This document shows positions 1 through 64,000 of a stretch of DNA of 64,000 bases, piece by piece. The stretch covers positions 6,509 through 70,508 of the forward strand of contig JBKQUS010000141.1 in assembly GCA_052325505.1 (NCBI GenBank). The letters are read 5' to 3'. The notes under the pieces were generated by a model, which was not told the origin of the DNA, did not search any database, and saw nothing but the letters and a program-made list of their open reading frames with translations. A program made the translations under genes and the position numbers. This DNA is from Limisphaerales bacterium (GTDB lineage Bacteria > Verrucomicrobiota > Verrucomicrobiia > Limisphaerales > Palsa-1400). The first letter of the stretch is position 1. Each line of letters begins with the position of its first letter.

Positions 1-870
1 TTTCTTCGTGATCCACGTGGAAGCGATCATGGAGAGGATGTTGCCGATGATGCCCGTGGTGATGAAGACGGCTTGCATGCTGGCCCCGCCGCCAAGAAAG
101 TATTTTGCGTAGTACAAACCCACCGATCCCCGGATTACGTAACCGATCGTGCCGATCACACATACTCCGGCCAGAATCATCCATTGATCGTTGTTGCCGA
201 GCAGGACAATTTGCTGCCACAGCGGCTTCCGATCGTTCTTATGCACCACCCGCTCGGTAGTCATGAAGAAACAGAAAATGAACAGCAGCGTGGCCAGGCC
301 GGCCATCACCGCCATCGAAACCTGATAGCCCCTGGCGAGGTGCTCCTGTCCCCAACGGGCCGCAAAAACCGGGACAAACGTATTGACCAGCAAGGAAGCA
401 CCCTTGGCGAAGAACAGCCGATACCCGTTTGCCGAAAGCCGCTCCTGCGGATCGGCGGTCAGCACGCCGGGCAGCGAGATGTAAGGGATGACGATGGCCG
501 TGAACACGAGCATCATCAGGATGTACGTCGCGTAGGCCCAGATGAGTTTGCCGTTGTAGGACAGATCCGGCGTCGTGAACACCAGCATGATTGAGATTCC
601 GAAAGGGACGGCGAAGACTAGAAAATACGGGCGGTAACGGCCCCAGCGCGTGGTGTGGCTGTCGGTGTAAATGCCCATTGCCACATCCGCAAAAGCGTCA
701 ATCAGCCGGGGAATAAGCCCCAGCATCGCGATGTGCGCAACGTTCAGTTTGTAAACATCGGTGTAGAAGAATGTGATGATGATCGCCAGCGCCGACCAGA
801 CGACATTCACGGCTGCGTCACCGCCACCGAATCCGATTTTTTCAGGAACCGTCAGTCTTTGAGTTTTCAT
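1..870 (-). CDS. GPH-family glycoside/pentoside/hexuronide:cation symporter (first ~290 codons; 3' end lies beyond window start)
   Basis: Absent from the ORF track because no stop codon falls inside the window. Hand translation of the minus strand from the ATG at 868-870 gives MKTQRLTVPEKIGFGGGDAAVNVVWSALAIIITFFYTDVYKLNVAHIAMLGLIPRLIDAFADVAMGIYTDSHTTRWGRYRPYFLVFAVPFGI... It has successive hydrophobic helices and the D-x3-G-x3-D...RWGR-x-RP signature typical of MelB/XylP-type symporters. The start lies 17 nt downstream of the GH43 stop on the same strand. Confidence 0.75.
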   Translation of the reverse strand, partial: MKTQRLTVPEKIGFGGGDAAVNVVWSALAIIITFFYTDVYKLNVAHIAMLGLIPRLIDAFADVAMGIYTDSHTTRWGRYRPYFLVFAVPFGISIMLVFTTPDLSYNGKLIWAYATYILMMLVFTAIVIPYISLPGVLTADPQERLSANGYRLFFAKGASLLVNTFVPVFAARWGQEHLARGYQVSMAVMAGLATLLFIFCFFMTTERVVHKNDRKPLWQQIVLLGNNDQWMILAGVCVIGTIGYVIRGSVGLYYAKYFLGGGASMQAVFITTGIIGNILSMIASTWITKK

Positions 871-887
871 TACCGGTAGTCTTCTGA

Positions 888-1958
888 TTAATGGACTCGA
901 ATGCTGTGATACTCACTGAGCGATTTTTCATCAACCACCGGCCATTGCCCGGCATCCCATTTGAGTTCCGCAATTTTTAGTTTCTGCAGACCGTTGTCCG
1001 CCACCTCATAAGCATGAAGGACGAGATAATCCTTGCCGTCAATCGTATAGGCGCTGCAGCCTCCCCGGCCGGCCCAATCTTTGTCGCCGCCCAGCAGCAA
1101 GGTGCCGCCACCGTATGCCATTTGATTGCCTTTCTTGTCCAGATACGGGCCCCGGACGTCTTTGGACCGTCCCACCATGATGCGGTAGGTGCTGGCATTG
1201 CCGCGGCAGCACAATCCCCAGGAAACAAACAGATAATAGTATTCGCCCTTTTTGAAGATGAAGGGCCCCTCGATCTCGGCGGGTCCCGGCACGCGGTCAT
1301 CCACCAGTACCGAACGCTCCCGCTTCGCCACAGAGTACCATTCCTGCGGTTCCGCCAGCGCTTTCCAGCTTGCGTCCAGTTTGACCAGCTTGATGCCCGA
1401 CCAGAATGAGCCGAAGCTCATCCACGGCGTGCCTTTTTCATCCACGATGATGTTCGGATCAATCGCATTCCAAAGGTCGCGATTGGGCACCGACTGGAGA
1501 ATGATGCCTTGGTCCTCCCATTTGTAGTCGGGAGACTTGGGATTCAGCGTCTTGTTGATCGTCAGACCGATGGCCGAGCTGATCGAGCCGGGAGCGGACA
1601 CGGCAAAATACAGGTAGTATTTGCCGTCATGCCGGCTGATGTCCGGCGCCCAGATGTGGCCGTTAAATCTGCTGTTCACTTGCAGTGCCCAAGACGGATT
1701 ACCCGGAAAAACCCGTCCGCCCGGTTCCCAAGCCTTCATGTCTTTGGACACGTAGAACGTGATTCCAGGCCCACTGCTGTAGAGGTAATAGGTATCGCCC
1801 TCCTTGGCCATGGCCGGATCGTGTACATCCACCTCTCTTACCTCTCTTGCCTGCACTGCAAACAGGCCGCCGGTGACAAGCAAGCCAAGCATTGAGGTGA
1901 ATATGGTTTTGGGAAATGCGCGCACAAAAGAGAACGGGGTGTCTGCGATACGTTTCAT
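888..1958 (-). CDS. GH43 endo-1,5-alpha-L-arabinanase-like hydrolase, secreted
   Basis: 356-aa ORF with ATG at 1956-1958 and a hydrophobic N-terminal signal (MLGLLVTGGLFAVQA). Motifs VHDPAMAKEGDTYYLYSSG, HIWAPDISRHDGKYYLYFAVS and SFGSFWSGIKLVKLD are typical of five-bladed GH43 arabinanases. It is clearly paralogous to 4446..5450. Confidence 0.85.
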   Translation of the reverse strand: MKRIADTPFSFVRAFPKTIFTSMLGLLVTGGLFAVQAREVREVDVHDPAMAKEGDTYYLYSSGPGITFYVSKDMKAWEPGGRVFPGNPSWALQVNSRFNGHIWAPDISRHDGKYYLYFAVSAPGSISSAIGLTINKTLNPKSPDYKWEDQGIILQSVPNRDLWNAIDPNIIVDEKGTPWMSFGSFWSGIKLVKLDASWKALAEPQEWYSVAKRERSVLVDDRVPGPAEIEGPFIFKKGEYYYLFVSWGLCCRGNASTYRIMVGRSKDVRGPYLDKKGNQMAYGGGTLLLGGDKDWAGRGGCSAYTIDGKDYLVLHAYEVADNGLQKLKIAELKWDAGQWPVVDEKSLSEYHSIRVH

Positions 1959-1989
1959 AAGATTCGGAAGAATGCACAGAACGGTTTCA

Positions 1990-4449
1990 TCATTGAGTCT
2001 TTAGGCGGATGATGGTCAGGGAATTGGGCGGAAATATCTCGATAAAATTCGTCCCGGTCACCGCGATGGATCGAGTCACGGGCGCCACTTTGGGAGGGTC
2101 TCCCAATGTATTCTCGTCATCGGCGCTGCCGGAGGTCAGGACGGTTTCTTGCGCGGTTTCGGCCAGATGCGAAGCGCCTTCCAAATTGATCCGGGTTTCC
2201 TGTGGCTGGGATGAGACGTTCACGACATCCAACACAATGTCCCCGCCTGAACGGCCAGCCACGGAGTAAAGCCTCGGGACGGGCTTGCGTTCCGCCTGAT
2301 GAATCAGTTTCCCGTCCAGGTAAGCCATCATCTGGCCGTGGCGCAGTTCAATTTTAATGTCATACCAGCGGCCAGTATCAATCGAACCGGGCACATGGAG
2401 TGCTGCCGGCGCGCCTTGCAGGCCATGCTCTGTGTTGCCCCAGCCACCCAGGTTCCACCACGTTGGCGCGTTCATATTCGTGGTTTCAAAGAGGATCAGA
2501 AAACCCTCCTCGCCGCCAAGTTTCCTGGCGCGGAGCGTCAGCGTGTAGTCCTTCCACGATGGATCCCCCGTTACGGCGCGAACGTTTTCATCAGTCGCGC
2601 TCTGGCGCAACGCGCCATTGACGACCGACCAGTCGCCGCCGGCGGTTTTCCAGCCGTCCAATCCCTTGGCGAAGTCGCTTTCATACAAAGTCCGGCCCTC
2701 CGCGGAAACCACGCGGATGTCTTTGTATTCCGCCCGCGTCTTCCATGTGCCGACGCCGATCATGCCATGCGGATCCGGCGCATCCACCGGCGTTTTTACA
2801 CCGGTGGGCAAAACAACGTCGGGCCGGTTCCGGGCAAACAAGGCCTGGACATGGTAGTTCGGGGTCAACAAAACGCTGCTGTTGTCAAACCAAATTAAAT
2901 CAGGCCGCCATTGGGCGTGGCCCATTCTGGCCAATAATGGCGCGTAGGAAGCCATGGCCACGATGTCCGCATTGCGCAGCAGGCCGGTCATGTAGGCCGC
3001 CTCGGCCAGGGCGCAGCGTAGATTATTGCGGCGGTTGCCGTCATGGCCGGCAAATTCGCCGACAAAGATCTTCGGTCCATGCCGGTCATAGGCGGCGTAG
3101 CGGTCGCTGTTTTCCAAAAGCCATTGCGGAGGAACATAATAGTGCTCATCCACCAGATCGGCGGGCGTGCCCGTGCGGAATTTATTCCAGGCGAAGCGCC
3201 ACAGGCCGTCCCCCACAAGGGGGCCGGACGAACTGATGATCCGGATGCCGGGATATTTGGATTTGATGGCGCGGTAGAATACGTCGTAGCGGTCGAAGTA
3301 TCCTTGCAGCCACTGCTCGTTGCCGACGGCGAGAAATTTAAGGCCAAACGGTTTCGGATGTCCCATGGCCGCGCGCTTCAAGCCCCATTGGCTGGTTTCC
3401 GGGCCGTTGGCAAATTCGATCAAGTCCAACGCATCCTGCACCCAGGGACCAAGCTCATCCAGCGGCATGGGAATGCCACGCCGCGCCTGGCAAGTCATGC
3501 CGCAATTGATGACGGGCACGGGTTCGGCCCCAATGTCTTCGCAGAATTGAAAGTAATCGAAGAATCCCAGCCCATAGCTCTGATCATAGTGCGGCGATTG
3601 GGCGTCCTGCCAGATATTCCAGTTTTGTTTTCGTTCCGCCACGTCACCTATGGTGTCCTTCCAGCGATAGGCGTTGGCATAGTCTTTGCCTTCCACAACA
3701 CAGCCTCCGGGGAAACGAAGGAAGCCCGGTTTCATGTCCGCCAGCGCCTGCGCCAGGTCGCCTCGAAGGCCGTTGTGCCGTCCCCGGAAGGTTGTCTCCG
3801 GAAAGAGCGAAACCATATCCATATCGAGGGTCCCGGCTTTTGTGGCAAGGACAACCAAGCGTGCATTGGTCGCACTCGCGGTGCTGGTCATCGTAGCCTC
3901 AAATTTTTTCCAAGCCGGGCCGACATTCGTAATTTCGGAGGAAGCCAGAACGCGACTTTGGTCACCTTCGAGCAAGATGCGAAGGGCGGCCTCATCGCCG
4001 GCGCGCCGGCGCGCATAGATGGAAAAGAAGTAATGACCGCCTTTGGACAGCACGAGGCCATCGAAACCCGCGTTGGCCATCCCGTAGCCCTGCGTGCCGG
4101 GATCCATGACATAAAGGCGGAGAAAGTGGGTGTTGTTGGCGTTGAGCGGCTGCTCCGACTCCGTGCTGAACCGCCCTCGCGCGCCCTCCCGGGCCGCCTC
4201 GCTCCAGGCGTATAGATGTTCGCGATCTTCAAAGGAACGATTCTGGATCATTTCGGCGTACAACCCCCCGTCAGCGCCGTAGTTGATGTCTTCAAAAAAC
4301 AAGCCGTGCATCGTGGAGGGCACGGCTATTCCCGGATCGTTCACTTGCACGGTAACCTGCGCCGGTTCAGCGGCGCGGGCGCGGGCGATGCAGAGGGTCA
4401 AAAAAAGGATTTGTTGCAGAGTCGGGAATCTCATGTTTGTTTTTTTCAT
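1990..4449 (-). CDS. GH51 alpha-L-arabinofuranosidase with an extra C-terminal beta-sandwich domain, secreted
   Basis: I prefer the ATG at 4447-4449 (MKKTNMRFPTLQQILFLTLCIARARA, a signal peptide) over the upstream alternative start at 4491. Motifs NRSFEDR, LRFPGGCVVEG and FLAVGNEQW (the GNE acid/base context) fit GH51. The last ~230 aa (LDGWKTAGGDWSVVNGALRQ...) look like an appended concanavalin-like module. Confidence 0.8.
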   Translation of the reverse strand: MKKTNMRFPTLQQILFLTLCIARARAAEPAQVTVQVNDPGIAVPSTMHGLFFEDINYGADGGLYAEMIQNRSFEDREHLYAWSEAAREGARGRFSTESEQPLNANNTHFLRLYVMDPGTQGYGMANAGFDGLVLSKGGHYFFSIYARRRAGDEAALRILLEGDQSRVLASSEITNVGPAWKKFEATMTSTASATNARLVVLATKAGTLDMDMVSLFPETTFRGRHNGLRGDLAQALADMKPGFLRFPGGCVVEGKDYANAYRWKDTIGDVAERKQNWNIWQDAQSPHYDQSYGLGFFDYFQFCEDIGAEPVPVINCGMTCQARRGIPMPLDELGPWVQDALDLIEFANGPETSQWGLKRAAMGHPKPFGLKFLAVGNEQWLQGYFDRYDVFYRAIKSKYPGIRIISSSGPLVGDGLWRFAWNKFRTGTPADLVDEHYYVPPQWLLENSDRYAAYDRHGPKIFVGEFAGHDGNRRNNLRCALAEAAYMTGLLRNADIVAMASYAPLLARMGHAQWRPDLIWFDNSSVLLTPNYHVQALFARNRPDVVLPTGVKTPVDAPDPHGMIGVGTWKTRAEYKDIRVVSAEGRTLYESDFAKGLDGWKTAGGDWSVVNGALRQSATDENVRAVTGDPSWKDYTLTLRARKLGGEEGFLILFETTNMNAPTWWNLGGWGNTEHGLQGAPAALHVPGSIDTGRWYDIKIELRHGQMMAYLDGKLIHQAERKPVPRLYSVAGRSGGDIVLDVVNVSSQPQETRINLEGASHLAETAQETVLTSGSADDENTLGDPPKVAPVTRSIAVTGTNFIEIFPPNSLTIIRLKTQ

Positions 4450-5450
4450 TGTTGCAGGGCGCCCGCTTCCGGCCAGCCGGCGGCGTCCCACCGGAGGGGG
4501 AGGACAGCCAGCGTCGGTCTTCCCTCGCGTGTGCCGTCATAAAAATGGCAACTGAACCAATCGTTTCCGCCGGCCGAAATAATGCCTGCATGGCCCGGCC
4601 CGATGAATGGCCCTGTGCTGCCCAAAACCAAACTGCCGCCGTCCATGAGCATATCGACTCCCTCTTTGTCAAGGTAAGGACCTGTGATCTTCAAGCTGCG
4701 GCCGACGCGTATATTGTAGGTGCTTTTGACGCCCCGGCAGCATTTGCCCCAGTTGACAAACAAATAGTAATAACCGCCGCGATGATAAACATAGGACGCT
4801 TCGATCATGTCATGGCGGGCGAGGGAATGGATCGGAGAGTTGGGGTCAAGGCGTTTGCCGGTTGAGGGGTCCAGCTCCACCAGTTTGATGCCGGTCCAAA
4901 ACGAGCCGAAGGCGAGCCATAATCTCCCATCGGCGTCCAATGTGATGGCGGGATCGATGGCGTTGTAATCATTGGTGGCCGTGGTTTGGATGACTGGACC
5001 ATGATCCACCCAGGCGTAGTCGGGATCGTCGGGATCAAGGGTGGGATTGGTCGCCAGTCCGATGGCGGAAGTGTTTTTGCCCCAGGTGGAGACGGCATAA
5101 TACAGGAGGTAACGGTTGCGCAGATGAATGACGTCCGGGGCCCAGAAAAGGCCGTAATTGCCAGGAACAGCGTTGGTGGTCCAGGACGGAATCTTTTTGA
5201 AAACCGGCGGGCCTGGAGTCCAATGAATCAGATTTGTGGAATGGCGGGAAACGATGCCGCGTCCGGTGGCGAAAACCCAGTACTCATCCTTGCACTGCAC
5301 AATGGTGGAGGGGTCGTGGACGGAGACGTCGCGCCGCCCAAGCAGGAGGACCGCGGTATTGGTGGCCGTGTTCGTCTCCGCGCCGAGGCCAACACCGCGG
5401 CAGGCCAGGGTCAGAAGAGCAACGAACAGAATATGATGGGATGAGTTCAT
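4446..5450 (-). CDS. GH43 arabinanase-like hydrolase (second paralog), secreted
   Basis: 334 aa with a signal peptide (LFVALLTLACRGVGLGA). Motifs VHDPSTIVQCKDEYWVFATG, FWAPDVIHLRNRYLLYYAVS and AFGSFWTGIKLVELD. Its TGA (4446-4448) overlaps the GH51 ATG (4447-4449) as ATGA. Confidence 0.85.
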   Translation of the reverse strand: MNSSHHILFVALLTLACRGVGLGAETNTATNTAVLLLGRRDVSVHDPSTIVQCKDEYWVFATGRGIVSRHSTNLIHWTPGPPVFKKIPSWTTNAVPGNYGLFWAPDVIHLRNRYLLYYAVSTWGKNTSAIGLATNPTLDPDDPDYAWVDHGPVIQTTATNDYNAIDPAITLDADGRLWLAFGSFWTGIKLVELDPSTGKRLDPNSPIHSLARHDMIEASYVYHRGGYYYLFVNWGKCCRGVKSTYNIRVGRSLKITGPYLDKEGVDMLMDGGSLVLGSTGPFIGPGHAGIISAGGNDWFSCHFYDGTREGRPTLAVLPLRWDAAGWPEAGALQQ

Positions 5451-7948
5451 TGATTCTGCGGCGCGGAGGAGGAGTTGGCGCGGAGGGCTTTTGCATAGGC
5501 CAGGGCGATCTGATTTTTGGAGTCGCGGCGCAATACCTCTTCGAATTGATCCAGTGCCTTTTGATTGAGGTGTTGATGGGCTAGAGCAATCCCAAGGTTC
5601 AATCGGGCCTCGATTAAATCCGGCTTGAGGCGCACCGTCTCGGCGAACTGAGTCGTCGCGCCAGCGGCGTCACCGTCCTCGCCCAGCTCCAAACCAAGAC
5701 AGAAGCGGGCCTCGGCGAACTTGGGTTGCAAACGAACGGCTTCCGCGTAATGCGCCCTGGCTTCGGCGCGCCTTCCAAGCTTGTCCAGAGCCAGACCGAG
5801 GTCGACCTGGATCTCGGGATCGGAGGGATAGAGCCGGAGGGAATCGGTGAAATTGGTGACCGCAGCGCCGTACCAGCCCCGGGAAAGCGAGAACTTTCCC
5901 AGGGTGTTGAAAGACTCCGTGCTGCAGACGCGGTTCTTGAGCGATTCTTCGAATTGTTCGTTTGCTTCCCGGGTTCTGCCCATCGCCTCAAAGGCTTTGC
6001 CCAGGCCGAAGTGGGCCGGTCCCCAGTAGGGTTTTAGGCGCAACACCTGTTGAAACTCGCGCGCGGCTTTTTCGGGGTGGGCTTCGCGCGCATACAATTC
6101 GGCCAGACTGTTCATGGCCACCACCGATTCAGGACCCAACCGGGCGGATTGTTGAAAGGCTGCAATGGCTTCATCATCGCGCTTGTCCGCCTCCAAGACC
6201 AGTCCCAACTCCTCCCATGCTTGCGGGTTTTGCGGCAGCAAGTGTACCACTTTCTGCAATGATTCGACCGCGCCGGCGGTGTCCCCGGTCTGCTGCTGGA
6301 GGTGCGCGAGATTCTCCTGGAGAATCCAGTCGTTAGGCGCGTCGACGACCGCCGCTGCGGTGCGGGCCTTTTCCTCGCGCAGGGAATCGGGAAGTGTGGC
6401 GGGTTGAAGCTGATCGATTTGCTGGAGCAAATGTTGATACTGCCGTCGGTTGCTTGCTTGCTCTTTGAATGGAGGATCGTTGAGGCGGCTGAGAATATCC
6501 GCCTCTGCCTCCCGCCGGGTAAAATCGTTCCATCCCAAGCGATGGGCGCAATCGTCCGCCATGGGCCATGCATGTTCGGCGCTGGCGGACAGAGCATGCA
6601 CGATTTGTTCCGCAAGGGCGCGCGCGACAAGGTAGTTGCCTTCAAAGGTCAGGTGGACATGCTCGTATAGAAATTCATCGCCGGCCAGACCATGCGGACT
6701 TTCCATGGCCATGGCCGCCTCGGAATCAACCAGATGCACACCCTCCTGTTCACGATTGGACGCAGTGTGCCGGATGATTTCGTTGATGCGGCTGTCCGCG
6801 CGGAACCGGAGCGTGTCCTGATCACAGGCCAACACAAATTGGCGCGAGGCTTCTGCGTCACGGCCCAGCGCCAGACAACATTGGCCCAAGCGAAAGTGGA
6901 CTTCGGCAAAGGTGTCGTCCAGCTTCGCCGCTTGCCCGAAGAAGTCGATTGCATCCGCCGCCCGCCCCGCCTTTTGCGCCTCGACTCCCGCCTGGTAGAG
7001 ATTGTCCCACCGGGATAATGCTTCAGCCGACAGGCTTGGGCGATGTTCTGAAGCGAAGGGAGCGCAATCCTTGAGATTGCGAGCCACGGTGCTGACCACA
7101 ATCTTGGCGCCGCTGCGGACACCCATGTCAATTATATCGTTTAGATTTTTTTCGAAGCTGGTGTAAACCGTGGCCATGCGCGGGTCATCCGGGCGGACAT
7201 GGTTGTGCAGGAACATGCTCATTCCACCCCACTCGCTCTGATTCAGCGGCCGCTTTTGAGCAAGGCGAACCAGATTTCCCAGCGCCTGCCCGGTGCGGGT
7301 GGCCTTGAATGCCACACCGGTCCGGATCATGGCCAGGCTGGCAGCTTGCGGGCTGAATACTGTGCCTGGGCCATATGGACCCACGACCTCGTTGTTGCCC
7401 ATGTAGATGACCCAGACGTCGCCGTGCTGCGTGGCGCAATCCCTGGCAATGGGCAGGATGACGTGGGAGTTGATGGCCGTCATGGCTGTATTGACCACTT
7501 CAAAATGCTTGTCAGGATAGCGTCTCTCAAGCAAGGCTTCCAAAACGCGGCAGAGGCCGAAATTCGGCCCCGGATCGCCATAGGCTGCTGATTCGCCGAA
7601 GACAAAGATACGGATCATATCGGGCGGCTTGATTTTGGGGATGACAAAAGGAAACGGCGCGCGCGCCATTTCCGGGCCAAAAAAGCGCCAGCCGAAGCGG
7701 TCGTTTTCGATGAGGCAATCCCTCCCATTGATATGCATCGGCAGGAAGAAGGACATCGGATGTCCAATCCCGGCCAACCTTAAAGCAGTCTCCAAAGTCA
7801 AAAGAAACAGCAGCGGTCCCAACACCATCGCCGCGACGCGAAAAATGCGGCGCCGTACACGCGACAAGGCGACGCATTCCAAAAATGCCCCGCCTTGCCT
7901 TTCCTTGCTTTTCCTTGCCACCCTTACAAAAAAGGGGTGGCCTGGCAT
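5447..7948 (-). CDS. SGNH/GDSL-like hydrolase domain + TPR-repeat protein (start uncertain: ATG 7948 or GTG 7960)
   Basis: An N-terminal TM/signal segment (MVLGPLLFLLTLE) is followed by IRIFVFGESAAYGDP (GDS-type block I) and VIYMGNNEV. The C-terminal ~450 aa consist of TPR-like repeats (e.g. AWEELGLVLEADKRDDEAIAAFQQSARLGP). Its stop TGA at 5447-5449 overlaps the ATG of the downstream GH43 gene (ATGA). Confidence 0.65.
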   Translation of the reverse strand: MPGHPFFVRVARKSKERQGGAFLECVALSRVRRRIFRVAAMVLGPLLFLLTLETALRLAGIGHPMSFFLPMHINGRDCLIENDRFGWRFFGPEMARAPFPFVIPKIKPPDMIRIFVFGESAAYGDPGPNFGLCRVLEALLERRYPDKHFEVVNTAMTAINSHVILPIARDCATQHGDVWVIYMGNNEVVGPYGPGTVFSPQAASLAMIRTGVAFKATRTGQALGNLVRLAQKRPLNQSEWGGMSMFLHNHVRPDDPRMATVYTSFEKNLNDIIDMGVRSGAKIVVSTVARNLKDCAPFASEHRPSLSAEALSRWDNLYQAGVEAQKAGRAADAIDFFGQAAKLDDTFAEVHFRLGQCCLALGRDAEASRQFVLACDQDTLRFRADSRINEIIRHTASNREQEGVHLVDSEAAMAMESPHGLAGDEFLYEHVHLTFEGNYLVARALAEQIVHALSASAEHAWPMADDCAHRLGWNDFTRREAEADILSRLNDPPFKEQASNRRQYQHLLQQIDQLQPATLPDSLREEKARTAAAVVDAPNDWILQENLAHLQQQTGDTAGAVESLQKVVHLLPQNPQAWEELGLVLEADKRDDEAIAAFQQSARLGPESVVAMNSLAELYAREAHPEKAAREFQQVLRLKPYWGPAHFGLGKAFEAMGRTREANEQFEESLKNRVCSTESFNTLGKFSLSRGWYGAAVTNFTDSLRLYPSDPEIQVDLGLALDKLGRRAEARAHYAEAVRLQPKFAEARFCLGLELGEDGDAAGATTQFAETVRLKPDLIEARLNLGIALAHQHLNQKALDQFEEVLRRDSKNQIALAYAKALRANSSSAPQNQ

Positions 7949-7975
7949 TTTCCCGGCCACCCCCGCGTAATCACA

Positions 7976-10108
7976 TTATTGCAGTATGAAGTACTGCGCG
8001 GCTGATGAAGCCGGAATGGTCACCACGTAATTCCCACCGACAACCGTCCATGTGCCGTTGCTCACCGCAGTCCAACAATCAGTGACAGGGAACGATGTGC
8101 TGGACGCCAAAGTGACGTAGGCGGAATTCGTCGGCCAACTGATCACTATGTTGCCAGCCGATTGCGTCACGGTCAACGTCACAGGCGCCGTGCTTGAGCC
8201 GATGAGCGTTGTCGGTCCAAGGGCATAATCAGCGCTGACTTGAGAGGCTGACAATGCGGTGTTGTAGATGCGGAACTCAGCAATGGAACCATTGAGATAC
8301 GGGTCTCCGTAACAATCCCTGCCGATGAAGTTGTCCGGGTCTGCGATGGACTCGTTGACACCTTCGTCAGCTATCGCCCGCGTATTGAGGGTGTAGTCAA
8401 GAATGCTTCCATTGGCGGCGAAAGCACCCGGATCAATCAAGGAGTTGTAGAGTTGATGGGCGAAATCCGCGGGCATACTCGTCGCGAGCACTCCGTTTAC
8501 ATAGATCGACATGGAGCTTGTGCTCGGCGCATAGACGGCAACGACATGCGCGCCGGTCATTCCATCCAGAGGAGTGGCCCACACAGCATCCATTTCATCG
8601 CCGTTGCCGGGAATACCCTGGGCGAATCCCGCCTGCGTGCCTCCGCCACCCGTGTGCGGCTGGAAGGAAATGTAATCCCCGCCATAGCCATTGTTTGCAT
8701 CTCCAAAGTTATCCGCATAGCCAAAGGCGAAGAGGCCGGCCCAAGTGTTGATTGGAGAACCAAAGCTGGCCCAAGTCTCGATCGTCACGTCATGCGCGCC
8801 GGTGAGGATTCCGGCAGGCAACTGCACATAGCCGGTTGAACCATCCAGCGTGACCTGTCCTCCGCCCAAAGTCGCGCCACCAATGAGCGTGGCCTCATAA
8901 GCGGAATCGAGGGTGATCGAGTCCGCCACCGTGGTGCCCGAACCTGCGGTAAAGCTGTAGCGGTGGATCGGGGTCGCTTTCTGCGGCACGTTGAAGGGCA
9001 TCGTAGCGGTAAACGAGCCGACCGTGGCGGTGATTATGGCATTGCCAGGACCGACTGCGGTGGCAACGCCGTTGGCGTCAACCGTGACCACACAGGAGTC
9101 GCTCGAGGTGTAAGCCGGCGTCCCGGGCAACGTCGCTAGGTCAATACCTGGTTCAGGGGAACTCAAAAGGACTCCAGTGACTGACGGGTAATCGCCGACA
9201 AGGAGCAACGACTGCTGCGAGCCAACGGGCGCCGCAGCCTCGTTCAGGGCTTCGAAACGAATTCCAGTCAGACTGCCGCCGAGAGGCACCGTCGTGATGA
9301 TGGTGTCGGTGCCATTGTCGCTAATAACCAAGTCCGCTGAATCAAGCGCTTTGCCATAGGCTCGAAGAATGCCTCTATTGATCAAATCGGTGGTTGATCC
9401 CGTGCTGGTGCCGTTATACGCGCCGGAGCCCGTCGCCCAGCCTTCAGGCAGCAGCAACGTGCCGCCACAGATATTCATGGAATCATTGAGGTCAATCTGG
9501 GCGCCATCATTAACTTCAATGTTGACATAACCATTAATCAAACAAGATGCAGTGTCATAGATATTCAAATGACCGCCAAACCATGTTCCGCAGCCGGCAG
9601 GAGCGTTGAACTGAGAACTGCCGTACATGTTCATCGTCACATACGGACCGCCCGTCCACCACCAATTGCAGCCCAGAGCCAGAGCCGCGCCGGTGGAGGG
9701 GATGGACATCACGGAACCATCATGCATATTAATCGTGGAGCGCAACCCGTAATTGGGCCAATTTTGCACCGGGGCAATCGCCCAGCCGAGAACCAGCGAG
9801 GAATTGGGTGCGAGATTGAAAGTTTCTCCCCACTCCGGGCCAAAAGTCATGCTCAAAGCGACACTCCCAGCGTCTGCCGCATAGCTACTAGGGATCGTAC
9901 ACGGGCCTGCTGGGAGATCAATGTTGACAGATGGCGTGGCACTATTCGGAATGCCGCTGCTCCAATTAGCCGCGGTACTCCACAGCCCATCCCCAGTGGT
10001 GTCTTCCCAAGCAGTGGCGGTTTGAGCTGTCGCGTTTTGCCCCAAACATGCCGCCAGACCAAGAGCGGCCGTGCAGCATAGTATTTTGCTGATTTTCATT
10101 TTTGTCAT
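7976..10108 (-). CDS. Secreted LamG/concanavalin-like lectin-domain protein with a Big_2-like domain and a short conserved C-terminal module
   Basis: 710 aa with signal peptide MTKMKISKILCCTAALGLAACLGQNATA. A Big_2-like segment (SSDSCVVTVDANGVATAVGPGNAIITATVG) is followed by a LamG_3-like segment (IHRYSFTAGSGTTVADS...GGQVTLDGSTGYVQLPAGILTGAHDVTIETWASF). The C-terminal ~65 aa module ends in QYFILQ. Confidence 0.6.
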   Translation of the reverse strand: MTKMKISKILCCTAALGLAACLGQNATAQTATAWEDTTGDGLWSTAANWSSGIPNSATPSVNIDLPAGPCTIPSSYAADAGSVALSMTFGPEWGETFNLAPNSSLVLGWAIAPVQNWPNYGLRSTINMHDGSVMSIPSTGAALALGCNWWWTGGPYVTMNMYGSSQFNAPAGCGTWFGGHLNIYDTASCLINGYVNIEVNDGAQIDLNDSMNICGGTLLLPEGWATGSGAYNGTSTGSTTDLINRGILRAYGKALDSADLVISDNGTDTIITTVPLGGSLTGIRFEALNEAAAPVGSQQSLLLVGDYPSVTGVLLSSPEPGIDLATLPGTPAYTSSDSCVVTVDANGVATAVGPGNAIITATVGSFTATMPFNVPQKATPIHRYSFTAGSGTTVADSITLDSAYEATLIGGATLGGGQVTLDGSTGYVQLPAGILTGAHDVTIETWASFGSPINTWAGLFAFGYADNFGDANNGYGGDYISFQPHTGGGGTQAGFAQGIPGNGDEMDAVWATPLDGMTGAHVVAVYAPSTSSMSIYVNGVLATSMPADFAHQLYNSLIDPGAFAANGSILDYTLNTRAIADEGVNESIADPDNFIGRDCYGDPYLNGSIAEFRIYNTALSASQVSADYALGPTTLIGSSTAPVTLTVTQSAGNIVISWPTNSAYVTLASSTSFPVTDCWTAVSNGTWTVVGGNYVVTIPASSAAQYFILQ

Positions 10109-10307
10109 ATGTGTCCTTTGGATTTATTGATTGATGGATTAAGTGTGACTTGGAGTTGTATTATTTGTGTCATTCGTTGCTCTTGTCTTAAATGCGCTTT
10201 TCCCGTCGCGAACCCGACAGACATTCGATTGCGATAATCGTCTCAATCTGTTTTGATTGCGCATAAATGTTTGTTCAGCAATGGTTTGCATCGGTTTTCC
10301 ACATGGT

Positions 10308-11180
10308 TCACCAGTAGAAGTACGGACCGGCTGGAGGGGTGCGGTCAATCATCTGTTTGAGGGGGCGCCATTCCACATGGCCATCGATCATCCCCATATT
10401 TCCTCCAGAGGGAAGCGTTGAACTCCCCATGTGCGCGCTAATATGAGGCTTGATATAACCGCCCTCAACGGCAGTCCAATTGTATCTCGGGTAGTTAGTA
10501 CCGCCGACGGAGTCGCTGCAGAGCGTAGCGCAAGCCACCAAGACGCGTTTGGCCACCGGTCCCACTGGAAAGGACGCCAGGCTCGCATTCAAAACAAATG
10601 ACTCGCTCAACTTGATGTTTTCGTTCGTCATATAAGAAGTATATGTTGAATTGGAATACATCGCCGTGCCATAAAAAGTCTGGGCGTATCCTATAACTCG
10701 GATACCGCTATTCCCAGCCGTCGCGCCTGGATCGGGCCAGGTGGGAAATACGCCATTTTCTGCCTCGAAACACCACAAGGCCCGGTGTTGCGCCGCATCC
10801 ACATATTCATAGCCACCAGTGTTATATAGCGGGTTGCCAAACCAGTCTATGGGGCCAAATCGAGGTGCTGTTCCTGGGTCATACCAGACCTGCGGCGCCG
10901 CTCCATAGGCTGTCACGCAGTTTGCGAGATAGGCATCCATATCCCAAGCCCAGAAGCCGTCCTTGCCATCGGGGAGATAATCCTTGCTGTCGTTTGCGTA
11001 CATGCTCAGTGCCACAATTTGCTGATGTTCATTGTTCTTGCACTGGGTGATTATCGCAGTTTGCTTGGCCTTGGACAGGGCAGGCAGAAGCATGGCAGCT
11101 AGGATGGCGATGATGGCAATCACCACCAGCAATTCGATGAGAGTAAACGCCTGAGGATTTTTTTGTGATGAGTATGTCAT
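10308..11180 (-). CDS. Prepilin-type N-terminal cleavage/methylation-domain protein (DUF1559 / H-X9-DG-like family)
   Basis: The N-terminus [29 protein letters not shown] is a canonical type IV pilin-like methylation motif. The C-terminal [15 protein letters not shown] resembles the conserved ..DG(H/S)V.. tail of the PVC prepilin-like family, although the His spacing is not canonical. Its ATG (11178-11180) overlaps the upstream regulator's TGA (11177-11179). Confidence 0.75.
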
Positions 11181-12493
11181 ACTAAAAGAGAAATGGCTGG
11201 CTTTGACTGGTCCAACATTCCGGGCGCATTACAGTGATCATGCCTTGGAGGATAACATTCGGGCGGATATCCATCAACGCCACTTTGCGTAAAAGAATCA
11301 CCAGATTGCGGCGACGGTGGCTGCGTTGAGTATCCCGCATAGGCTTTGCGGTAGGCCAGCGGAGTCATTTTTTTGACCGAGCTGAAATAACGCGCAAAAT
11401 GCTGCACATCACCAAAGCCAAGGGTCTCGGCAATTTCACGGACGGGCAGGTGCGTCTCCACCAGCAGTTGGGCCATCTTGTCCGTGTGAATGCGCCGGAT
11501 CTCATCTAGCACTGAACAGCCCAACTCGCGCCTAAATCGCTTCTCCAAAAGACGCCGCGAGACTCCGGCGTTTTGGGCCACGACCGCCACAGTCAAATCC
11601 TCCTTGCGCGAGACGCCGCGGATGTAGCGCAGCGCCTTGGCGACACTCTTGTCCTCCACCGCCACAACATCGGTGGAGCGGCGGACGACAATATGCGTTG
11701 GATAGACCACGATTCGAGCCGGAACGGGCTGTGTGCCTTTCATCAAGCAATCCAAGGCGGATGCCGCTTCATAGCCGGCGCGTTCGAAATTGACGGCAAC
11801 ACTGGACAGCGGTGGGTCGGAGAGTCCGCAGACCACCTCATCATTGTCCACGCCGATGATTCCCACCTCCGACGGAACTGATATTCCGGCAACCTTGCAG
11901 GCTTCGCCAACCTGCCTGGCCCGGTCATCGTTGGCGGCCATTAGACCGAGCGGCTTCGGCAGTGACTGCAACCAGCGTGCCATCAGACCGCATTCCCGCA
12001 ACCAGGACAAATGGCTGGACGCCGGCGGGATGGGGAAGTTTGCACAGGACCAGCCAGCTTGGCGGATGCGTTCGGTGAAAGATTGGCGGCGAAGTTCGGA
12101 CCATGGAGCATTCTCCTCAATGGAGGCCCGGCATCCGCAGTAGGCGAATTTTTTGAATCCGCAGGCCAAAAGGTGCTCTGCCGCCATCTGGCCAATCTTT
12201 TCGGAGTCTGTCACCACGTTCAATAAACACGCGACCTCATCCCGGCCGTGTCCAATGACCACCGCCGGGAGGCCGAAGCCCAGCACCTCTTTCAGCTTAT
12301 CCACGTCGCGCAGGATAATGCCATCGAGTTCCAGCGTTTTCAGCTTGGGCCACACTTTCTCCAGCCCGCCTGGCTCCCAATAGAAGGACCAAGGGCCCCG
12401 GTGACGCACATAATGCGCTATGCCCCGCAGCAAGGATCGTCCCGATCCTCGCGACGACTCGATAACAAGGAGAACTTTCGGTATTCTCGACAT
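11177..12493 (-). CDS. XylR-like regulator: periplasmic-binding-protein-like sugar-sensor domain + AraC-type HTH
   Basis: I prefer the ATG at 12491-12493 ([41 protein letters not shown]), which is the typical XylR-type N-terminus. The AraC HTH region is [80 protein letters not shown] ~50-aa low-complexity C-terminal tail follows. Confidence 0.75.
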
Positions 12494-12585
12494 ATCAGTT
12501 CTATCTCTAAATGCGCCAAATATCGCCAAAACCCGACATTTACCCTGCCTGAGCCGTCGCACCGATAGATCATAAAGCGTTGGGC

Positions 12586-12605
12586 CGTAAGCGCTTACGT
12601 TTTTT
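12586..12605 (+). promoter_or_regulatory. Perfect 14-nt palindrome CGTAAGCGCTTACG followed by T6 (operator candidate or orphan terminator-like hairpin)
   Basis: Read directly from the sequence. It lies 93 nt upstream of the XylR-like ATG, in the 585-bp divergent intergenic region between that gene and purM. Confidence 0.3.
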
Positions 12606-12730
12606 CAGGTTTCTCGACGTTGTCGATGGATTAAAACGCGGCTAACGCCACCCCGATTGCGGCCCCGAAGGATGGGTGAGTATGGGGTTATAGGCTGGCG
12701 ACCATTCGGGAAGCAGCCGCCCGGAAGGAA

Positions 12731-12810
12731 TGTAACGGGTCCGTAGCGGCCTTGTTGCTCCTTTTGTTACGGTTTAGGTCATTGTCTATCAATGTAACGG
12801 ATTGTTACGG
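12731..12810 (+). promoter_or_regulatory. Four same-orientation copies of TGT(A/T)ACGG (candidate regulator binding sites)
   Basis: TGTAACGG at 12731 and 12793; TGTTACGG at 12765 and 12803. The last two copies are exactly 10 bp apart. No function is demonstrated. Confidence 0.25.
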
Positions 12811-13077
12811 CTCCAGACCCCTGCTCGCCTCGCCCCCCAGCAGCGTCGCCCCACCAGGTCCGGTGGCGCTTCGGAAATTTCTCTGATTTCTCGAAAAATT
12901 CTCGAGCGTATATACCAGCACCATCTTCGGAAGTTCATCATTCCGGCTAATTCAGGGTGATTCGGTAATTCGTGCTGAATCGTGCCAAAAAATGAAAAGA
13001 GTACTTCGGACCCAAATCAAAGGATGCCCACTCGTTCCTTGTCACCTTAAAGCCGGGCAGGTAACTTGCGCGCCGCA

Positions 13078-14112
13078 ATGAAACAAAAAGCTTACGCTGC
13101 TGCCGGTGTCGATATTGACCTCGGAAACCAGGTCAAGGCCGGTTTGCCCCGGTTGCTGGCGTCCACCCATCGCCGTGAGGTGCTCGGCAAGGTTGGCGGG
13201 TTCGGCGGGTTGTTTGCGCTCGACACCAAAAAGTTCCGGCAACCGGTGCTGGTTTCCAGCACGGATGGCGTGGGGACCAAGCTCAAAATCGCCTTCGCCA
13301 TGGACCGCCATGACACTGTCGGCCAGGACCTGGTCAACCATTGCGTCAATGACGTCGCGGTCCTCGGGGCGGAACCGCTTTTCTTTTTGGATTATATCGG
13401 CACGGGAAAGTTGCAGCCGCGCGTCTTTACCGAATTGATCAGCGGCTTTGCGCGCGCTTGCGCGGAGAATCATTGCGCGCTCATCGGCGGCGAAACGGCG
13501 CAAATGCCCGGCTTTTACCGCCCCGGCGAATACGACTTGAGCGGAACGATTGTCGGGGTGGTGGAGAAATCCCGCCTCCTGGACGGCCGGGGCATCAAAC
13601 CGGGAGACGCCGTGATCGGCCTGGCTTCCAGCGGCCTGCATACGAATGGATATTCACTGGCGCGAAAAATCTTTTTCGGAAAAATGAAGCTTAAACCGCG
13701 CACATTCGTCCCGGAGCTGGGCGGCACAATCGGGGATGAGTTGCTGAAAGTGCATGTCAGTTACGGGCCGCTGGTACGGAAACTCTTGCAGAAAGGCTCC
13801 CTGGTCAAGGGCCTGGCCCACATCACCGGCGGCGGGTTCACGGACAACATTCCTCGCGTGCTGCCGAAAAAATGCGATGTTGTTATCCATAAGGGATCGT
13901 GGGATGTTCCGCCTATCTTTCGATTGATAGAGGGCAGGGGAGGGGTGGAGGAAAGCGAGCTTTACCACGTTTTTAACATGGGCATCGGCATGACCGTGAT
14001 CGTGCCTTGGGACAAGGCGGACGCAACGCTCCGCTTTATCCGCGCGCAAAAGCAGCCGGCATGGCTCATTGGCGAAGTGGCGCGGGGCACCGGCAAAGTC
14101 AGGATGGTCTGA
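13078..14112 (+). CDS. purM: Phosphoribosylformylglycinamidine cyclo-ligase (AIR synthetase)
   Basis: I prefer the ATG at 13078 over the TTG at 13066. The N-terminus is MKQKAYAAAGVDIDLGN..., with GGFGGLF, STDGVGTKLKIA and HITGGGF motifs along the full length. Confidence 0.92.
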   Translation: MKQKAYAAAGVDIDLGNQVKAGLPRLLASTHRREVLGKVGGFGGLFALDTKKFRQPVLVSSTDGVGTKLKIAFAMDRHDTVGQDLVNHCVNDVAVLGAEPLFFLDYIGTGKLQPRVFTELISGFARACAENHCALIGGETAQMPGFYRPGEYDLSGTIVGVVEKSRLLDGRGIKPGDAVIGLASSGLHTNGYSLARKIFFGKMKLKPRTFVPELGGTIGDELLKVHVSYGPLVRKLLQKGSLVKGLAHITGGGFTDNIPRVLPKKCDVVIHKGSWDVPPIFRLIEGRGGVEESELYHVFNMGIGMTVIVPWDKADATLRFIRAQKQPAWLIGEVARGTGKVRMV

Positions 14113-14126
14113 AATTACTATCACGC

Positions 14127-15407
14127 ATGAACATTCTTGAAGAATTGGAATGGCGCGGATTGGTGGCGGATTGCACGGACAAGCCGGCTTTGCTTACACG
14201 CCTCGACGAGGGGCCTATCACGCTTTATGCCGGATTTGATCCCACTTCGGATAGCCTGCACGTCGGCAATTTGGTGCCGTTGCTGGCCTTGCGGCGGTTT
14301 CAACAGCACGGCCATCATCCCATTGTGGTGGCGGGCGGCGCCACCGGTTTGGTCGGCGACCCGAGCGGCAAGACCGCCGAACGCCAGCTTTTGACCCGGG
14401 AGATTTTGGACTCGAACATCAAAGCCGTTAAGGAGCAATTGCGCCGCTGGCTTGACTTTGACAGCAAAACCAATCCCGCCCGCCTGATGGACAATGCGGA
14501 TTGGATCGGGCCGGTCAGCTTTCTGGATTTTCTGCGCGACACGGGCAAGCATTTTTCCGTCAACCAAATGGTGGCCAAGGAAAGCGTGCGGGCGCGCATG
14601 GACGACCGCGAGTCGGGCATCAGTTACACCGAATTCAGCTACATGCTATTGCAGGCTTTCGACTTTTTCCATCTGCGCGAGGCTTGCAACTGCGAATTGC
14701 AAATCGGCGGCTCCGACCAATGGGGCAACATAACCGCCGGAATGGATTTGACCCGGAAGAAACTGGGCGCGCATGTCTTCGGCCTCACCCTGCCGCTCAT
14801 TCTCAACAGCGACGGCACGAAATTCGGCAAGACCGCCGCCGGGGCCATCTGGGTGGACCCGCGCAAAACCAGCGTCTATCGCTTCTACCAATTCTGGATC
14901 CGCGCCGACGACCGCGACGTGGTGCGCTACTTGAATCTTTTCACTTTTCTCGGCAAAGACGAGATCGCCGCCCTGGCCGCGGAGCATCAGGCCCGGCCCG
15001 AGGCGCGCGCCGCCCACAAGGCCCTGGGCAGGGCAATGACCGATCTGGTGCACGGTCCGAGCGCCACTGGTGAGGCTGTGCGCGCCAGCGAAATTCTGTT
15101 CGGGGGCGGCTTGGACGGCATTGCCGAGAGCACCTTCAACGAGATTGTCGGGGAAGTTCCAACGCGCGATTTGGAGCGCAGCAAGCTTGAAGGTGTGGGC
15201 GCGCCGCTGACCGAGACGCTGGTCCTTGCTGGCCTCTGTCCATCAAAAGGCCAGGCGCGAAAGGACATCGAGGGCGGTGGCGTCTATATCAACAACGTGC
15301 GTGAAGCCAACTCCCAGCGCAATCTGACGGCGGCTGATCTGCTTTTTGGCAGGCACTTGCTGTTGCGCAAGGGAAAACGCAATTACGTCGTGCTAACCGC
15401 GAAATAG
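14127..15407 (+). CDS. tyrS: Tyrosine--tRNA ligase
   Basis: The ATG at 14127 (MNILEELEWRGL...) lies 14 nt after the purM stop. The track's longer ORF from 14007 would overlap purM. The HIGH-type motif is SLHVGNLVPL, the KMSKS-type motif is TKFGKTAAG, and there is a C-terminal S4-like domain. Confidence 0.92.
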   Translation: MNILEELEWRGLVADCTDKPALLTRLDEGPITLYAGFDPTSDSLHVGNLVPLLALRRFQQHGHHPIVVAGGATGLVGDPSGKTAERQLLTREILDSNIKAVKEQLRRWLDFDSKTNPARLMDNADWIGPVSFLDFLRDTGKHFSVNQMVAKESVRARMDDRESGISYTEFSYMLLQAFDFFHLREACNCELQIGGSDQWGNITAGMDLTRKKLGAHVFGLTLPLILNSDGTKFGKTAAGAIWVDPRKTSVYRFYQFWIRADDRDVVRYLNLFTFLGKDEIAALAAEHQARPEARAAHKALGRAMTDLVHGPSATGEAVRASEILFGGGLDGIAESTFNEIVGEVPTRDLERSKLEGVGAPLTETLVLAGLCPSKGQARKDIEGGGVYINNVREANSQRNLTAADLLFGRHLLLRKGKRNYVVLTAK

Positions 15408-15422
15408 CGGTAATATCCGATA

Positions 15423-16586
15423 ATGATCACACATCATTGCATGGGACTTGGCTTGGCGGCGTGTCTCGTTGCCCTTATGACGGCCTTGTCGGCGGCCAAA
15501 TCATTTGCGCAGCCCGATCAAACGGAATTGGTCTTCGTCGGTTCCGGGCACAGGAACATTTCCGTTTTCCGGCTGAATTTGACCACGGGGGCGCTCAGCC
15601 CCATCGGCGAGGTCGCCCAAGTGGAGGCGCCTTCTTTTCTGGCCATTTCTCCGAACCGGCGGAATCTTTACACGGTCAGCGAGGGCCGGGGCAAGGACAA
15701 CAGTTTTATCAGCGCCTTCCTGATTGATCCGGATACCGGGAAACTGGCGTTTCTCAATCGGCAGCCGTCGGGCGGCGCCGGGCCTTGCTACGTTGAGGTG
15801 GATCCGGGCGGCCTGAACGTTTTGGCGGCCAACTACGGCAGCGGCAGCGTCTCGGCATTTCATCTTGACAAAGGCGGCGCGCTTGGCCCGATGTCGGCCT
15901 TTGTCCAGGACCAAGGCTCGAGCGTCAATCCCCAACGCCAGGCGGGGCCGCACGCTCATTGCATTGTCACGGCTCCCGACGGCCGGTTCGCCTTTGTTTG
16001 CGATCTTGGCCTTGACAAGGTGCTGTCCTTCAAACTCGACCCGTCCACGGGATTGCTGGTGGCCAATGATCCCCCATTCGCCACGGTGAAGCCGGGCGCC
16101 GGTCCACGCCATATCGCCTTTCACCCCAACGGCCTCTACGCCTTTGTCATCAACGAAATGGCCTCCACTTTGACCGTCTTTGCCTACGACAAGGGCAGGG
16201 GCGTTCTGAGCGAAATCGAGGACCAGCCTCTTTTGCCCAACGATTTCAAGGGCCAGAATACCGCGGCGGAGGTGGCGGTCCATCCTTCGGGGAGATTTGT
16301 CTATGCCTCCAACCGCGGCGACGACAGCATTGTGGCCTTTGCCTGCGACCCGGACACGGGCCGGCTGACCTTCATTGAGCGCTGTTCCAGCGGAGGGAAG
16401 ACGCCGCGGCATTTTGAAATTGAACCCTCCGGGGCCTTTTTATTGGCGGCCAACCAAAACTCCGGCACGATCAACGTTTTCCGCATTGATGCAAAGACCG
16501 GACGTTTGCAGCCGACGGGAAACAAAGCTGTGGCAGACATGCCCATGTGCGTGAAGTGCCTGAGAATGGCACGGTATGGGCGTTAA
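15423..16586 (+). CDS. Lactonase-family seven-bladed beta-propeller protein (YbhE/6-phosphogluconolactonase-like), secreted
   Basis: 387 aa with a signal peptide (LAACLVALMTALSAAKSFA). Repeated blades contain GAGPCYVEVDPGG, GPHAHCIVTAPDGRF, GAGPRHIAFHPNGLY, HPSGRFVYASNRG and TPRHFEIEPSGAF. Confidence 0.75.
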   Translation: MITHHCMGLGLAACLVALMTALSAAKSFAQPDQTELVFVGSGHRNISVFRLNLTTGALSPIGEVAQVEAPSFLAISPNRRNLYTVSEGRGKDNSFISAFLIDPDTGKLAFLNRQPSGGAGPCYVEVDPGGLNVLAANYGSGSVSAFHLDKGGALGPMSAFVQDQGSSVNPQRQAGPHAHCIVTAPDGRFAFVCDLGLDKVLSFKLDPSTGLLVANDPPFATVKPGAGPRHIAFHPNGLYAFVINEMASTLTVFAYDKGRGVLSEIEDQPLLPNDFKGQNTAAEVAVHPSGRFVYASNRGDDSIVAFACDPDTGRLTFIERCSSGGKTPRHFEIEPSGAFLLAANQNSGTINVFRIDAKTGRLQPTGNKAVADMPMCVKCLRMARYGR

Positions 16587-16651
16587 TGAATTTGGTACGC
16601 CAGTGCAGGCCCGAGTTTGCGAGCAACCGGGCTTTAAGCTAAGTTCGCTGT

Positions 16652-17275
16652 ATGAGGATTGGCACAGCCATTTATTTCACGCTGCTTCTGCTCATCGCCG
16701 TTGGGTTGAAGGCTGATCAGGTCCAAATGCAGAATGGCGATCGCTACGCTGGCAAGGTGCTTTCCATGACGGCTAACGCTGTTGTCCTGCAAAGCGATGT
16801 GCTGGGCAGGATCACCCTGCCGCGCGGCAAGGTGGCTGCGATCAACCTCGGCGCAATCGCGACATCGCCCGTTGTCCAGCCGCTGGTGGCCCGTGCCACC
16901 AACCAGACCGGGGCCGCTTCGCTCGTGCTGACCAACGCCAACCCCGACATTGCGGCCGCCTTGCGGCAACTGGGTGGGAACACCAATTTCATCGAGCAAA
17001 TCCGCAAACAATTCCTGAGCGAGGCCGGCCCGGAAGCGAACGACAAATTTGACGAGATGGTGGCCGGATTGATGAGCGGCAAAATCGACATGAACAGCCT
17101 GCGCGCCCAGGCCAAAGCCGCCGCCGACCAGATCAGGGCGCTGAAGAGCCAGGGCGACGTGGGCGAGCCGCCGGATTCCTATCTGGCTATACTTGACAAC
17201 TTTCTGAAACAGACCGTGCCGCCCGCCCCCGCGCCGCCCACCAATCGCATTCCGAACGCGCCTGTCATCCGATAA
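16652..17275 (+). CDS. Hypothetical secreted protein
   Basis: 207 aa with signal peptide MRIGTAIYFTLLLLIAVGLKA. Coding-like composition, a Pro-rich tail, and no family that I recognise. Confidence 0.5.
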   Translation: MRIGTAIYFTLLLLIAVGLKADQVQMQNGDRYAGKVLSMTANAVVLQSDVLGRITLPRGKVAAINLGAIATSPVVQPLVARATNQTGAASLVLTNANPDIAAALRQLGGNTNFIEQIRKQFLSEAGPEANDKFDEMVAGLMSGKIDMNSLRAQAKAAADQIRALKSQGDVGEPPDSYLAILDNFLKQTVPPAPAPPTNRIPNAPVIR

Positions 17276-17353
17276 GATCCGATGACCCTTTTCCTCATCC
17301 CCGCTCTCATAGAATCCTCCTGGGCCATTCCAGAGCATCGGTCATGCTACAGC

Positions 17354-17578
17354 GGCCGTGGCGTAAACTTGGAGGCGGGTTCAGGCTGGCGGTGTGCAAA
17401 TCACAAAGCCGGCGCCAAGAGCATTCCTCCGGGATGACTCAACAGCAGCCAGCTTCGATTGGTGGTTGGCGATGGCATGGCTTGGAAGCTATGTGCCTTG
17501 CCTGCTACAGAAAGCGTGGTTCTTTGCTAGCATTTGCCCAATCATCCATGAGGTAAATTTATCGTCAGTTATTAGCTT
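17354..17578. repeat. Direct-repeat copy 1 (~225 bp; partner at 29750-29975)
   Basis: By-eye alignment: a 108-nt core (17373-17480 vs 29771-29878) matches at 92/108, and the flanking segments match at roughly 75%, including identical ATGTGCCTTG, ACAGAAAGCG and ATGAGGTAAATTTATC blocks. Confidence 0.8.
17401..17478 (-). pseudogene. Truncated 5' remnant of a paralog of the 28710..29876 gene
   Basis: The minus-strand ATG at 17476-17478 gives MPSPTTNRSWLLLSHPGGMLLAPAL then a stop. The intact gene starts MSSPTTNRSWLLLILAGGVLLALALWVAHRQ... Similarity is lost beyond ~17354. Confidence 0.6.
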
Positions 17579-17631
17579 GCATTATTTTCTTAAAACCCAT
17601 ACAAAGCCTCAAATCGATTTCTTCCCGGCGG

Positions 17632-20600
17632 ATGGAGTCCGTTGTGAAGAAATGCCTGTGGATGAATTTGGAGGCAACGATGTTGCTGTGGGACTTGCCA
17701 TGCCGGCTTGAAGCCGTGTTGAAGAAAAAGCGCTTGGTGCTGCTGGTGGCGAGTTTTAGCCTCTTGAGCCTGCCGGCGGCGGCGCAATCCATCTATTCCG
17801 AAGCCTACACCTTCACCACTTTCGCTGGAAAAGCCCTGGGTGGCAGCGCCGACGGCGCGGGAACCGATGCGCAATTTGACGATCCAGAGGGTGTTGCGGT
17901 GGACAACGCAGGCAACGTCTATGTGGCGGACTCGGGGAACTGCACAATTCGGAAGATCACATCGGCGGGGGAAGTAAGCACCATTGCCGGATTTGCCTGG
18001 ACTGGCGGCAGCGCTGACGGCACTAACAGCGCCGCTCGGTTTTACTATCCCGGGGGCGTGGCGGTGGACAGCGCGGGCAATGTCTATGTGGCGGACTCGG
18101 GGAACTGCACGATTCGGAAGATGACGCCGGTTGGCACCAATTGGGTGGTCAGCACCATTGCCGGACTGGCAGACAATCCCGGCACCACTGACGGCACCAA
18201 CAGCGACGCGCGGTTTGGTGCGCCTAATGGCGTGGCCGTGGACAGCGCAGGCAACCTCTATGTGGGGGACTGGAACTACTTCACGATCCGGAAGATCACG
18301 CCGGTTGGCACCAATTGGGTGGTGAGCACCATTGCCGGATCGGCAGGCAATTCCGGCACCAATGACGGTACCAACAGCGATGCGCGGTTTTACCATCCCG
18401 AGGGCGTGGCGGTGGACACCCATGGCAATGTCTATGTGGCGGACTCGTGGAACTACACGATTCGGAAGATCACGCCGGTTGGCAGCAATTGGGTGGTCAG
18501 CACCATTGCCGGGCAGGCCGGGCAGGGGCACTACGGCTCTAGTAACGGCGTGGGCACCAACGCGCAGTTTAGCTTTCCGAATGGCATTGCGCTGGACGCC
18601 AACGGCAACCTCTATGTGGGGGACTATTACAACTCCACGATCCGGAAGATCACGCCCATCGGCACCAATTGGGTGGTCAGCACCTTTGCCGGGCAGGCCG
18701 GGATCGAAGGCTATAATGACGGCACGGGCACCAACGCGATTTTTAATTTACCCAATGGGACAGCGGTGGACACCAATGGCAACGTCTATGTGGCAGACGC
18801 AAACAACGACACGATTCGGATGATCACTCCCTTGGAAGTGGTGAGCACAATGGCGGGATCGGGGCCTGACAGCGAAGGTAGCGTGAACGGCACGGGCAGC
18901 GACGCGCGGTTTGATTTTCCGCTTGACGTGGCGGTGGACAGCGCGGGCAACGTCTATGTGGCGGATTCAGGCAACAATACGATTCGGAAGATCACCTCGC
19001 AGGGCGTAGTCAGCACCATTGCCGGATTGGCTGGAGCCACTGGCACCAATGACGGCGCGGGCAGTGATGCGCGGTTTTACTATCCCGAGGGCGTGGCGGT
19101 GGACAGCACTGGCAATGTCTATGTGGCTGACTCATATAACGCCACTATTCGCAAAGTGACCTCAGAAGGACTGGTGACGACACTCGCCGGGCTCTATGCC
19201 GGCACTAATGACGGCGCGGGAACCAATGCGCAATTTAACGGTCCTTCAGGCGTGGCGGTGGACAGCGCGGGCAACGTCTATGTGTCAGATACTGAGAATT
19301 ATACGATCCGGAAGATCACGCCAGTTGGCTCCAATTGGGTGGTTAGCACCATTGCCGGACTGGCAGGCATTCCCGGCACCAATGACGGCACCAACAGCGC
19401 CGCGCGGTTTAGTTATCCTTGCGACGTGGCAGTGGACAGCGCAGGCAACGTCTATGTATCAGATAATGGCAATAGTTTGGTACGGAAGATCACACCGGTT
19501 GGCACGAATTGGGTTGTCAGCACCATTGCCTGGCTCGCCGCGGCTTCCGTGGCGGTGGACAGAGCGGGCAACGTCTATGTGGCAAACTTCTACGGCGACG
19601 CGATTCAGAAGATCATCCCCGTTGGCACGAACTGGGTGGTGAGCACCATCGCTGGGGCGTGGGGAGTGGCGGGCAGTGCCGACGGAGCGGGCAGTGCCGC
19701 GATGTTTGACGGTCCTCAAGGTGTGGCGGTGGATGGCGCGGGCAACGTTTATGTGGCGGACACCGTCAACAATACAATCCGCAAGGGGGTCTTCACGCCA
19801 TACACCGCCGCCAACCCAGTGTCTGTCATCCAACCCGCCAACAATGCAACACTCGTGATCACTCTTTTCCCCCCCGACGCCAACGGACAATGGCGCTTCC
19901 CTTGGGAACTGGCCTGGCGCGCCAGCGGCACAGCCGCCACCAACCTTGTGCCGAACCAGAATTATACCGTCCAGTTCAGCCCGGTTCCCGGCTACCTGGC
20001 CATCCCGGTGCAGGAGACGATCTTTATCGCCGGTGGGACGAATTCTGTCACCGGCCAGTATTATCCCACCATTACGTCAGTTAACACGAGCAGCGGCGGG
20101 TCCCTGGAGGTCGTCTTCCAGGTCAACCCGCCCAGCGGGGCCGGTTGGAGGCTTTTGGGGGATACCAATGCCTTCCTTCCCTCCGGCTTTGCCACCAATC
20201 TTCTGCCGGGCAACTATCTCATCGAGTTCGCGGCGATCAGCAACTTCACCCAATTACCGATCCAGACTGTCCAGATCTCCGCCGGGTTGCCGACGGTGGT
20301 GCAGGAAATCTATCAAGGCTCGCAACCTGCGCCCACCGGGTTTCTCCTGCCCGAGCCGGTTCCATCCGGCGAGATCAGCGACACCAATTATCCCTATGGC
20401 TTCAATGGCCAACTGGAAACGGAAATCGGCTACGGCAGTGGCGTGGCAGTGGAGGGCAATGTGGTTTTGACGGCGGCGCACCTGGTCTTCAATGATCAGA
20501 CCCTGACGTATGTCAGTATGAGCAATGTTTGGTGGTATCCCCAAGAGGAAGCGCCGCAATTTGTGCCCTACCCGCAGCAAGCGCAAGGGACGCTCATCCT

Positions 20601-22566
20601 CAGCGGCTATGCGTCAGCACGAACCAACGATCTTCTGACAGACGGCCTCTCCGCCGGTCAATCCAGTCCGGAATCGCGCAACTTTGATGTTGCCGCCCTT
20701 TATTTTTCATCGCCCGTGGCAGGCGGCGGCTATAGCGGGTATTTGCCTTCAGACGCGACGCCGAATTACTGGCTGACCAGCACGGCCAACAAGATGCTGG
20801 TCGGCTATCCGGTGGATGGCTCCATGTTCCAAGTGCCCGACGTTGTGCCGGGGCAGATGTATGAGATCGGTCCGCAGCCGTATCCGTTGAGCATGGACAC
20901 GGAACAGGTCAATGAGCAACAAGAGGTTTACACAGCGTCGTGGTTTTTGAGTTATCCGGGCAACAGCGGCGGACCGTTCTACGTGGAGTTTAATGGCTGT
21001 TACTATCCAGCCGGCGTGTATTTGGGGACATTGTACAACGGCGCCACCTATGCGTCGGCCGTGCGCGCCATCGACAGCAAGGTGGTGAACCTCATCACCA
21101 ACGCCCAGTACTTTGTGACAACCGGCACAAACAACTCGGGCGGCGGCGTCGTTACTATCACAGCCAATCAGGCCGTCGGGGCAAACAATCCCGGCTATGT
21201 GCAAATACGACTGGGGCCGCCGGCGGCGGTGCAGGCCGGGGCCGGCTGGCGCTTGCAGGGTGATGCCACCTATTCGAGCGCCTCGAATTACACCGAGGAG
21301 GTGTTTACCACCAACGCGCTGGTCGTGCAGTTCGCGCCGGTCAGCGGGTATAGCCTGCCCACCAATCAAACCATCACGGTAGCGCCAGGAACTGTTGTAC
21401 CCCTGACAAACTACTACACCTTGGACGTGTCTTGGAGCGATCCCGCTGCCATCACCTACGGCACACCTCTCGGTGCCAGCCAACTCAATGCCACCGTCCC
21501 AGCGATCACCAATGGCACCTCTGGCCGATACAGCTACAATCCGACGAACGGAACCATCTTGAGAGTGGGCGCTCACACGCTTTCCGTCACGTTCACTCCG
21601 GGCGACACCACTGATTATGGCAGCGCCAGCGCAAGCACCAACGTCAGTCTGGTGGTCTCGCCCGCCACCTTGACCGTGACGGCGTCCAACGCCATTCGGC
21701 TCTATGGCCAGACTAACCCCGTGTTCGGGGGCACAATGACCAACTTGCAGAACGGGGACAACATCACAGCCTGTTACACTTGCAACGCCACCACCAACAC
21801 TGCGCCAGGCACGTATGCCATTGTGCCGAGTCTGGTGGATCCGAACAACCTGGCGACCAACTACACCGTCACCTTGTCCGACGGCATGCTCACCATCATC
21901 CAGCCGGGGCAACTGGTTCAGAACAGCGGTTTTGAGACCGGCGATTTTTCCTTTTGGACCCCGTCCGGCAATGCTGTCAACACCGGGAAAGTTGCCAACA
22001 TAGACATATACGTCAATTCCGCCTTTGTCATCCCTGGCCAACAATATGGGGCGGAATTGGGCCCGGCTGGCTCCCTGGGGTATCTCTCCCAGACGCTGCC
22101 GACCACCGTTGGGCAGTTGTACTTGCTTTCACTCTGGCTGGACAGCCCCGACGGTCTAACCCCCAATGAATTCTCGGTGGCTTGGAACGGAACCACTATT
22201 TTCGACCGGACCAATTTAGGCGCGATCGGCTGGACAAACCTGCAATTTAATGTTGCCGCGACCACGACCAACACCCTCCTGCAAATCGGATTTCGGGACG
22301 ACCCGTCCTACCTCGGACTCGACGATGTCAGCGTTCTTCCGTTGAGGCCGGTCTTGCAAAACATGATCCATACCATCTCGACAATCACATTCACCTGGAG
22401 CGCCCTGCCGGGGTCTAATTATCAAATCCAGACCGCGACGAATTTGACTCAAACCAACTGGACTGCATTAGGCGGCATCATCGACGCAACCAATTATACC
22501 ATAACCATTCCTGAACCCCGCGGCACCAACGCGCAACAGTTTTACCGCGTCGTGCTCTCGCCGTAG
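17632..22566 (+). CDS. Giant secreted mosaic protein: 12 NHL-type blades, PEGA-like beta-sandwiches, embedded trypsin-like (S1) peptidase domain, Ig-like + MBG domain, CBM-like domain, short C-terminal module
   Basis: 1644 aa. The start could be 17632, 17662 or 17680, and the signal peptide is KKKRLVLLVASFSLLSLPAAAQS. There are 12 units of the form G.A.DS.GNVYVADS.N.TIRKITP.G. The S1 triad context is VVLTAAHLVF (His codon 20479), NFDVAALYF and YPGNSGGPFY (Ser codon 20965). The MBG-like segment is YGQTNPVFGGT...TAPGTYAIVPS...NYTVTLSDGMLTI. The protein ends ...NAQQFYRVVLSP. Confidence 0.8.
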   Translation: MESVVKKCLWMNLEATMLLWDLPCRLEAVLKKKRLVLLVASFSLLSLPAAAQSIYSEAYTFTTFAGKALGGSADGAGTDAQFDDPEGVAVDNAGNVYVADSGNCTIRKITSAGEVSTIAGFAWTGGSADGTNSAARFYYPGGVAVDSAGNVYVADSGNCTIRKMTPVGTNWVVSTIAGLADNPGTTDGTNSDARFGAPNGVAVDSAGNLYVGDWNYFTIRKITPVGTNWVVSTIAGSAGNSGTNDGTNSDARFYHPEGVAVDTHGNVYVADSWNYTIRKITPVGSNWVVSTIAGQAGQGHYGSSNGVGTNAQFSFPNGIALDANGNLYVGDYYNSTIRKITPIGTNWVVSTFAGQAGIEGYNDGTGTNAIFNLPNGTAVDTNGNVYVADANNDTIRMITPLEVVSTMAGSGPDSEGSVNGTGSDARFDFPLDVAVDSAGNVYVADSGNNTIRKITSQGVVSTIAGLAGATGTNDGAGSDARFYYPEGVAVDSTGNVYVADSYNATIRKVTSEGLVTTLAGLYAGTNDGAGTNAQFNGPSGVAVDSAGNVYVSDTENYTIRKITPVGSNWVVSTIAGLAGIPGTNDGTNSAARFSYPCDVAVDSAGNVYVSDNGNSLVRKITPVGTNWVVSTIAWLAAASVAVDRAGNVYVANFYGDAIQKIIPVGTNWVVSTIAGAWGVAGSADGAGSAAMFDGPQGVAVDGAGNVYVADTVNNTIRKGVFTPYTAANPVSVIQPANNATLVITLFPPDANGQWRFPWELAWRASGTAATNLVPNQNYTVQFSPVPGYLAIPVQETIFIAGGTNSVTGQYYPTITSVNTSSGGSLEVVFQVNPPSGAGWRLLGDTNAFLPSGFATNLLPGNYLIEFAAISNFTQLPIQTVQISAGLPTVVQEIYQGSQPAPTGFLLPEPVPSGEISDTNYPYGFNGQLETEIGYGSGVAVEGNVVLTAAHLVFNDQTLTYVSMSNVWWYPQEEAPQFVPYPQQAQGTLILSGYASARTNDLLTDGLSAGQSSPESRNFDVAALYFSSPVAGGGYSGYLPSDATPNYWLTSTANKMLVGYPVDGSMFQVPDVVPGQMYEIGPQPYPLSMDTEQVNEQQEVYTASWFLSYPGNSGGPFYVEFNGCYYPAGVYLGTLYNGATYASAVRAIDSKVVNLITNAQYFVTTGTNNSGGGVVTITANQAVGANNPGYVQIRLGPPAAVQAGAGWRLQGDATYSSASNYTEEVFTTNALVVQFAPVSGYSLPTNQTITVAPGTVVPLTNYYTLDVSWSDPAAITYGTPLGASQLNATVPAITNGTSGRYSYNPTNGTILRVGAHTLSVTFTPGDTTDYGSASASTNVSLVVSPATLTVTASNAIRLYGQTNPVFGGTMTNLQNGDNITACYTCNATTNTAPGTYAIVPSLVDPNNLATNYTVTLSDGMLTIIQPGQLVQNSGFETGDFSFWTPSGNAVNTGKVANIDIYVNSAFVIPGQQYGAELGPAGSLGYLSQTLPTTVGQLYLLSLWLDSPDGLTPNEFSVAWNGTTIFDRTNLGAIGWTNLQFNVAATTTNTLLQIGFRDDPSYLGLDDVSVLPLRPVLQNMIHTISTITFTWSALPGSNYQIQTATNLTQTNWTALGGIIDATNYTITIPEPRGTNAQQFYRVVLSP
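17850..19790 (+). repeat. In-frame tandem coding repeats (165-174 bp period) encoding the NHL blades
   Basis: For example, the 50-mer at 17911-17960 and the one at 18076-18125 differ at only a few positions (GGCAA(C/T)GTCTATGTGGCGGACTCGGGGAACTGCAC(A/G)ATTCGGAAGAT(C/G)AC). Confidence 0.85.
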
Positions 22567-22580
22567 GCATATCATCTCCC

Positions 22581-24953
22581 ATGAATGCGCATTTTTCAGC
22601 CCGATCGAGCCAGGTGAAGTCCTGCTGCGGCTCTCCCATGCCTTGGCACCGTTCCACTTCGGCCTTCGACTGGTTTGCCCGCCAACTCAGATTCTTGGCA
22701 GGCCTGAGTGGCCTTCTCGCCCTGTTCGCCTTGTGGGTTGACGCGCAGTTGGCGCCAGCACAAATCCAGGTTTTTGAAGGGACAATCGTTATTACCAATG
22801 GGCAAATGACCCCGGTGAATTTCGGCAGCGTCCAGCAGAACCAGCCAGGGCCAACCATCATCTTCACGGTAACTAATGCTGGGGGCAGAGCATTGGATTT
22901 GAATTCGATAACAGGGCCATCGGGCTATACGATCAACACGAATTATCCACCATATATCCTTGGCGGGAGTAACGGCACGTTCAGTGTGCAGCTTAATTCA
23001 AGCACCATTGGGACCAACTCCGGCAACATCAGCATCCTCAATACCGATCCCAACAATACCACGTTTTCCTTTGCCGTTACGGGAATCGTGACGCCTCTTC
23101 CGCCAGCAATTCAGGTGTTCTATCGGACAAATACCATTACCAATGGCCAGATGACGCCACAGGTGGATTTCGGCAGTGTGCAGCAGAACCAGATCGCGCC
23201 CCCCATTACTTTCACGGTGACAAATTCGGGCGGGCAGACATTGGATTTGGAATCGATAACAGTGCCATCGGGCTATGCACTCGACACGAATTATCCGTTG
23301 ACAATCGCCGCTGGCAGTAATGGAACGTTCAGTGTGCAACTCAATGCGACCGTGGTTGGAACCAATTCTGGCAACATCAGCATTACCAACAATGCCCCCA
23401 ACAACCCGTTTGTCTTTGCGATTACAGGTTTGGTCACCGGCAAGGTCATTTCTTTAAGCGGTGATTTGGCGTTTGGTGTAGTGGCGATCGGTTCAAACAT
23501 GCAGGGCACTCTGACAATCAGCAACGGCGGCAATACGACGCTAAACGTCAGCAACATCATCTACCCGGCTGGATTTAGCGGCAATTGGTCGGGGGGGCCA
23601 ATTACGAATGGCGAATCACAATCTGTAACGGTGACATTGTCGCCCACCGTTGCCACCAACTACGGCGGCAACGTGACAGTTATCTCGGACGCAACCAGCG
23701 GCGCTGACACCATCCCTATTTCAGGTTTTGGGGCAAACGACTCTTTGTTGTTGACAGTTATCACCAACGGCGCTGGCACTGTGTCGCCAAACCGGAATGA
23801 CAAGGTTTTAATCGCGGGCCGGAGATACACCCTGACCGCGACTGCCAAAAGCGGCAATGTGTTTTCGAATTGGACCGGCAGCATCACTACGAACGAAAAT
23901 CCGCTCACTTTCACCATGGAGACCAACACGGTGGTTCAAGCCAATTTTATCACCAATCCGTTTCTGGCCGTTAAAGGTACGTATAACGGACTTTTCAGCA
24001 CGAGCAATGGCGTGACCGAACAAACGGCGGGGATGCTCAAGAGGCTGACCATTGGCCAGAAGGGAACCTACAGCGGGACGCTGTTAATCAATGGCGGAAG
24101 CCAGTCTTTCAGCGGGTCTTTCGATTTAGCCGGCCAAGCCACCAAGACTATTACGCGCGCGTCCGGCCATGGAGGTCCTTTGCTGTTGGAAATGACTTTG
24201 TCAAGTTCGAGCAACTCTGCGCCGCAGGTTACAGGCGCGGTTTCCGGGACCAACGATGAAGTTCCTTGGACGGCCACTAATCTGATGGCCAACCTCGCCA
24301 CCAACACCCTGCCTTCGGCTGAGTACACCATGCTGATGTTGCCGGACACCAATAGTGCGCCGACCATTTCGCCCGGCGGCGATGGCTATGCGTTGATCAC
24401 CAATCATGCGGGCAAAGCCACCATCACCGGGGCATTGGCCGATGGCGCCGCTTTCAGTCAATCGGTGCCCGTTTCCCAGGATGGCTCCGTTCCCATTTAC
24501 GCCAATCTTTACGGGAACAAAGGGCTGCTTCTGGGCTGGATCAATCTGAATCCGAGCAACGTTTCGGGGACTGGTCTGATTTGGGTTCATCCACCCATCC
24601 ATTCGGGCTTGTTCACAGATGCGTTCAACTCCACCAACTCAATCATGCTTTCCCCGTGGACCAATCCCCCGGCGGAAGGCGTCCTGGCAAATCTGACAAA
24701 TCTGTCGATTCTTGACATCATCAACAACACGAACGGTGTGACTGGCATTCCCGTGAACATCAGCACCACGGGCAAAGTGAACGGGTCGGAGGTGAGCGGT
24801 ACCATCAACCTCAAGACAGGATTGTTGAAACTGACCGTCGGCAGCGGGGCGAACAAGACGAACGGCTGCGGCGCGATTTTGCTCAATGAGACCAACGGTG
24901 CTGGTTATTTCCTGACCAAAACCAATGCCGGGGCGGTTATTTTGGGGCCATAG
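22581..24953 (+). CDS. Secreted protein: 2-3 choice-of-anchor-D-like Ig-fold repeats, InlB-B-repeat-like domain, ~330-aa conserved C-terminal region shared with the LRR giant protein
   Basis: 790 aa, starting 14 nt after the preceding stop, with signal-like LAGLSGLLALFALWVDAQLAPA. The unit IQVF.....ITNGQMTP.(V)DFGSVQQNQ..P.I.FTVTN.GG..LDL.SIT.PSGY...TNYP.....GSNGTFSVQLN is duplicated. The C-terminal region aligns by eye with 42571-43941. Confidence 0.7.
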   Translation: MNAHFSARSSQVKSCCGSPMPWHRSTSAFDWFARQLRFLAGLSGLLALFALWVDAQLAPAQIQVFEGTIVITNGQMTPVNFGSVQQNQPGPTIIFTVTNAGGRALDLNSITGPSGYTINTNYPPYILGGSNGTFSVQLNSSTIGTNSGNISILNTDPNNTTFSFAVTGIVTPLPPAIQVFYRTNTITNGQMTPQVDFGSVQQNQIAPPITFTVTNSGGQTLDLESITVPSGYALDTNYPLTIAAGSNGTFSVQLNATVVGTNSGNISITNNAPNNPFVFAITGLVTGKVISLSGDLAFGVVAIGSNMQGTLTISNGGNTTLNVSNIIYPAGFSGNWSGGPITNGESQSVTVTLSPTVATNYGGNVTVISDATSGADTIPISGFGANDSLLLTVITNGAGTVSPNRNDKVLIAGRRYTLTATAKSGNVFSNWTGSITTNENPLTFTMETNTVVQANFITNPFLAVKGTYNGLFSTSNGVTEQTAGMLKRLTIGQKGTYSGTLLINGGSQSFSGSFDLAGQATKTITRASGHGGPLLLEMTLSSSSNSAPQVTGAVSGTNDEVPWTATNLMANLATNTLPSAEYTMLMLPDTNSAPTISPGGDGYALITNHAGKATITGALADGAAFSQSVPVSQDGSVPIYANLYGNKGLLLGWINLNPSNVSGTGLIWVHPPIHSGLFTDAFNSTNSIMLSPWTNPPAEGVLANLTNLSILDIINNTNGVTGIPVNISTTGKVNGSEVSGTINLKTGLLKLTVGSGANKTNGCGAILLNETNGAGYFLTKTNAGAVILGP

Positions 24954-25187
24954 AAGGGGAAAGGCTGATTGAGAAGTGGGGTAAATCGAGTTGGGGCCTC
25001 TCCATTGCTTGTTTGGCGAGGGGCAAGATATGTCGAGTGATTCTTTAAGACAGTTGTTGACAACCGGCCCGCATGAGGTCTGAGTCGTATCAGATATTCG
25101 AGAACAAAGTGACGCGGCTTTTGGGCTGCGTGGCAAGGCCCGTGCATCGTTGAACGGGTGTTGCACGGTGGTTTCAGACACAACCTG

Positions 25188-28100
25188 ATGAACTTTCGAG
25201 GCAATGCGGTGAGGCTCGTATTGCGAGCCGCAATTGTTGGATGGTTTGCCATCTCTGCGGCACGTCTGGCCACACCCCTCAGAGCCTCGGATCAGGTCAC
25301 GAATGAAGCGCGCGTGATTGCGACCCAAGGTGTGGTTGAAGTGTCTCCAGCGGGTGCGCGCACCTGGGTGATGACCCAAACCAATCAGGTTCTTTATGCG
25401 GGGGATCGACTTTGCACCGGGAAAGGCAGCCGGGCGACTTTGCGTCTTTCCAATTTGAGCGTATTGCGCGTCTATGAGTTGACGACGCTGCAGATCCAGC
25501 CGCCGGAAGAACCGAAAAGCCGGGGAATCCTCGATTTGATATCCGGGGCCGCCTATTTTTTCAATCGCGACAAGCCGACGGAAACCCAGTTCCGCACGCC
25601 TTCCGCTTCGGGGGCTATTCGGGGAACGGAATTCAACATTGTGGTGGCCGGCAATGGCCGGATGGAATTGGCGCTGCTGGACGGCCAGATCGATCTGACC
25701 AACAACCAGGGCACTCTCCGGCTGCAAACCGGGGAGAAAGCGGTGGTTGAACCCGGCCAGGCCCCCAAAAAGTCGCCGCTGATTGACGCTGTCAATGTCA
25801 TCCAATGGACGCTTTATTATCCGGCCATATTGGATGCAGACGAGTTGGATTTGAGCGCGGAGATCAAGGAGGCGCTGGGTCCGTCGCTGGAGGCCTATGG
25901 CAGCGGGGATTTGCTGAAAGCCCTGGCGAAGTATCCCGAGGGCCGCGCCGCCGCGTCGGAATCGGAGCGGGTTTATCACGCGGCATTGCTTCTGGCGGCC
26001 GGGCAGGTGGAGGGTGCGCAGCAAATGTTGCAAGAGGCGAACCGCGAGCCGCGCGCGGCCGCGTTGGCCGGGGCCTTGCAGGAAATGATTGCATCGGTCA
26101 AAGGCCAGCCCTGGACGAGGAGCGGGCCGCGCACATTGGCCACCGAATGGATGGCTGGTTCTTATCAGGCACAAGCCCATCACGATCTGGGTGTGGCCCT
26201 GAACATGGCAAAAAGCGCGGCGGCCACATCGCCTGGATTTGGTTTCGCCCAGGAACGGTTGGCGGAAATGGAGTTTAGTTTTGTGCAGACCGAAGCGGCC
26301 CTGGCTGCGCTGAATAAGAGCCTTGCGCTATCGCCGCGCAACGCCCAGGCAGTTGCACTAGACGGGTTCCTGTTAAGCGCGCAAAATCGGATAAGAGACG
26401 CGCTTGCGGCATTTGATCGCGCCATCATTGTGGACGGGGCGCTGGGCAATGCGTGGCTGGGACGGGGGCTCTGCCGCATCAAACTTGGCCAGGATCGATT
26501 GGGGCGCGAAGACTTGCTTATTGCCGCCGCCTTGGAACCACAGCGGGCGTTGCTCCGCAGCTATCTGGGCAAGGCATTCGCCGACAGTGGCGACGATGTC
26601 CGCGCCGACAAGGAATTGATGCTGGCCCGCAAGTTGGACGCAAACGACCCGACGGCCTGGCTCTATCTGGCGCTGTTGGAACAGGAGCAAAACCAGATCA
26701 ATCCGGCGATTTCCGACCTGCAAAACGCCCAAACCAACAATGACAATCGCAGTGTGTTCCGGTCCCGCCTTCTGCTGGATCAAGACCGCGCGGTCGCCAG
26801 CGCCAACCTGGCTTCCGTTTATCGCGACGCCGGCATGACGGATGTCAGCGTGCGCGAGGCGGCGCGCGCGGTGACGGACGATTACGCGAACGACTCAGCC
26901 CACTTGTTCCTGGCTGACAGCTATTACGACTTGCTGGACCCGACGCAATTCAACCTGCGTTACGACACCGCCTGGTTCAACGAATTGCTTCTGGCCAACA
27001 TCCTCGCGCCGGTGGGCGCCGGCCGCCTCTCCCAGCAAGTCTCCCAACAAGATTACTCCAAACTTTTCGAGGCAGACGGCTTGGGTCTCGCCGCCTCTAG
27101 CGACGCGCGGACCGACGGGATGTACCATGAGACAGCCTCCCAATTTGGCACATTTGGGAACACCTCCTATGGTCTTGATTTGAACGATTACCACAACACG
27201 GGCTTCCGCATCAATAACGGTCTCGATAATCTCAATTTGGACGCCACGATCAAACAGCAGATTACTCCCCAGGACACGGCGATAGTGTTGGTCCAGTATG
27301 AGAATTATCATTCGGGCGACAACTTCCAGTATTACTATCAGACCAACGCGCGGCCCGATTACAAATTCAACGAGGAACAGCAGCCTGAGTTGGTCGGCAC
27401 ATGGCATCATGAGTGGGGCCCCGGCATGCACACCTTGCTGCTGGTTGGCAGGCTGATGGACAATCAGTCGTTCAATGATCAAGCGTCGCCGCAACTGCTT
27501 TTCGCTGAAAGCCCATCGGGCGCCATCTATGGGGAGAGTGCGGTGCCTTTCAACGTGGGCTATCAAGAAGAGTTCAAGATCTATTCCGCCGAACTGGAGC
27601 AAATCTGTCAATGGGAGCGTGTTACTTTGCTGGCGGGTGGCCGCTACCAATCCGGCGAGTTCCACACTCAAGACCAGTTCAGCAATCCGTCAGCCCCTCC
27701 CGTTTTGTTCACCCCATCCGGCGCCTACAGCGCCAACACGACCGGTCTCTTCCAGCGCGAGACCGCTTACACTTATCTCACGGTCGAGCCGCTGGACCAT
27801 CTCTGGCTCACGGGGGGCGTGGCGGCTGACGACGAAACATTTCCGTATTATTTTCGCAACCCACCCGTCACTTCAGGGGAAGACACAAGAACACAAGTTG
27901 GCCCCAAGGCGGCCCTGGTCTGGAGTCCCATTCCAGAAGCTACCCTGCGCGGTATTTATACCCGCTCCCTTGGTGGCGTGAGTCTTGACGAAAGCTACCG
28001 CCTGGAACCCACTGAACTGGCTGGTTTTCCACAAGCCTTCCGCAGCCTGATATCCGAGTCGATCGTTGGCTCGCAATCGGCGCCCACGTTTGAAACCTTG

Positions 28101-28703
28101 GGCGCGGCGCTCGATCTCAAATTCAGGTCCCGCACTTACGCCGAATTCCAGTTTGAGCATTTGGGGTCCGATGTCAACCAGGGCATCGGCGATTTCGTGC
28201 TGGCGAACGGCGTGACCCCGGCCATTGTTTCCGCCACTGACGAACGGTTGGATTACAACGAGAACGCCTTCGCCGTGAGCCTCAACCAGCTTGTGGGTGA
28301 TGATTTTGTTTTTGGAGCCGGCTATAAGGTCACGCAATCCGACCTGCAAGATGACCTGCCTGATATTCCAGTCTCAGCCCTGGCGACGGCCAATCAGACG
28401 CTCAAAGCCAACCTTCAGGAGGTTGACGGCTACGCCCTGTTCAACCATCGCTCCGGCTTTTATGCCAAGTTCGAGACGCACTGGTATGGCCAAAGGAATG
28501 AAGGGTGGACGCCGGCCGAACCTTACTCCAGTTTTTTCCAGGAAAATATTTTCGCCGGTTATCGTTTCGCGCACCGGCGCGCGGAACTGCAACTCGGCAT
28601 TCTCAATCTTTCCGGCGGAGGCTACGAATTGAACCCGCTCACTGTCTATCAGGAATTACCTATGAAGCGCGTGTTTGAAGCGAGCTTCAACTTCATTTTC
28701 TGA
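25188..28703 (+). CDS. FecR-domain + TPR + C-terminal beta-barrel outer-membrane protein
   Basis: The ATG at 25188 gives MNFRGNAVRLVLRAAIVGWFAISAARLATPLRA, a signal peptide. The FecR-like segment is LYAGDRLCTGKGSRATLRLSNLSVLRVYELTTL...FRTPSASGAIRGTEFNIVV...LLDGQIDL. TPR-like helices span roughly aa 230-560. The last ~600 aa alternate in a beta-strand pattern rich in Y/G/N/D and end in ...FEASFNFIF, a terminal aromatic typical of OMP barrels. Confidence 0.7.
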   Translation: MNFRGNAVRLVLRAAIVGWFAISAARLATPLRASDQVTNEARVIATQGVVEVSPAGARTWVMTQTNQVLYAGDRLCTGKGSRATLRLSNLSVLRVYELTTLQIQPPEEPKSRGILDLISGAAYFFNRDKPTETQFRTPSASGAIRGTEFNIVVAGNGRMELALLDGQIDLTNNQGTLRLQTGEKAVVEPGQAPKKSPLIDAVNVIQWTLYYPAILDADELDLSAEIKEALGPSLEAYGSGDLLKALAKYPEGRAAASESERVYHAALLLAAGQVEGAQQMLQEANREPRAAALAGALQEMIASVKGQPWTRSGPRTLATEWMAGSYQAQAHHDLGVALNMAKSAAATSPGFGFAQERLAEMEFSFVQTEAALAALNKSLALSPRNAQAVALDGFLLSAQNRIRDALAAFDRAIIVDGALGNAWLGRGLCRIKLGQDRLGREDLLIAAALEPQRALLRSYLGKAFADSGDDVRADKELMLARKLDANDPTAWLYLALLEQEQNQINPAISDLQNAQTNNDNRSVFRSRLLLDQDRAVASANLASVYRDAGMTDVSVREAARAVTDDYANDSAHLFLADSYYDLLDPTQFNLRYDTAWFNELLLANILAPVGAGRLSQQVSQQDYSKLFEADGLGLAASSDARTDGMYHETASQFGTFGNTSYGLDLNDYHNTGFRINNGLDNLNLDATIKQQITPQDTAIVLVQYENYHSGDNFQYYYQTNARPDYKFNEEQQPELVGTWHHEWGPGMHTLLLVGRLMDNQSFNDQASPQLLFAESPSGAIYGESAVPFNVGYQEEFKIYSAELEQICQWERVTLLAGGRYQSGEFHTQDQFSNPSAPPVLFTPSGAYSANTTGLFQRETAYTYLTVEPLDHLWLTGGVAADDETFPYYFRNPPVTSGEDTRTQVGPKAALVWSPIPEATLRGIYTRSLGGVSLDESYRLEPTELAGFPQAFRSLISESIVGSQSAPTFETLGAALDLKFRSRTYAEFQFEHLGSDVNQGIGDFVLANGVTPAIVSATDERLDYNENAFAVSLNQLVGDDFVFGAGYKVTQSDLQDDLPDIPVSALATANQTLKANLQEVDGYALFNHRSGFYAKFETHWYGQRNEGWTPAEPYSSFFQENIFAGYRFAHRRAELQLGILNLSGGGYELNPLTVYQELPMKRVFEASFNFIF

Positions 28704-28709
28704 GCGCGC

Positions 28710-29876
28710 TCAATGCCCCTGCCTGACCTGCGCCGCGAATCCCTCCAGGCGTTGTGTAATAGTCTGCAACTCTGGAACTACCTCGGCAAAGCGCGGGTCG
28801 GCCAGCCACTCCTGCGCCACGGCCAGGGCCTGCGCGTCGAGACTCATCAATGCGTCGTGGTTGGGCGTGTTGGCTTGGGTGAGAAGGTTGGGCGAGATCA
28901 TGAAGTTGGCGTTCGGATAAATGGCGGCGAACGTTTGCAGTTCAGCCGTGCTAATGGCAGGGTCGAGCAGGTAACTTTCCAGGATTTGCCGCTGCTGCGG
29001 ATCGCCCACGTTGGCGCGGGCAAAGTAATCCGCTCGAGTCGATTCCCGTCCCTCCATCATATCGGGATCATCCTCCAGCAACCCCAGCACGGTGGCGGGG
29101 TTGCTGATGACCAACCGATCCAAGGCCAGATAAGCGGCGTGAGCCACGGCGGGATTGTCCTGACTGCAAACCAATTGCGACAACGTCGGCACGAAATCCG
29201 CGCCACCCAGATACACCGGCACGTCGAACGCCTCCAGAAAGCCGGTGGATGGATTTTGCTGCCAGGGCGTGTATTGCATCATCTGGGCTGTCTTTTGCTC
29301 CAACAGCGCGCGGCTATCGGCGCTGGCATCGCCCGAGGCCAGGTTACGCAAAGCCACCGCCCATTCATCCGCTGAATCCATGCTGGCCAGCACCGCCTTG
29401 GAATAATCAGCCGCCGCGGCTGGATCGAGGCGGCCCAGTTCATCCAGCAGAAACGTTCGCAGAGTGGGAGCCTCGTCCAACATGCCGTCGGAAGCCAGCT
29501 TGAATCCCAGGTGGGTGGAGGCATCCGCCTTTGAATCAAGAAACTGGCGAATGGCCGCGATGGCCGCGCTCTTCGGCATGGCCGCAAGGTTCTGTCGCAA
29601 CTCCGCCAGTTCTTGCCGAGTGATCCGCGCGTCGAACTCCTTGCGCAAGGCTTCGCACGTTTGTTGCAATCTGCGGTCGCCCTCAGCCGCAGGACGGGCG
29701 ATCGTGTTGGCCGCACTTGGAGTGGTAGTTGCTTCGGGCGAAGAGGTTGCGACTGTGGCGTGAACCTGGACGGCGGGTTCAGACTGGCGGTGCGCAACCC
29801 ACAGAGCAAGCGCCAACAGCACACCTCCGGCAAGAATCAACAGCAGCCAGCTTCGGTTGGTGGTGGGCGATGACAT
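28710..29876 (-). CDS. Hypothetical membrane-anchored, predominantly alpha-helical protein
   Basis: I prefer the ATG at 29874-29876 (MSSPTTNRSWLLLILAGGVLLALALWVAHRQ, an N-terminal TM anchor). The rest is Ala/Leu-rich and helical-looking, with no family that I recognise. It is convergent with the OMP gene, with 6 nt between the stops. Confidence 0.55.
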   Translation of the reverse strand: MSSPTTNRSWLLLILAGGVLLALALWVAHRQSEPAVQVHATVATSSPEATTTPSAANTIARPAAEGDRRLQQTCEALRKEFDARITRQELAELRQNLAAMPKSAAIAAIRQFLDSKADASTHLGFKLASDGMLDEAPTLRTFLLDELGRLDPAAAADYSKAVLASMDSADEWAVALRNLASGDASADSRALLEQKTAQMMQYTPWQQNPSTGFLEAFDVPVYLGGADFVPTLSQLVCSQDNPAVAHAAYLALDRLVISNPATVLGLLEDDPDMMEGRESTRADYFARANVGDPQQRQILESYLLDPAISTAELQTFAAIYPNANFMISPNLLTQANTPNHDALMSLDAQALAVAQEWLADPRFAEVVPELQTITQRLEGFAAQVRQGH

Positions 29877-29975
29877 GGCGCGAATAGTATGTGCCTTGAC
29901 TACAACAGAAAGCGCAAATCTTTGCAAGCTTTTGCCCGAATCCACAATGAGGTAAATTTATCATATCTTATTAGT
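29750..29975. repeat. Direct-repeat copy 2 (partner at 17354-17578); covers the promoter, 5' UTR and first ~40 codons of 28710..29876
   Basis: See copy 1. Both copies have the same orientation on the plus strand. Confidence 0.8.
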
Positions 29976-30053
29976 GGTTGGAAACGACATGGTTGGAAAC
30001 GAGCTTGCCAGTTGGGGCTGGGTGGGGCTTACTGCGTCGAGTTTTTTTGAAAA

Positions 30054-31844
30054 ATGAATCGTGACCTGCTGGCCAGAGCCAAATCGCTGGGGTTCTCCGA
30101 CCGCCAAATTGCCAATTTAACTGGCCAATCCGAGGATGATGTCCGCGCCTTGCGCAAGACGCTCGGGCTGAAGCCGAGTTATCGCCTGGTGGATACGTGC
30201 GCGGCGGAGTTCGAGGCTTACACGCCTTATTATTATTCCACCTATGATTGCGGGGATGACGAAAGCAAATTGGGCGAGAAACGCAAGGTGATGATCCTCG
30301 GCGGCGGTCCGAACCGGATCGGGCAGGGGATCGAATTTGACTATTGCTGCGTCCATGCCGCCTTTGCCTTGAAGGAGGACGGGTTCGAAACGCTCATGGT
30401 CAACTCGAATCCGGAAACGGTTTCGACCGATTACGATACAAGCGACAAGCTGTTTTTCGAACCTTTGACGCTGGAGGACGTGCTGCATGTCTATGAGCGG
30501 GAGAAGTGCTGGGGCGCCATCGCGCAATTCGGCGGGCAGACGCCGTTGAACCTGGCGCTGGCCCTGCAAAAGAACGGTGTCAACATCATCGGCACCTCGC
30601 CGCAGAGCATCGAGATCGCTGAGGACCGCAAACTTTTTTCGGCCATGCTGACCCGGCTGAAAATTCCGCAGCCGCCCAACGGCCTCGCCACCAACGAGGC
30701 GGAAGCGATCCAGGCTGCGCACGGCTTGGGCTACCCGGTGTTGGTGCGGCCATCTTTCGTGCTTGGTGGGCGCGCCATGCAGATTGTTTATTCGGATGCG
30801 GAATTGAACCATTATATGCGGTTCGCCGTCGAAGCATCCCCGGAACGGCCCGTCCTGGTGGACAAATTCCTGGAGGATGCCACCGAGGTGGACGTGGATT
30901 GCATCGCGGACACGGGGCATTTTGACGATGCGGCGCAGGGGACGATTGTGATAGGCGGTTTTCTGGAGCACATTGAATATGCCGGGGTGCATTCGGGCGA
31001 TGCGGCCATGGTATTGCCTGCGCACACGCTTTCCAAAGACGTCATCGAGACCATGCGCCAATATACACACGCCATGGCGCGGGAATTGCGCGTCGTCGGC
31101 TTGATGAACGTGCAATACGCGGTCAAGGGCCGGACGGTCTATGTGTTGGAAGTCAATCCGCGCGCCTCGCGCACCGTCCCTTTTGTCAGCAAAGCCATTG
31201 GCGTGCCGCTGGCCAAGCTTGCGGCCCGCGTCATGGCGGGCAAGAAACTGGCTGACCTCGGTTTTACAAAAGAGATTTGGACCCGTCACTGGGCGGTCAA
31301 GGAATCGGTCTTTCCCTTCAATCGGTTTCACGGCCAGGACATTCTGCTCTCGCCGGAAATGCGATCCACCGGTGAGGTGATGGGTTTGGACGCGGACCTC
31401 GGGATCGCCTACGCCAAATCGCAAATGGCGGCCAACGCGCCTTTGCCGCTGGGCGGGCGTGTGTTTATCAGCGTAAGCGACGCGGACAAGAAAAAAGTGG
31501 CCGCTGTGGCGCGAAAATTTGCCGATCTGGCCTTTGAAATCGTCTGCACCGCCGGCACGGCGAAGGTCCTGGAGGAAGCGGGCTTGAAAGTGTCGCGCGT
31601 TCCCAAACTGGCCGAAGGCCGGCCCAACACGCTGGATTTGCTCAAGAACCGGGAGATTCAACTGGTCATCAACACCCCGGCGGGCCAGACGCCGCGCGCC
31701 GACGAAATCAAGATTCGCACCACCGCCGTTTATACCGGAACGCCCATCATGACCACTCTGAGCGGGGCACGGGCCGCTGCGCGGGGCATTGCCGCCTTGA
31801 AGAAGAACGGCTACGGTGTCAAGACGATTCAAGAATATCATTGA
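30054..31844 (+). CDS. carB: Carbamoyl-phosphate synthase large subunit, C-terminal half only (second ATP-grasp + MGS-like allosteric domain)
   Basis: 596 aa. The N-terminus MNRDLLARAKSLGFSDRQIANLTGQSEDDVRALRKTLGLKPSYRLVDTCAAEFEAYTPYYYSTYD corresponds to the middle of the CarB oligomerisation domain. It is followed by VMILGGGPNRIGQGIEFDYCCVHA, a second ATP-grasp domain and a C-terminal MGS-like domain. An in-frame TGA lies two codons upstream of the ATG. Confidence 0.88.
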   Translation: MNRDLLARAKSLGFSDRQIANLTGQSEDDVRALRKTLGLKPSYRLVDTCAAEFEAYTPYYYSTYDCGDDESKLGEKRKVMILGGGPNRIGQGIEFDYCCVHAAFALKEDGFETLMVNSNPETVSTDYDTSDKLFFEPLTLEDVLHVYEREKCWGAIAQFGGQTPLNLALALQKNGVNIIGTSPQSIEIAEDRKLFSAMLTRLKIPQPPNGLATNEAEAIQAAHGLGYPVLVRPSFVLGGRAMQIVYSDAELNHYMRFAVEASPERPVLVDKFLEDATEVDVDCIADTGHFDDAAQGTIVIGGFLEHIEYAGVHSGDAAMVLPAHTLSKDVIETMRQYTHAMARELRVVGLMNVQYAVKGRTVYVLEVNPRASRTVPFVSKAIGVPLAKLAARVMAGKKLADLGFTKEIWTRHWAVKESVFPFNRFHGQDILLSPEMRSTGEVMGLDADLGIAYAKSQMAANAPLPLGGRVFISVSDADKKKVAAVARKFADLAFEIVCTAGTAKVLEEAGLKVSRVPKLAEGRPNTLDLLKNREIQLVINTPAGQTPRADEIKIRTTAVYTGTPIMTTLSGARAAARGIAALKKNGYGVKTIQEYH

Positions 31845-32205
31845 TGGCCCGGCGCTCCTTTTTGGTGGGGCGACCCATGCCCTTTGGCCGAAAAAACAAC
31901 GGCTTGAGACGCGGTTCGCGCGCCTTTTGCAATTCGGACTCGGGCGTCTGGTCCTCGAAATATTCCCTGGCGGCGGGCGCGCCGACGCGCTGCTGCAAGA
32001 GTTGCAGCACTTTATAGGTGCGCGTCAGATCGTCCTTCTTCACCACAACGACTTCGTTGACTTTGACATCGCGCGCCGGTTTGACCGGCTGGCCGGCGAC
32101 GGTGACATGGCCCTGGCGGCAGGCGTCGGAGGCGAGGCTGCGCGTTTTGAAAATCCGCACCGCCCAGAGCCATTTATCCATTCGCACCGAATCTGTCGCC
32201 GACAT
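31819..32205 (-). CDS. hslR: S4-domain RNA-binding protein, Hsp15 (HslR)-like
   Basis: I prefer the ATG at 32203-32205 (MSATDSVRMDKWLWAVRIFKTRSLASDACRQGHVTVAGQPVKP...), which parallels E. coli Hsp15 (..RLDKWLWAARFYKTRALA..). A basic C-terminal tail ends in KKERRAINDI. The 3' end overlaps the carB 3' end by 26 nt. Confidence 0.7.
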   Translation of the reverse strand: MSATDSVRMDKWLWAVRIFKTRSLASDACRQGHVTVAGQPVKPARDVKVNEVVVVKKDDLTRTYKVLQLLQQRVGAPAAREYFEDQTPESELQKAREPRLKPLFFRPKGMGRPTKKERRAINDILESS

Positions 32206-32653
32206 TTGACTGCAATCTGCCTGACGCAAGCGCGCGGCGCAACCCATGGAATCATTCAAGGACGGATGCATTGGTTTGAGTTGACAGTTGGGGCAGGCTT
32301 GGGGAAACAAAGATTCACGCAGATTCGGGGAAATTTTAACGCGTTCAGCCCAAAATCAGCCCTTGCGTGGCCGTTCCTTTCTGCTCCTCGATTTATTTTA
32401 AATGATATAGAGCATTGACTCACAAAGTATTATAAGATAGCTCTACCTGGTCCATCAACCCATCGGCATTGATAATGCTGCAATTGGACCCGCATAGCCA
32501 AAACATGAAGTAGTTTGTCGTAATCTGCTTATAGACACGCAAGCTTGGTACATGCCATGATTCTGCGCTGTGCTCCTTCTCTCGCGTAAAATTTTGAGAA
32601 TAATATGTTCCAATTCTGTATTGGGAGGACAACAATACTGTAGAAAGGAATCA

Positions 32654-35600
32654 ATGAAAACCAGCCTATCCGGACCACATGAAATCAAACTTGCCACTCT
32701 CCCCGCCGCTGCCGTCCGAGTCTGGCTATTGTGGGCATTATTGCCCGGCCTGTGCGCTATTTCCGCCCCAGCGGGCGAGCGGCAGTTCCTGCACAACCAT
32801 GTGCCCGCTGCGGTGACAAACGCGGCGCCAGTGCGTCACTGTTCGCGGTGGGACAGGCTGAACCTGACGATCGGCCTGCCTTTGCGAGACCGGGAGGGAC
32901 TCACCAATCTGCTCCAGCAACTGTATGACCCGGCCAGCCCCGATTTTCACCGCTACCTGACAGCGGATGAGTTCGCCCGGAGGTTCGGCCCGACGGAAGA
33001 GGATTATGAGGCGGTTGTCGGCTTTGCGCAGTCACATGGTCTTCGCGTGACGGCCAGGCATCCCAACCGGACGCTGGTGAGCGTGAAGGGGACGGTGGCG
33101 GACATCGAGCGGGCGTTCCATGTCACCTTGAACGAGTACCAGCATCCCACGGAATCGCGGACGTTTTATGCGCCGGACGTCGAGCCGTCACTCGACTTGG
33201 CGACTCCGATATTGGGCATCAGCGGCCTTGACAATTTTGTCGTTCCGCATCCTTGTTTCAGGCCGATTGCCCCCGAAGAGGCGAAGCCTGATCTGACCGG
33301 CTCGGGGCCGGGCGGCACCTACATGGGGTACGATTTTCGGGCGGCCTACGTTCCAGGTGAGACGCTGACTGGAACCGGCCAAACCGTCGGGCTTTTGGAA
33401 TTTGACGCCGGCTACCTGCAAAGTGACATCACGGCTTACGAAACCCAGGCCGGATTGCCCAACGTGCCTGTAAGCGCGGTGTTGCTGGACGGGTACAACG
33501 GCACGCCCGGCGGTGAGGACAACATCGAAGTGTCTCTGGACATTGAAATGGCGATTTCAATGGCACCCGGATTGGCAGGGGTGATTGTTTATGAAGGCTC
33601 CACCACTGATGACATATTGAACCGGATGGCGACCGACAATCTGGCCAAGCAGACGAGCGCTTCATGGACTTATCCCACGGACGCAAACAGCGATCAGATA
33701 TTCCTGGAGTATGCCGCCCAGGGGCAGTCGTTCTTCAACGCTTCTGGCGACGGCGGCGCTTATTCCGGAACCGTCGCCACGCCCGCGGATGATCCGAATA
33801 TCATGGTTGTGGGCGGGACGACCTTGACCACCAGCGGTCCCGGAGGCGCGTGGGGGTCTGAAACGACCTGGACTCCTTACAGCGGCGGCGGAATCAGCAC
33901 CGTCCGCACGATTCCGATATGGCAGGAGGGGATCAGTATGACGGCCAACCAGGGATCCACCACCATGCGGAACCTTCCGGACGTCGCGCTGACGGCTGAT
34001 GACGTGTACGTCATCTACGATGGAGGCGCAGGTGCGGTGGGCGGCACCAGTTGTGCGACGCCGTTGTGGGCGGGCTTCACCGCGCTGATGAACCAACTGG
34101 CGCTGACGAATGGCGAGCCAACAGTCGGGTTTATCAACCCGGCGATCTATGCCATAGGCAAGGGGTCGAATTCCATGGGCTATACCAGCCTGTTCCACGA
34201 CATCACCACCGGAGACAATGAAAATTCCGGCAGCCCCAGCCGGTTCCTGGCCGTGCCCGGCTACGATCTCTGCACAGGGTGGGGAACGCCCACCGGCAGC
34301 AATCTCATCATGGCCATTGGCATGCCTGAGCCGTTGCGAATTACGCCGGCAAGCGGCGCACTATTCACCGGACCGGCGGGTGGTCCTTTTGCCCCGGCGA
34401 CGCAGACGTATTCCCTCACCAATACTGCGGCGAGTCCGTTGACCTGGAGTCTTGCCAATACGTCCTCGTGGTTCAATATTTCTCCAAGCAGCGGCACACT
34501 GCTTCGAGGTGGTCTGGCGGCCACCGTTACGGCGAGTGTGGCGTTGGCAGCCACGAATCTGCCGGCAGGCAGTTATTCCGCCGCCCTGCGGTTCACCAAT
34601 TTGGGGGATAACTTCGGCCAAACCCGCCAGCTTACTTTGGCTGTGGTCACTCCGCCAGTGATCACCGCCCAACCCACCAATCAGGCGTTGCTGGATGGAA
34701 TGACGGCGAATTTCAGCGTTGTGACGGGGCCAAACGCCCTGATGTTTTACCAATGGCAGGAGAATGGGACAAATTTGAGCGACAGCAGCCACATTTCCGG
34801 CTCCTTAACCAGCAGCTTGACGATTAGCAACGTGTCTGCGACATATGCCGGAAGCTACACCGTGGTTCTGAGCAATGCGGCCGGCGTGCTGGCCAGCTCG
34901 AATGCGCTGCTCACGATTGTGCCGTCGGAGCCGGTCATTGTCCGGCCACCGACCAACCAGACCGTGTTGCCGGGAGCGACGGTCAGTTTTAGTGTCGCGG
35001 CGGTCGGGAACACGCCGTATTTCTACCAGTGGCAGTTCAATGGAACCAATTTGGCCAACAACGCTACTTTCTCGGGCGTGACCAGTAACATCTTGACGAT
35101 TAGCAATGTCGCACCCACCAATGCGGGCACTTATTCCGTGATTGTTAGCAATACCTACGGTTCGGCGACCAGCGCCGGCGCGGTGCTCTCCATTATTTCA
35201 GTCGCAGCGCCAGGGATTGACATATCAACCTTGTGGTCGTTTGCCAGCGGCAACTCCGGCGAGTTTCCTTACAGTCCTCTGGTGCAAAGCGCGAACGGCA
35301 CTTTTTATGGCACAACCCTGGACGGGGGAACGGACGGCGATGGGACGCTTTTCAAAATCACCCCCGGTGGGGTGCTGAGCACCTTGGTGTCATTGGATTA
35401 CACCGATGGCGCGGGCGCCTATGCAGGGTTGGCCTTGAGCAGCACTGGCCTGTTGTACGGCGCTGCCATTGAAGGAGGCGCTTACGGCGATGGGACACTG
35501 ATGTGGACCACTACCAACGGTGGCGGACCGCACGATGTATCGTTTAATGGGAATAACGGCATGTATCCTGTAGCCGGGGTGGTGCTGGGCAGTGATAACA

Positions 35601-38600
35601 ATTTCTACGGCACGACGCTGGAGGGCGGCGCTTACGGTTATGGCACGATATACCGAATGAACACCGCCCTATCGCTGACCACACTGGTTTCGTTCAATTA
35701 CACCGACGGCGGCTATCCTTCATCCGTGCTGGTGCAAGGCAACGATGGCAACTTCTATGGCACGACCGAAGCAGGCGGCGCGAGCGGATGGGGGACGGTC
35801 TTCAAAATGACGCTCTCCGGTGAGTTCACCGTCCTTTACTCTTTTACGGGCGGTAATGATGGAGGGGAACCCATCCCCGGTCTGGTCCAGGCTGCGGATG
35901 GGAATTTCTACGGCACAACTTATGAAGCGGGGGCGGACGGGTATGGCACGGTATTTGAAATAACGTCGTCAGGCGCGTTCACTCCCCGTTACTCATTTAC
36001 CGGCGGCAGTGATGGCGGCAATCCGTGGGGTGGACTGATGCAGGCATCGGATGGCAATTTGTATGGCACCACCCAGTATGGCGGCACCTACGGCTTTGGC
36101 AGTGTATTCCAGATCGCCCCCACCGGCGGGCTGGCCACGCTGGTGCAATTTGATGGCTACCAAGGCGCCGAACCAGCCGCCGCACTCGTCCAAGGCCTGG
36201 ATGGGAATTTATATGGCACGACCGAAGAAGGCGGCGTGAACGGCAATGGCGCGATCTACCGGCTCAGTGTGAATGGCCCTTTGCAAATCACCGGGCAGCC
36301 TGCGGACCAATCGGCTTACATTGGCGGCAGTGCGAGCTTTACCGTGGCGACTTTCGGCGCTGCTCCGGTCTTCTACCAGTGGCAGCAGGACGGAATTAAT
36401 CTCACCAATGGCGGCAACATTTCCGGCGCCACTTCCGCCAATCTCACAATCTCGAACGTTACGGAGTACGATGCCGCGGTCTATACCGTCGTTGTCAGTA
36501 ATGCCGTCAATTCAGTCACCAGCGATTATGCGGTCCTTGAGGTGATCTTTTCTCCGCCAAGCATCACCACCCAGCCGGCGAGCCAGACGTGCCTGGCAGG
36601 GACGACCACAACTTTCACGGTGGGAGCGGCCGGAGACCAGCCGCTGTCGTATCAATGGCAGGAGAACGGAACCAATTTGACGAATGGCGGCGCCATTTCC
36701 GGGTCCGCCACAAGCACATTGACCATCTCTAATCTGACTTTGGCAAGTGCAGGGGGCTATTCGGTGATCGTGAGCAACGCGGTCTATGTGGTATCCAGCT
36801 TGAACGCGGTGCTGTCCGTCCTGCCCGTCACCCCGCCGGGGGTTTCCACGTCCGCTCTACATCTGTTCAGCGGCGCCGACGGCGCATATCCTTATGCGGG
36901 CCTGATCCAAAGCACCAACGGTTATCTCTACGGCACCACCACGGGCGGCGGCCAGGATTATTATGGCACAATATTTAGCATGTCGCTCACCGGCGTGCTG
37001 AGCCATCTTTACAACTTTTCGGATTCCCCCGCCGGTGCGAATCCTTACGGGGGCCTGATACAAAGCACGAATGGCAATTTCTACTGCACCACACTTGAAG
37101 GAGGCGCCAACGGATACGGCACGATCTACCGAATGACATCCACCAGCATTGTGACACTCCTCTACTCCTTCGAGGATGGCGTTGACGGCGCATTTCCTTA
37201 TGCCGGCCTGGCGCAAGGTTCCGATGGCAATTTCTATGGCACTGCTTATGAGGGCGGCTTGGATTCCGTTGGCTCGGTTTTCAAGATGGCGGCAAACGGC
37301 GCGGTCACCAGCCTGTATGGATTCACGGGCGGGGACGATGGCGGCTACCCTTACGCAGGGGTGATTCAGGGCAGGGATGGGAGTTTCTACGGCACAACCC
37401 AGGAATATGGCGCCAACGGTTTTGGCACGGTCTTCAGGCTCGCCACCAACGGCACACTGGCCACTTTAGCTTCGTTCGATTACTCGAATGGCGCTTATCC
37501 TCAAGCCGGAGTCATCCAGGGCCTGGACGGAAAACTGTATGGCACCACCCCGGAAGGGGGTTCCAACGGCTACGGCACCGTATTCTGTGTGCATACCAAT
37601 GGCACGCTGACGACCCTCTTCTCGTTTGATTCCGCGAACGGAAGCGATCCAGTGGCCTCGCTGGTGCAGGGCACGGATGGGAATTTGTATGGCACGACCT
37701 CCTCCGGCGGCGCCGGTGGCCAGGGCACCGCGTTCAGAATAGCCACCAATGGCACGTTGACCACTTTGCTTTGGTTCGATGGCCTCAATGGCGCGGATCC
37801 CGAGGGGGCATTGGTGCAGGCCAGCGATGGCACTTTCTACGGCACGACTGCCCAGGGTGGGACGGGGTTCAACCCTTCCGCCGGTGGCGGCAATGGCGTC
37901 ATTTTCCAGCTCACCGTGCCGATCTTCATTACCAACTCGATCACGTTGACCCCGGCCATTTCTTGTCTGCCGTATGCCTCCAATATTTCAGGATTCGCCG
38001 TCGCCCCGCAGGGTGATGGGTTGAGCTTTGCCAAGGTCAGCGGGCCCGCCTGGCTCAATGTGGCAACCAACGGCGTCCTTTCCGGAACGCCGGTGAATTC
38101 CAACATCGGCGTTAACATGTTTGTCGTGAGCTTGACGGATTCGAACGGCGTATCTGCCACGACCAGCTTGGAGATCTCCGTGATTCCCGACCCGCCACCT
38201 GCGTTCATCCTCAACCCCTTCACCGAACCTTGGGCCTATGTGGACGAGGCTTATTCGAGCGTCATTGCCACAAACGCCACCGACGCGGAACTTGGCGACG
38301 GGGACGTCCTCACTTTTGCCAAGGTCAGCGGTCCCGCATGGCTCAACGTGGCTGCCAGCGGGATCTTGTCCGGTGTGCCGGAAGATACTGATGCCGGCAC
38401 GAACACGTTTGTAGTGAGTGTGGCCAATCTGGCAGGAGCCTCCAACACCGCGACTCTGGTAATCTGTGTGGATGGTGGGCCTTCGTTTATCTCCCAGAAC
38501 TTCACGACGCCTGCCGCCACGGTGGGCCTGCCTTATTCCGGCACGATTGCCACAAACGCCACCGACCCGGATCTTGCCGTTGGAGGCACTCTCTCCTTTT

Positions 38601-39244
38601 ACAAGGTCACAGGGCCGGCCTGGCTCAATGTGGGCACCGACGGCGGTCTTTCAGGCGCGCCTTCGATTGCCAATCTGGGCGCTGACAGTTTCCTGGTGCT
38701 GGTGGTTGATGCCGGCGGACTCTCCGCCGTCGGGTATTTGGGCATCACTGTCAACACGGACAGCCCGCCCTCGTTCATCAGCAATCCCTTCTCCGGGCCG
38801 CCGGTCACAGCGGGAAATGCCTATACGGCTTCCATTGCGACCGACGCCAGCGATCCGGACTTTGGCGATGTCCTGACTTTCTCCAAGCTCAGCGGTCCGG
38901 CTTGGTTGAGCGTTGCCGGGAACGGCAGCTTATCGGGGACGCCTCTTTCCGGCAACGACGGAACCAACACCTTCCTCGTGAATGTGGCGGATTACGACGG
39001 CTTGTCCAACAACGCCACCTTGTACATCGACGTGACACCGGCGGCCGCTATTGTGGCGCGGATTTCACAACAAGGCTCCAACCTAATGCTGAGTTGGACT
39101 GGCGGGATTGCTCCATATCAGGTGTGGATGACGACTAATGCGAACTATTCCGTTTGGCAAAGCGTCGGCAGTCCGGCCAACGCGACCAACTTGCTGGTGT
39201 GGCCAAGCAACGCCGCCAGCTTCTATAAAATCCAGGGACAGTAG
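32654..39244 (+). CDS. Giant secreted protein: pro-kumamolisin activation domain + S53 (sedolisin) peptidase, 2x(2 Ig-like + 7 GloVer repeats), 4 He_PIG-type Ig domains, short C-terminal module
   Basis: The ATG at 32654 (MKTSLSGPHEIKLATLPAAAVRVWLLWALLPGLCAISAPA) is preceded by AAAGGAA. The S53 serine context is GGTSCATPLWAG. Ig-like units contain F/SYQWQ.NGTNL. There are 14 units of the form LY.F.GG.DG..P.AGL.Q..DGN.YGTT..GG..G.GTVF.(I/L), which is GloVer-type. The motif F(A/S/Y)K(V/L)(S/T)GPAWL.V...G.LSG.P occurs 4 times. The protein ends ...NAASFYKIQGQ. Confidence 0.8.
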   Translation: MKTSLSGPHEIKLATLPAAAVRVWLLWALLPGLCAISAPAGERQFLHNHVPAAVTNAAPVRHCSRWDRLNLTIGLPLRDREGLTNLLQQLYDPASPDFHRYLTADEFARRFGPTEEDYEAVVGFAQSHGLRVTARHPNRTLVSVKGTVADIERAFHVTLNEYQHPTESRTFYAPDVEPSLDLATPILGISGLDNFVVPHPCFRPIAPEEAKPDLTGSGPGGTYMGYDFRAAYVPGETLTGTGQTVGLLEFDAGYLQSDITAYETQAGLPNVPVSAVLLDGYNGTPGGEDNIEVSLDIEMAISMAPGLAGVIVYEGSTTDDILNRMATDNLAKQTSASWTYPTDANSDQIFLEYAAQGQSFFNASGDGGAYSGTVATPADDPNIMVVGGTTLTTSGPGGAWGSETTWTPYSGGGISTVRTIPIWQEGISMTANQGSTTMRNLPDVALTADDVYVIYDGGAGAVGGTSCATPLWAGFTALMNQLALTNGEPTVGFINPAIYAIGKGSNSMGYTSLFHDITTGDNENSGSPSRFLAVPGYDLCTGWGTPTGSNLIMAIGMPEPLRITPASGALFTGPAGGPFAPATQTYSLTNTAASPLTWSLANTSSWFNISPSSGTLLRGGLAATVTASVALAATNLPAGSYSAALRFTNLGDNFGQTRQLTLAVVTPPVITAQPTNQALLDGMTANFSVVTGPNALMFYQWQENGTNLSDSSHISGSLTSSLTISNVSATYAGSYTVVLSNAAGVLASSNALLTIVPSEPVIVRPPTNQTVLPGATVSFSVAAVGNTPYFYQWQFNGTNLANNATFSGVTSNILTISNVAPTNAGTYSVIVSNTYGSATSAGAVLSIISVAAPGIDISTLWSFASGNSGEFPYSPLVQSANGTFYGTTLDGGTDGDGTLFKITPGGVLSTLVSLDYTDGAGAYAGLALSSTGLLYGAAIEGGAYGDGTLMWTTTNGGGPHDVSFNGNNGMYPVAGVVLGSDNNFYGTTLEGGAYGYGTIYRMNTALSLTTLVSFNYTDGGYPSSVLVQGNDGNFYGTTEAGGASGWGTVFKMTLSGEFTVLYSFTGGNDGGEPIPGLVQAADGNFYGTTYEAGADGYGTVFEITSSGAFTPRYSFTGGSDGGNPWGGLMQASDGNLYGTTQYGGTYGFGSVFQIAPTGGLATLVQFDGYQGAEPAAALVQGLDGNLYGTTEEGGVNGNGAIYRLSVNGPLQITGQPADQSAYIGGSASFTVATFGAAPVFYQWQQDGINLTNGGNISGATSANLTISNVTEYDAAVYTVVVSNAVNSVTSDYAVLEVIFSPPSITTQPASQTCLAGTTTTFTVGAAGDQPLSYQWQENGTNLTNGGAISGSATSTLTISNLTLASAGGYSVIVSNAVYVVSSLNAVLSVLPVTPPGVSTSALHLFSGADGAYPYAGLIQSTNGYLYGTTTGGGQDYYGTIFSMSLTGVLSHLYNFSDSPAGANPYGGLIQSTNGNFYCTTLEGGANGYGTIYRMTSTSIVTLLYSFEDGVDGAFPYAGLAQGSDGNFYGTAYEGGLDSVGSVFKMAANGAVTSLYGFTGGDDGGYPYAGVIQGRDGSFYGTTQEYGANGFGTVFRLATNGTLATLASFDYSNGAYPQAGVIQGLDGKLYGTTPEGGSNGYGTVFCVHTNGTLTTLFSFDSANGSDPVASLVQGTDGNLYGTTSSGGAGGQGTAFRIATNGTLTTLLWFDGLNGADPEGALVQASDGTFYGTTAQGGTGFNPSAGGGNGVIFQLTVPIFITNSITLTPAISCLPYASNISGFAVAPQGDGLSFAKVSGPAWLNVATNGVLSGTPVNSNIGVNMFVVSLTDSNGVSATTSLEISVIPDPPPAFILNPFTEPWAYVDEAYSSVIATNATDAELGDGDVLTFAKVSGPAWLNVAASGILSGVPEDTDAGTNTFVVSVANLAGASNTATLVICVDGGPSFISQNFTTPAATVGLPYSGTIATNATDPDLAVGGTLSFYKVTGPAWLNVGTDGGLSGAPSIANLGADSFLVLVVDAGGLSAVGYLGITVNTDSPPSFISNPFSGPPVTAGNAYTASIATDASDPDFGDVLTFSKLSGPAWLSVAGNGSLSGTPLSGNDGTNTFLVNVADYDGLSNNATLYIDVTPAAAIVARISQQGSNLMLSWTGGIAPYQVWMTTNANYSVWQSVGSPANATNLLVWPSNAASFYKIQGQ

Positions 39245-39260
39245 TCACAAGCCTTGCGGC

Positions 39261-41630
39261 CTATTTCATCGCCCGGGCGATGGCGTTCCACCAGGCGTCG
39301 TGCAATTGGGCCACGGGCCATTTGCACTCGGCGCCGCCCCGCTTGATGACCAGCTCGCTGCCGCCGACGGTTCCAAGTTTGACAGCGCCAACACCCAGTA
39401 TCTTCGCGCGTTCCACGACCTTGACCTCATCGAGCGGCGCGACGGAGATGATGACGCGGCCCTGCGTTTCGCCAAAGAGCAATGAGTCAATACTAATGTT
39501 TTCCGGGGCGGCGGACGGGTCGATCTGCGCGCCGATCAGGCGGGGCGTGTCGCGGGCGATCTGTCGGGAAATGCAGCATTCGGCCAGGGCCACGGCCAGG
39601 CCGCCTTCGCTGCAATCGTGCGCGCTCCTGACCAAGCCGCAGGCGATGAAGCCGCGCAAGGCGTGGTGCAAAGCGCGTTCCTTCTCCAAATCGCAGCGCG
39701 GCGGCAGGCCGGTTTTGAGGCCGTGCAGGCATTGCAGCCAGGCCGATCCTCCCAGGCCCAGCAGCGGATCGTTTTGGTCCACAAGATCGCCCAGCAGGAT
39801 GATCGCATCGCCCTCGTCCTGGAACCACTGCGTGGTAATGTGCTCGCGCTTTTCAATCAACCCGACCAGCGCCACCGTTGGCGTGGGATCAATGGGGCCG
39901 GCGGGACTTTGGTTGTAGAGACTGCAATTGCCGCCCGTGACCGGCGCGTTGAAGGCCCGGCAGGCCTCGGCTAGGCCGCGCACCGACTCCTTCAATTGCC
40001 AGAACGACTCCGGGTTGTGCGGATTGGCAAAATTCAAATTGTCCGTCGTGCCCAGCGGGGTTGCGCCGGAGCAGGCCAGGTTGCGCGCCGCCTCGGCCAC
40101 GGCGATTTTCGCCCCTTCGTAGGGGTCGAGATAGACGTAGGTCGCATTGCAATCCACGGTCAACGCGATGTATTTCTCCAGTGCCGCGCCGTTGGCCTTC
40201 GTCACGCCCGGTATCGAATCCGACTTGATGCGGATGACGGCGGCGTCGGAACCCGGGCAAACCACCGAACCATCCCGGACCATGTGATCGTATTGGCGGT
40301 AAACCCAGTTCTTGGAGGCGATGGTCGGCCACGCCAGCAATTGGGGCAGGGCCTGGACCGCATCAACCGATGCCGGCACGCTGGCTAGGGAAAAGTCGCG
40401 CACGGCCTGCAAGTAGGCGGGTTCGCGGCTTTCGCGCTGATAGACCGGCGCTTCGTCAGCCAGTTTTTTCGCCGGTATGTCCACCACGACTTGCCCGTTG
40501 AATTTCACCACCATCTGGCCGGTGTCCGTGACGCTGCCGATTTGCGCCCAAGGCAGGTCCCATTTGTCAAAGATGCGTTTGACTTCATCTTCGCGCCCCG
40601 CCTGGACGATGATGAGCATCCGCTCCTGCGACTCGCTCAACATGATTTCGTAGGGCGTCATGTTGGGGGCGCGTTGTGGGACTTTGTTCAGTTCGATTTC
40701 AATTCCGGTGCCGGCGCGCGCCGCGGTTTCGCAGGTCGAACAAGTCAGGCCCGCCGCGCCCATGTCCTGGATGCCCGCCACGGCGTCAGTCGCCAGCAAT
40801 TCCAGGCACGCCTCGCACACCAGCTTTTCCATGAACGGATCACCGACTTGCACCGCTCCGCGTTGCTGGCCGGCTGATTCGCGGGTCAAATCCTGCGAGG
40901 CAAAGGCCGCTCCGGCCAGGCCATCCCGGCCGGTGGCCGGGCCGACATAAAAGACCGGGTTGCCCACGCCCTTGGCCGCGCCGCGCGCGATCTGGTCATG
41001 ACGCAACACGCCGAGGCAAAAAGCGTTTACGAGCGGGTTGCCCTCGTAGCATTTGTCGAAATAGACCTCGCCGGCGATGGTGGGGATGCCGAAGCAATTG
41101 CCATAATGGGCGATGCCGCCGACCACCCCGCCAAAAAGCCGCCGGTTGTTGGTGATTGAGCCATTGGCGCTTTCGTTTTGCGCCGGGACAATCGGCCCGA
41201 AGCGCAGCGAGTTGACGGAGCAAATCGGGCGTGCGCCCATGGTGAAAATATCGCGGATGATGCCGCCGACTCCCGTGGCCGCCCCTTGAAATGGCTCCAC
41301 AGCACTGGGATGGTTGTGCGACTCGATTTTGAAAGCGATGGCCAGCCCGTCGCCGATGTCAATGATACCGGCGTTCTCCTCGCCGGCGCCGACCAGGATG
41401 TTGGGCGATTTGGTGGGGAAGGTTTTGAGCAAAGGCCGGGTGTTTTTGTAAGAGCAATGCTCGCTCCACATCACCGAGAAAACGCCCAGTTCGGTGTAAC
41501 TTGGGTCGCGTCCGAGAACGCCCTTGATCTTCTCGAACTCCTCGGGAGTGAGATTGTGCTGTTTGACCAGTTTGGGCGTGATGGCCGGCCCGGTCCAAGA
41601 CGGTTTGATTTCAGCGGTTTGATCCTTCAT
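39261..41630 (-). CDS. purL: Phosphoribosylformylglycinamidine synthase subunit PurL (FGAM synthase II)
   Basis: 789 aa with motifs [40 protein letters not shown] and the duplicated PurM-like fold. Confidence 0.92.
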
Positions 41631-41699
41631 TGAACAAAACTCATGGCGATATGGTGTGCCGGTTCGCTGACGTGTTCAAGGCTTTAACCACTTGGCTTG

Positions 41700-42540
41700 C
41701 ACTGACAAAATCACTTTGATTCACTTTGATTTCGTAGGAGTGGCCCGAGTCATGGTTGCGTTGTAAGATATTTATGTTGTGGTATTTGCATACGATTTGG
41801 CCGCCGGAGCACTGGTTTGACTGGGGTTAACTAAATTAATCATGGTTTGATCCGTCTTCGCCCCTGGGCTTCCGCCGTCGTCCAAGGCTTTGGCGGGACA
41901 AGTCGGCGCGACAAGCCCGCCTTCGACGAAGCGCCATAGGTGGTCCGCGACAGAATGCGGGAATTTATCACTGCGACTCGCTTTGACCCACTGCGACGGA
42001 CTGCGATGGGGTTTGAGTGGAATCATACCTTTGGCCGTGTTTGATTGCTTGAAAATTGAAGGAATGGCCGCGAAAAATCGCAAGCATCGCAAAATTTGAA
42101 GGCAGTCTGAATATGCCCAAGCAATGGCGCGATTTCTCCAATACGGCTCATAAGCTGTGGATTTTTTTGGCACGATTTAGCACGAATTAGCACGATTTGG
42201 CCCGATCCTGGGCTGTGGGCTTGGCTTGGGAACTCATTGATTGGCAGCCTGTTCCAGTTGAAACAGGGGGATAATGGCCCCAAATCCAGTTTTCACGTTT
42301 TATGGCCGGTCGCGCCACAGACCCGGCGACGGTGGAATTTCTTAATTTATCCTTCATCATTCAGCCTTTATTTCATTGTTCATTAGATGAAGTATACAGT
42401 TAGCATATCATATCGTCAATGGATTTTTGAAAGAATTTTTAAGAAAAGTGTGGTTTTTTGCTAAAAATGTGTTTAAGGCCTTGCGCGGCAAAGACTTAAG
42501 ATTTTAACCACAAAGAACACAAAGTTCACAAAGAAGAATG
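41700..42540. repeat. Repeat-rich non-coding region A (interspersed repeat units plus degenerate short tandem repeats)
   Basis: AAAATCACTTTGATTCACTTTGA at 41707-41729 is identical to 57779-57801. The unit ACTGCGACTCGCT...GGGGTTTGA.TGGAATCATA..TTTGGCC at 41970-42036 matches 57974-58030. There are also (GCACGAWTTA)x3 at ~42170-42200, a CACAAAGA-type repeat at 42507-42537, and an AT-rich patch at 42340-42480. Confidence 0.7.
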
Positions 42541-42570
42541 GCGCAAAAATCAACTGATGTGGCATGGCGG

Positions 42571-45500
42571 TTACCTGGCCGATGAAAATGCCCCGGATGT
42601 TATGACTACACCCCCAACATAGCCGGTGGATGTTGTGACCACACCTCCATCGCCGGGATCGGTGATGACCACGGGGTTCGAGGAAGAGGCTTGGGTGTTG
42701 GACGGCGAATCGAGCAGAAAAGCACCGCTCTGGTTGGTTCCAAGGAAATAACCTTGGGCATTGGTCTGGCCTTGCAGGATCACGCCGTGGATTTTGATGC
42801 TTTGCTTCGGGTCGTCGGGATTGGCGAAGCTGCCGGTGATCATGCCCGTGCTCTTTTTGATCCTCAGCTTCAGCTTGTTGGTCTCGTCCAATGAATTAGT
42901 GAGGGTGATCTTGTCGCTGGTTGTAAGGGTGACGCCATTGGTGATCGCGAATGGCAGATTGCCTCCCTCCAAGATCGCGATGAGGTCGGCTGGCAACACC
43001 TGGCTTTGGATGTAAATCCCTCCGGTGAGCGTTGCCTCTTGATTTGTAAATCCCGAACGATAGACCGCCGTGCGGGCTGAATTGGTCGCGTTGATCCAAC
43101 TGATGGGGGAGTCGTTGGTGAGGGTGTGGTTGGTGAAGTAATTCCAGCCCCACAGCGAGCCTTTGCCGCCGTAAAGATTCACATACAACGGCCAATAACC
43201 GTCCTGCGACACGACGCTCGACTGGCTGATGGCCGTCCCATCTGCCAGGCTCCCAACCAGCGTAACTATCCCCAAGTCATCTACATTCACGGTCCCATAG
43301 CTGGTTCCGAAAGGGCCAACGGAGGGATCGTTCGTGCCGGGGATGATCAGGGTGTATCGACCTACAAGTTCGGCGGCCTCGTCTGATTTGCTGAACGCAT
43401 CACGATAGCCGACTAATTCCGCAGTGAAGTTGTCGTTGCTGACGGTTCCGCCGACCGATTGATCGGCGAAATCTAGTTGCAGAGCCGTGGTCAGCGAGGG
43501 AATTCCGTGGACTGGTTTTGAGATGATTTCCGCCGTACCGTCAGGCTCAAATCTCCCCGAAAGCGGCACAGAATGCCCGTCTAATTCAAGCTTTCCGGAA
43601 ACGGCTCCATCTCTCGTGACGCTGAGAGAAAACGCGCCGGAGTTGGTCTGTTGCCGCGCTAAGTTTGTCGGGGCAAAGAGCCCTCTATAATTTCCATGTG
43701 CTGCCAGGAAAGAGTTGGTCACGAAGTTGGCCTCCAATACAAGATTGGACTCCATCGTAAACATGTAGCTGGCCGATGAACTCAAGACGGAATAGGGCTG
43801 GTTCGTTCCACCCACCCAGTTGACGAACAAGTTTTTCGTCTTGGGCATTGCCTTCACCGTATAATGTTCTCCGACCAACAGGTTTTCTGGCCATGTTTCG
43901 TGATGGATGGCACCAAAACCGTTTGTCAGGAGAATCAGCCCGTTGGCGGGTGTGGCGGCCGGGATGTAGAAACCAATGGCTGTCGTGGTCGCTCCGTTCG
44001 TGATGGTAACAGATTGGCTGGCGGGTGTTGTCCAAGCGCTGATTGCGCTGAAACTCACCACATGATTGCCCACCGTCAAATTGGTAACCGTCGCGCCACT
44101 GTTTTGAAATGATCCGCCATCAACCTGCCACTGCGCCCCATTGGTAATCGCTGACGCTGGAGTGATAATCACATACAGGGCATCGGGCCATGACACGACC
44201 GGAACACCGGTATTGGCGGAGAAGGAATCCCAGCCTGTGGTCCCGGGTAAATAATAGACGACAGTCCAATAGGGAAACCCTACGCCTACGGGGTCGAAAT
44301 AGAAAACGGACGAACCCGCGGCAGGAGCGTTCCCTTGGAAATAAACGGCAATCGCGTATCCGCAGTAAGCGAACGTATAGTCTCCGATGTTGGTGACACT
44401 GCCGGCGATCGTCACGCTGGACAGATCGTAACATCCATAGAACGCTGAACTCCCAATGCTAGTCACTCCGTTTGGGATTGTGACGGCGTTCAGTCCTGCA
44501 CAGCCATAGAACGCGTTGCTTCCGATGCTTATGACCGAGTCTGGGATCGTAACGCTACTTAAGCCAGTGCAGTCTGAGAAGGCCCCGTCCGAAATGCTCG
44601 TCACGCCGCCAGGAATGGCATAAACTCCACTTGCAGTGCTCGGAAATTGAATGAGGGTCGTTTGGCTCTTGTCGAATAACACTCCATCCACACTGCTGTA
44701 ATATGAGTTGTTTGTATCCACGGTTATCGCTGTCAGGCTGGCGCAGAACGCGAACGCCTGGTCTCCGATGTTGGTAACGCTCCCGGGAATCGTAACGCTT
44801 GTGAGGCCGGAATATCCGAACGCCAAGTCTCCGATGCTGGTGACACTGTCCGGAATCGTATAACTTCCGCTGAGACCACTCGGATATTGAAGCAGTGTGC
44901 TTTGTCCCGTGTCGAACAACACACCATCCACACTGCGATAAAACGCATTTTGTGCATCTACATCTATCGCTGTCAGGCTGGTTTCGGAAGCGAATGCACC
45001 TTCTCCGATGTTAGTGACGCTGCTCGGGATCATGAGGTTGGTGAGGCTTGCGTAAGCGAACGCATAGTCTCCAATGCTCGTCATGCTGTTGGGAATCGTG
45101 ACGCTCGTCACTCCTGTTTCGGCAAAGACATAATCCTGACCATCCCCGATGCTGGTAACGGTCAGATTGTTGATAGAGACTGGAATGATCACGTCACCGC
45201 CCGGACCGGTATAGCCTGTGATGGTGAGAGTATTGTCGGCATTTGTCGTGTAAATGTATTGCGACACGTAGATGCCGGTGGCTGTCGTGGTTGACCCGTC
45301 CGTGATCGTAATAGTTTGACTGGGTGGCATGTACCATCCGAAAGCAGCTGTGAACGAGATGGTGTGCTCACCCGCGGATAGATTGTTTACTGTCGCCCCG
45401 CTATTTTCATTTGTGCCGCCGTCCACCTGCCACTGTGCCCCGGAAGTAATCGCTTCTATTGGATTGATTATCACCTGCAAAGAACCGCCACCGTAGGTTG

Positions 45501-46380
45501 CGTCGACTATAGCCGTTGAATTTGACGTGATAAGGACAGTCTGATTGGAGGGGGTTGTATAGCCGTTGATGGCGCTAAAACTCACCATATGAATGCCAAT
45601 TGTCAACCCTAAAACAGTAGCTCCGCTGGGCTGAGGAATTCCGCCGTCCACCTGCCACTGCGTCCCGTTGGTGATTGCCCCGTCCGGGCTGATGATTACT
45701 TGCAACGAACCGGCTGGGATCGGCGCGTTCAACATTACGGCAGGAATGCTGTCAAAGGTGGAACTCCAACCGCTGGTTCCGGGCAAATAATAGATCGTCG
45801 TGTTGTTGTCTGGATCGAACACCAAAGAATCGAGTATTGCGGGGGCGTTACCCTGAAAGTAAACTCCTGTCAGGCTTGGACAATCAAAGAATGCCTCTTG
45901 CCAGATGCTGGTGACACCATTACCTATCGTGACGTTGGTCAGATTGGGGCAGTCGTAGAATATTCCGTACTCGATGGTTGAGATGCTGTTGCCTATCGTG
46001 ACGCTGGTTAGGCCGAGGCAGTAAGAGAACGCCCAGCTAGTGATGTTGGTGACGCTGTTGGGGATCACGGCGCTCGTCAGGCTGGAGGACATGAATGCCT
46101 CATATCCGATGCTGGTGACGCCGTCAGCGATCGTGACGGTGTGCAGGGTAGAGCAGTAAGCGAACGCATCTCCTCCGATGTCGGTGACCGTCAGGCCGTT
46201 GATGTTGGTTGGAATGGTCACATCACCGCCCGTCCCGATGTATCCCGTGATGGTGATGGTGTTCGTATTGTCGGGATTTACGGAGTAATTGAAATTATCA
46301 CCTGATCCTGATTGGGCATATACCGTTGCGGCCGCGGCCAACAGAAGCAATCCGAAAAGAGCGAGAAATATCCCTTTCAT
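42571..46380 (-). CDS. Giant secreted BspA-type leucine-rich-repeat protein with 3 PEGA-like domains, InlB-B-repeat-like domain and the ~330-aa C-terminal region shared with 22581..24953
   Basis: I prefer the ATG at 46378-46380 (MKGIFLALFGLLLLAAAATVYAQSG, a signal peptide). The track's extension to 46725 runs through a repeat/hairpin region. There are many ~23-aa units such as VTIP(N/D)SVTSIG..AF..C..LTSV. The unit L.VII.P..AIT.GAQWQVDGG...SGATV..L..G.H..SF.A occurs 3 times. Confidence 0.8.
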   Translation of the reverse strand: MKGIFLALFGLLLLAAAATVYAQSGSGDNFNYSVNPDNTNTITITGYIGTGGDVTIPTNINGLTVTDIGGDAFAYCSTLHTVTIADGVTSIGYEAFMSSSLTSAVIPNSVTNITSWAFSYCLGLTSVTIGNSISTIEYGIFYDCPNLTNVTIGNGVTSIWQEAFFDCPSLTGVYFQGNAPAILDSLVFDPDNNTTIYYLPGTSGWSSTFDSIPAVMLNAPIPAGSLQVIISPDGAITNGTQWQVDGGIPQPSGATVLGLTIGIHMVSFSAINGYTTPSNQTVLITSNSTAIVDATYGGGSLQVIINPIEAITSGAQWQVDGGTNENSGATVNNLSAGEHTISFTAAFGWYMPPSQTITITDGSTTTATGIYVSQYIYTTNADNTLTITGYTGPGGDVIIPVSINNLTVTSIGDGQDYVFAETGVTSVTIPNSMTSIGDYAFAYASLTNLMIPSSVTNIGEGAFASETSLTAIDVDAQNAFYRSVDGVLFDTGQSTLLQYPSGLSGSYTIPDSVTSIGDLAFGYSGLTSVTIPGSVTNIGDQAFAFCASLTAITVDTNNSYYSSVDGVLFDKSQTTLIQFPSTASGVYAIPGGVTSISDGAFSDCTGLSSVTIPDSVISIGSNAFYGCAGLNAVTIPNGVTSIGSSAFYGCYDLSSVTIAGSVTNIGDYTFAYCGYAIAVYFQGNAPAAGSSVFYFDPVGVGFPYWTVVYYLPGTTGWDSFSANTGVPVVSWPDALYVIITPASAITNGAQWQVDGGSFQNSGATVTNLTVGNHVVSFSAISAWTTPASQSVTITNGATTTAIGFYIPAATPANGLILLTNGFGAIHHETWPENLLVGEHYTVKAMPKTKNLFVNWVGGTNQPYSVLSSSASYMFTMESNLVLEANFVTNSFLAAHGNYRGLFAPTNLARQQTNSGAFSLSVTRDGAVSGKLELDGHSVPLSGRFEPDGTAEIISKPVHGIPSLTTALQLDFADQSVGGTVSNDNFTAELVGYRDAFSKSDEAAELVGRYTLIIPGTNDPSVGPFGTSYGTVNVDDLGIVTLVGSLADGTAISQSSVVSQDGYWPLYVNLYGGKGSLWGWNYFTNHTLTNDSPISWINATNSARTAVYRSGFTNQEATLTGGIYIQSQVLPADLIAILEGGNLPFAITNGVTLTTSDKITLTNSLDETNKLKLRIKKSTGMITGSFANPDDPKQSIKIHGVILQGQTNAQGYFLGTNQSGAFLLDSPSNTQASSSNPVVITDPGDGGVVTTSTGYVGGVVITSGAFSSAR

Positions 46381-46523
46381 ACTTGCGGGATCATGCCATC
46401 TTTTGCCGGTTGAAGCGAGGTAAATAAGCTGAACGACAAGCACATTTATTGTCGGGCTGGGCGCAAACAATGGTTGGTTCATTGTCAGCGTCCTCACCGT
46501 TGATGGGGAACCTCTTCTTCCCG

Positions 46524-46555
46524 CCCTCTCCTCCACAAGCGTGTGGAGGAGAGGG
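46524..46555. repeat. GC-rich perfect hairpin / palindrome (14-bp stem, 4-nt loop)
   Basis: CCCTCTCCTCCACA-AGCG-TGTGGAGGAGAGGG, read directly from the sequence. It lies in the divergent intergenic region between the LRR gene and the GT39-like gene. Confidence 0.8.
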
Positions 46556-46693
46556 AGAAGACGCACTTTGCCAGAACGACGGAGGGCGGACTGGAGAAAT
46601 GACTTGCAAACTTGTGGAGGAGAAACAGAATCACGAAAAACGCGCACGCGGGTCGCGGGCGAGAATCCAAATGGGAAATGTCTGATAAAATCT

Positions 46694-48271
46694 ATGACCA
46701 GCAATGAACCGGGAGGCCAACGCACTGATTGGCGGACCGTTGGCGGGGATGGGATCGCCCGATGGTTCCTGGTTGCCGTTGCTTGCGGGCTGGTGTGGCG
46801 CTTGGTGCGGTTTGGGCTTCATTTCGAGCTAACGGGAGACGAAACCGGAATCATGCTGAGTGTCATGGAGCGCGGTTACGCAGGATTGCTTCACCCGTTA
46901 AGTTATTATAATGTTTCGCCGCCGCTGTTTTTATGGATGACAAAAGTTCTCGACTCCATTTCTCCAAATGAATGGGCTGTGCGGCTGATGCCCTTCCTCG
47001 CAGGCATCGGAGCCATGGCGATGTTTGGGCTGATTTGCCGCGAAGCATTTGCTGGAATGGCAAGGTGGGTGTCCTGGGCGTTTTTCTGCGTCGCATACGT
47101 TCCGATTGCAGAATCAACAAGGGTCAAAGGATACACAATCGACCTGCTTGCCGCCACTGTGATGCTGTGGCTGATGTTACGATGGCTCCACACCCATAAA
47201 GCCCGTTATCTGCTCTGGCTCGCCCTCTGCGCCCCGGTTTTTGTCTGGTTGTCTTTCACGTCTGTTTTTATAATTGGCGCCGTTGGTCTTGCTTTCACGG
47301 CCTGCCTGCTAAAATTGCGTCCGGTTCCCAAGGGGACGTTGGATGATTCCTGCGGGTTGGGGTGGCGGAACATATCGGCTGGACTGACTTTCATGGCACT
47401 TGCAGCCGTCAGCACAGCATTTTTGTATGTGCTGAATATTCGACCCGGCCTTCAAGCGAGTCTGGGCAATGGGCTGCAGGACGCTTGGAAGCGCGGATTT
47501 CCGCCCTCTCAGGTGTGGGAGATTCCGATGTGGCTGCTGAGCGTGCATACTGGACGGGGGTTCGCCTGGCCTGTCGGAGAAAATCATTACGGGTCCACGC
47601 TCACATGTGTCTTGTGGCTGGTTGGCTTGATCGCATTTTGGCGTCATGGCAACAGACGGGTCTGGATCTTGTTTTTTGCCCCGCAAGTTCTGGCCCTTGC
47701 GGCGGCATTTCTGCATAAGTATCCCTACCTGCAAAATCCACGGATTTGCATGTTTTTAGGCCCCGGGATTTGCCTTTTTGCAGGGTGTGGGGCGCAATAT
47801 TTGATTGAGCGCGTGGATTCCGGAAAGAGGCGTTTTTGGTATTGCTTCGCGGCGTGCGCGCTGGCGTTGTGCGCCTTGGCCGGCATGGGACGCGATATCG
47901 CGCTGCGCCTTCGCGAGGTCAGAGGGCCGGGAATACGGAGCACGCTGGCCGAGATAAGCAGATTGCTCGGCGCCGATGGCCAGATTGTAGTGTTGAACGA
48001 CGCAAAGAACTCTGGAGTCTTTACTTACTATATCCAGCGAATCGTCAAGCAAAAGGTCTGGTACGATGGACAAATCCCGAAGGGACGAGCGCGAGATTCG
48101 AGGCTGGCATTGGTGGCGGTTGCCTCCAAATTAGCCGGCGCGGACGGCGCTTCTCTATTCGGGGAGTTCGAAAGGCGATATGGAAGGCCGCTTAAAGTGG
48201 AATGGATTCAAACTGCGCACGAGGTTTTGCTTGATAGCAAAGACAGTATTCTGGTGTGGATATGCGAGTGA
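46694..48271 (+). CDS. Polytopic membrane glycosyltransferase, GT39/GT83 (ArnT/PMT)-like
   Basis: I prefer the ATG at 46694 (MTSNEPGG...). There are about 10 or more hydrophobic helices. The N-terminal loop GDETGIMLSVMERGYAGLLHPLSYYNVSPPLFLWM resembles the DE...PPL region of ArnT/PMT_2-family enzymes. The family call rests on motif and topology only. Confidence 0.55.
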   Translation: MTSNEPGGQRTDWRTVGGDGIARWFLVAVACGLVWRLVRFGLHFELTGDETGIMLSVMERGYAGLLHPLSYYNVSPPLFLWMTKVLDSISPNEWAVRLMPFLAGIGAMAMFGLICREAFAGMARWVSWAFFCVAYVPIAESTRVKGYTIDLLAATVMLWLMLRWLHTHKARYLLWLALCAPVFVWLSFTSVFIIGAVGLAFTACLLKLRPVPKGTLDDSCGLGWRNISAGLTFMALAAVSTAFLYVLNIRPGLQASLGNGLQDAWKRGFPPSQVWEIPMWLLSVHTGRGFAWPVGENHYGSTLTCVLWLVGLIAFWRHGNRRVWILFFAPQVLALAAAFLHKYPYLQNPRICMFLGPGICLFAGCGAQYLIERVDSGKRRFWYCFAACALALCALAGMGRDIALRLREVRGPGIRSTLAEISRLLGADGQIVVLNDAKNSGVFTYYIQRIVKQKVWYDGQIPKGRARDSRLALVAVASKLAGADGASLFGEFERRYGRPLKVEWIQTAHEVLLDSKDSILVWICE

Positions 48272-48279
48272 CGATGACA

Positions 48280-49470
48280 TTACGGGTTGAGGACGCGGAA
48301 AAATTGCTGTGGAGCAGTCCCGATGTTCGTGTAAGGCGGAGGAGCCGAAATGAACGTCCACGGGCCAGACAGATTTGTCGTTTGAAGCAACGTGCCCCAA
48401 TTCCAGGTTAGCACCGTCTGGTTGCTGGCAACGAGCTGGAGGGTTGGTGATGGAGGCACACATGGTACTGCAGGGTCGAGGGAACCTGCTTCGTTGAGTC
48501 CCAGGAAGGGGATGACGTATGTCGCGTTGAGGTCCGCGTCTGTCATGTGCGGGCCGTTTTGCTCCGACCAGGCGTCGATGAGCGTATTGCTGCACGAATC
48601 CTGCCAGATTTGGTGCGTCCATTGGTGCGAGACATAGGTCAGCGTGGTAGTCAGCGTTGCATTGGTGCTTAACCCCAAGACAGAGGTCCATTCCGCGATG
48701 GCTTCGAGCTGGTTCGTGTAATTGATAATGGTGTCCGCTGTGCCATGCCAAAGCTGGACGCGGGGGCGAGACCCCAAATAGCCTTGGTACATGGCGCGAA
48801 CCAAGACTGCCCATACCTGCGGGGTATAGATCACCTGACCCTCGGCACACGGCGAGCTCCACTCATCACTTGCCACATAATCAACAGCCCAACATCCAGC
48901 CGGAACCCCTGAGAACTCGGCGCCCGCCTTGAAAACATCAGGATAGAGCGCGAGCAGAGCTTCCGTCATCATGGCGCCGGATGAGGTTCCTATCACATAA
49001 ACACGATTTGAGTTCGCCTGATACGTGTTTATTGTGTAGTTTACCATATTGACTATCGCTTCAGTATCACCGCCGGCGTAGCGCGAGAGAGACTTCGACG
49101 ACCCTACGTCCCAACAGTTCTGGCTGGTTTGCGGGAAGATCATAATGAAGCCGTACTGGTTACATGCCGCTACAATGCCACCCCCGGACGCCAAGCTGAA
49201 CATGGCAGAGGCACTCCCTCCGCAATAGTGGCAGGCCACCAGGATCGGAGGGTTCGTCACCACGTTGGCCGGCACGTAGATGTACATGCTGATATATGAT
49301 GGTACTCCACTCCTGCCCCAGTTGTTGGTGACCAACTGGAGCGACGCCGCCTTCGCTGGCAACGCCATAAAAAGTCCGAGACAAGCGGCCAGCAGGGAAC
49401 AGACAACCAGTGGCTTGTTGTTCACGTGGGAAGACCGCCGGGGAATTTGTTTTGTTAATTTGTCCTCCAT
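48280..49470 (-). CDS. PHB-depolymerase-family (LpqC/CE1-like) esterase with the short conserved C-terminal module, secreted
   Basis: The ATG is at 49468-49470 and the signal peptide is VVCSLLAACLGLFMALPAKA. Motifs are ILVACHYCGGSASAMF, NCWDVGS, VYVIGTSSGAMMTEALLALYPDVF (GxSxG) and QLWHGTADTII. The C-terminal module ends in PQQFFRVLNP. Confidence 0.75.
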   Translation of the reverse strand: MEDKLTKQIPRRSSHVNNKPLVVCSLLAACLGLFMALPAKAASLQLVTNNWGRSGVPSYISMYIYVPANVVTNPPILVACHYCGGSASAMFSLASGGGIVAACNQYGFIMIFPQTSQNCWDVGSSKSLSRYAGGDTEAIVNMVNYTINTYQANSNRVYVIGTSSGAMMTEALLALYPDVFKAGAEFSGVPAGCWAVDYVASDEWSSPCAEGQVIYTPQVWAVLVRAMYQGYLGSRPRVQLWHGTADTIINYTNQLEAIAEWTSVLGLSTNATLTTTLTYVSHQWTHQIWQDSCSNTLIDAWSEQNGPHMTDADLNATYVIPFLGLNEAGSLDPAVPCVPPSPTLQLVASNQTVLTWNWGTLLQTTNLSGPWTFISAPPPYTNIGTAPQQFFRVLNP

Positions 49471-49643
49471 ATGATTTGTTAGCAGGCTTCGGTGGAGCCC
49501 GACAGTAAATCGAACTCTCTGCCCCACTATACTAAAGCATAATCCAACATCAAAAGCTTCCGCAACATATTTCGCAGGAAAGCGTTAACCGCGTTGTCCT
49601 ACGGCAAAAACAGGAAGAGAAACCTTTGGGAAACACGGTTGGC

Positions 49644-50114
49644 TCAGGCTGCTGTTGAATCGGGCAGTTTGAGCTTTTGGCCGATCCTGATCAGGGACGT
49701 TTTGAGATCGTTCAGGGCCTGAATTCTCCGGGAAGAGGTGTGATGCAGTTTGGCAATCTTTGCCAGCGTGTCGCCGGGTTTGACGGTATAAACCGCAGTA
49801 TCAACCTGGGCGGGAGGAGGCGCAACTACAGCGACGGCAACGGGTTGCGGCGGCACTGGATTGACTTGTGTCTGTTGTGGCGTGGTTGTCGGCGGCTTCT
49901 GGTCGGATTTGGCCACGACGGCGGGGGCTGTTGTGTCGAGCGGAGTCGGGGCGAGGCTTACATCCTCACTGCTTGTGTTTTTGCAACCTTGCAGCAGCAG
50001 ACCACCGATGACGACGACATGAATGGTCAAGATCACCATGACTTTGAAGAAAAAGGTCGGTTTTCTTCGCAAGGGCCTTAAGCCGTTGCGGATCAGCGGG
50101 GTGGGAGCGTTCAT
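49644..50114 (-). CDS. LysM-domain protein with N-terminal membrane anchor
   Basis: A TM segment (FFFKVMVILTIHVVVIGGLLL) and a Pro/Thr/Val-rich linker precede a C-terminal LysM domain (YTVKPGDTLAKIAKLHHTSSRRIQALNDLKTSLIRIGQKLKLP). Confidence 0.75.
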   Translation of the reverse strand: MNAPTPLIRNGLRPLRRKPTFFFKVMVILTIHVVVIGGLLLQGCKNTSSEDVSLAPTPLDTTAPAVVAKSDQKPPTTTPQQTQVNPVPPQPVAVAVVAPPPAQVDTAVYTVKPGDTLAKIAKLHHTSSRRIQALNDLKTSLIRIGQKLKLPDSTAA

Positions 50115-50402
50115 AATCAGTACGGCTTATCTTTCTGCTTCGTTTATCTCATACATTTTAAATATCGGCATCATCCTTGCATAAGTTAAGCAGGCACCAT
50201 GCCAGTGTTTAGACCGATGGATTTGCCACGCGAGCCGTCTGGATTTCCTCTTGTTGATCTGTTGGGTGTTGATAAAACTCGTGCCCTTGTCCAGCATATG
50301 GACATCCTGCGAATCAAGCTTGGTTATCGACATGGCGTCGCAGGTCCGATACGTTTTCCCGGTCATGTGTGATTGCGAACACGGTCGTCCAAGGCAAATC
50401 AA

Positions 50403-52577
50403 ATGAAATGCTTCACCATCGTCCACCTGATATTGTTGGCTGTGGCGTTCGCCGCCTTGCCGGCTCCGGCCCAAACCAATCAATATCGGTTTCAAAATCC
50501 CAATCTGCCGGTTGAAGAACGAGTCAATAATATTGTTTCCCTGATGACGCTTCAGGAGAAAGTGGCGTTTCTGACTTCGCGGCCCGGCGTGCCGCGGCTT
50601 GGCATTCGTGCCATGGGCCATGTGGAAGGGCTGCACGGCCTGGCGCGCGGCGGGCCGAGCAATTGGGGACGGCGCAACCCCATTCCCACCACGATTTTTC
50701 CGCAGGCCATCGGCCTGGCCGAGACATGGGATCCGGAGGTGATGCGGCAGGTGGGCGAGGCGGAGGGTTATGAGACGCGTTACATTGCCCAGAGCACAAA
50801 TTACGGCGGTCGGGGCGGATTGATCGTGCGCGCGCCCAATGCGGATTTGGGCCGCGACCCGCGCTGGGGCCGGACGGAGGAGTGTTACGGCGAGGACCCG
50901 TTTTTCAACGGCACGATGGCGGTGGCGCTCATTCACGGACTGCAAGGAGATAATCCCAAGTACTGGCGCACTGCGTCGCTGTTGAAACATTTTTTCGCCA
51001 ACAGCAATGAAAATGGGCGCGACCACACATCCTCGGATTTCGACGAAGCTCTGTTGCGGGATTACTACACGGCGCCGTTTCGCATGGGATTCGAGGAAGG
51101 AGGCGCGCGCTGTTTCATGGCTTCCTATAATGAGTGGAACCATGTTCCCTGCACGGTGCAGCCGGTCATCAAGGACGTGGCCGTGAAGGAATGGGGCGTG
51201 GACGGGATCATCTGCACCGATGGCGGCGCGGCTGCGAATCTGACGAAAAAACAGCATTACTACGCCAATGCCATCGAGGCCGCCGCAGGCATGGTCAAGG
51301 CCGGCATTAATCAGTACCTCGATAACACCTCCACCAACGCCACCCGACTTGCGTTGGAAAAACATCTCCTCACCGAAGCCGACATCGACAAGAACATCAA
51401 AGGCACGTTACGCGTGTTCATCCGGCTTGGCCTGCTTGATCTGCCGGAGAATAATCCTTATGCGGCCATTGGCGCGGCGGGCGAACCCGAGCCGTGGACG
51501 ACCGAAAAACACAAGTCCCTGGCGCGATGGGTCACGGATAAGTCCATCGTGCTTTTGAAGAACTCGGAAAACCTTCTGCCGCTCGACAAATCAAAACTGG
51601 AATCCATTGCCGTCCTCGGCCCGCGCGCCAACGAAGTCCTGCTCGATTGGTACAGCGGCACTCCGCCGTATCGCATCACGCCGCTGGAGGGCATTCGCGC
51701 CAAGGCCGGCCCCAGTGTCAAGATCAATTTTTCCACCAACGAAACGGAGGCGCTGAAACTGGCGAAGGTTTCGAGCGTCGCGATTGTCTGCGTGGGCAAT
51801 AATCCGGTCGGCGTGCCGGACGCCAAATGGGGAAAAGTCTCCGCGCGGAGCGAAGGGCGGGAAGCAGTGGACCGGAAATCCATTTCGCTGGAACAGGAGA
51901 AATTGATCAAACGGGTAATGGCCGCGAATCCGAGGACGATCGTCGTGCTCATCTCCAGTTTTCCCTATGCGATCAACTGGACGCAGCAGCACGCGCCTGC
52001 CATCGTTCATATGGCTCAAAGCAGCGAGGAACTGGGGAACGCGCTGGCCGACGTGCTGTTCGGGGATTTCAATCCCGCGGGCAGGCTGGTGCAGACGTGG
52101 CCGCAGTCGCTCCAACAGTTGCCGCCAATGATGGATTACGACATTCGTCACGGGCGCACTTACATGTATTTCAAAGACCAGCCGCTGTATCCCTTCGGAT
52201 ACGGTTTGAGTTACACGACCTTTGAGTACTCCGGTTTGAAAACCAGCGCGCCAACGATTGCCCCGGACGGTGCTGTTACGGTAAGCCTCGATGTGAAAAA
52301 CAGCGGAAGCCGCGCGGGGGAAGAGGTGGTTCAACTTTACGTGAGGCGTCCGGACTCGCCAGCGGAGCGGCCCCGGCAGGAGTTACGCGGGTTCAAGCGC
52401 GTGGCGCTGCAACCGGGCGAAACTAAAACAGTTGAAATACCCCTGCCAGCCCGTTCGCTGGGCCATTGGGATGAGGGGCGCCATTCCTTCGTCGTGGAGG
52501 CGGGAGCGGTGGACGTTCTCGTCGGCGCCTCCTCCGCGGACATCCGTTTGCAGAAAAGCATTACGGTGAATGACTGA
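50403..52577 (+). CDS. GH3 beta-glycosidase (beta-xylosidase/beta-glucosidase type) with C-terminal Fn3-like domain, secreted
   Basis: The ATG at 50403 gives [25 protein letters not shown], a signal peptide. Motifs are [40 protein letters not shown] and GIICTDGGA (nucleophile Asp context). The C-terminal domain contains [23 protein letters not shown]. Confidence 0.85.
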
Positions 52578-53283
52578 ACGCACCGGCCATTTTGTTTTCC
52601 AGCCAGGAAATCAGGCTCTCGAAAATGAGCCGGCCGTCCGCGCTGCCCAAAATCGCCTCACTGGCCCTTTCCGGATGCGGCATCAGCCCAGCCACGTTGC
52701 CGGTCTCATTGGCGATGCCGGCGATGTTCCAGATCGACCCGTTGGGATTGGCCGCCTCCGTCAATTCGCCTTTCATGTCCGAGTATTGCCAAAGGATCTG
52801 GCCGTTGCTTTTGAGTTTCTCCAGCGTGGCCTCGTCCGCGAAATAGCAGCCCTCGCCGTGGGCAACGGGCACGCGCAAGATTTTCCCGGGCGGAATTTTG
52901 TTGGTGAACGGTGAAACATTGTTGCCGGTCTTGATAAAAACATGCTCGCATCGGAATTGGAGGGAGCGATTGCGGATCAGGGCGCCGGGCAACAGCCCCG
53001 CCTCGCACAGGATTTGAAAACCGTTGCAAATCCCCAGCACCGGCCCGCCGTTGGCGGCGAAGGACTGCACGGCTTCCATGATGGGGCTGAAGCGCGCAAT
53101 CGCGCCCGTGCGCAAATAATCGCCGTAGCTGAATCCTCCCGGAATGACCACGGCGTCAATGCCGGCCAGTGAATTCTCCTTGTGCCAGATGAAACGGGCC
53201 GAATGGCCGAGTACATCCTTGAGGACATGGAGCGCGTCCTGGTCGCAATTGGAGGCGGGAAACTGAAGGACAGCGAAATTCAT
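52561..53283 (-). CDS. purQ: Phosphoribosylformylglycinamidine synthase subunit PurQ (glutaminase)
   Basis: 240 aa with motifs [31 protein letters not shown] and MPHPER. The 3' end overlaps the GH3 3' end by 17 nt (convergent). Confidence 0.9.
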
Positions 53284-53284
53284 C

Positions 53285-53524
53285 TCACTCGATCTCGAAT
53301 TTGTAATCCTCGATCACCGGGTTGCTCAGAATTTTATGGCAGGCATCATCGATCTGTTTGCGCCAGCTTTCCTTATCCGCGCCGGGCAGTTCGATTTCCA
53401 GATACTTGCCGACATGCACCTCGCCGATGCCTTGATAGCCCATGTGTTCAAGGGCGTTTTGGACGGATTTCCCCTGCGGATCGAGGACGGCCTTTTTTGG
53501 CGTGACGATAATCGTGGCTTTCAT
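53285..53524 (-). CDS. purS: Phosphoribosylformylglycinamidine synthase subunit PurS
   Basis: The ATG at 53522-53524 gives a 79-aa protein, [46 protein letters not shown]..., which is the canonical PurS size and sequence. The stop lies 1 nt before the purQ ATG. The track's extension to 53701 is not supported. Confidence 0.88.
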
Positions 53525-53669
53525 GTTGGCGGCCTGCGCGACAGGGCGCGGCACGGGTTGATGTTGAGTGAAGGCGGCGCGACGCGCCAGTTTTTTTTGA
53601 GGCGGGCAACGGACTGGCTTCCCGTTCGTTCTTGCCATGGCGAGTGCGAATGAGGAATCCTTGGCTTGC

Positions 53670-54683
53670 ATGTCCAACAAAGCGCTTATTACTGGCATCA
53701 CCGGGCAGGACGGGTCCTACCTGGCGGAATTGTTGCTGGCGAAAGGCTACGAAGTCCATGGGATCATTCGTCGCGCCAGCACTTTCAACACCGGCCGACT
53801 CGAGGCCATTTATTCCGACGTCCACGAAAGGAAAACAAGGCTTTTCCTGCACTATGGGGACTTGAGCGATGCCAGCGGTTTGAGCCGGCTGTTGAACGGG
53901 ATCAAACCGGATGAAGTTTATAACCTGGCTGCCCAAAGCCACGTGCGTGTGAGCTTCGATTCCCCCGAATATACGACCGACATCACGGCGACCGGCGCGG
54001 TGCGGCTGCTCGAGGCCCTGCGTGAAACCGGGCTGCAGCCCCGTTTTTATCAGGCCTCTTCGAGCGAGATGTTCGGGTTGGTGCGTGAAACGCCGCAGCG
54101 CGAAACCACGCCGTTTTATCCGCGCAGCCCCTACGGCTGCGCCAAGGTCTTTGCCTACTGGATCACGGTCAACTTCCGCGAGTCTTACGGCCTCCACGCC
54201 AGCAACGGAATTCTTTTCAACCACGAGTCTCCCCGGCGCGGCGAAACGTTCGTGACCCGCAAAATCACGCGGGCCGTCGCCCACATTGCCGCCGGTTTGC
54301 AGAACAAATTGTTCCTGGGCAATCTCGACGCCAAACGCGATTGGGGTTATGCCAAGGAATACGTCGAGGCCATGTGGCTCATGCTGCAACAGGACAAGCC
54401 GGACGATTACGTCATTGCCACTGGAGAAACCCATTCCATCCGCGAGTTTCTCGACCTGGCTTTCGGCCATGCGGATCTTGACTGGAAGAAATACGTGGAA
54501 GTTGATCCGCGCTATTACCGTCCCGCCGAGGTCGATATTCTGATGGGCGATTTCAGCAAGGCGAAAAAGAAATTGGGCTGGGAACCCCGGACCAAATTCC
54601 CGGAGCTGGTCAAATTGATGGTCGAGGCGGACATCAAACTGCTCAAAGACCATCGCGAAGGCCGGATCAAAGTCACCGCATAG
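53670..54683 (+). CDS. gmd: GDP-mannose 4,6-dehydratase
   Basis: The ATG at 53670 gives [41 protein letters not shown]. Other motifs are [12 protein letters not shown] (YxxxK) and [17 protein letters not shown]. Confidence 0.92.
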
Positions 54684-54749
54684 TTCGTCCGCTGCCGGCA
54701 AATGTGGCTTTCATCCGGGGGCGCACTATGTTAACCCCATAAGGCGCGG

Positions 54750-55613
54750 ATGAGTTATCGCATCGAGAAAGGCGAAACCCTGGCGGCAGCGTTGGGGCGC
54801 ATTGCCGCCGAAGAGATGAATTCGGCGATGACTGATCTGCACCGCCGCGACCGGGGCAAGGCCGTGCATAGCGCGCGCAAGGCAATCAAAAGGCTGCGCG
54901 CCCTGCTGCGTTCACTGCGGGTGGTGTTCCCCAAGAAGCTGTTCCAGACGGAAAATCAGCGGCTGGCCGAAGCGGGACGCAAGATTTCACCCTTGCGCGA
55001 CATCCACGTCCAATTGCGCACTTTGGGCAGATTGCACGACGGCCGGGGCCATGCCGGTGGCAGGATCCGCCGGGATTTGTTGCGGCAGCAGCGGTATTTC
55101 GCGCGAAAGATTCCGGCTCTGCGCCGGACTGTGCGCGGAATGCTGGATGATTCCCGCGGCACAATCGGGTCATGGCCCCTGAACAAAACGACTCCGGCGA
55201 CCCTGGCGGCCGGGCTGAAGCATATTTACAAGCAGGGGCGAACCGCCTTCAAGACCGCCTGCAAGAACCCCTCTCCGGAGAACCTGCACGAGTGGCGCAA
55301 AAAGGCCAAGGCGCTGGGATACGGCTTTGAATTGATTGAGTGCCTTGTCCCGAAGAAAATCTCCAAAACCATGCGGCGGTGTGGCGCGCTCGGGGATGCC
55401 TTGGGGGACGATCACGATTTGTTCATGGTGTTGCAGGCACTGGCCGGGGAGCACCAGTCGCAGCCGGCCCGGGATTATGCCGGTCTGGCGCGGCGGATTT
55501 CCGCCAAACGCACCAAACTCCAGAAGCAGGCCTTTAAACTTGGCAAAATCGTCTATAGCGAAAAGCCGCGCGCCTTTGCCAAGCGCCTCGACCGCAGTTT
55601 GGAGCACACCTGA
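54750..55613 (+). CDS. CHAD-domain protein
   Basis: 287 aa and all-helical. It has the repeated basic pattern VHSARKAIKRLRALLRSLR... and HEWRKKAKALGY, typical of CHAD domains. Confidence 0.7.
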   Translation: MSYRIEKGETLAAALGRIAAEEMNSAMTDLHRRDRGKAVHSARKAIKRLRALLRSLRVVFPKKLFQTENQRLAEAGRKISPLRDIHVQLRTLGRLHDGRGHAGGRIRRDLLRQQRYFARKIPALRRTVRGMLDDSRGTIGSWPLNKTTPATLAAGLKHIYKQGRTAFKTACKNPSPENLHEWRKKAKALGYGFELIECLVPKKISKTMRRCGALGDALGDDHDLFMVLQALAGEHQSQPARDYAGLARRISAKRTKLQKQAFKLGKIVYSEKPRAFAKRLDRSLEHT

Positions 55614-55810
55614 AAAGGTAAATCACCTTAAAGCAGTTTAAGAAATGGCGTCCGGGCATGTTGTAACAATCCTGTCTCCAATATTTTAGAACTGCCCAAA
55701 GCTGGCTTCCGGCGCAGGCTGTACTTCATAATTTCCAAAATTTGAGTGCGGCACGGTTCCTGCGTTCTTCGCAAACGCGTGTCTCACCAACCCGCTTGTG
55801 CGGTTTGGGC

Positions 55811-55850
55811 GGGGGCTGGTCGAGCTCAACGACCGGCCCCCGTAATTTTT
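55811..55850 (+). terminator. Rho-independent terminator-like hairpin between the convergent CHAD and leuA genes
   Basis: GGGGGCTGGTCG-AGCTCAA-CGACCGGCCCCC (one G-T pair) followed by GTAATTTTT on the plus strand. There is no U-tract on the minus strand. Confidence 0.5.
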
Positions 55851-55871
55851 GACAGGCGCCTTGGCCACCAG

Positions 55872-57446
55872 TTAAGGCGACGTGACAGGAGCCGATTTCC
55901 CATCGTCCTGACACAGAACGCGGTTGACGGCGTTCAGATAGGCGCGGGCGCTGGCTTCGATCACGTCGGTGCTGGCGCCTTTGCCCACGACGATCTTGCC
56001 CTTGCCGAAATCCACTTTGACCGTGACTTCGCCCAAGGCGTCCTTGCCTTGCGAAACGGCGCGCAATGAGTAATCCAGCAATGTGCCGTGCGTGGTGGTG
56101 AGGCGGTCAATCGCCTTCAAGGCGGCATCAACCGGCCCGTCGCCAATGCCGGCGTCCTGCACAAAAGAGGCCGCGGCCTTTTTGCCGGCGAGCTTTTGCA
56201 GACGGACCGTGGCCGTGGGCACGCTGCCGCTGCCGCTGGTCACGCTCAAATAATTGAGCGACCATGTTTCCGGGATTTCGGTGATGTGCCCCTCGACCAG
56301 CGCGGACAAATCGTCGTCGTAAACAAATTTCTTCTTGTCACCAATCTCCTTGAAGCGGGCGAAGATGGCGGCGACGTCGTCCCCGGTCATTTTGAAGCCG
56401 AGATGTTTCAAGCGGGCGGCGACCGCCGCGCGGCCGCTGTGCTTGGTCAAGGGCAGCTCGGTGCCGCCCCAGCCGACGATTTGCGGGTCCATGATTTCGT
56501 AGGTCTCGCGCTTCTTCAAAATGCCGTCCTGATGAATGCCGCTGGAATGGGCGAAGGCGTTTTCGCCGACGACGGCTTTGCTGCGCTGCACCATCAAGCC
56601 GCTCATGCGGGCGACCAGGCGCGAAGCCTTGAGAATCTCGCGCGTGTTCAATCCGCATTCAAACCGGCCGAAGAAATCGTCGCGCGTTTTGAGGGCCATG
56701 ACGATTTCCTCCATGGCGGCGTTGCCGGCGCGCTCGCCAATGCCGTTGACGGTGCATTCGACCTGCCGCGCCCCGTGGCCGACAGCGGCCAGCGAGTTGG
56801 CCACGGCCAAACCGAGATCGTTGTGGCAATGAACGCTGATGATGGACTTGCCGGATTGGAATTCCGGGACGGAATCGTAAAGATGTTGAATGAGCGCGCC
56901 GTATTGGTCCGGAACGGCCCAGCCGACGGTGTCCGGAATGTTGACCGTGGTTGCGCCCGCCGCCACTACAGCCCGGCAGACCTGCACCAGGAAATCCGGT
57001 TCGGTGCGCGACGCGTCCTCCGGCGAAAACTCCACATTGCTGACAAAGCCCTTGGCCCGTTTGACGCCGTCCACCGCCAGACGGAGAATTTCCGCCCGCG
57101 CCTTGTTCAATTTGAATTCACGATGGATTTTCGACGTGGCCAAAAAGACGTGAATGCGCCCGCGTTTGCCGGCGGGCTTGATGGCCTGTCCGGCGGCGTC
57201 GATGTCGCGCGGGACGCACCGGGCCAGTCCGCAAATCACCGGCCCCTTGATTTCCCGGGCGATGGTCTGGACGGCGGCAAAGTCGCCGTCGCTGATGACG
57301 GGGAAGCCGGCTTCGATCACATCGACGTTGAGGCGGGCCAGTTGCCGGGCGATTTCGAGCTTCTCGCGCAAGTTCATGGACGCGCCGGGGCATTGCTCGC
57401 CGTCGCGCAACGTGGTGTCGAATATGATGATTTGATCGTTTTTCAT
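55872..57446 (-). CDS. leuA: 2-isopropylmalate synthase
   Basis: I prefer the ATG at 57444-57446 (MKNDQIIIFDTTLRDGEQCPGASMN...) over the TTG at 57473. Motifs include HCHNDLGLAVANSLAAV and a C-terminal LeuA allosteric domain. Confidence 0.92.
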   Translation of the reverse strand: MKNDQIIIFDTTLRDGEQCPGASMNLREKLEIARQLARLNVDVIEAGFPVISDGDFAAVQTIAREIKGPVICGLARCVPRDIDAAGQAIKPAGKRGRIHVFLATSKIHREFKLNKARAEILRLAVDGVKRAKGFVSNVEFSPEDASRTEPDFLVQVCRAVVAAGATTVNIPDTVGWAVPDQYGALIQHLYDSVPEFQSGKSIISVHCHNDLGLAVANSLAAVGHGARQVECTVNGIGERAGNAAMEEIVMALKTRDDFFGRFECGLNTREILKASRLVARMSGLMVQRSKAVVGENAFAHSSGIHQDGILKKRETYEIMDPQIVGWGGTELPLTKHSGRAAVAARLKHLGFKMTGDDVAAIFARFKEIGDKKKFVYDDDLSALVEGHITEIPETWSLNYLSVTSGSGSVPTATVRLQKLAGKKAAASFVQDAGIGDGPVDAALKAIDRLTTTHGTLLDYSLRAVSQGKDALGEVTVKVDFGKGKIVVGKGASTDVIEASARAYLNAVNRVLCQDDGKSAPVTSP

Positions 57447-57464
57447 AATTCTTTGTTTGTTAGT

Positions 57465-57508
57465 AAAAAGCAAAAACCCCAGCGCCGGTTTTGTCGGCGA
57501 TGGGGTTT
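57465..57508 (-). terminator. Attenuator-type intrinsic terminator between the leader ORF and leuA
   Basis: The minus-strand RNA reads AAACCCCAUCGCCG-ACAAAAC-CGGCGCUGGGGUUU followed by UUGCUUUUU. The stem has 10 G/C-rich pairs plus one mismatch. The U-tract ends 18 nt before the leuA ATG. Confidence 0.65.
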
Positions 57509-57530
57509 GAAAATTCCTGTAAGCGAATAA

Positions 57531-57599
57531 TTAGACCTCGACCACCGCGCGACGCAGGAGCAGCGCGTTCAGCAACAGTCGCAGGTTCAAAATATTCAT
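57531..57599 (-). CDS. Putative 22-aa leucine-rich leader peptide (leuL-like)
   Basis: Below the ORF-track size cutoff. Hand translation gives ATG AAT ATT TTG AAC CTG CGA CTG TTG CTG AAC GCG CTG CTC CTG CGT CGC GCG GTG GTC GAG GTC TAA = MNILNLRLLLNALLLRRAVVEV, with 8 Leu including two LLL runs. Confidence 0.6.
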   Translation of the reverse strand: MNILNLRLLLNALLLRRAVVEV

Positions 57600-57609
57600 T
57601 ACGCGGCAT

Positions 57610-57638
57610 AAAATATGGCACATTCGATTTCATGTCAA
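57610..57638 (-). promoter_or_regulatory. Sigma70-like promoter candidate for the leader-leuA transcript
   Basis: On the minus strand, TTGACA (57638-57633) is followed by 17 nt and then TATTTT (57615-57610), preceded by an A7 tract. The leader ATG lies about 10 nt downstream of the -10 box. Confidence 0.4.
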
Positions 57639-57699
57639 CTTTTTTTAAACACGCTCTAACAGAAAGCGAACAATTCGATGCTTATCCGGTTTGTTGTCA

Positions 57700-58300
57700 A
57701 GACCCCTCTCTCCGGCTCTCTCCCTGCTACGCGGGGCGAGAGAGAATACACCGAATTGTCATGCTCACGGATGAGCATAAAATCACTTTGATTCACTTTG
57801 AGTAGTATGATCTGTTTATCCGCCGGTTGTTTTGTAAGACGTTCTTGTATAGAGCTTTGCATGCAATTTGGCCACCTGAGCAATGCTGAAGGCTAAAGGC
57901 AAGAAGTCTGAAGGCTGAAGTTCGGAAAAAGCACGAAACGAACGAAGATGGGCCACAGCTCCACACGGATTTGACTGCGACTCGCTGTGACCGGCTGCGA
58001 CGGGGTTTGATTGGAATCATATTTTTGGCCAGAAATCAAAGCGATTGCCGCCGACCTGCTGGCCAGCCTTGATGAGGGATCAGGATTAAGATTACGAGTA
58101 AGATGGGCCCCTCCCCCCGCATACCCTGAAAATTTTTCGCAAAATCCGAAAAACACTTGCCGTCCTTTTTGAGCGGAATGCACTGGCACGCAGCAGGTTC
58201 CAATCAGAAAATGGCAAAAATCGATTTTTCACTTTTTTCGGATTTCAAGGTTCTTTTTTTCTTTTTTTTGGTTTGAATCGGTTTGAAACGGCCGGAATCG
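57700..58300. repeat. Repeat-rich non-coding region B (shares units with region A)
   Basis: Positions 57779-57801 and 57974-58030 match region A. Other elements are the hairpin ATGCTCA-CGGA-TGAGCAT at 57760-57777, CTGAAGGCT x2 at 57886-57918, and T-rich/GGTTTGAA repeats at 58225-58290. Confidence 0.65.
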
Positions 58301-60809
58301 CCCTGAATTCGGGAGGACAATTCAGGCCAGGCAACAGATGGACTTGTCTGAGGCGACCAGGGGTCTGGAGCCGTCACACCGTCACAAATGCCGACACAAC
58401 CCGCCACGGCGCGGCAACAACGGGCACGCCCTTGCGGCACTTCGCCGGGTGGACAGGGGACGGGCACGAAGCGTTCGCCATACGTGTGAAGCCAAATCAG
58501 TCGGCGGCCAAGCCGTACGACTCGCAATAATAAACTGGGGTCTTTCGTTATCGGAACGTGCGGGCCGGGCACGGTAAGTTCTTCGGAAAATGTTTCGACG
58601 AACGCAGGCGAGGCGAGCAAAGCGTAGCAATACGCGAAGAAATCTTCCGCCGCGACGCTTTCCAAATGCGGATTCAGCGCGTCGAGTAACCCATTCGTGA
58701 TGTTGGCTTTGGTCGCTTCAGCATCGCGCCAAAGTGGAATGATGTCCTTGCCGCCCCGGCCACAGAAATAGTGGAGGTCTGGAACTGAGGCACTAATTGT
58801 GGCGGCTGGGCCAAGGCCAAGAACTCCCGCGATTAAACTCGTGAAATAAACCTGTCGGTCGCTTTTGACTTTCCAAAGTGGTGGCCGTGGCCTGTCGCAT
58901 AGCCTCGTATCGGGCAGCACCCATTGCCTGTCGAAGCTGCGGTAGCCGTATCGAATGGGTTCAATAGGTGGCTCATCGGTGGGCAATTCTTCGATAGCTT
59001 GGAGGCGATTCCTTTCTGGCAAGAATGACTCATATTTGCGGGTCGCCAAGCGGGCTGTTGTTTCGCGCATCAATTTTCCACGGTCATCAGGTGGTGCGGC
59101 CAAAAGCGCACTCCATCGTTGCCGTAGTATCACTGAAGTCTCGCCAATTGCCCAAGTACGCTTGTATTGAACCCCGGAATGTTGCCACGGGAACAAGTCC
59201 GTCAGCAGCGGCCATCCGAAATAGTTGCCATGACCTCGCGGCAGGAAGGGCTCAGACCATCCTTCAAAACATTCCTGCCATTGAAGATCCGCAAAGGTGC
59301 GAACCGCGTTGAGTTTGGCGAACTTTTCCTCGCGTGTCCCCGTGATGCGCGTGTGACGGACTCGCGCCACATTTTGCGGCTTTGGGTCGCCGTAACGAAC
59401 GCCGATGGCAATTGCGACGGGTGTCTGGATGTTGAAAACATTTTCGGTCTTTCGTGCGCCGAGGTTGTCGCCCTCCAAGTCAATTATCCAAAGATCGTCG
59501 AATGCTTCGCGCATTTTCCGTCGCATTCCTACGAAGCCAGGCCCACGCAGGTAAGAGGCAGCGATGATGAACGTGATAATTCCCGGCCCGCTTGCGGCTG
59601 GATTCTCAAAAAGTTTCCATAACGCCCAGCGCCAGAAGAAAACATAATCGTTGTACAGATTCTTGACATGAACCCCTGCGCCAGCGGCGGAAGCCGGGTC
59701 AATGAAATCTTGGAGAATCGGGCGTGTCCGCCAGCCAGCATGTGCAGGGTCCGGGTCGCCGTGACGAACCCATCCGCCTTTGCGCATGTGTTCCGGGCGT
59801 TCGCCGCCCTCTGCTTGCTCGCGGTCGTAAGGCGGATTGCCCATGCACACGAGCACGCGTGTGCCCTTCTTTACGCGCTGAGCACGCCGGTGTTCGTCAG
59901 TCAAAGGGCGGGCGAAGACGTTCAGCACGAGCGGTTCGACATTTGGCGACTCAAGGGTGTCGGTCAGGTAAACCTTTATACCCTCTTGGGGAAGCGTGCC
60001 GTGGTAACTGGTAATGAGCTGCGTGAGACGCAAATGAGCCACAGCGTAGGGGCCAACCATGTTCTCAAAAGCGTGGATGTTCTCCGCGCACTTCGATGCC
60101 GCGCCAGGGAGAATACCAAGACCAAAACGTTCGCCAGATTGCCGCAAGGCATATTCCGCAGCCGCCAACGGATAGGCCGCCGTGCCAGCAGCGGGGTCGA
60201 GGAAAATCACGCCATCATCGGCGAATGTGCGGCGTTTGTTGAACCGCGTTTCAAGAAGTTCCCCTGCGAGACGCACCTGAGCGCCGATGACAGCCTGCGG
60301 CGTGTAATAGACGCCTTGATCTCTGCGGAGTTTCGGGTCATACGCTGCGAGGAAATCCTCGTAGAAGTATAGCCAAGGGTCGCCTGGTTGGAGCCGCTCC
60401 GGGATAACTGCGGTAATAACTCGTTCCAGCAAGTCCACCGCGATTTTGATTTCGTTGCGGGCTTCAGGCTGGACCAACACGCGCAGCGTTTGGGCCAAAA
60501 GGCCGTGGCCACTGTCGAGAGCGCGGGCAGCGGAATCGGTGGTAACGGCCCCGAATCAATCCTGATTCGCCTGCCTACATACAGTTCAGATTGATCAACA
60601 ACTTTAGGCTCAACCGTGATCGTTCCAGTGTCGTCATACTCCAACTGCGTGCTGTCGTTGTAGGAAATCTGACGCGCCGCTGCCTGAATTACGCGCCGTA
60701 CGCCAGACTTGAGTTGATCTTCCGGTTGGGCCACGATACGAGAACGGAAGTTGCGCCTTAAGTCTTGCGCGAACTCGCGCAGGACATTTTTGAATTCAAC
60801 CGCTGGCAT
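58204..60809 (-). pseudogene. Type ISP/IIG-like N6-adenine DNA methyltransferase, apparently frameshifted near 60550 and 3'-truncated
   Basis: Main frame (from 60555 down): FYEDFLAAYDPKLRRDQGVYYTPQAV, VIFLDPAAGTAAYPL (motif I), LVCMGNPPYDREQ (motif IV, NPPY), NLYNDYVFFWRWALWKL, IIAASYLRGPGFVGMRRKMREAFDDLWIIDLEGDN. The likely N-terminus (ATG 60809, MPAVEFKNVLREFAQDLRRNF...VEPKV...) is in another frame and the two frames meet at GGGGCC (~60547-60552). The last ~60 codons read into repeat DNA (..RFKPIQTKKKKKRTLKSEKSEKS). Confidence 0.55.
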
Positions 60810-61107
60810 CTGAGCCGAACGGTAACAAACGGAGTGCGGCGGGGGCAAGTCCGCTTTGTGCGTGGTCTTGACTGATGGGAGCGCCCTCCCTGGCAACGGA
60901 ATCTCACCTGAATTTGAAATTGGAGATTGGAGATTTCAAACCGAGGTTGCGGTTTGTCCCACGGCAGGACATGGTTTTGACTGTTCTGTCCATTCCCGGC
61001 TGTTTTTGGCGGAAAACACCGATTCCGACAGGGCATCTCACCCCGGAAAGGCAGTCGGATCGAATGTTGGCATCGGTGATGCTTAACAAATTGGTATGGA
61101 TAGTACA

Positions 61108-61260
61108 ATGAATAAAGCATCAGTTCCGTTCTTCGCCATGGCATTGTTGGTCATCGCGGCAATCGCGGCAAAAGTCCGCGCCGCCGTTGATGCGCAAGTG
61201 CCTGAAGGTTATGAGGATGAGACTGGTTTTCATTTTGGCACCCCGAATTTAAAGGGTTAA
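61108..61260 (+). CDS. Possible 50-aa secreted or membrane-anchored small protein
   Basis: Hand translation gives MNKASVPFFAMALLVIAAIAAKVRAAVDAQVPEGYEDETGFHFGTPNLKG. It has a signal/TM-like N-terminus. There is no supporting homology and it is below the track cutoff. Confidence 0.25.
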   Translation: MNKASVPFFAMALLVIAAIAAKVRAAVDAQVPEGYEDETGFHFGTPNLKG

Positions 61261-61513
61261 GTTTCTGGTTGTTACTTAATCGTTGAGTCGGTCGCTGAAG
61301 TGTCCCAAATTGGACAGCAATGTCTTGGTTTGGGACATTTTTGCCGGGTGGTGGATTACTGGGGTCGTGCGTCAACAGATTATTGCAGAAATCTTTGAGC
61401 TATCGAGGCAACTGAAGTCTATCCGCATTTGAAAAAAAGTCGTAAAAAACAACTTTGGGGCGCACTTTCCATGATTTTTTAGCGGGATAAAGACTTGCCA
61501 GGTTTTTTGGGGC

Positions 61514-61694
61514 TAGAGCGGTTTAAGAAATACTGTAGCCATTCGGCTTCATGAACTGGAGGAGCGGTCTTTTTGGGTTTTGGCTTCGTTTTGGCTCAGT
61601 CGCAGGCCGCTGCGGGCATGTTCCTTCGCCAAAGCCTCGCCAAAACCCAAAAATCCTCGCTCCGAATGGCCACACTATTTCTTAAAACGCTCTA
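61514..61694. repeat. ~180-bp imperfect palindrome (long hairpin, MITE/REP-like)
   Basis: Outer arms: AGAGCGGTTTAAGAAATACTGTAGCCATTCGG (61515-) versus the reverse complement of CCGAATGGCCACACTATTTCTTAAAACGCTCT (-61693), matching at about 29/32. Inner arms: TTTTTGGGTTTTGGC (61570-61584) versus GCCAAAACCCAAAAA (61640-61654), a perfect match. The left arm carries a ~14-nt insertion. Confidence 0.75.
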
Positions 61695-61889
61695 TTTCGG
61701 GCTTTTAGCCTCTGGAGGGTCAGGGGTGGAATCGTTGGGTTTTTGACCAGTGCCAAAAACTTTGCGCAATAACCGGCCAATCCACTTGCGCGTTCGCCTC
61801 ATGTAGAAAAGAAGACCAACAAAAATGCCGATAATGGACTGCCAAATAAGTGCGCCCAAGCCGGGGTCAATATACGCCAAAATGTGCAT
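61692..61889 (-). CDS. Small membrane protein (65 aa), hypothetical
   Basis: MHILAYIDPGLGALIWQSIIGIFVGLLFYMRRTRKWIGRLL... has one TM helix followed by a basic stretch. It lies 91 nt downstream of feoB on the same strand, and its stop codon is inside the right arm of the palindrome. Confidence 0.45.
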   Translation of the reverse strand: MHILAYIDPGLGALIWQSIIGIFVGLLFYMRRTRKWIGRLLRKVFGTGQKPNDSTPDPPEAKSPK

Positions 61890-61980
61890 TGCAGGCTAAT
61901 CTGTAGGGCCATACCCTACGAAGAGGAAGGAAAAAGTGCAGAGTTTTTGGCCAGCAACACTCTGAGGCAACATTACCGGA

Positions 61981-64000
61981 TTACTGAAAGCCCAGCAACC
62001 GGCCTCCCTGGTAGGTCACGAAGGCAAAAGCCCACGCAAGCACTCCCATATACACCCACTGGAACACCGGCCATCTCCAGGAATTGGTTTCCCTCCGCAC
62101 CACCGCCACGGTGCTGACGCATTGCATGGCCAGGACGTAAAAGACCATCAGCGTAATGGCGGTCAGCCCGGTATAAACCGGCGTGCCATCCGGGCGCTTT
62201 TGCTGGCGCAGAACCTGGGCCAGGTCTTTGGTGTGCGTGTCTTCATCCGCTCCGCCGGCCACGTTATAGACGATGGACATGGTGCTGACAAAAACTTCGC
62301 GGGCGGCAAACGACGAGACAATCCCGATGCCAATTTTCCAATCGAATCCCAAGGGGGCGATGATCGGTTGCAGCAGCCGTCCAGCCTGGCCGGCAAAGCT
62401 GCCTCGCAAACGTTCTCCGGCCCATGCGGTGTCGACTTGTTCCAGCGCCTGGCGTTGCTGGTCCGGGCTGGCGTGGGTTTGGTTGAAACTCTTTTGCAGG
62501 GCGGCGCGTTCGGCGGCAAAAGGTTGTTCGACGGCGGCGTGGCGCGGATAACTGGCCATGAACCAGAGGAGAATGTTGATTCCCAAAATGACGGTGCCGG
62601 CCCGGCGCAGAAAGAGGCGGGACCGGTCCCACATGTGGCGCAGAACTATTTTCAGAAGCGGACGCCTGTAGGGCGGCAATTCCATGACCAGCATGGGCGT
62701 CTCGCCGCGCAGCAGCGTTTTCTTGAAAAGCCACGCCATGCCCAGCGCCACCACGATGCCCAGCAGGTACATGCACAACATGGTCAGGCTTTGCATGAAC
62801 ACACCGCCTGAGATGCAGGCGGCTATGAGCAGGGTGTAAACCGGCAGCCGGGCCGAGCAACTCATCAACGGCGCGACCAGGATGGTGACCAGCCGGTCTT
62901 TGGGAGTCTCGATCGTGCGCGTCGCCATGATGCCTGGAATCGCGCAGGCAAAGGAACTGAGCATGGGAATGAAACTTTTGCCGTGCAGGCCAACCTTGCT
63001 CATCAAGCGGTCCATTAAAAAGGCCGCCCGCGCCATGTAGCCGGTGTCCTCGAGCAATCCAATAAAAAGAAACAGCAGGCAGATTTGCGGGAGAAAAACG
63101 ACGACCGCGCCCACCCCTTGCACGACACCTTTGACCATCAATTCCTGGAAATCGCCGGGGGGGATGAGGCGTCCCGTGAAATCGCCCGCCACGCGGAAAA
63201 AGCCCTGCAACAAATCCATGGGCACTTGGGCCAGGGTGAAAATGGTGAAAAACATCAAGGCCATGATGCCCACGAAAATCAGCATCCCCCAGAATTTATG
63301 GGTCACGATGCGGTCGAGCCTGTCGCTGAAGGATTCCCGCTGACCGGCGGCTTCGGTGGTGACGGCTTGATGGATGGCATTGATGCGGGTGTAGCGTGAT
63401 TCGATGGCGGCGCTGCGCCAATCCACGCCGGCCTGTTCCAATCGCTGTCGTCCGGCTTGGACCGCCTGTCTGATTTCCGGCGAATAATGGCCGTCACTGC
63501 CTGCGAGGAATTTTTCGTCGCACAAGATGAGCAGGGCCTCGGCATGGGAGAAAGTGGCGTGATGATTGGCAGACTCAGCCAGCAATTGGGTCAGAATCTC
63601 GATTTCCGACTTGAGGACCGGAGGCAATTCACAAAACAACGGCGGAACCGGGCTTCGCGTCTTTTTCCGCGTCTGCTCAACGATTTTCCGTTGCAGTTCC
63701 TTGATGCCCGTTCCGGCGCTGGCCACTATGGGAACCACCGGCACGCCCAAGGCAGCGGAAAGTTTGCCGGCGTCAATCGAAAGACCGATCACCTCCGCCA
63801 CATCGACCATGTTGAGCGCTATGATGGTTGGGTAACCCAGTTCGATGACCTGACTGGCGAAGTAAAGATTGCGCTCCAGGTTGGAAGCATCGACCACGAC
63901 CACGACGAGGGCAGGGGCGGGCACCTCGGCCAAGCGCCGGAACAAGATGTCACGCGCGATCTGCTCGTCGAGCGATTGAGGGCTGAGGCTGTAAGCGCCC
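61981..64000 (-). CDS. feoB: Ferrous iron transporter FeoB (5' end beyond window end)
   Basis: The reading frame stays open to the window edge: translation of 64000-63946 gives GAYSLSPQSLDEQIARDI, which continues into LFRRLAEVPAPALVVVVVDASNLERNLYFASQVIELGYPTIIALNMVD (the G-domain G4 region). A polytopic permease domain follows. The track's M at 63945 is an internal TTG. Confidence 0.88.
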   Translation of the reverse strand, partial: GAYSLSPQSLDEQIARDILFRRLAEVPAPALVVVVVDASNLERNLYFASQVIELGYPTIIALNMVDVAEVIGLSIDAGKLSAALGVPVVPIVASAGTGIKELQRKIVEQTRKKTRSPVPPLFCELPPVLKSEIEILTQLLAESANHHATFSHAEALLILCDEKFLAGSDGHYSPEIRQAVQAGRQRLEQAGVDWRSAAIESRYTRINAIHQAVTTEAAGQRESFSDRLDRIVTHKFWGMLIFVGIMALMFFTIFTLAQVPMDLLQGFFRVAGDFTGRLIPPGDFQELMVKGVVQGVGAVVVFLPQICLLFLFIGLLEDTGYMARAAFLMDRLMSKVGLHGKSFIPMLSSFACAIPGIMATRTIETPKDRLVTILVAPLMSCSARLPVYTLLIAACISGGVFMQSLTMLCMYLLGIVVALGMAWLFKKTLLRGETPMLVMELPPYRRPLLKIVLRHMWDRSRLFLRRAGTVILGINILLWFMASYPRHAAVEQPFAAERAALQKSFNQTHASPDQQRQALEQVDTAWAGERLRGSFAGQAGRLLQPIIAPLGFDWKIGIGIVSSFAAREVFVSTMSIVYNVAGGADEDTHTKDLAQVLRQQKRPDGTPVYTGLTAITLMVFYVLAMQCVSTVAVVRRETNSWRWPVFQWVYMGVLAWAFAFVTYQGGRLLGFQ

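Follow-up and report, generated by a model that had tools for sequence, protein, structure and literature searches.

The window analysed here is a stretch of 64,000 nucleotides from a Limisphaerales bacterium (GCA_052325505.1, JBKQUS010000141.1:6509-70508). Three co-directional genes, which a sequence-only reading had placed in this stretch, were located on the + strand as claimed: gene 1 at 17632-22566 (ORF of 1644 aa), gene 2 at 22581-24953 (790 aa) and gene 3, coding for an outer-membrane protein (OMP), at 25158/25188-28703 (1181/1171 aa). The 14 nt reported between the first two genes were found again, while the second gap, given as 235 nt, measures 234 nt to the ATG at 25188, or 204 nt if the mechanically called GTG start is taken; alignments with homologues begin at the ATG region. 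The true start of gene 1 is probably ATG 17680, downstream of which a signal peptide is encoded (...LLSLPAAAQS). The N-terminal signal peptides assigned to all three proteins were borne out as judged by eye, and a lipobox cysteine was absent from all three.

The spacer upstream of the OMP gene (24954..25187) contains a single weak hairpin with a T-run at 24992-25004 and could harbour a promoter of the OMP gene's own; a scan of positions 17000-30100 returned promoter- and terminator-like sites in counts at or below shuffled expectation. Neither Rfam nor tRNA scanning gave a match in the region or the window. The only PADLOC match, to PD-T4-6, fell within the NHL-repeat region of gene 1 (residues 590-660); it was taken as an NHL-repeat match and rejected as a defence system.

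Gene 1 encodes a giant secreted protein whose homologues cluster near OMPs similar to NsrA of Sinorhizobium meliloti (see below). Its description as an NHL/S1-protease giant was firmly supported in its first part, with NHL repeats recognised by Pfam in 10 stretches (E 3e-85), and in a more qualified manner in its second. The beta-propeller repeats occupy aa ~55-740 and are followed by an Ig-like pair, a trypsin-like S1/PA clan peptidase module (aa ~916-1185; 20377..21186, + strand), a further Ig-like domain, MBG_2, a jelly-roll-like region and an FN3-like domain, with FYRVVLSP as the last residues. The S1 module is divergent and shows the motifs LTAAHLV (His) and YPGNSGGP (Ser) along with an invariant Asp; the triad H35, D104 and S197 (GNSGGP) is invariant in an alignment of eight sequences. 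Matches to Trypsin_2/Trypsin were obtained for all eight aligned modules, the best with E 3.4e-7 and that of the window copy with E 0.008 and 17.4 bits, i.e. under the cut-off of 27.6. Since searches against PDB sequences (phmmer and profile search) gave no significant match, the S1 assignment rests on motifs and sub-threshold Pfam matches.

The secreted protein encoded by gene 2 (22581..24953, + strand) carries three choice-of-anchor-D/DUF1573 Ig-like domains and, at aa 391-788, an InlB-B-repeat plus a C-terminal module of ~330 aa. Choice-of-anchor D (NF012200, NCBIfam) was detected in three stretches with 102.7 bits (cut-off 45), and DUF1573 and Flg_new_2 were matched in Pfam. The LRR giant encoded at 42571-46725(-) has a stretch, aa 930-1338, that shares 32% identity with this C-terminal module (E 1e-38), and in L086, L094, L149, L156, L158 and L160 the module is fused to NHL/S1 giants. 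The choice-of-anchor-D gene had been considered a constituent of a candidate module, but only L085, the closest relative, has it together with gene 1, 24 nt downstream of the giant, and the C-terminal module alone recurs. Gene 2 appears to be a satellite of the giant, with which it shares a modular C-terminal domain.

Architecture and fold of the OMP

The 1171-aa product of gene 3 (25188..28703, + strand) consists of a signal peptide, a FecR domain, a TPR solenoid and a barrel of ~22 strands, in agreement with the FecR-TPR-barrel order and terminal Phe that had been read from the sequence. FecR (PF04773) was matched at aa 83-178 (numbering of the 1181-aa ORF) with E 2.3e-9, TPR matches were obtained for the window OMP as well as for its homologues and for the protein of S. 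meliloti, and the C-terminal residues are FNFIF. In the AlphaFold2 model (mean pLDDT 71) a helix at 5-28 is followed by the FecR beta-sandwich (41-196), helical repeats (203-606) and ~22-23 strands at 631-1170, which upholds the predicted barrel fold of the C-terminal region. The best Foldseek matches of the model were 22-strand TonB-dependent transporter barrels (E ~1e-12); the Pfam match to the TonB barrel PF00593 was weak (18.7 bits, cut-off 27). The most conserved part is the pre-barrel segment (aa 521-630; 26748..27077, + strand), with a mean column identity of 86% and 39% of columns invariant; it is modelled with low confidence and could serve as a plug or as an interface to a partner.

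Neither a Plug domain nor a TonB box was found in Pfam searches or in the model. The OMP was therefore rejected as a TonB-dependent receptor, its FecR and TPR parts furthermore sitting N-terminal of the barrel. It was also rejected as a FecR anti-sigma factor, having only a cleavable-looking signal peptide and no anti-sigma or transmembrane part, and no sigma gene was detected among the scanned OMP neighbours. With the FecA-FecR-FecI system the OMP shares the 22-strand TBDT-type barrel fold and the presence of a periplasmic FecR domain in trans-envelope signalling, and an ECF-sigma-like gene lies divergently upstream in some sister OMP subfamilies. In contrast to that system, the window OMP has no plug or TonB box, its FecR domain forms one polypeptide with the barrel instead of belonging to an anti-sigma factor of the inner membrane, a cyclase and not a sigma factor is the output partner, and no ECF sigma gene lies next to the window gene.

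Because the barrel lacks a recognisable plug, a pore function is possible. The giant and the choice-of-anchor-D protein had been proposed to be exported through the OMP or anchored by it. The absence of any other dedicated secretion genes beside the block speaks for this: as had been stated earlier, Pfam and NCBIfam searches covering the block and the neighbouring genes revealed no T1SS, T2SS, POTRA, autotransporter, T9SS C-terminal domain, PEP-CTERM or sortase signal, and likewise no ShlB, autotransporter barrel or DUF560 barrel in the three proteins and neighbours. It should be added that TPR-barrel fusions, such as BcsC, PgaA and Slam, do export other cargo and that these, like PelB, combine an N-terminal periplasmic TPR region and a C-terminal outer-membrane barrel in one protein. 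However, the barrels of BcsC, PgaA, PelB and Slam have 14-18 strands, belong to other families and come without a FecR domain, and these proteins are partnered by polysaccharide synthases or lipoproteins instead of cyclases. The OMP had no Pfam match to TPR-barrel exporters, and as a Slam-, BcsC- or TPS-type exporter it was rejected on the grounds of no family match and of a conserved partner that is a cyclase. Lack of POTRA/DUF560 and of an energy-coupling component, together with a putative cargo devoid of a lipobox, also argues against export. A sub-threshold TPR_Slam match was seen elsewhere in the window, on an unrelated protein (5447-7960).

Homology to NsrA and linkage to CHASE2 cyclases

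The OMP was aligned by hhalign (probability 99.6%, E 1e-23, 798 columns) with a 1190-aa FecR-TPR-barrel protein of S. meliloti (L080:5896-9465), the homology covering FecR, TPR and part of the barrel. CHASE2 and cyclase ORFs are located directly downstream of the S. meliloti gene, and an OMP-CHASE2 cyclase pair with overlapping stop and start codons is present in Rhizobium sp. BG4. On the basis of organism, megaplasmid, length, architecture with barrel position, and adjacent CHASE2 cyclase, the S. meliloti protein is very probably NsrA. Contrary to the earlier view that the gene combination could not be assigned to a described system, the OMP does fall within one. To our knowledge, NsrA is the sole studied family member linking an outer-membrane barrel to CHASE2 sensors, its receptor role is backed by genetics alone, and we know of no ligand of CHASE2 domains in general.

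NsrA is an outer-membrane beta-barrel protein, with the barrel at aa 600-1200 (PMC7529298), which along with the CHASE2 cyclases CyaK and CyaD1/D2 is needed for perceiving a proteinaceous signal (PMC7529298, PMC13001267, PMC10463352), and which also works with the unlinked CyaD1/D2 (PMC7529298). The cue in S. meliloti is the plant ribosomal protein uL2. Both systems agree in protein size (~1170-1190 aa), in the order of signal peptide, FecR, TPR and C-terminal barrel of ~550-600 aa, and in the CHASE2 cyclase gene, which adjoins the OMP gene in most relatives of the window OMP just as in the S. meliloti and BG4 loci. They differ in that the window OMP is only ~25% identical and has no linked cyclase, that giant NHL/Ig/S1 proteins and an armadillo-like protein, C2, occur in the window subfamily and are absent at rhizobial loci, and that Verrucomicrobiia have a vastly enlarged family, single genomes carrying several paralogues. 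Its size in soil and peat Verrucomicrobiia shows in 2177 matches of the first search and at least 583 matched genomic stretches; a barrel-only search gave 1034 representative clusters, 439 of them at E<=1e-30. Among the 150 barrel matches listed, most were ~1150-1250 aa long with the barrel C-terminal, and about a quarter were shorter and apparently partial; the domain architecture is constant across the family. In the literature, no paper was found connecting CHASE2 or NsrA with Verrucomicrobia.

With ORFs of the compared loci taken as simple longest-ORF calls, a CHASE2+Guanylate_cyc gene stood beside the OMP gene in 49 of the 79 related loci, immediately downstream on the same strand in 27 and at position +2 in 12. 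It is present in L082, whose OMP is 77% identical to that of the window, and small cNMP-binding proteins adjoin the cyclase in several loci. In the 64-kb window, neither a CHASE2 cyclase (tblastn with 40+ CHASE2 cyclases as queries) nor a cNMP-binding gene (nothing below E 0.1) was detected, and L009, the closest genome locus, has no cyclase within 10 kb. The output partner of the window OMP would hence be encoded elsewhere, as are CyaD1/CyaD2 for NsrA; alternatively, as the cyclase is missing from both window and L009, the output of this copy may differ or have been lost.

Being a relative of NsrA, the OMP most likely functions as a sensor and not as an export pore, and the sensor function, which had been offered as the second option, fits the data better. 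The family-wide partner of the OMP is the CHASE2 cyclase and not the giant, and the homologue that has been characterised acts as a signal receptor (PMC7529298), both of which count against the export explanation.

Giant proteins and C2 around the OMP genes

Synteny of OMP homologues with giant NHL proteins, which had been suggested as a matter for survey, was confirmed in both search directions and is restricted to one OMP subfamily. NHL/Ig-S1-Ig ORFs made up 30 of 369 ORFs within three genes of the OMP and none of 394 at four or more genes from it, the p-value of 1.8e-10 overstating the support as the loci are phylogenetically non-independent. Starting conversely from the S1 module, an OMP or cyclase was encountered in 16 of the 22 loci of at least 15 kb; in the fully flanked loci, an OMP, cyclase or C2 was found in 10 of 12.

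This real and bidirectional synteny could be read in favour of export. Against it, such a giant is missing from ~50 of the 79 OMP loci and from the rhizobial ones, two of the 12 fully flanked giant loci have neither OMP, cyclase nor C2 nearby, and proteins sharing the same C-terminal modules are encoded in the window far from any such OMP (32570-39244, 7976-10108(-) and 42571-46725(-)). The role of the OMP as conduit or anchor for its upstream neighbours is, consequently, unlikely in our judgement.

The gene for C2 (388 aa; 28710..29876, - strand) lies tail-to-tail with the OMP gene, with 6 nt in between, and C2 represents a fourth conserved partner within the subfamily of the window OMP. C2 carries a transmembrane anchor at its N-terminus, then a disordered linker, and an armadillo/HEAT-like solenoid (model pLDDT 84). 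C2 has 735 homologues and belongs to no Pfam family; no match was found among PDB sequences, and Foldseek returned only generic armadillo/HEAT repeats (E >= 5e-3).

The position of the giant is variable. In L011, L020 and L037 it separates OMP from cyclase, the gaps measuring 34-343 nt; it directly precedes the cyclase beyond C2 in L024, and is found in still other gene orders in L003, L004, L079 and L082. In L085, whose OMP is 89% identical, the order is OMP-C2-giant-P2, as compared with giant-P2-OMP-C2 in the window.

Such variation in position and orientation would speak for the giants being outputs of a cNMP regulon, or otherwise merely co-regulated, with no physical tie to the OMP. [quoted passage not shown] Nevertheless, the giant frequently lies on the same strand as OMP and cyclase, between the two and at short distances, an arrangement that parts of a single complex would show, and the accessory type follows the OMP subfamily: in a neighbour-joining tree, each subfamily had one type, namely S1/NHL giants with C2, an ECF sigma with a small Ig protein, or Ig-rich C3 proteins. 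This tracking suggests co-evolution with the OMP itself, and co-regulation without contact appears to us rather improbable, though less so than export.

The same tree limits the S1/NHL giant association largely to a single OMP clade, and genes for giant surface proteins are very abundant in these genomes, with at least four in the window, which encodes several unrelated giant secreted proteins. Chance, or a neighbourhood inherited by close genomes through shared ancestry, could on these grounds be invoked for the linkage, the more so as that of gene 2 to the OMP is not kept beyond L085. The giant's linkage, on the other hand, has persisted despite repeated rearrangement of gene order and orientation, no such ORF occurred at the distant positions, and the enrichment was reproduced in the reverse search; we therefore consider this explanation very unlikely.

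A proposed trans-envelope sensor model and related systems

The reading that we favour, and regard as probable though by no means secure, is that gene 3 encodes an NsrA-type trans-envelope sensor, that the giant NHL/S1 protein is a clade-specific extracellular accessory, and that the block holds no dedicated exporter. The 22-strand barrel would be embedded in the outer membrane, and the TPR solenoid and FecR domain would extend into the periplasm and act, by a presumed contact, on the periplasmic CHASE2 domain of a class III adenylate/guanylate cyclase residing in the inner membrane, so that an extracellular cue would be converted into cAMP or cGMP. The partner cyclase of the window OMP would be encoded at an unlinked site, in the manner of CyaD1/CyaD2. 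In the verrucomicrobial subfamily, this sensor would have gained the giant NHL-propeller/Ig/S1 protein and the membrane-anchored armadillo-like C2. The giant is most likely an accessory of the sensor, acting as a ligand-capturing or -processing antenna or being itself the monitored surface protein, and is probably not the cargo of the barrel.

More tentatively, the giant, helped by C2, might dock on or gate the barrel, and capture or proteolysis of an extracellular macromolecule might then be relayed through the TPR/FecR arm to the activity of the CHASE2 cyclase. If so, the system would be a protease-coupled trans-envelope receptor with an extracellular partner co-evolving with the barrel, and OMP subfamilies would differ in that partner (S1/NHL giants, Ig-rich proteins or ECF-linked small Ig proteins).

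The linkage of an NsrA-like OMP to giant NHL/serine-protease proteins is a new variation on a little-studied signalling system. Subfamily-specific extracellular partners suggest what these sensors monitor, i.e. proteins or proteolysis at the cell surface, in concordance with the proteinaceous, protease-sensitive signal of NsrA. Annotation of gene 3 as a novel secretion pore, attractive as it is, would probably be wrong.

A cluster of CHASE2 cyclase, phosphodiesterase, FecR-domain OMP and TPR protein has been reported from Campylobacterota (PMC9239204), and the grouping of a FecR-bearing OMP with TPR and CHASE2 cyclase in this cAMP cluster resembles the present family. There, however, TPR is described as a separate protein, whereas the window OMP unites FecR, TPR and barrel in one polypeptide; the phosphodiesterase has no counterpart seen here, and giant proteins are not reported from that cluster. 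In Burkholderia, an operon is reported to comprise a FecR protein and a CHASE2 kinase (PMC5192318).

The gene block and its outer-membrane protein

The three co-directional ORFs that the sequence-only reading had proposed to form an export or anchoring module were all found in place: gene 1 (17632-22566, +; 1644 aa), encoding a giant protein with NHL repeats and a putative S1-protease module, gene 2 (22581-24953, +; 790 aa), encoding a choice-of-anchor-D protein, and gene 3 (ORF 25158-28703, +; 1171 aa from the ATG at 25188, used as the start), encoding the outer-membrane protein (OMP). Genes 1 and 2 are separated by 14 nt, and gene 2 and the ATG of gene 3 by 234 nt. Inspection by eye revealed a signal-peptide-like N-terminus in all three products and a lipobox Cys in none. 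The block is embedded among housekeeping genes, being preceded by purM, tyrS and a lactonase gene and followed by a carB-like gene and purL; in agreement with the sequence-only reading, no secretion machinery was recognisable among the flanking genes. It should be added that, of the carbamoyl-phosphate synthase large subunit, the carB-like ORF (30054-31844, +) beside the OMP gene and its neighbour C2 encodes the second half alone, which comprises the end of the oligomerisation domain together with the second ATP-grasp and MGS domains. The first half does not adjoin it, and carB is here either split or truncated.

In the gene 3 product, FecR, TPRs and a weak TonB-barrel match were identified. 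Its AlphaFold2 model (mean pLDDT 71, from an alignment of 25 homologues) comprised a signal helix (5-28), a beta-sandwich (41-196), a TPR solenoid (203-606) and approximately 22-23 strands (631-1170). The C-terminal region, previously described as barrel-like, was hence modelled as a barrel, which Foldseek grouped with 22-strand TonB-dependent transporters (E ~1e-12, target TM ~0.5); no plug domain was found in the protein. The most conserved stretches, namely the pre-barrel aa 521-630 (26748-27077, +; 86% column identity) and the surroundings of aa 901-960, including the 929-963 loop (27972-28076, +), were also among the lowest-confidence parts of the model, a pattern that fits a plug or partner interface, and they may function as such.

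The OMP forms part of a large, uniform family. The first homologue search returned 2177 matches, the best 120 of which were all at least 52% identical and mostly full-length (~1120-1250 aa), and a search with the barrel only returned 1034 representative clusters, with most of the 150 matches listed being ~1150-1250 aa long and having a C-terminal barrel. Members occurred on at least 583 genomic stretches, nearly all from Verrucomicrobiia MAGs, several of which harboured at least two copies.

Probable relation to the rhizobial receptor NsrA

A tblastn search of plasmids with the OMP yielded matches on rhizobial megaplasmids. The match in Sinorhizobium meliloti, on a 1.64-Mb replicon, was a 1190-aa 'TonB-dependent receptor' with FecR (66-160), TPRs and a C-terminal barrel, directly followed by ORFs with CHASE2 and cyclase domains; in Rhizobium sp. 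BG4, the stop of the gene for a 1213-aa FecR protein and the start of a gene for a CHASE2 cyclase overlap. In organism, replicon size, length, barrel position and the adjoining CHASE2/cyclase ORFs, the S. meliloti protein matches published NsrA and is very probably this receptor. Profile comparison aligned the verrucomicrobial OMP with the S. meliloti protein at 99.6% probability over 798 columns, and the OMP can thus be assigned to a described system, which the sequence-only reading had not been able to do for the gene combination. In Garnerone's work of 2018, nsrA is reported to be located directly upstream of cyaK. The CHASE2 and cyclase parts in this S. meliloti strain occupy two overlapping ORFs (L080:9465-11416, +) with no CDS in the PLSDB gene table, and the split may point to a frameshift or pseudogene, or to a gap in that table.

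NsrA is an outer-membrane protein with a barrel at aa 600-1200. Perception of a proteinaceous signal, the ribosomal protein uL2, requires it alongside the CHASE2 cyclases CyaK and CyaD1/CyaD2 (PMC7529298, PMC13001267, PMC10463352). The pairing of FecR and CHASE2 is a wider theme, described also in Campylobacterota (PMC9239204) and Burkholderia (PMC5192318).

The survey of OMP neighbourhoods in 79 genome loci revealed a ~675-aa protein with CHASE2 and Guanylate_cyc domains as the dominant partner (49/79 loci; 29/41 of those extending 4 kb or more to either side). Of the copies, 27 directly follow the OMP gene on its strand and 12 are at position +2, and in several loci the cyclase was flanked by small cNMP-binding proteins. 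No cyclase or cNMP-binding gene was detected in the 64-kb window, where the cyclase is thus unlinked to the OMP, as are CyaD1 and CyaD2 in S. meliloti.

The best-supported role of the OMP is therefore that of a trans-envelope sensor of the NsrA type, which the sequence-only reading had offered as the alternative to a conduit or anchor for the two upstream proteins. A barrel with no recognisable plug would suit such a conduit, but export is the less likely explanation, weakened by the cyclase being the conserved partner of the family, by the characterised homologue being a receptor, by the lack of giant neighbours in most members, and by the occurrence of the same C-terminal modules on proteins elsewhere in the window with no such OMP nearby.

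Paired NsrA-like OMP genes, as tandem or nearby paralogues, were observed inside one 20-kb locus in L012, L020, L022, L050 and L073; in several MAGs the copies resided on separate contigs.

Giant proteins and the C2 partner

Gene 1 encodes 10 or more NHL repeats together with an MBG_2 domain and a divergent trypsin-like (S1) module, whose His, Asp and GNSGGP Ser are invariant among relatives; Trypsin_2/Trypsin was matched by 8/8 aligned members (best E 3.4e-7), the window copy alone being sub-threshold. ORFs with its NHL region or Ig-S1-Ig module were present in 21 of the 79 OMP loci, accounting for 30/369 ORFs at most three genes from the OMP and 0/394 farther away (Fisher p 1.8e-10, a value that overstates significance, the loci not being independent). 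Gene order varied, with arrangements such as OMP-giant-cyclase (L011, L020, L037), giant-cyclase-OMP (L003), giant-OMP-C2-cyclase (L004, L063), OMP-C2-giant-cyclase (L024) and OMP-C2-giant-cNMP-binding protein-cyclase (L082). Conversely, with the S1 module alone as query against metagenome contigs, the OMP or cyclase was found in 16/22 loci of at least 15 kb, and the OMP, cyclase or C2 in 10/12 fully flanked loci. The L085 locus, which has an 89% identical OMP, is arranged as OMP-C2-giant-P2 (P2 being gene 2) and the window as giant-P2-OMP-C2; the cassette is thus permuted between close relatives with its linkage intact.

In the neighbour-joining tree of OMPs, rooted with the rhizobial proteins, S1/NHL giants and C2 fell almost wholly into one clade, which included the window protein, and other clades were associated with an ECF-sigma-like gene and a small Ig protein, or with Ig-rich C3 proteins. 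The linkage of OMP and giant is real within one OMP subfamily of ~25 members; the expected synteny holds there, but most members of the family have no giant neighbours.

The C2 gene (28710-29876, -) and the OMP gene are arranged tail-to-tail with 6 nt between them. C2 falls in a 735-member family of 'hypothetical' proteins, none with a Pfam domain. In its model (pLDDT 84), a disordered linker joins a membrane anchor to an armadillo/HEAT-like solenoid, and it accompanied the OMP or giant in 15 genome and 25 metagenome loci. In this clade, an NsrA-type sensor would have acquired two additions, a giant extracellular protein with propeller and protease-like parts and a scaffold in the membrane. 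The OMP belongs with the NsrA kind, and the four-part module of giants, C2 and OMP would be a variant of it. The gene 1 giant may serve in ligand capture or signal processing, or may itself be the monitored surface protein.

Two S1 modules beside an OMP (L005:1756-4830(-) and L005:13416-17150(+)) have Asp in place of His and have lost the GNSGGP serine; judging by these residues they are probably pseudo-proteases, and catalysis may therefore be dispensable for the OMP-giant partnership. Among the loci of a sister OMP subfamily (L020, L047, L051, L055, L056, L059, L065 and L078), most had a divergently oriented, 208-aa ECF-sigma-like gene (Sigma70_r2 only) upstream of the OMP, often with a small Ig-domain protein downstream, an arrangement that points to sigma-factor coupling as well in some NsrA-like OMPs.

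Interchangeable C-terminal modules

Gene 2 encodes three choice-of-anchor-D/DUF1573 domains and an InlB-type B-repeat, and as a whole recurred only in L085. Its C-terminal 400 aa (23751-24944, +), consisting of the B-repeat and a ~330-aa domain, matched aa 930-1338 of a BspA-type LRR giant (42571-46725, -) at 32% identity (E 1e-38), and the same module is fused to the ends of NHL/S1 giants in six relatives (L086, L094, L149, L156, L158, L160). Given this recurrence and fusion, the gene 2 C-terminus is a mobile, second interchangeable module.

Furthermore, a ~75-aa FN3-like C-terminal domain ending in F-Y-[RK]-[VI] is common to three unrelated giants of the window (22327-22563, +; 39010-39241, +; ~7976-8200, -, the third protein having QYFILQ) and also occurs in C3, C8 and C23, which neighbour other OMPs. 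This domain had no Pfam or NCBIfam match and is a candidate shared sorting or anchoring domain. Another giant surface protein, secreted and 2224 aa long, is encoded near the block (32570-39244, +). It does not belong to the NHL/S1 type and combines 14 GloVer choice-of-anchor repeats with a pro-kumamolisin (sedolisin) activation domain and with Ig_3/I-set and He_PIG domains.

Follow-up and report, generated by a model that had tools for sequence, protein, structure and literature searches.

The window, that is, the whole stretch of 64,000 nucleotides that was analysed, carries on its minus strand a leuA gene for 2-isopropylmalate synthase (IPMS). Its 524-aa product matches the profiles NF002086 (741.8 bits, cut-off 532) and TIGR00973 (687.7 bits, cut-off 598.7). 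The gene stands alone, with unrelated genes as neighbours: downstream come a gene with a CHAD domain, in convergent orientation, and one for a GDP-mannose dehydratase, and a Type ISP restriction-modification-like gene lies upstream. The upstream gene of 764 aa (58204-60498) has the same strand as leuA. The segment immediately preceding leuA contains a promoter-like site, a small Leu-rich open reading frame (ORF) and a hairpin followed by a U tract. The parts of this leader, together with the putative regulated gene, are as follows.

57640..57646, minus strand: A-rich tract (aaaaaaa) abutting the -35 box on its 5' side, read from the sequence; possibly with an UP-element-like role
57633..57638, minus strand: -35 hexamer TTGACA (sequence and promoter scan)
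57610..57615, minus strand: -10 hexamer TATTTT, after a spacer of 17 nt (promoter scan)
57600..57602, minus strand: predicted transcription start, GUA (alignment columns 16-21 and promoter geometry)
57531..57599, minus strand: leader ORF of 22 codons plus TAA, MNILNLRLLLNALLLRRAVVEV, with ATG at 57599 and TAA at 57533-57531; the ORFs of relatives are homologous
57570..57584, minus strand: region 1, codons 6-10 (CUG CGA CUG UUG CUG), the first Leu run (MFE fold)
57548..57567, minus strand: inner hairpin within the ORF, pairing Ala-Leu codons (consensus GCGCUG) with Ser/Arg-Ala codons (consensus CAGCGC) (alignment covariation)
57555..57563, minus strand: second Leu run, codons 13-15 (CUG CUC CUG), situated in the loop of the inner hairpin and next to it (sequence, alignment and fold)
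57535..57553, minus strand: region 2, codons 16-22, the antiterminator 5' strand GUCG.GCGGUGG....GGU (folds cut before region 4, and covariation)
57495..57508, minus strand: region 3, the terminator 5' arm AAACCCCAUCGCCG, common to antiterminator and terminator (folds and alignment covariation)
57474..57487, minus strand: region 4, the terminator 3' arm CGGCGCUGGGGUUU (folds and alignment covariation)
57465..57473, minus strand: U tract UUGCUUUUU (sequence)
55872..57446, minus strand: leuA, 2-isopropylmalate synthase, 524 aa, the putative regulated gene (profile matches)

A preliminary description of this DNA had reported a TTGACA-17 nt-TATTTT promoter upstream of leuA, a 22-codon ORF with eight Leu at 57599-57531, and a GC-rich hairpin about 22 nt past the ORF stop with a tail ending 18 nt before the leuA ATG. 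All three features were found again on the minus strand, with the promoter hexamers at 57638-57633 and 57615-57610. In a 3-kb scan, the TTGACA/TATTTT site ranked first on the leuA strand with 10 of 12 matches, and one plus-strand site equalled it. The scan found four promoter-like sites against 1.0 expected, and no further minus-strand site between TTGACA/TATTTT and the leuA ATG. The leader ATG follows the -10 hexamer after 10 nt, and eight of the 22 leader codons specify Leu. In related loci, TTGAC occupies the equivalent position in 59 of 60 aligned sequences and is preceded by A-rich runs in most of them. Moreover, the hexamer 17 nt past the -35 box has T at its first position in 43 of 50 relatives and A at its second in 42 of 50.

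The hairpin, AAACCCCAUCGCCG-ACAAAAC-CGGCGCUGGGGUUU (57508-57474, minus strand), has a folding energy of -21.3 kcal/mol, includes one U:C mismatch and starts 22 nt after the leader stop. The last position of the U tract, 57465, lies 18 nt ahead of the leuA ATG (57446), and the hairpin itself is separated from this ATG by 27 nt. This distance indicates that leuA has no promoter of its own downstream of the hairpin, so that its transcription must cross the terminator. Folding of the 179-nt leader gave -55.7 kcal/mol, compared with -43.5 +/- 3.9 kcal/mol for dinucleotide shuffles (z = -3.2). When the entire 64-kb window (52 terminator-like hairpins) was scanned for small ORFs combining an amino-acid run with a terminator, no other leader-like unit was detected; three other small-ORF matches had no regulatory-looking run. 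A 57-aa ORF in a different frame (57460-57633) was rejected as a candidate: it begins inside the promoter and crosses the terminator, and in relatives it is interrupted by spacer indels whose lengths are not multiples of three.

Related loci were collected by scanning one genome per species with the LeuA protein, which yielded 80 loci with LeuA identities ranging from 97% to 68%. The record titles of nearly all these loci name Verrucomicrobiota, and many name Limisphaerales, Pedosphaera or Verrucomicrobiia. The earlier guess of a Verrucomicrobia-like genome was therefore sound, the best LeuA matches being Verrucomicrobiota MAGs at no more than 97% amino-acid identity. A script search found a Leu-rich mini-ORF together with a terminator upstream of leuA in about 60 loci. 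From 60 aligned sequences we built a covariance model, R1, with which 614 kb were searched. R1 returned a single full-length match in each source, immediately upstream of leuA and on the leuA strand in all cases. The window scored 117 bits, and no second copy was found within its 64 kb. Among the Verrucomicrobiota genome loci with upstream sequence, 65 of 79 matched, mostly under the titles Limisphaerales or Pedosphaera, and six loci outside the seed (L021, L031, L035, L038, L040 and L052) were recovered with E <= 1e-18. Conservation of the mini-ORF and hairpin upstream of leuA in relatives, which had been proposed as a check, thus extends to 65 other genomes. The genes flanking leuA differ at almost every locus, with 55 upstream clusters in about 72 loci. 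This finding indicates that the element belongs to leuA and not to a neighbouring gene.

We also inspected a set of 80 metagenome contig loci with the exact terminator motif. In at least 59 of the 80, leuA lies directly downstream on the same strand, and in 17 the contig ends before the downstream gene can be judged. One locus has leuA about 535 nt downstream of the motif. At another, L087, the hairpin alone matches, and it was treated as an ordinary terminator and rejected as an attenuator. At two further loci, L099 and L115, the whole element was recognized (98 and 106 bits), and the gene behind it encodes a different isopropylmalate synthase, of the long form, whose N-terminus matches NF002991 (E = 1e-47) and TIGR00970 (E = 1e-44). 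The association with two IPMS genes that are not orthologous speaks for a functional connection between the element and the first step of leucine synthesis.

The leader peptide of about 60 relatives' loci follows the consensus (V/M)NxNLNLRLLLNALLLSRAAVG(V/F), and it is 22-25 aa long in 52 of the 57 loci. Leucine accounts for 30.4% of the residues in 57 homologous leaders, followed by alanine with 12%. All six kinds of Leu codon are used; CUG is commoner in the leaders than in leuA (48% versus 25%) and CUC is rarer (9% versus 33%). The stop codon is kept at one site and is TAA in 22 loci, TGA in 20 and TAG in 15. Of 300 gap runs within the ORF body, 299 have a length divisible by three, whereas the non-coding spacer shows gaps of every length; we gave this pattern less weight because the alignment of CTG repeats may contribute to it. 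An independent test of the frame considered ATG and GTG triplets starting 28-34 nt past the -35 hexamer, and 59 of the 61 were in the Leu frame. Altogether, the leader ORF bears signs of selection as a translated frame, from which we infer that it is translated.

The position of the start codon relative to the promoter deserves separate mention. An in-frame ATG or GTG stands at the predicted transcription start in 56 of 59 loci (start codons are ATG in 32 and GTG in 25). The -35 box is separated from the start codon by 29-33 nt in 50 of 58 loci, and 6-10 nt remain after a TAnnnn -10 box. In the alignment, the predicted transcription start of the window, GUA, falls opposite the GTG with which the leader ORF of many relatives begins; in the clade of the window the aligned GTG is changed to GTA and the following codon is ATG, so that the predicted 5' UTR measures about 3 nt. 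With the start codon at the expected transcription start or a few nt from it, a Shine-Dalgarno sequence could not be accommodated, and such a motif was recognized in 4 of 57 leaders. An ATG or GTG located 29-33 nt past the -35 box, where transcription is expected to begin, points to translation of the leader from a leaderless mRNA. As judged from the promoter-to-start geometry alone, we favour a leaderless ORF, with some reserve. Upstream of leuA itself, Shine-Dalgarno-like motifs were found in 6 of 57 loci, and none is visible in the window. Verrucomicrobiota use few Shine-Dalgarno sequences.

In the relatives, the terminator has the conserved form AACCCCACUGCC-loop-GGCGGUGGGGUU followed by Us, and begins 16-28 nt, mostly 17-25 nt, after the leader stop. 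Its helix (alignment columns 139-151 with 168-180) is 94% paired over 60 sequences, compared with at most 59% for slid controls. Compensatory changes occur at 11 of 13 pairs, for instance at pair 146-173 (AU 38, GC 17), and none of 500 shuffles matched the terminator on any measure. The tail of the ORF (columns 91-106) can in turn pair with the terminator 5' arm (columns 140-151), being 84% paired against at most 53% when slid. Pairs 97-148 (AU 26, GC 15, GU 15) and 99-146 (UA 33, UG 10, CG 9) covary strongly, and the covariation score was attained by none of 500 shuffles. In effect, the conserved peptide tail AAVGV, encoded by GCN GCN GUN GGN GUN, is a second copy of the terminator 3' arm. 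Because it covaries with the terminator 5' arm, the ORF tail is identified as the probable antiterminator strand.

Two further helices were found within the ORF. The inner hairpin, which adjoins region 2, is 80% paired, compared with no more than 49% in slid controls; both sides vary at 6 of 6 pairs, and none of 500 shuffles attained its covariation score. A helix between regions 1 and 2 is predicted in the MFE fold of the window in the absence of a ribosome; over 60 sequences (columns 46-53 with 89-99) it is 76% paired, with covariation not above that of shuffles.

Folding was also made co-transcriptional, with the RNA ended before region 4 and a ribosome footprint placed on the first Leu run. 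In these folds with a stalled ribosome, region 3 paired with region 2 in 46 of 57 loci, over a median of 11 nt. In the window, 12 of the 14 nt of region 3 were paired, and the fold of the nascent RNA gave a 14-bp antiterminator composed of GUCG:CGAC, GCGGUGG:CCAUCGC and GGU:ACC. The GCGGUGG:CCAUCGC pairing had been noticed before and was recovered here; its description as weak does not hold for a 14-bp structure in the nascent RNA. The region 2:3 duplex has a mean energy of -16.3 kcal/mol versus -22.9 kcal/mol for the terminator, with a mean z of -1.95 against shuffles, and in the clade of the window it beats shuffles only modestly (-14.1 versus -10.7 kcal/mol, z = -1.4). In an equilibrium test, the full 141-nt leader was folded repeatedly while a 30-nt mask, standing for the ribosome, was placed on one Leu codon after another. 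Every one of these folds contained the terminator, and thermodynamic switching on the full-length leader was therefore rejected. Since the terminator wins at equilibrium whatever the mask, the switch must be kinetic, which is assumed here. Kinetic switching is usual for attenuators. Of the mutually exclusive folds proposed as a check in the preliminary description, the antiterminator appears in RNA ended before region 4, and full-length equilibrium folds always give the terminator.

The Leu-rich ORF, the covarying terminator and antiterminator and the linkage to IPMS genes agree with the earlier suggestion that this layout fits ribosome-mediated attenuation. We consider it very probable that the leuA leader functions as a ribosome-mediated (leader-peptide) transcription attenuator, coupling leuA to the supply of charged tRNA-Leu. 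Leader translation, ribosome stalling, regulation by leucine and control of read-through by Leu-tRNA are all inferred from the arrangement of the locus. In the mechanism that we propose, transcription would begin no more than about 3 nt from the leader start codon, and a ribosome would load at the 5' terminus of the emerging transcript and translate the 22-codon ORF with its two Leu-Leu-Leu runs. When leucine is plentiful, the ribosome would reach the stop codon and cover region 2, allowing regions 3 and 4 and the U tract to form the terminator, and RNA polymerase would stop 18 nt before leuA. When charged tRNA-Leu is scarce, the ribosome would stall on the first Leu run (region 1) and leave region 2 free to capture the terminator 5' arm once this is transcribed; the terminator would then be blocked and leuA transcribed. 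With no ribosome on the leader, region 1 would pair with region 2, and termination would follow.

Judging from footprint geometry, stalling on the last codons of the second Leu run would place the ribosome over part of region 2. Hence, not all Leu codons of the leader can act alike. In Streptomyces, the effects of codon mutations in the leuA leader contradict the predictions of classical attenuation (PMC1262725), a behaviour which implies that a Leu-rich upstream ORF is by itself no proof of attenuation.

Three other explanations were weighed, and each fits the data worse than attenuation. The leader might be an element that acts as RNA alone or binds a protein, for instance a leucine-responsive riboswitch-like structure or the site of a regulatory protein, with the ORF being incidental. 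The conservation of the peptide largely overlaps paired segments, AAVGV coinciding with the antiterminator strand and ALL...SA with the inner hairpin, and there is a precedent in the actinobacterial LEU element, in which the ORF was proposed to be incidental and mutations of Leu codons acted unexpectedly (PMC1262725). However, an incidental ORF would not explain why an in-frame start codon is fixed at the predicted transcription start in 56 of 59 loci, why the stop site is kept with all three stop codons, or why Leu is enriched through all six synonymous codons. In addition, no Rfam riboswitch or T-box matched, and the alignment has no large conserved unpaired core of the ligand-pocket type. 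We therefore regard an RNA-only or protein-binding element as improbable.

Still less probable is an independent small gene adjoining leuA, encoding a Leu-rich hydrophobic micro-protein or an sRNA, with leuA being expressed from elsewhere. Such a gene would have its own promoter and terminator and a predicted transcript of about 140 nt, as is the case here, and attenuator-derived sRNAs and trans-acting leader peptides are known from Sinorhizobium (PMC6614838, PMC7298713). Nevertheless, the 27 nt between the hairpin and the ATG leave no space for a leuA promoter in the window, and the element keeps a strict strand and position relative to IPMS genes of two subfamilies whose contexts are otherwise unrelated. 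Moreover, covarying bases in the ORF tail and the terminator arm would be purposeless in a plain gene-plus-terminator unit, and a function in trans could add to attenuation but would not replace it. The hairpin could also be the terminator of the upstream gene, the ORF being a chance open frame, and the 764-aa gene does lie upstream on the same strand. This gene is nevertheless separated from the leader by a gap of 566 nt and the promoter, upstream neighbours differ at nearly all loci and are often divergent, and the ORF is kept in about 65 genomes. The comparative data contradict this last explanation, which we find barely credible.

The attenuator proposed here was compared with systems already described. 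In the window segment 56900-58300, neither the Rfam Leu_leader family nor any other leader or T-box family matched at E <= 10, and 20 related loci gave no Rfam match at the gathering score. Weak matches to Srn266, a snoRNA and L10_leader (E 0.3-2.9) covered the terminator hairpin only and were discarded. In the literature searched, we found no description of an amino-acid attenuator from Verrucomicrobiota or the PVC group. As far as checked, with no Rfam match and no published description found, the earlier claim that such a leader would be new in Verrucomicrobia stands.

In actinobacteria, a LEU element upstream of leuA forms a pseudoknot in which Leu codons pair with the leuA Shine-Dalgarno box, with no terminator (Seliverstov et al. 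2005, PMC1262725), and it is regarded as working by a mechanism other than classical attenuation (PMC1262725). Both elements place a Leu-codon upstream ORF before leuA in a phylum outside Proteobacteria, but the verrucomicrobial element has a covarying terminator and antiterminator and no pairing with a Shine-Dalgarno sequence. Leaderless leader-ORF attenuators include that of trpL in Sinorhizobium meliloti. The polycysteine small ORFs of mycobacteria are leaderless regulatory ORFs controlling biosynthetic genes (bioRxiv 10.1101/834739). They are rich in the cognate amino acid and stand at the 5' end of the transcript, beginning with AUG or GUG and lacking a Shine-Dalgarno sequence, a placement which the leuA leader would share if its start codon lies where the promoter geometry predicts the transcript to begin. 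They differ from it in phylum, amino acid and sequence, and the mycobacterial Cys elements have been described as having no obvious intrinsic terminator (PMC1262725), whereas the window element has a canonical terminator/antiterminator pair. In Firmicutes, the ilv-leu operon of Staphylococcus aureus has a leucine-rich attenuator peptide (PMC5794164). The branched-chain amino acid leaders and T-box leaders of this phylum share with the window premature termination before branched-chain genes and a response to tRNA-Leu charging, which is predicted here. Unlike T-box leaders, the window has neither T-box features nor an Rfam T-box match, and sequence and operon context differ from those of the Firmicute leaders.

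The leuA leader is a new conserved family, very probably of a known mechanism, ribosome-mediated attenuation, and not a new regulatory principle. What sets it apart most is its probable leaderless start. It is an even call whether the full proposition is correct, namely that it represents the first leader-peptide attenuator family to be described for Verrucomicrobiota or the wider PVC group, leaderless and apparently recruited before two non-orthologous IPMS genes, and that a second, terminator-less type of Leu leader may exist in Chthoniobacterales. If true, it would imply efficient leaderless initiation and a tight coupling of transcription and translation, neither of which has been documented for Verrucomicrobiota. 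Classical attenuation, with its four RNA regions recognisable, would be extended, on strong comparative evidence, to a major and mostly uncultured phylum of soil and freshwater. R1 and the seed alignment, with sequences from about 65 genomes, are ready to define an RNA family absent from Rfam. The leader element may also serve in annotation as a marker of the true leuA promoter and of a small ORF that is now unannotated, and the promoter-to-start-codon geometry is a testable prediction of leaderless translation in Verrucomicrobiota. Finally, its natural losses, together with its occurrence before two IPMS types, make the leader useful material on the gain and loss of attenuators.

The nearest parallel in layout is the enterobacterial leuL-leuABCD leader (Rfam Leu_leader, RF00512), which has the same order of an ORF with a Leu run, about 20 nt, a G+C-rich terminator with a U tract and an IPMS gene. 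In E. coli K-12, leuL encodes the peptide MTHIVRFIGLLLLNASSLRGRRVSGIQH, and its terminator starts about 22 nt past the stop. Unlike E. coli leuL, which comes with a 5' UTR and a GGAG Shine-Dalgarno sequence, the window element has its start codon at the predicted transcription start. A single run of four Leu in E. coli leuL contrasts with the two Leu runs of the window leader, and the enterobacterial attenuator controls leuABCD, whereas that of the window is predicted to regulate a lone leuA. RNA homology between the two was rejected, as the match of R1 in the E. coli region (12 bits) was confined to the generic terminator. At the peptide level, E. coli leuL and the verrucomicrobial leaders have the motif LLLNA in common.

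Natural losses of the leader element appear to have occurred among the relatives. The loci L029, L042, L044, L053 and L062 have a divergent upstream neighbour in common with L033, L047 and L052. The putative attenuator is kept in L033, L047 and L052; in the other five loci the leader ORF is gone from the last ~260 nt before leuA, and the only remnant is a decayed hairpin and a T tract. These five loci look like losses of the element inside one syntenic group.

The complete leader element was also present on two metagenome contigs:

L099:1342-1473, minus strand, complete leader element
L115:449-580, minus strand, complete leader element

On both contigs, a long-form isopropylmalate synthase gene starts ~130-240 nt downstream of the element. 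The N-terminus of this synthase is of the TIGR00970/NF002991 type, whereas LeuA in the window is of the TIGR00973 type. The gene on the L099 contig carries apparent frameshifts.

A different Leu-rich uORF (...LLLAPRLGLLPSRLTLLS*) lies upstream of leuA in L076, L077, L078 and L079, whose record titles read Chthoniobacterales, Spartobacteria or, for L079, uncultured Verrucomicrobiae. Comparison of positions 2830-3010 of each locus (n=4 sequences only) revealed an internal hairpin, TCGACTCGGG-TTGC-TCCCGAGCCGA, that is strictly conserved within this uORF type, and a second stem, CCGGCGG...CCGCCGG, whose 3' end is located ~18 nt ahead of the leuA ATG. None of the four regions has a U tract. This uORF may represent a second type of Leu leader that works without a terminator.

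We also compared the window leader peptide (57531-57599) with that of E. coli K-12 leuL (L081:323-409). 'LLLNA' occurs both in the E. coli peptide (..GLLLLNASSLRGRRVSG..) and in the verrucomicrobial consensus (..RLLLNALLLSRAAVGV), and each has an R...V.G pattern further downstream. Homology at the RNA level was undetectable between E. coli leuL and the verrucomicrobial leader, and the peptide likeness is probably due to convergence or chance.

Regarding initiation signals, window positions 57597-57646 and their equivalents in the relatives' loci L001-L074 show an apparent clade promoter consensus in which an A-rich tract precedes TTGAC(N) and, after 17 nt, TAnnnn, the 3' half of which is weak. 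Even leuA itself seldom has a Shine-Dalgarno-like motif ahead of it (6/57). Together, these features hint that initiation in these organisms is SD-independent and that their -10 element is unusual.

The record titles of several MAGs (L009, L016, L023, L034, L041 and L075) name Baltobacteraceae, Akkermansia (muciniphila) or Saccharibacteria. The leuA loci of these MAGs are near-identical to verrucomicrobial ones, which suggests mis-binning or mislabelled taxonomy in public records.

In the window, leuA and a CHAD-domain gene are convergent, and between them sits a strong G+C-rich 14-bp hairpin (55809-55843; GCGGGGGCTGGTCG-AGCTCAA-CGACCGGCCCCCGT), probably the terminator of the CHAD gene. On the other side lies:

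window 58204-60498, minus strand, gene upstream of the leader, encoding a 764-aa protein

On the strength of domain matches to Type_ISP_C (E = 2e-57) and, weakly, to N6_Mtase, this protein appears to be a Type ISP restriction-modification-like enzyme. The listed ORF begins with TTG, and its N-terminus may be truncated or fused; ORF 60207-60896 precedes and overlaps it.
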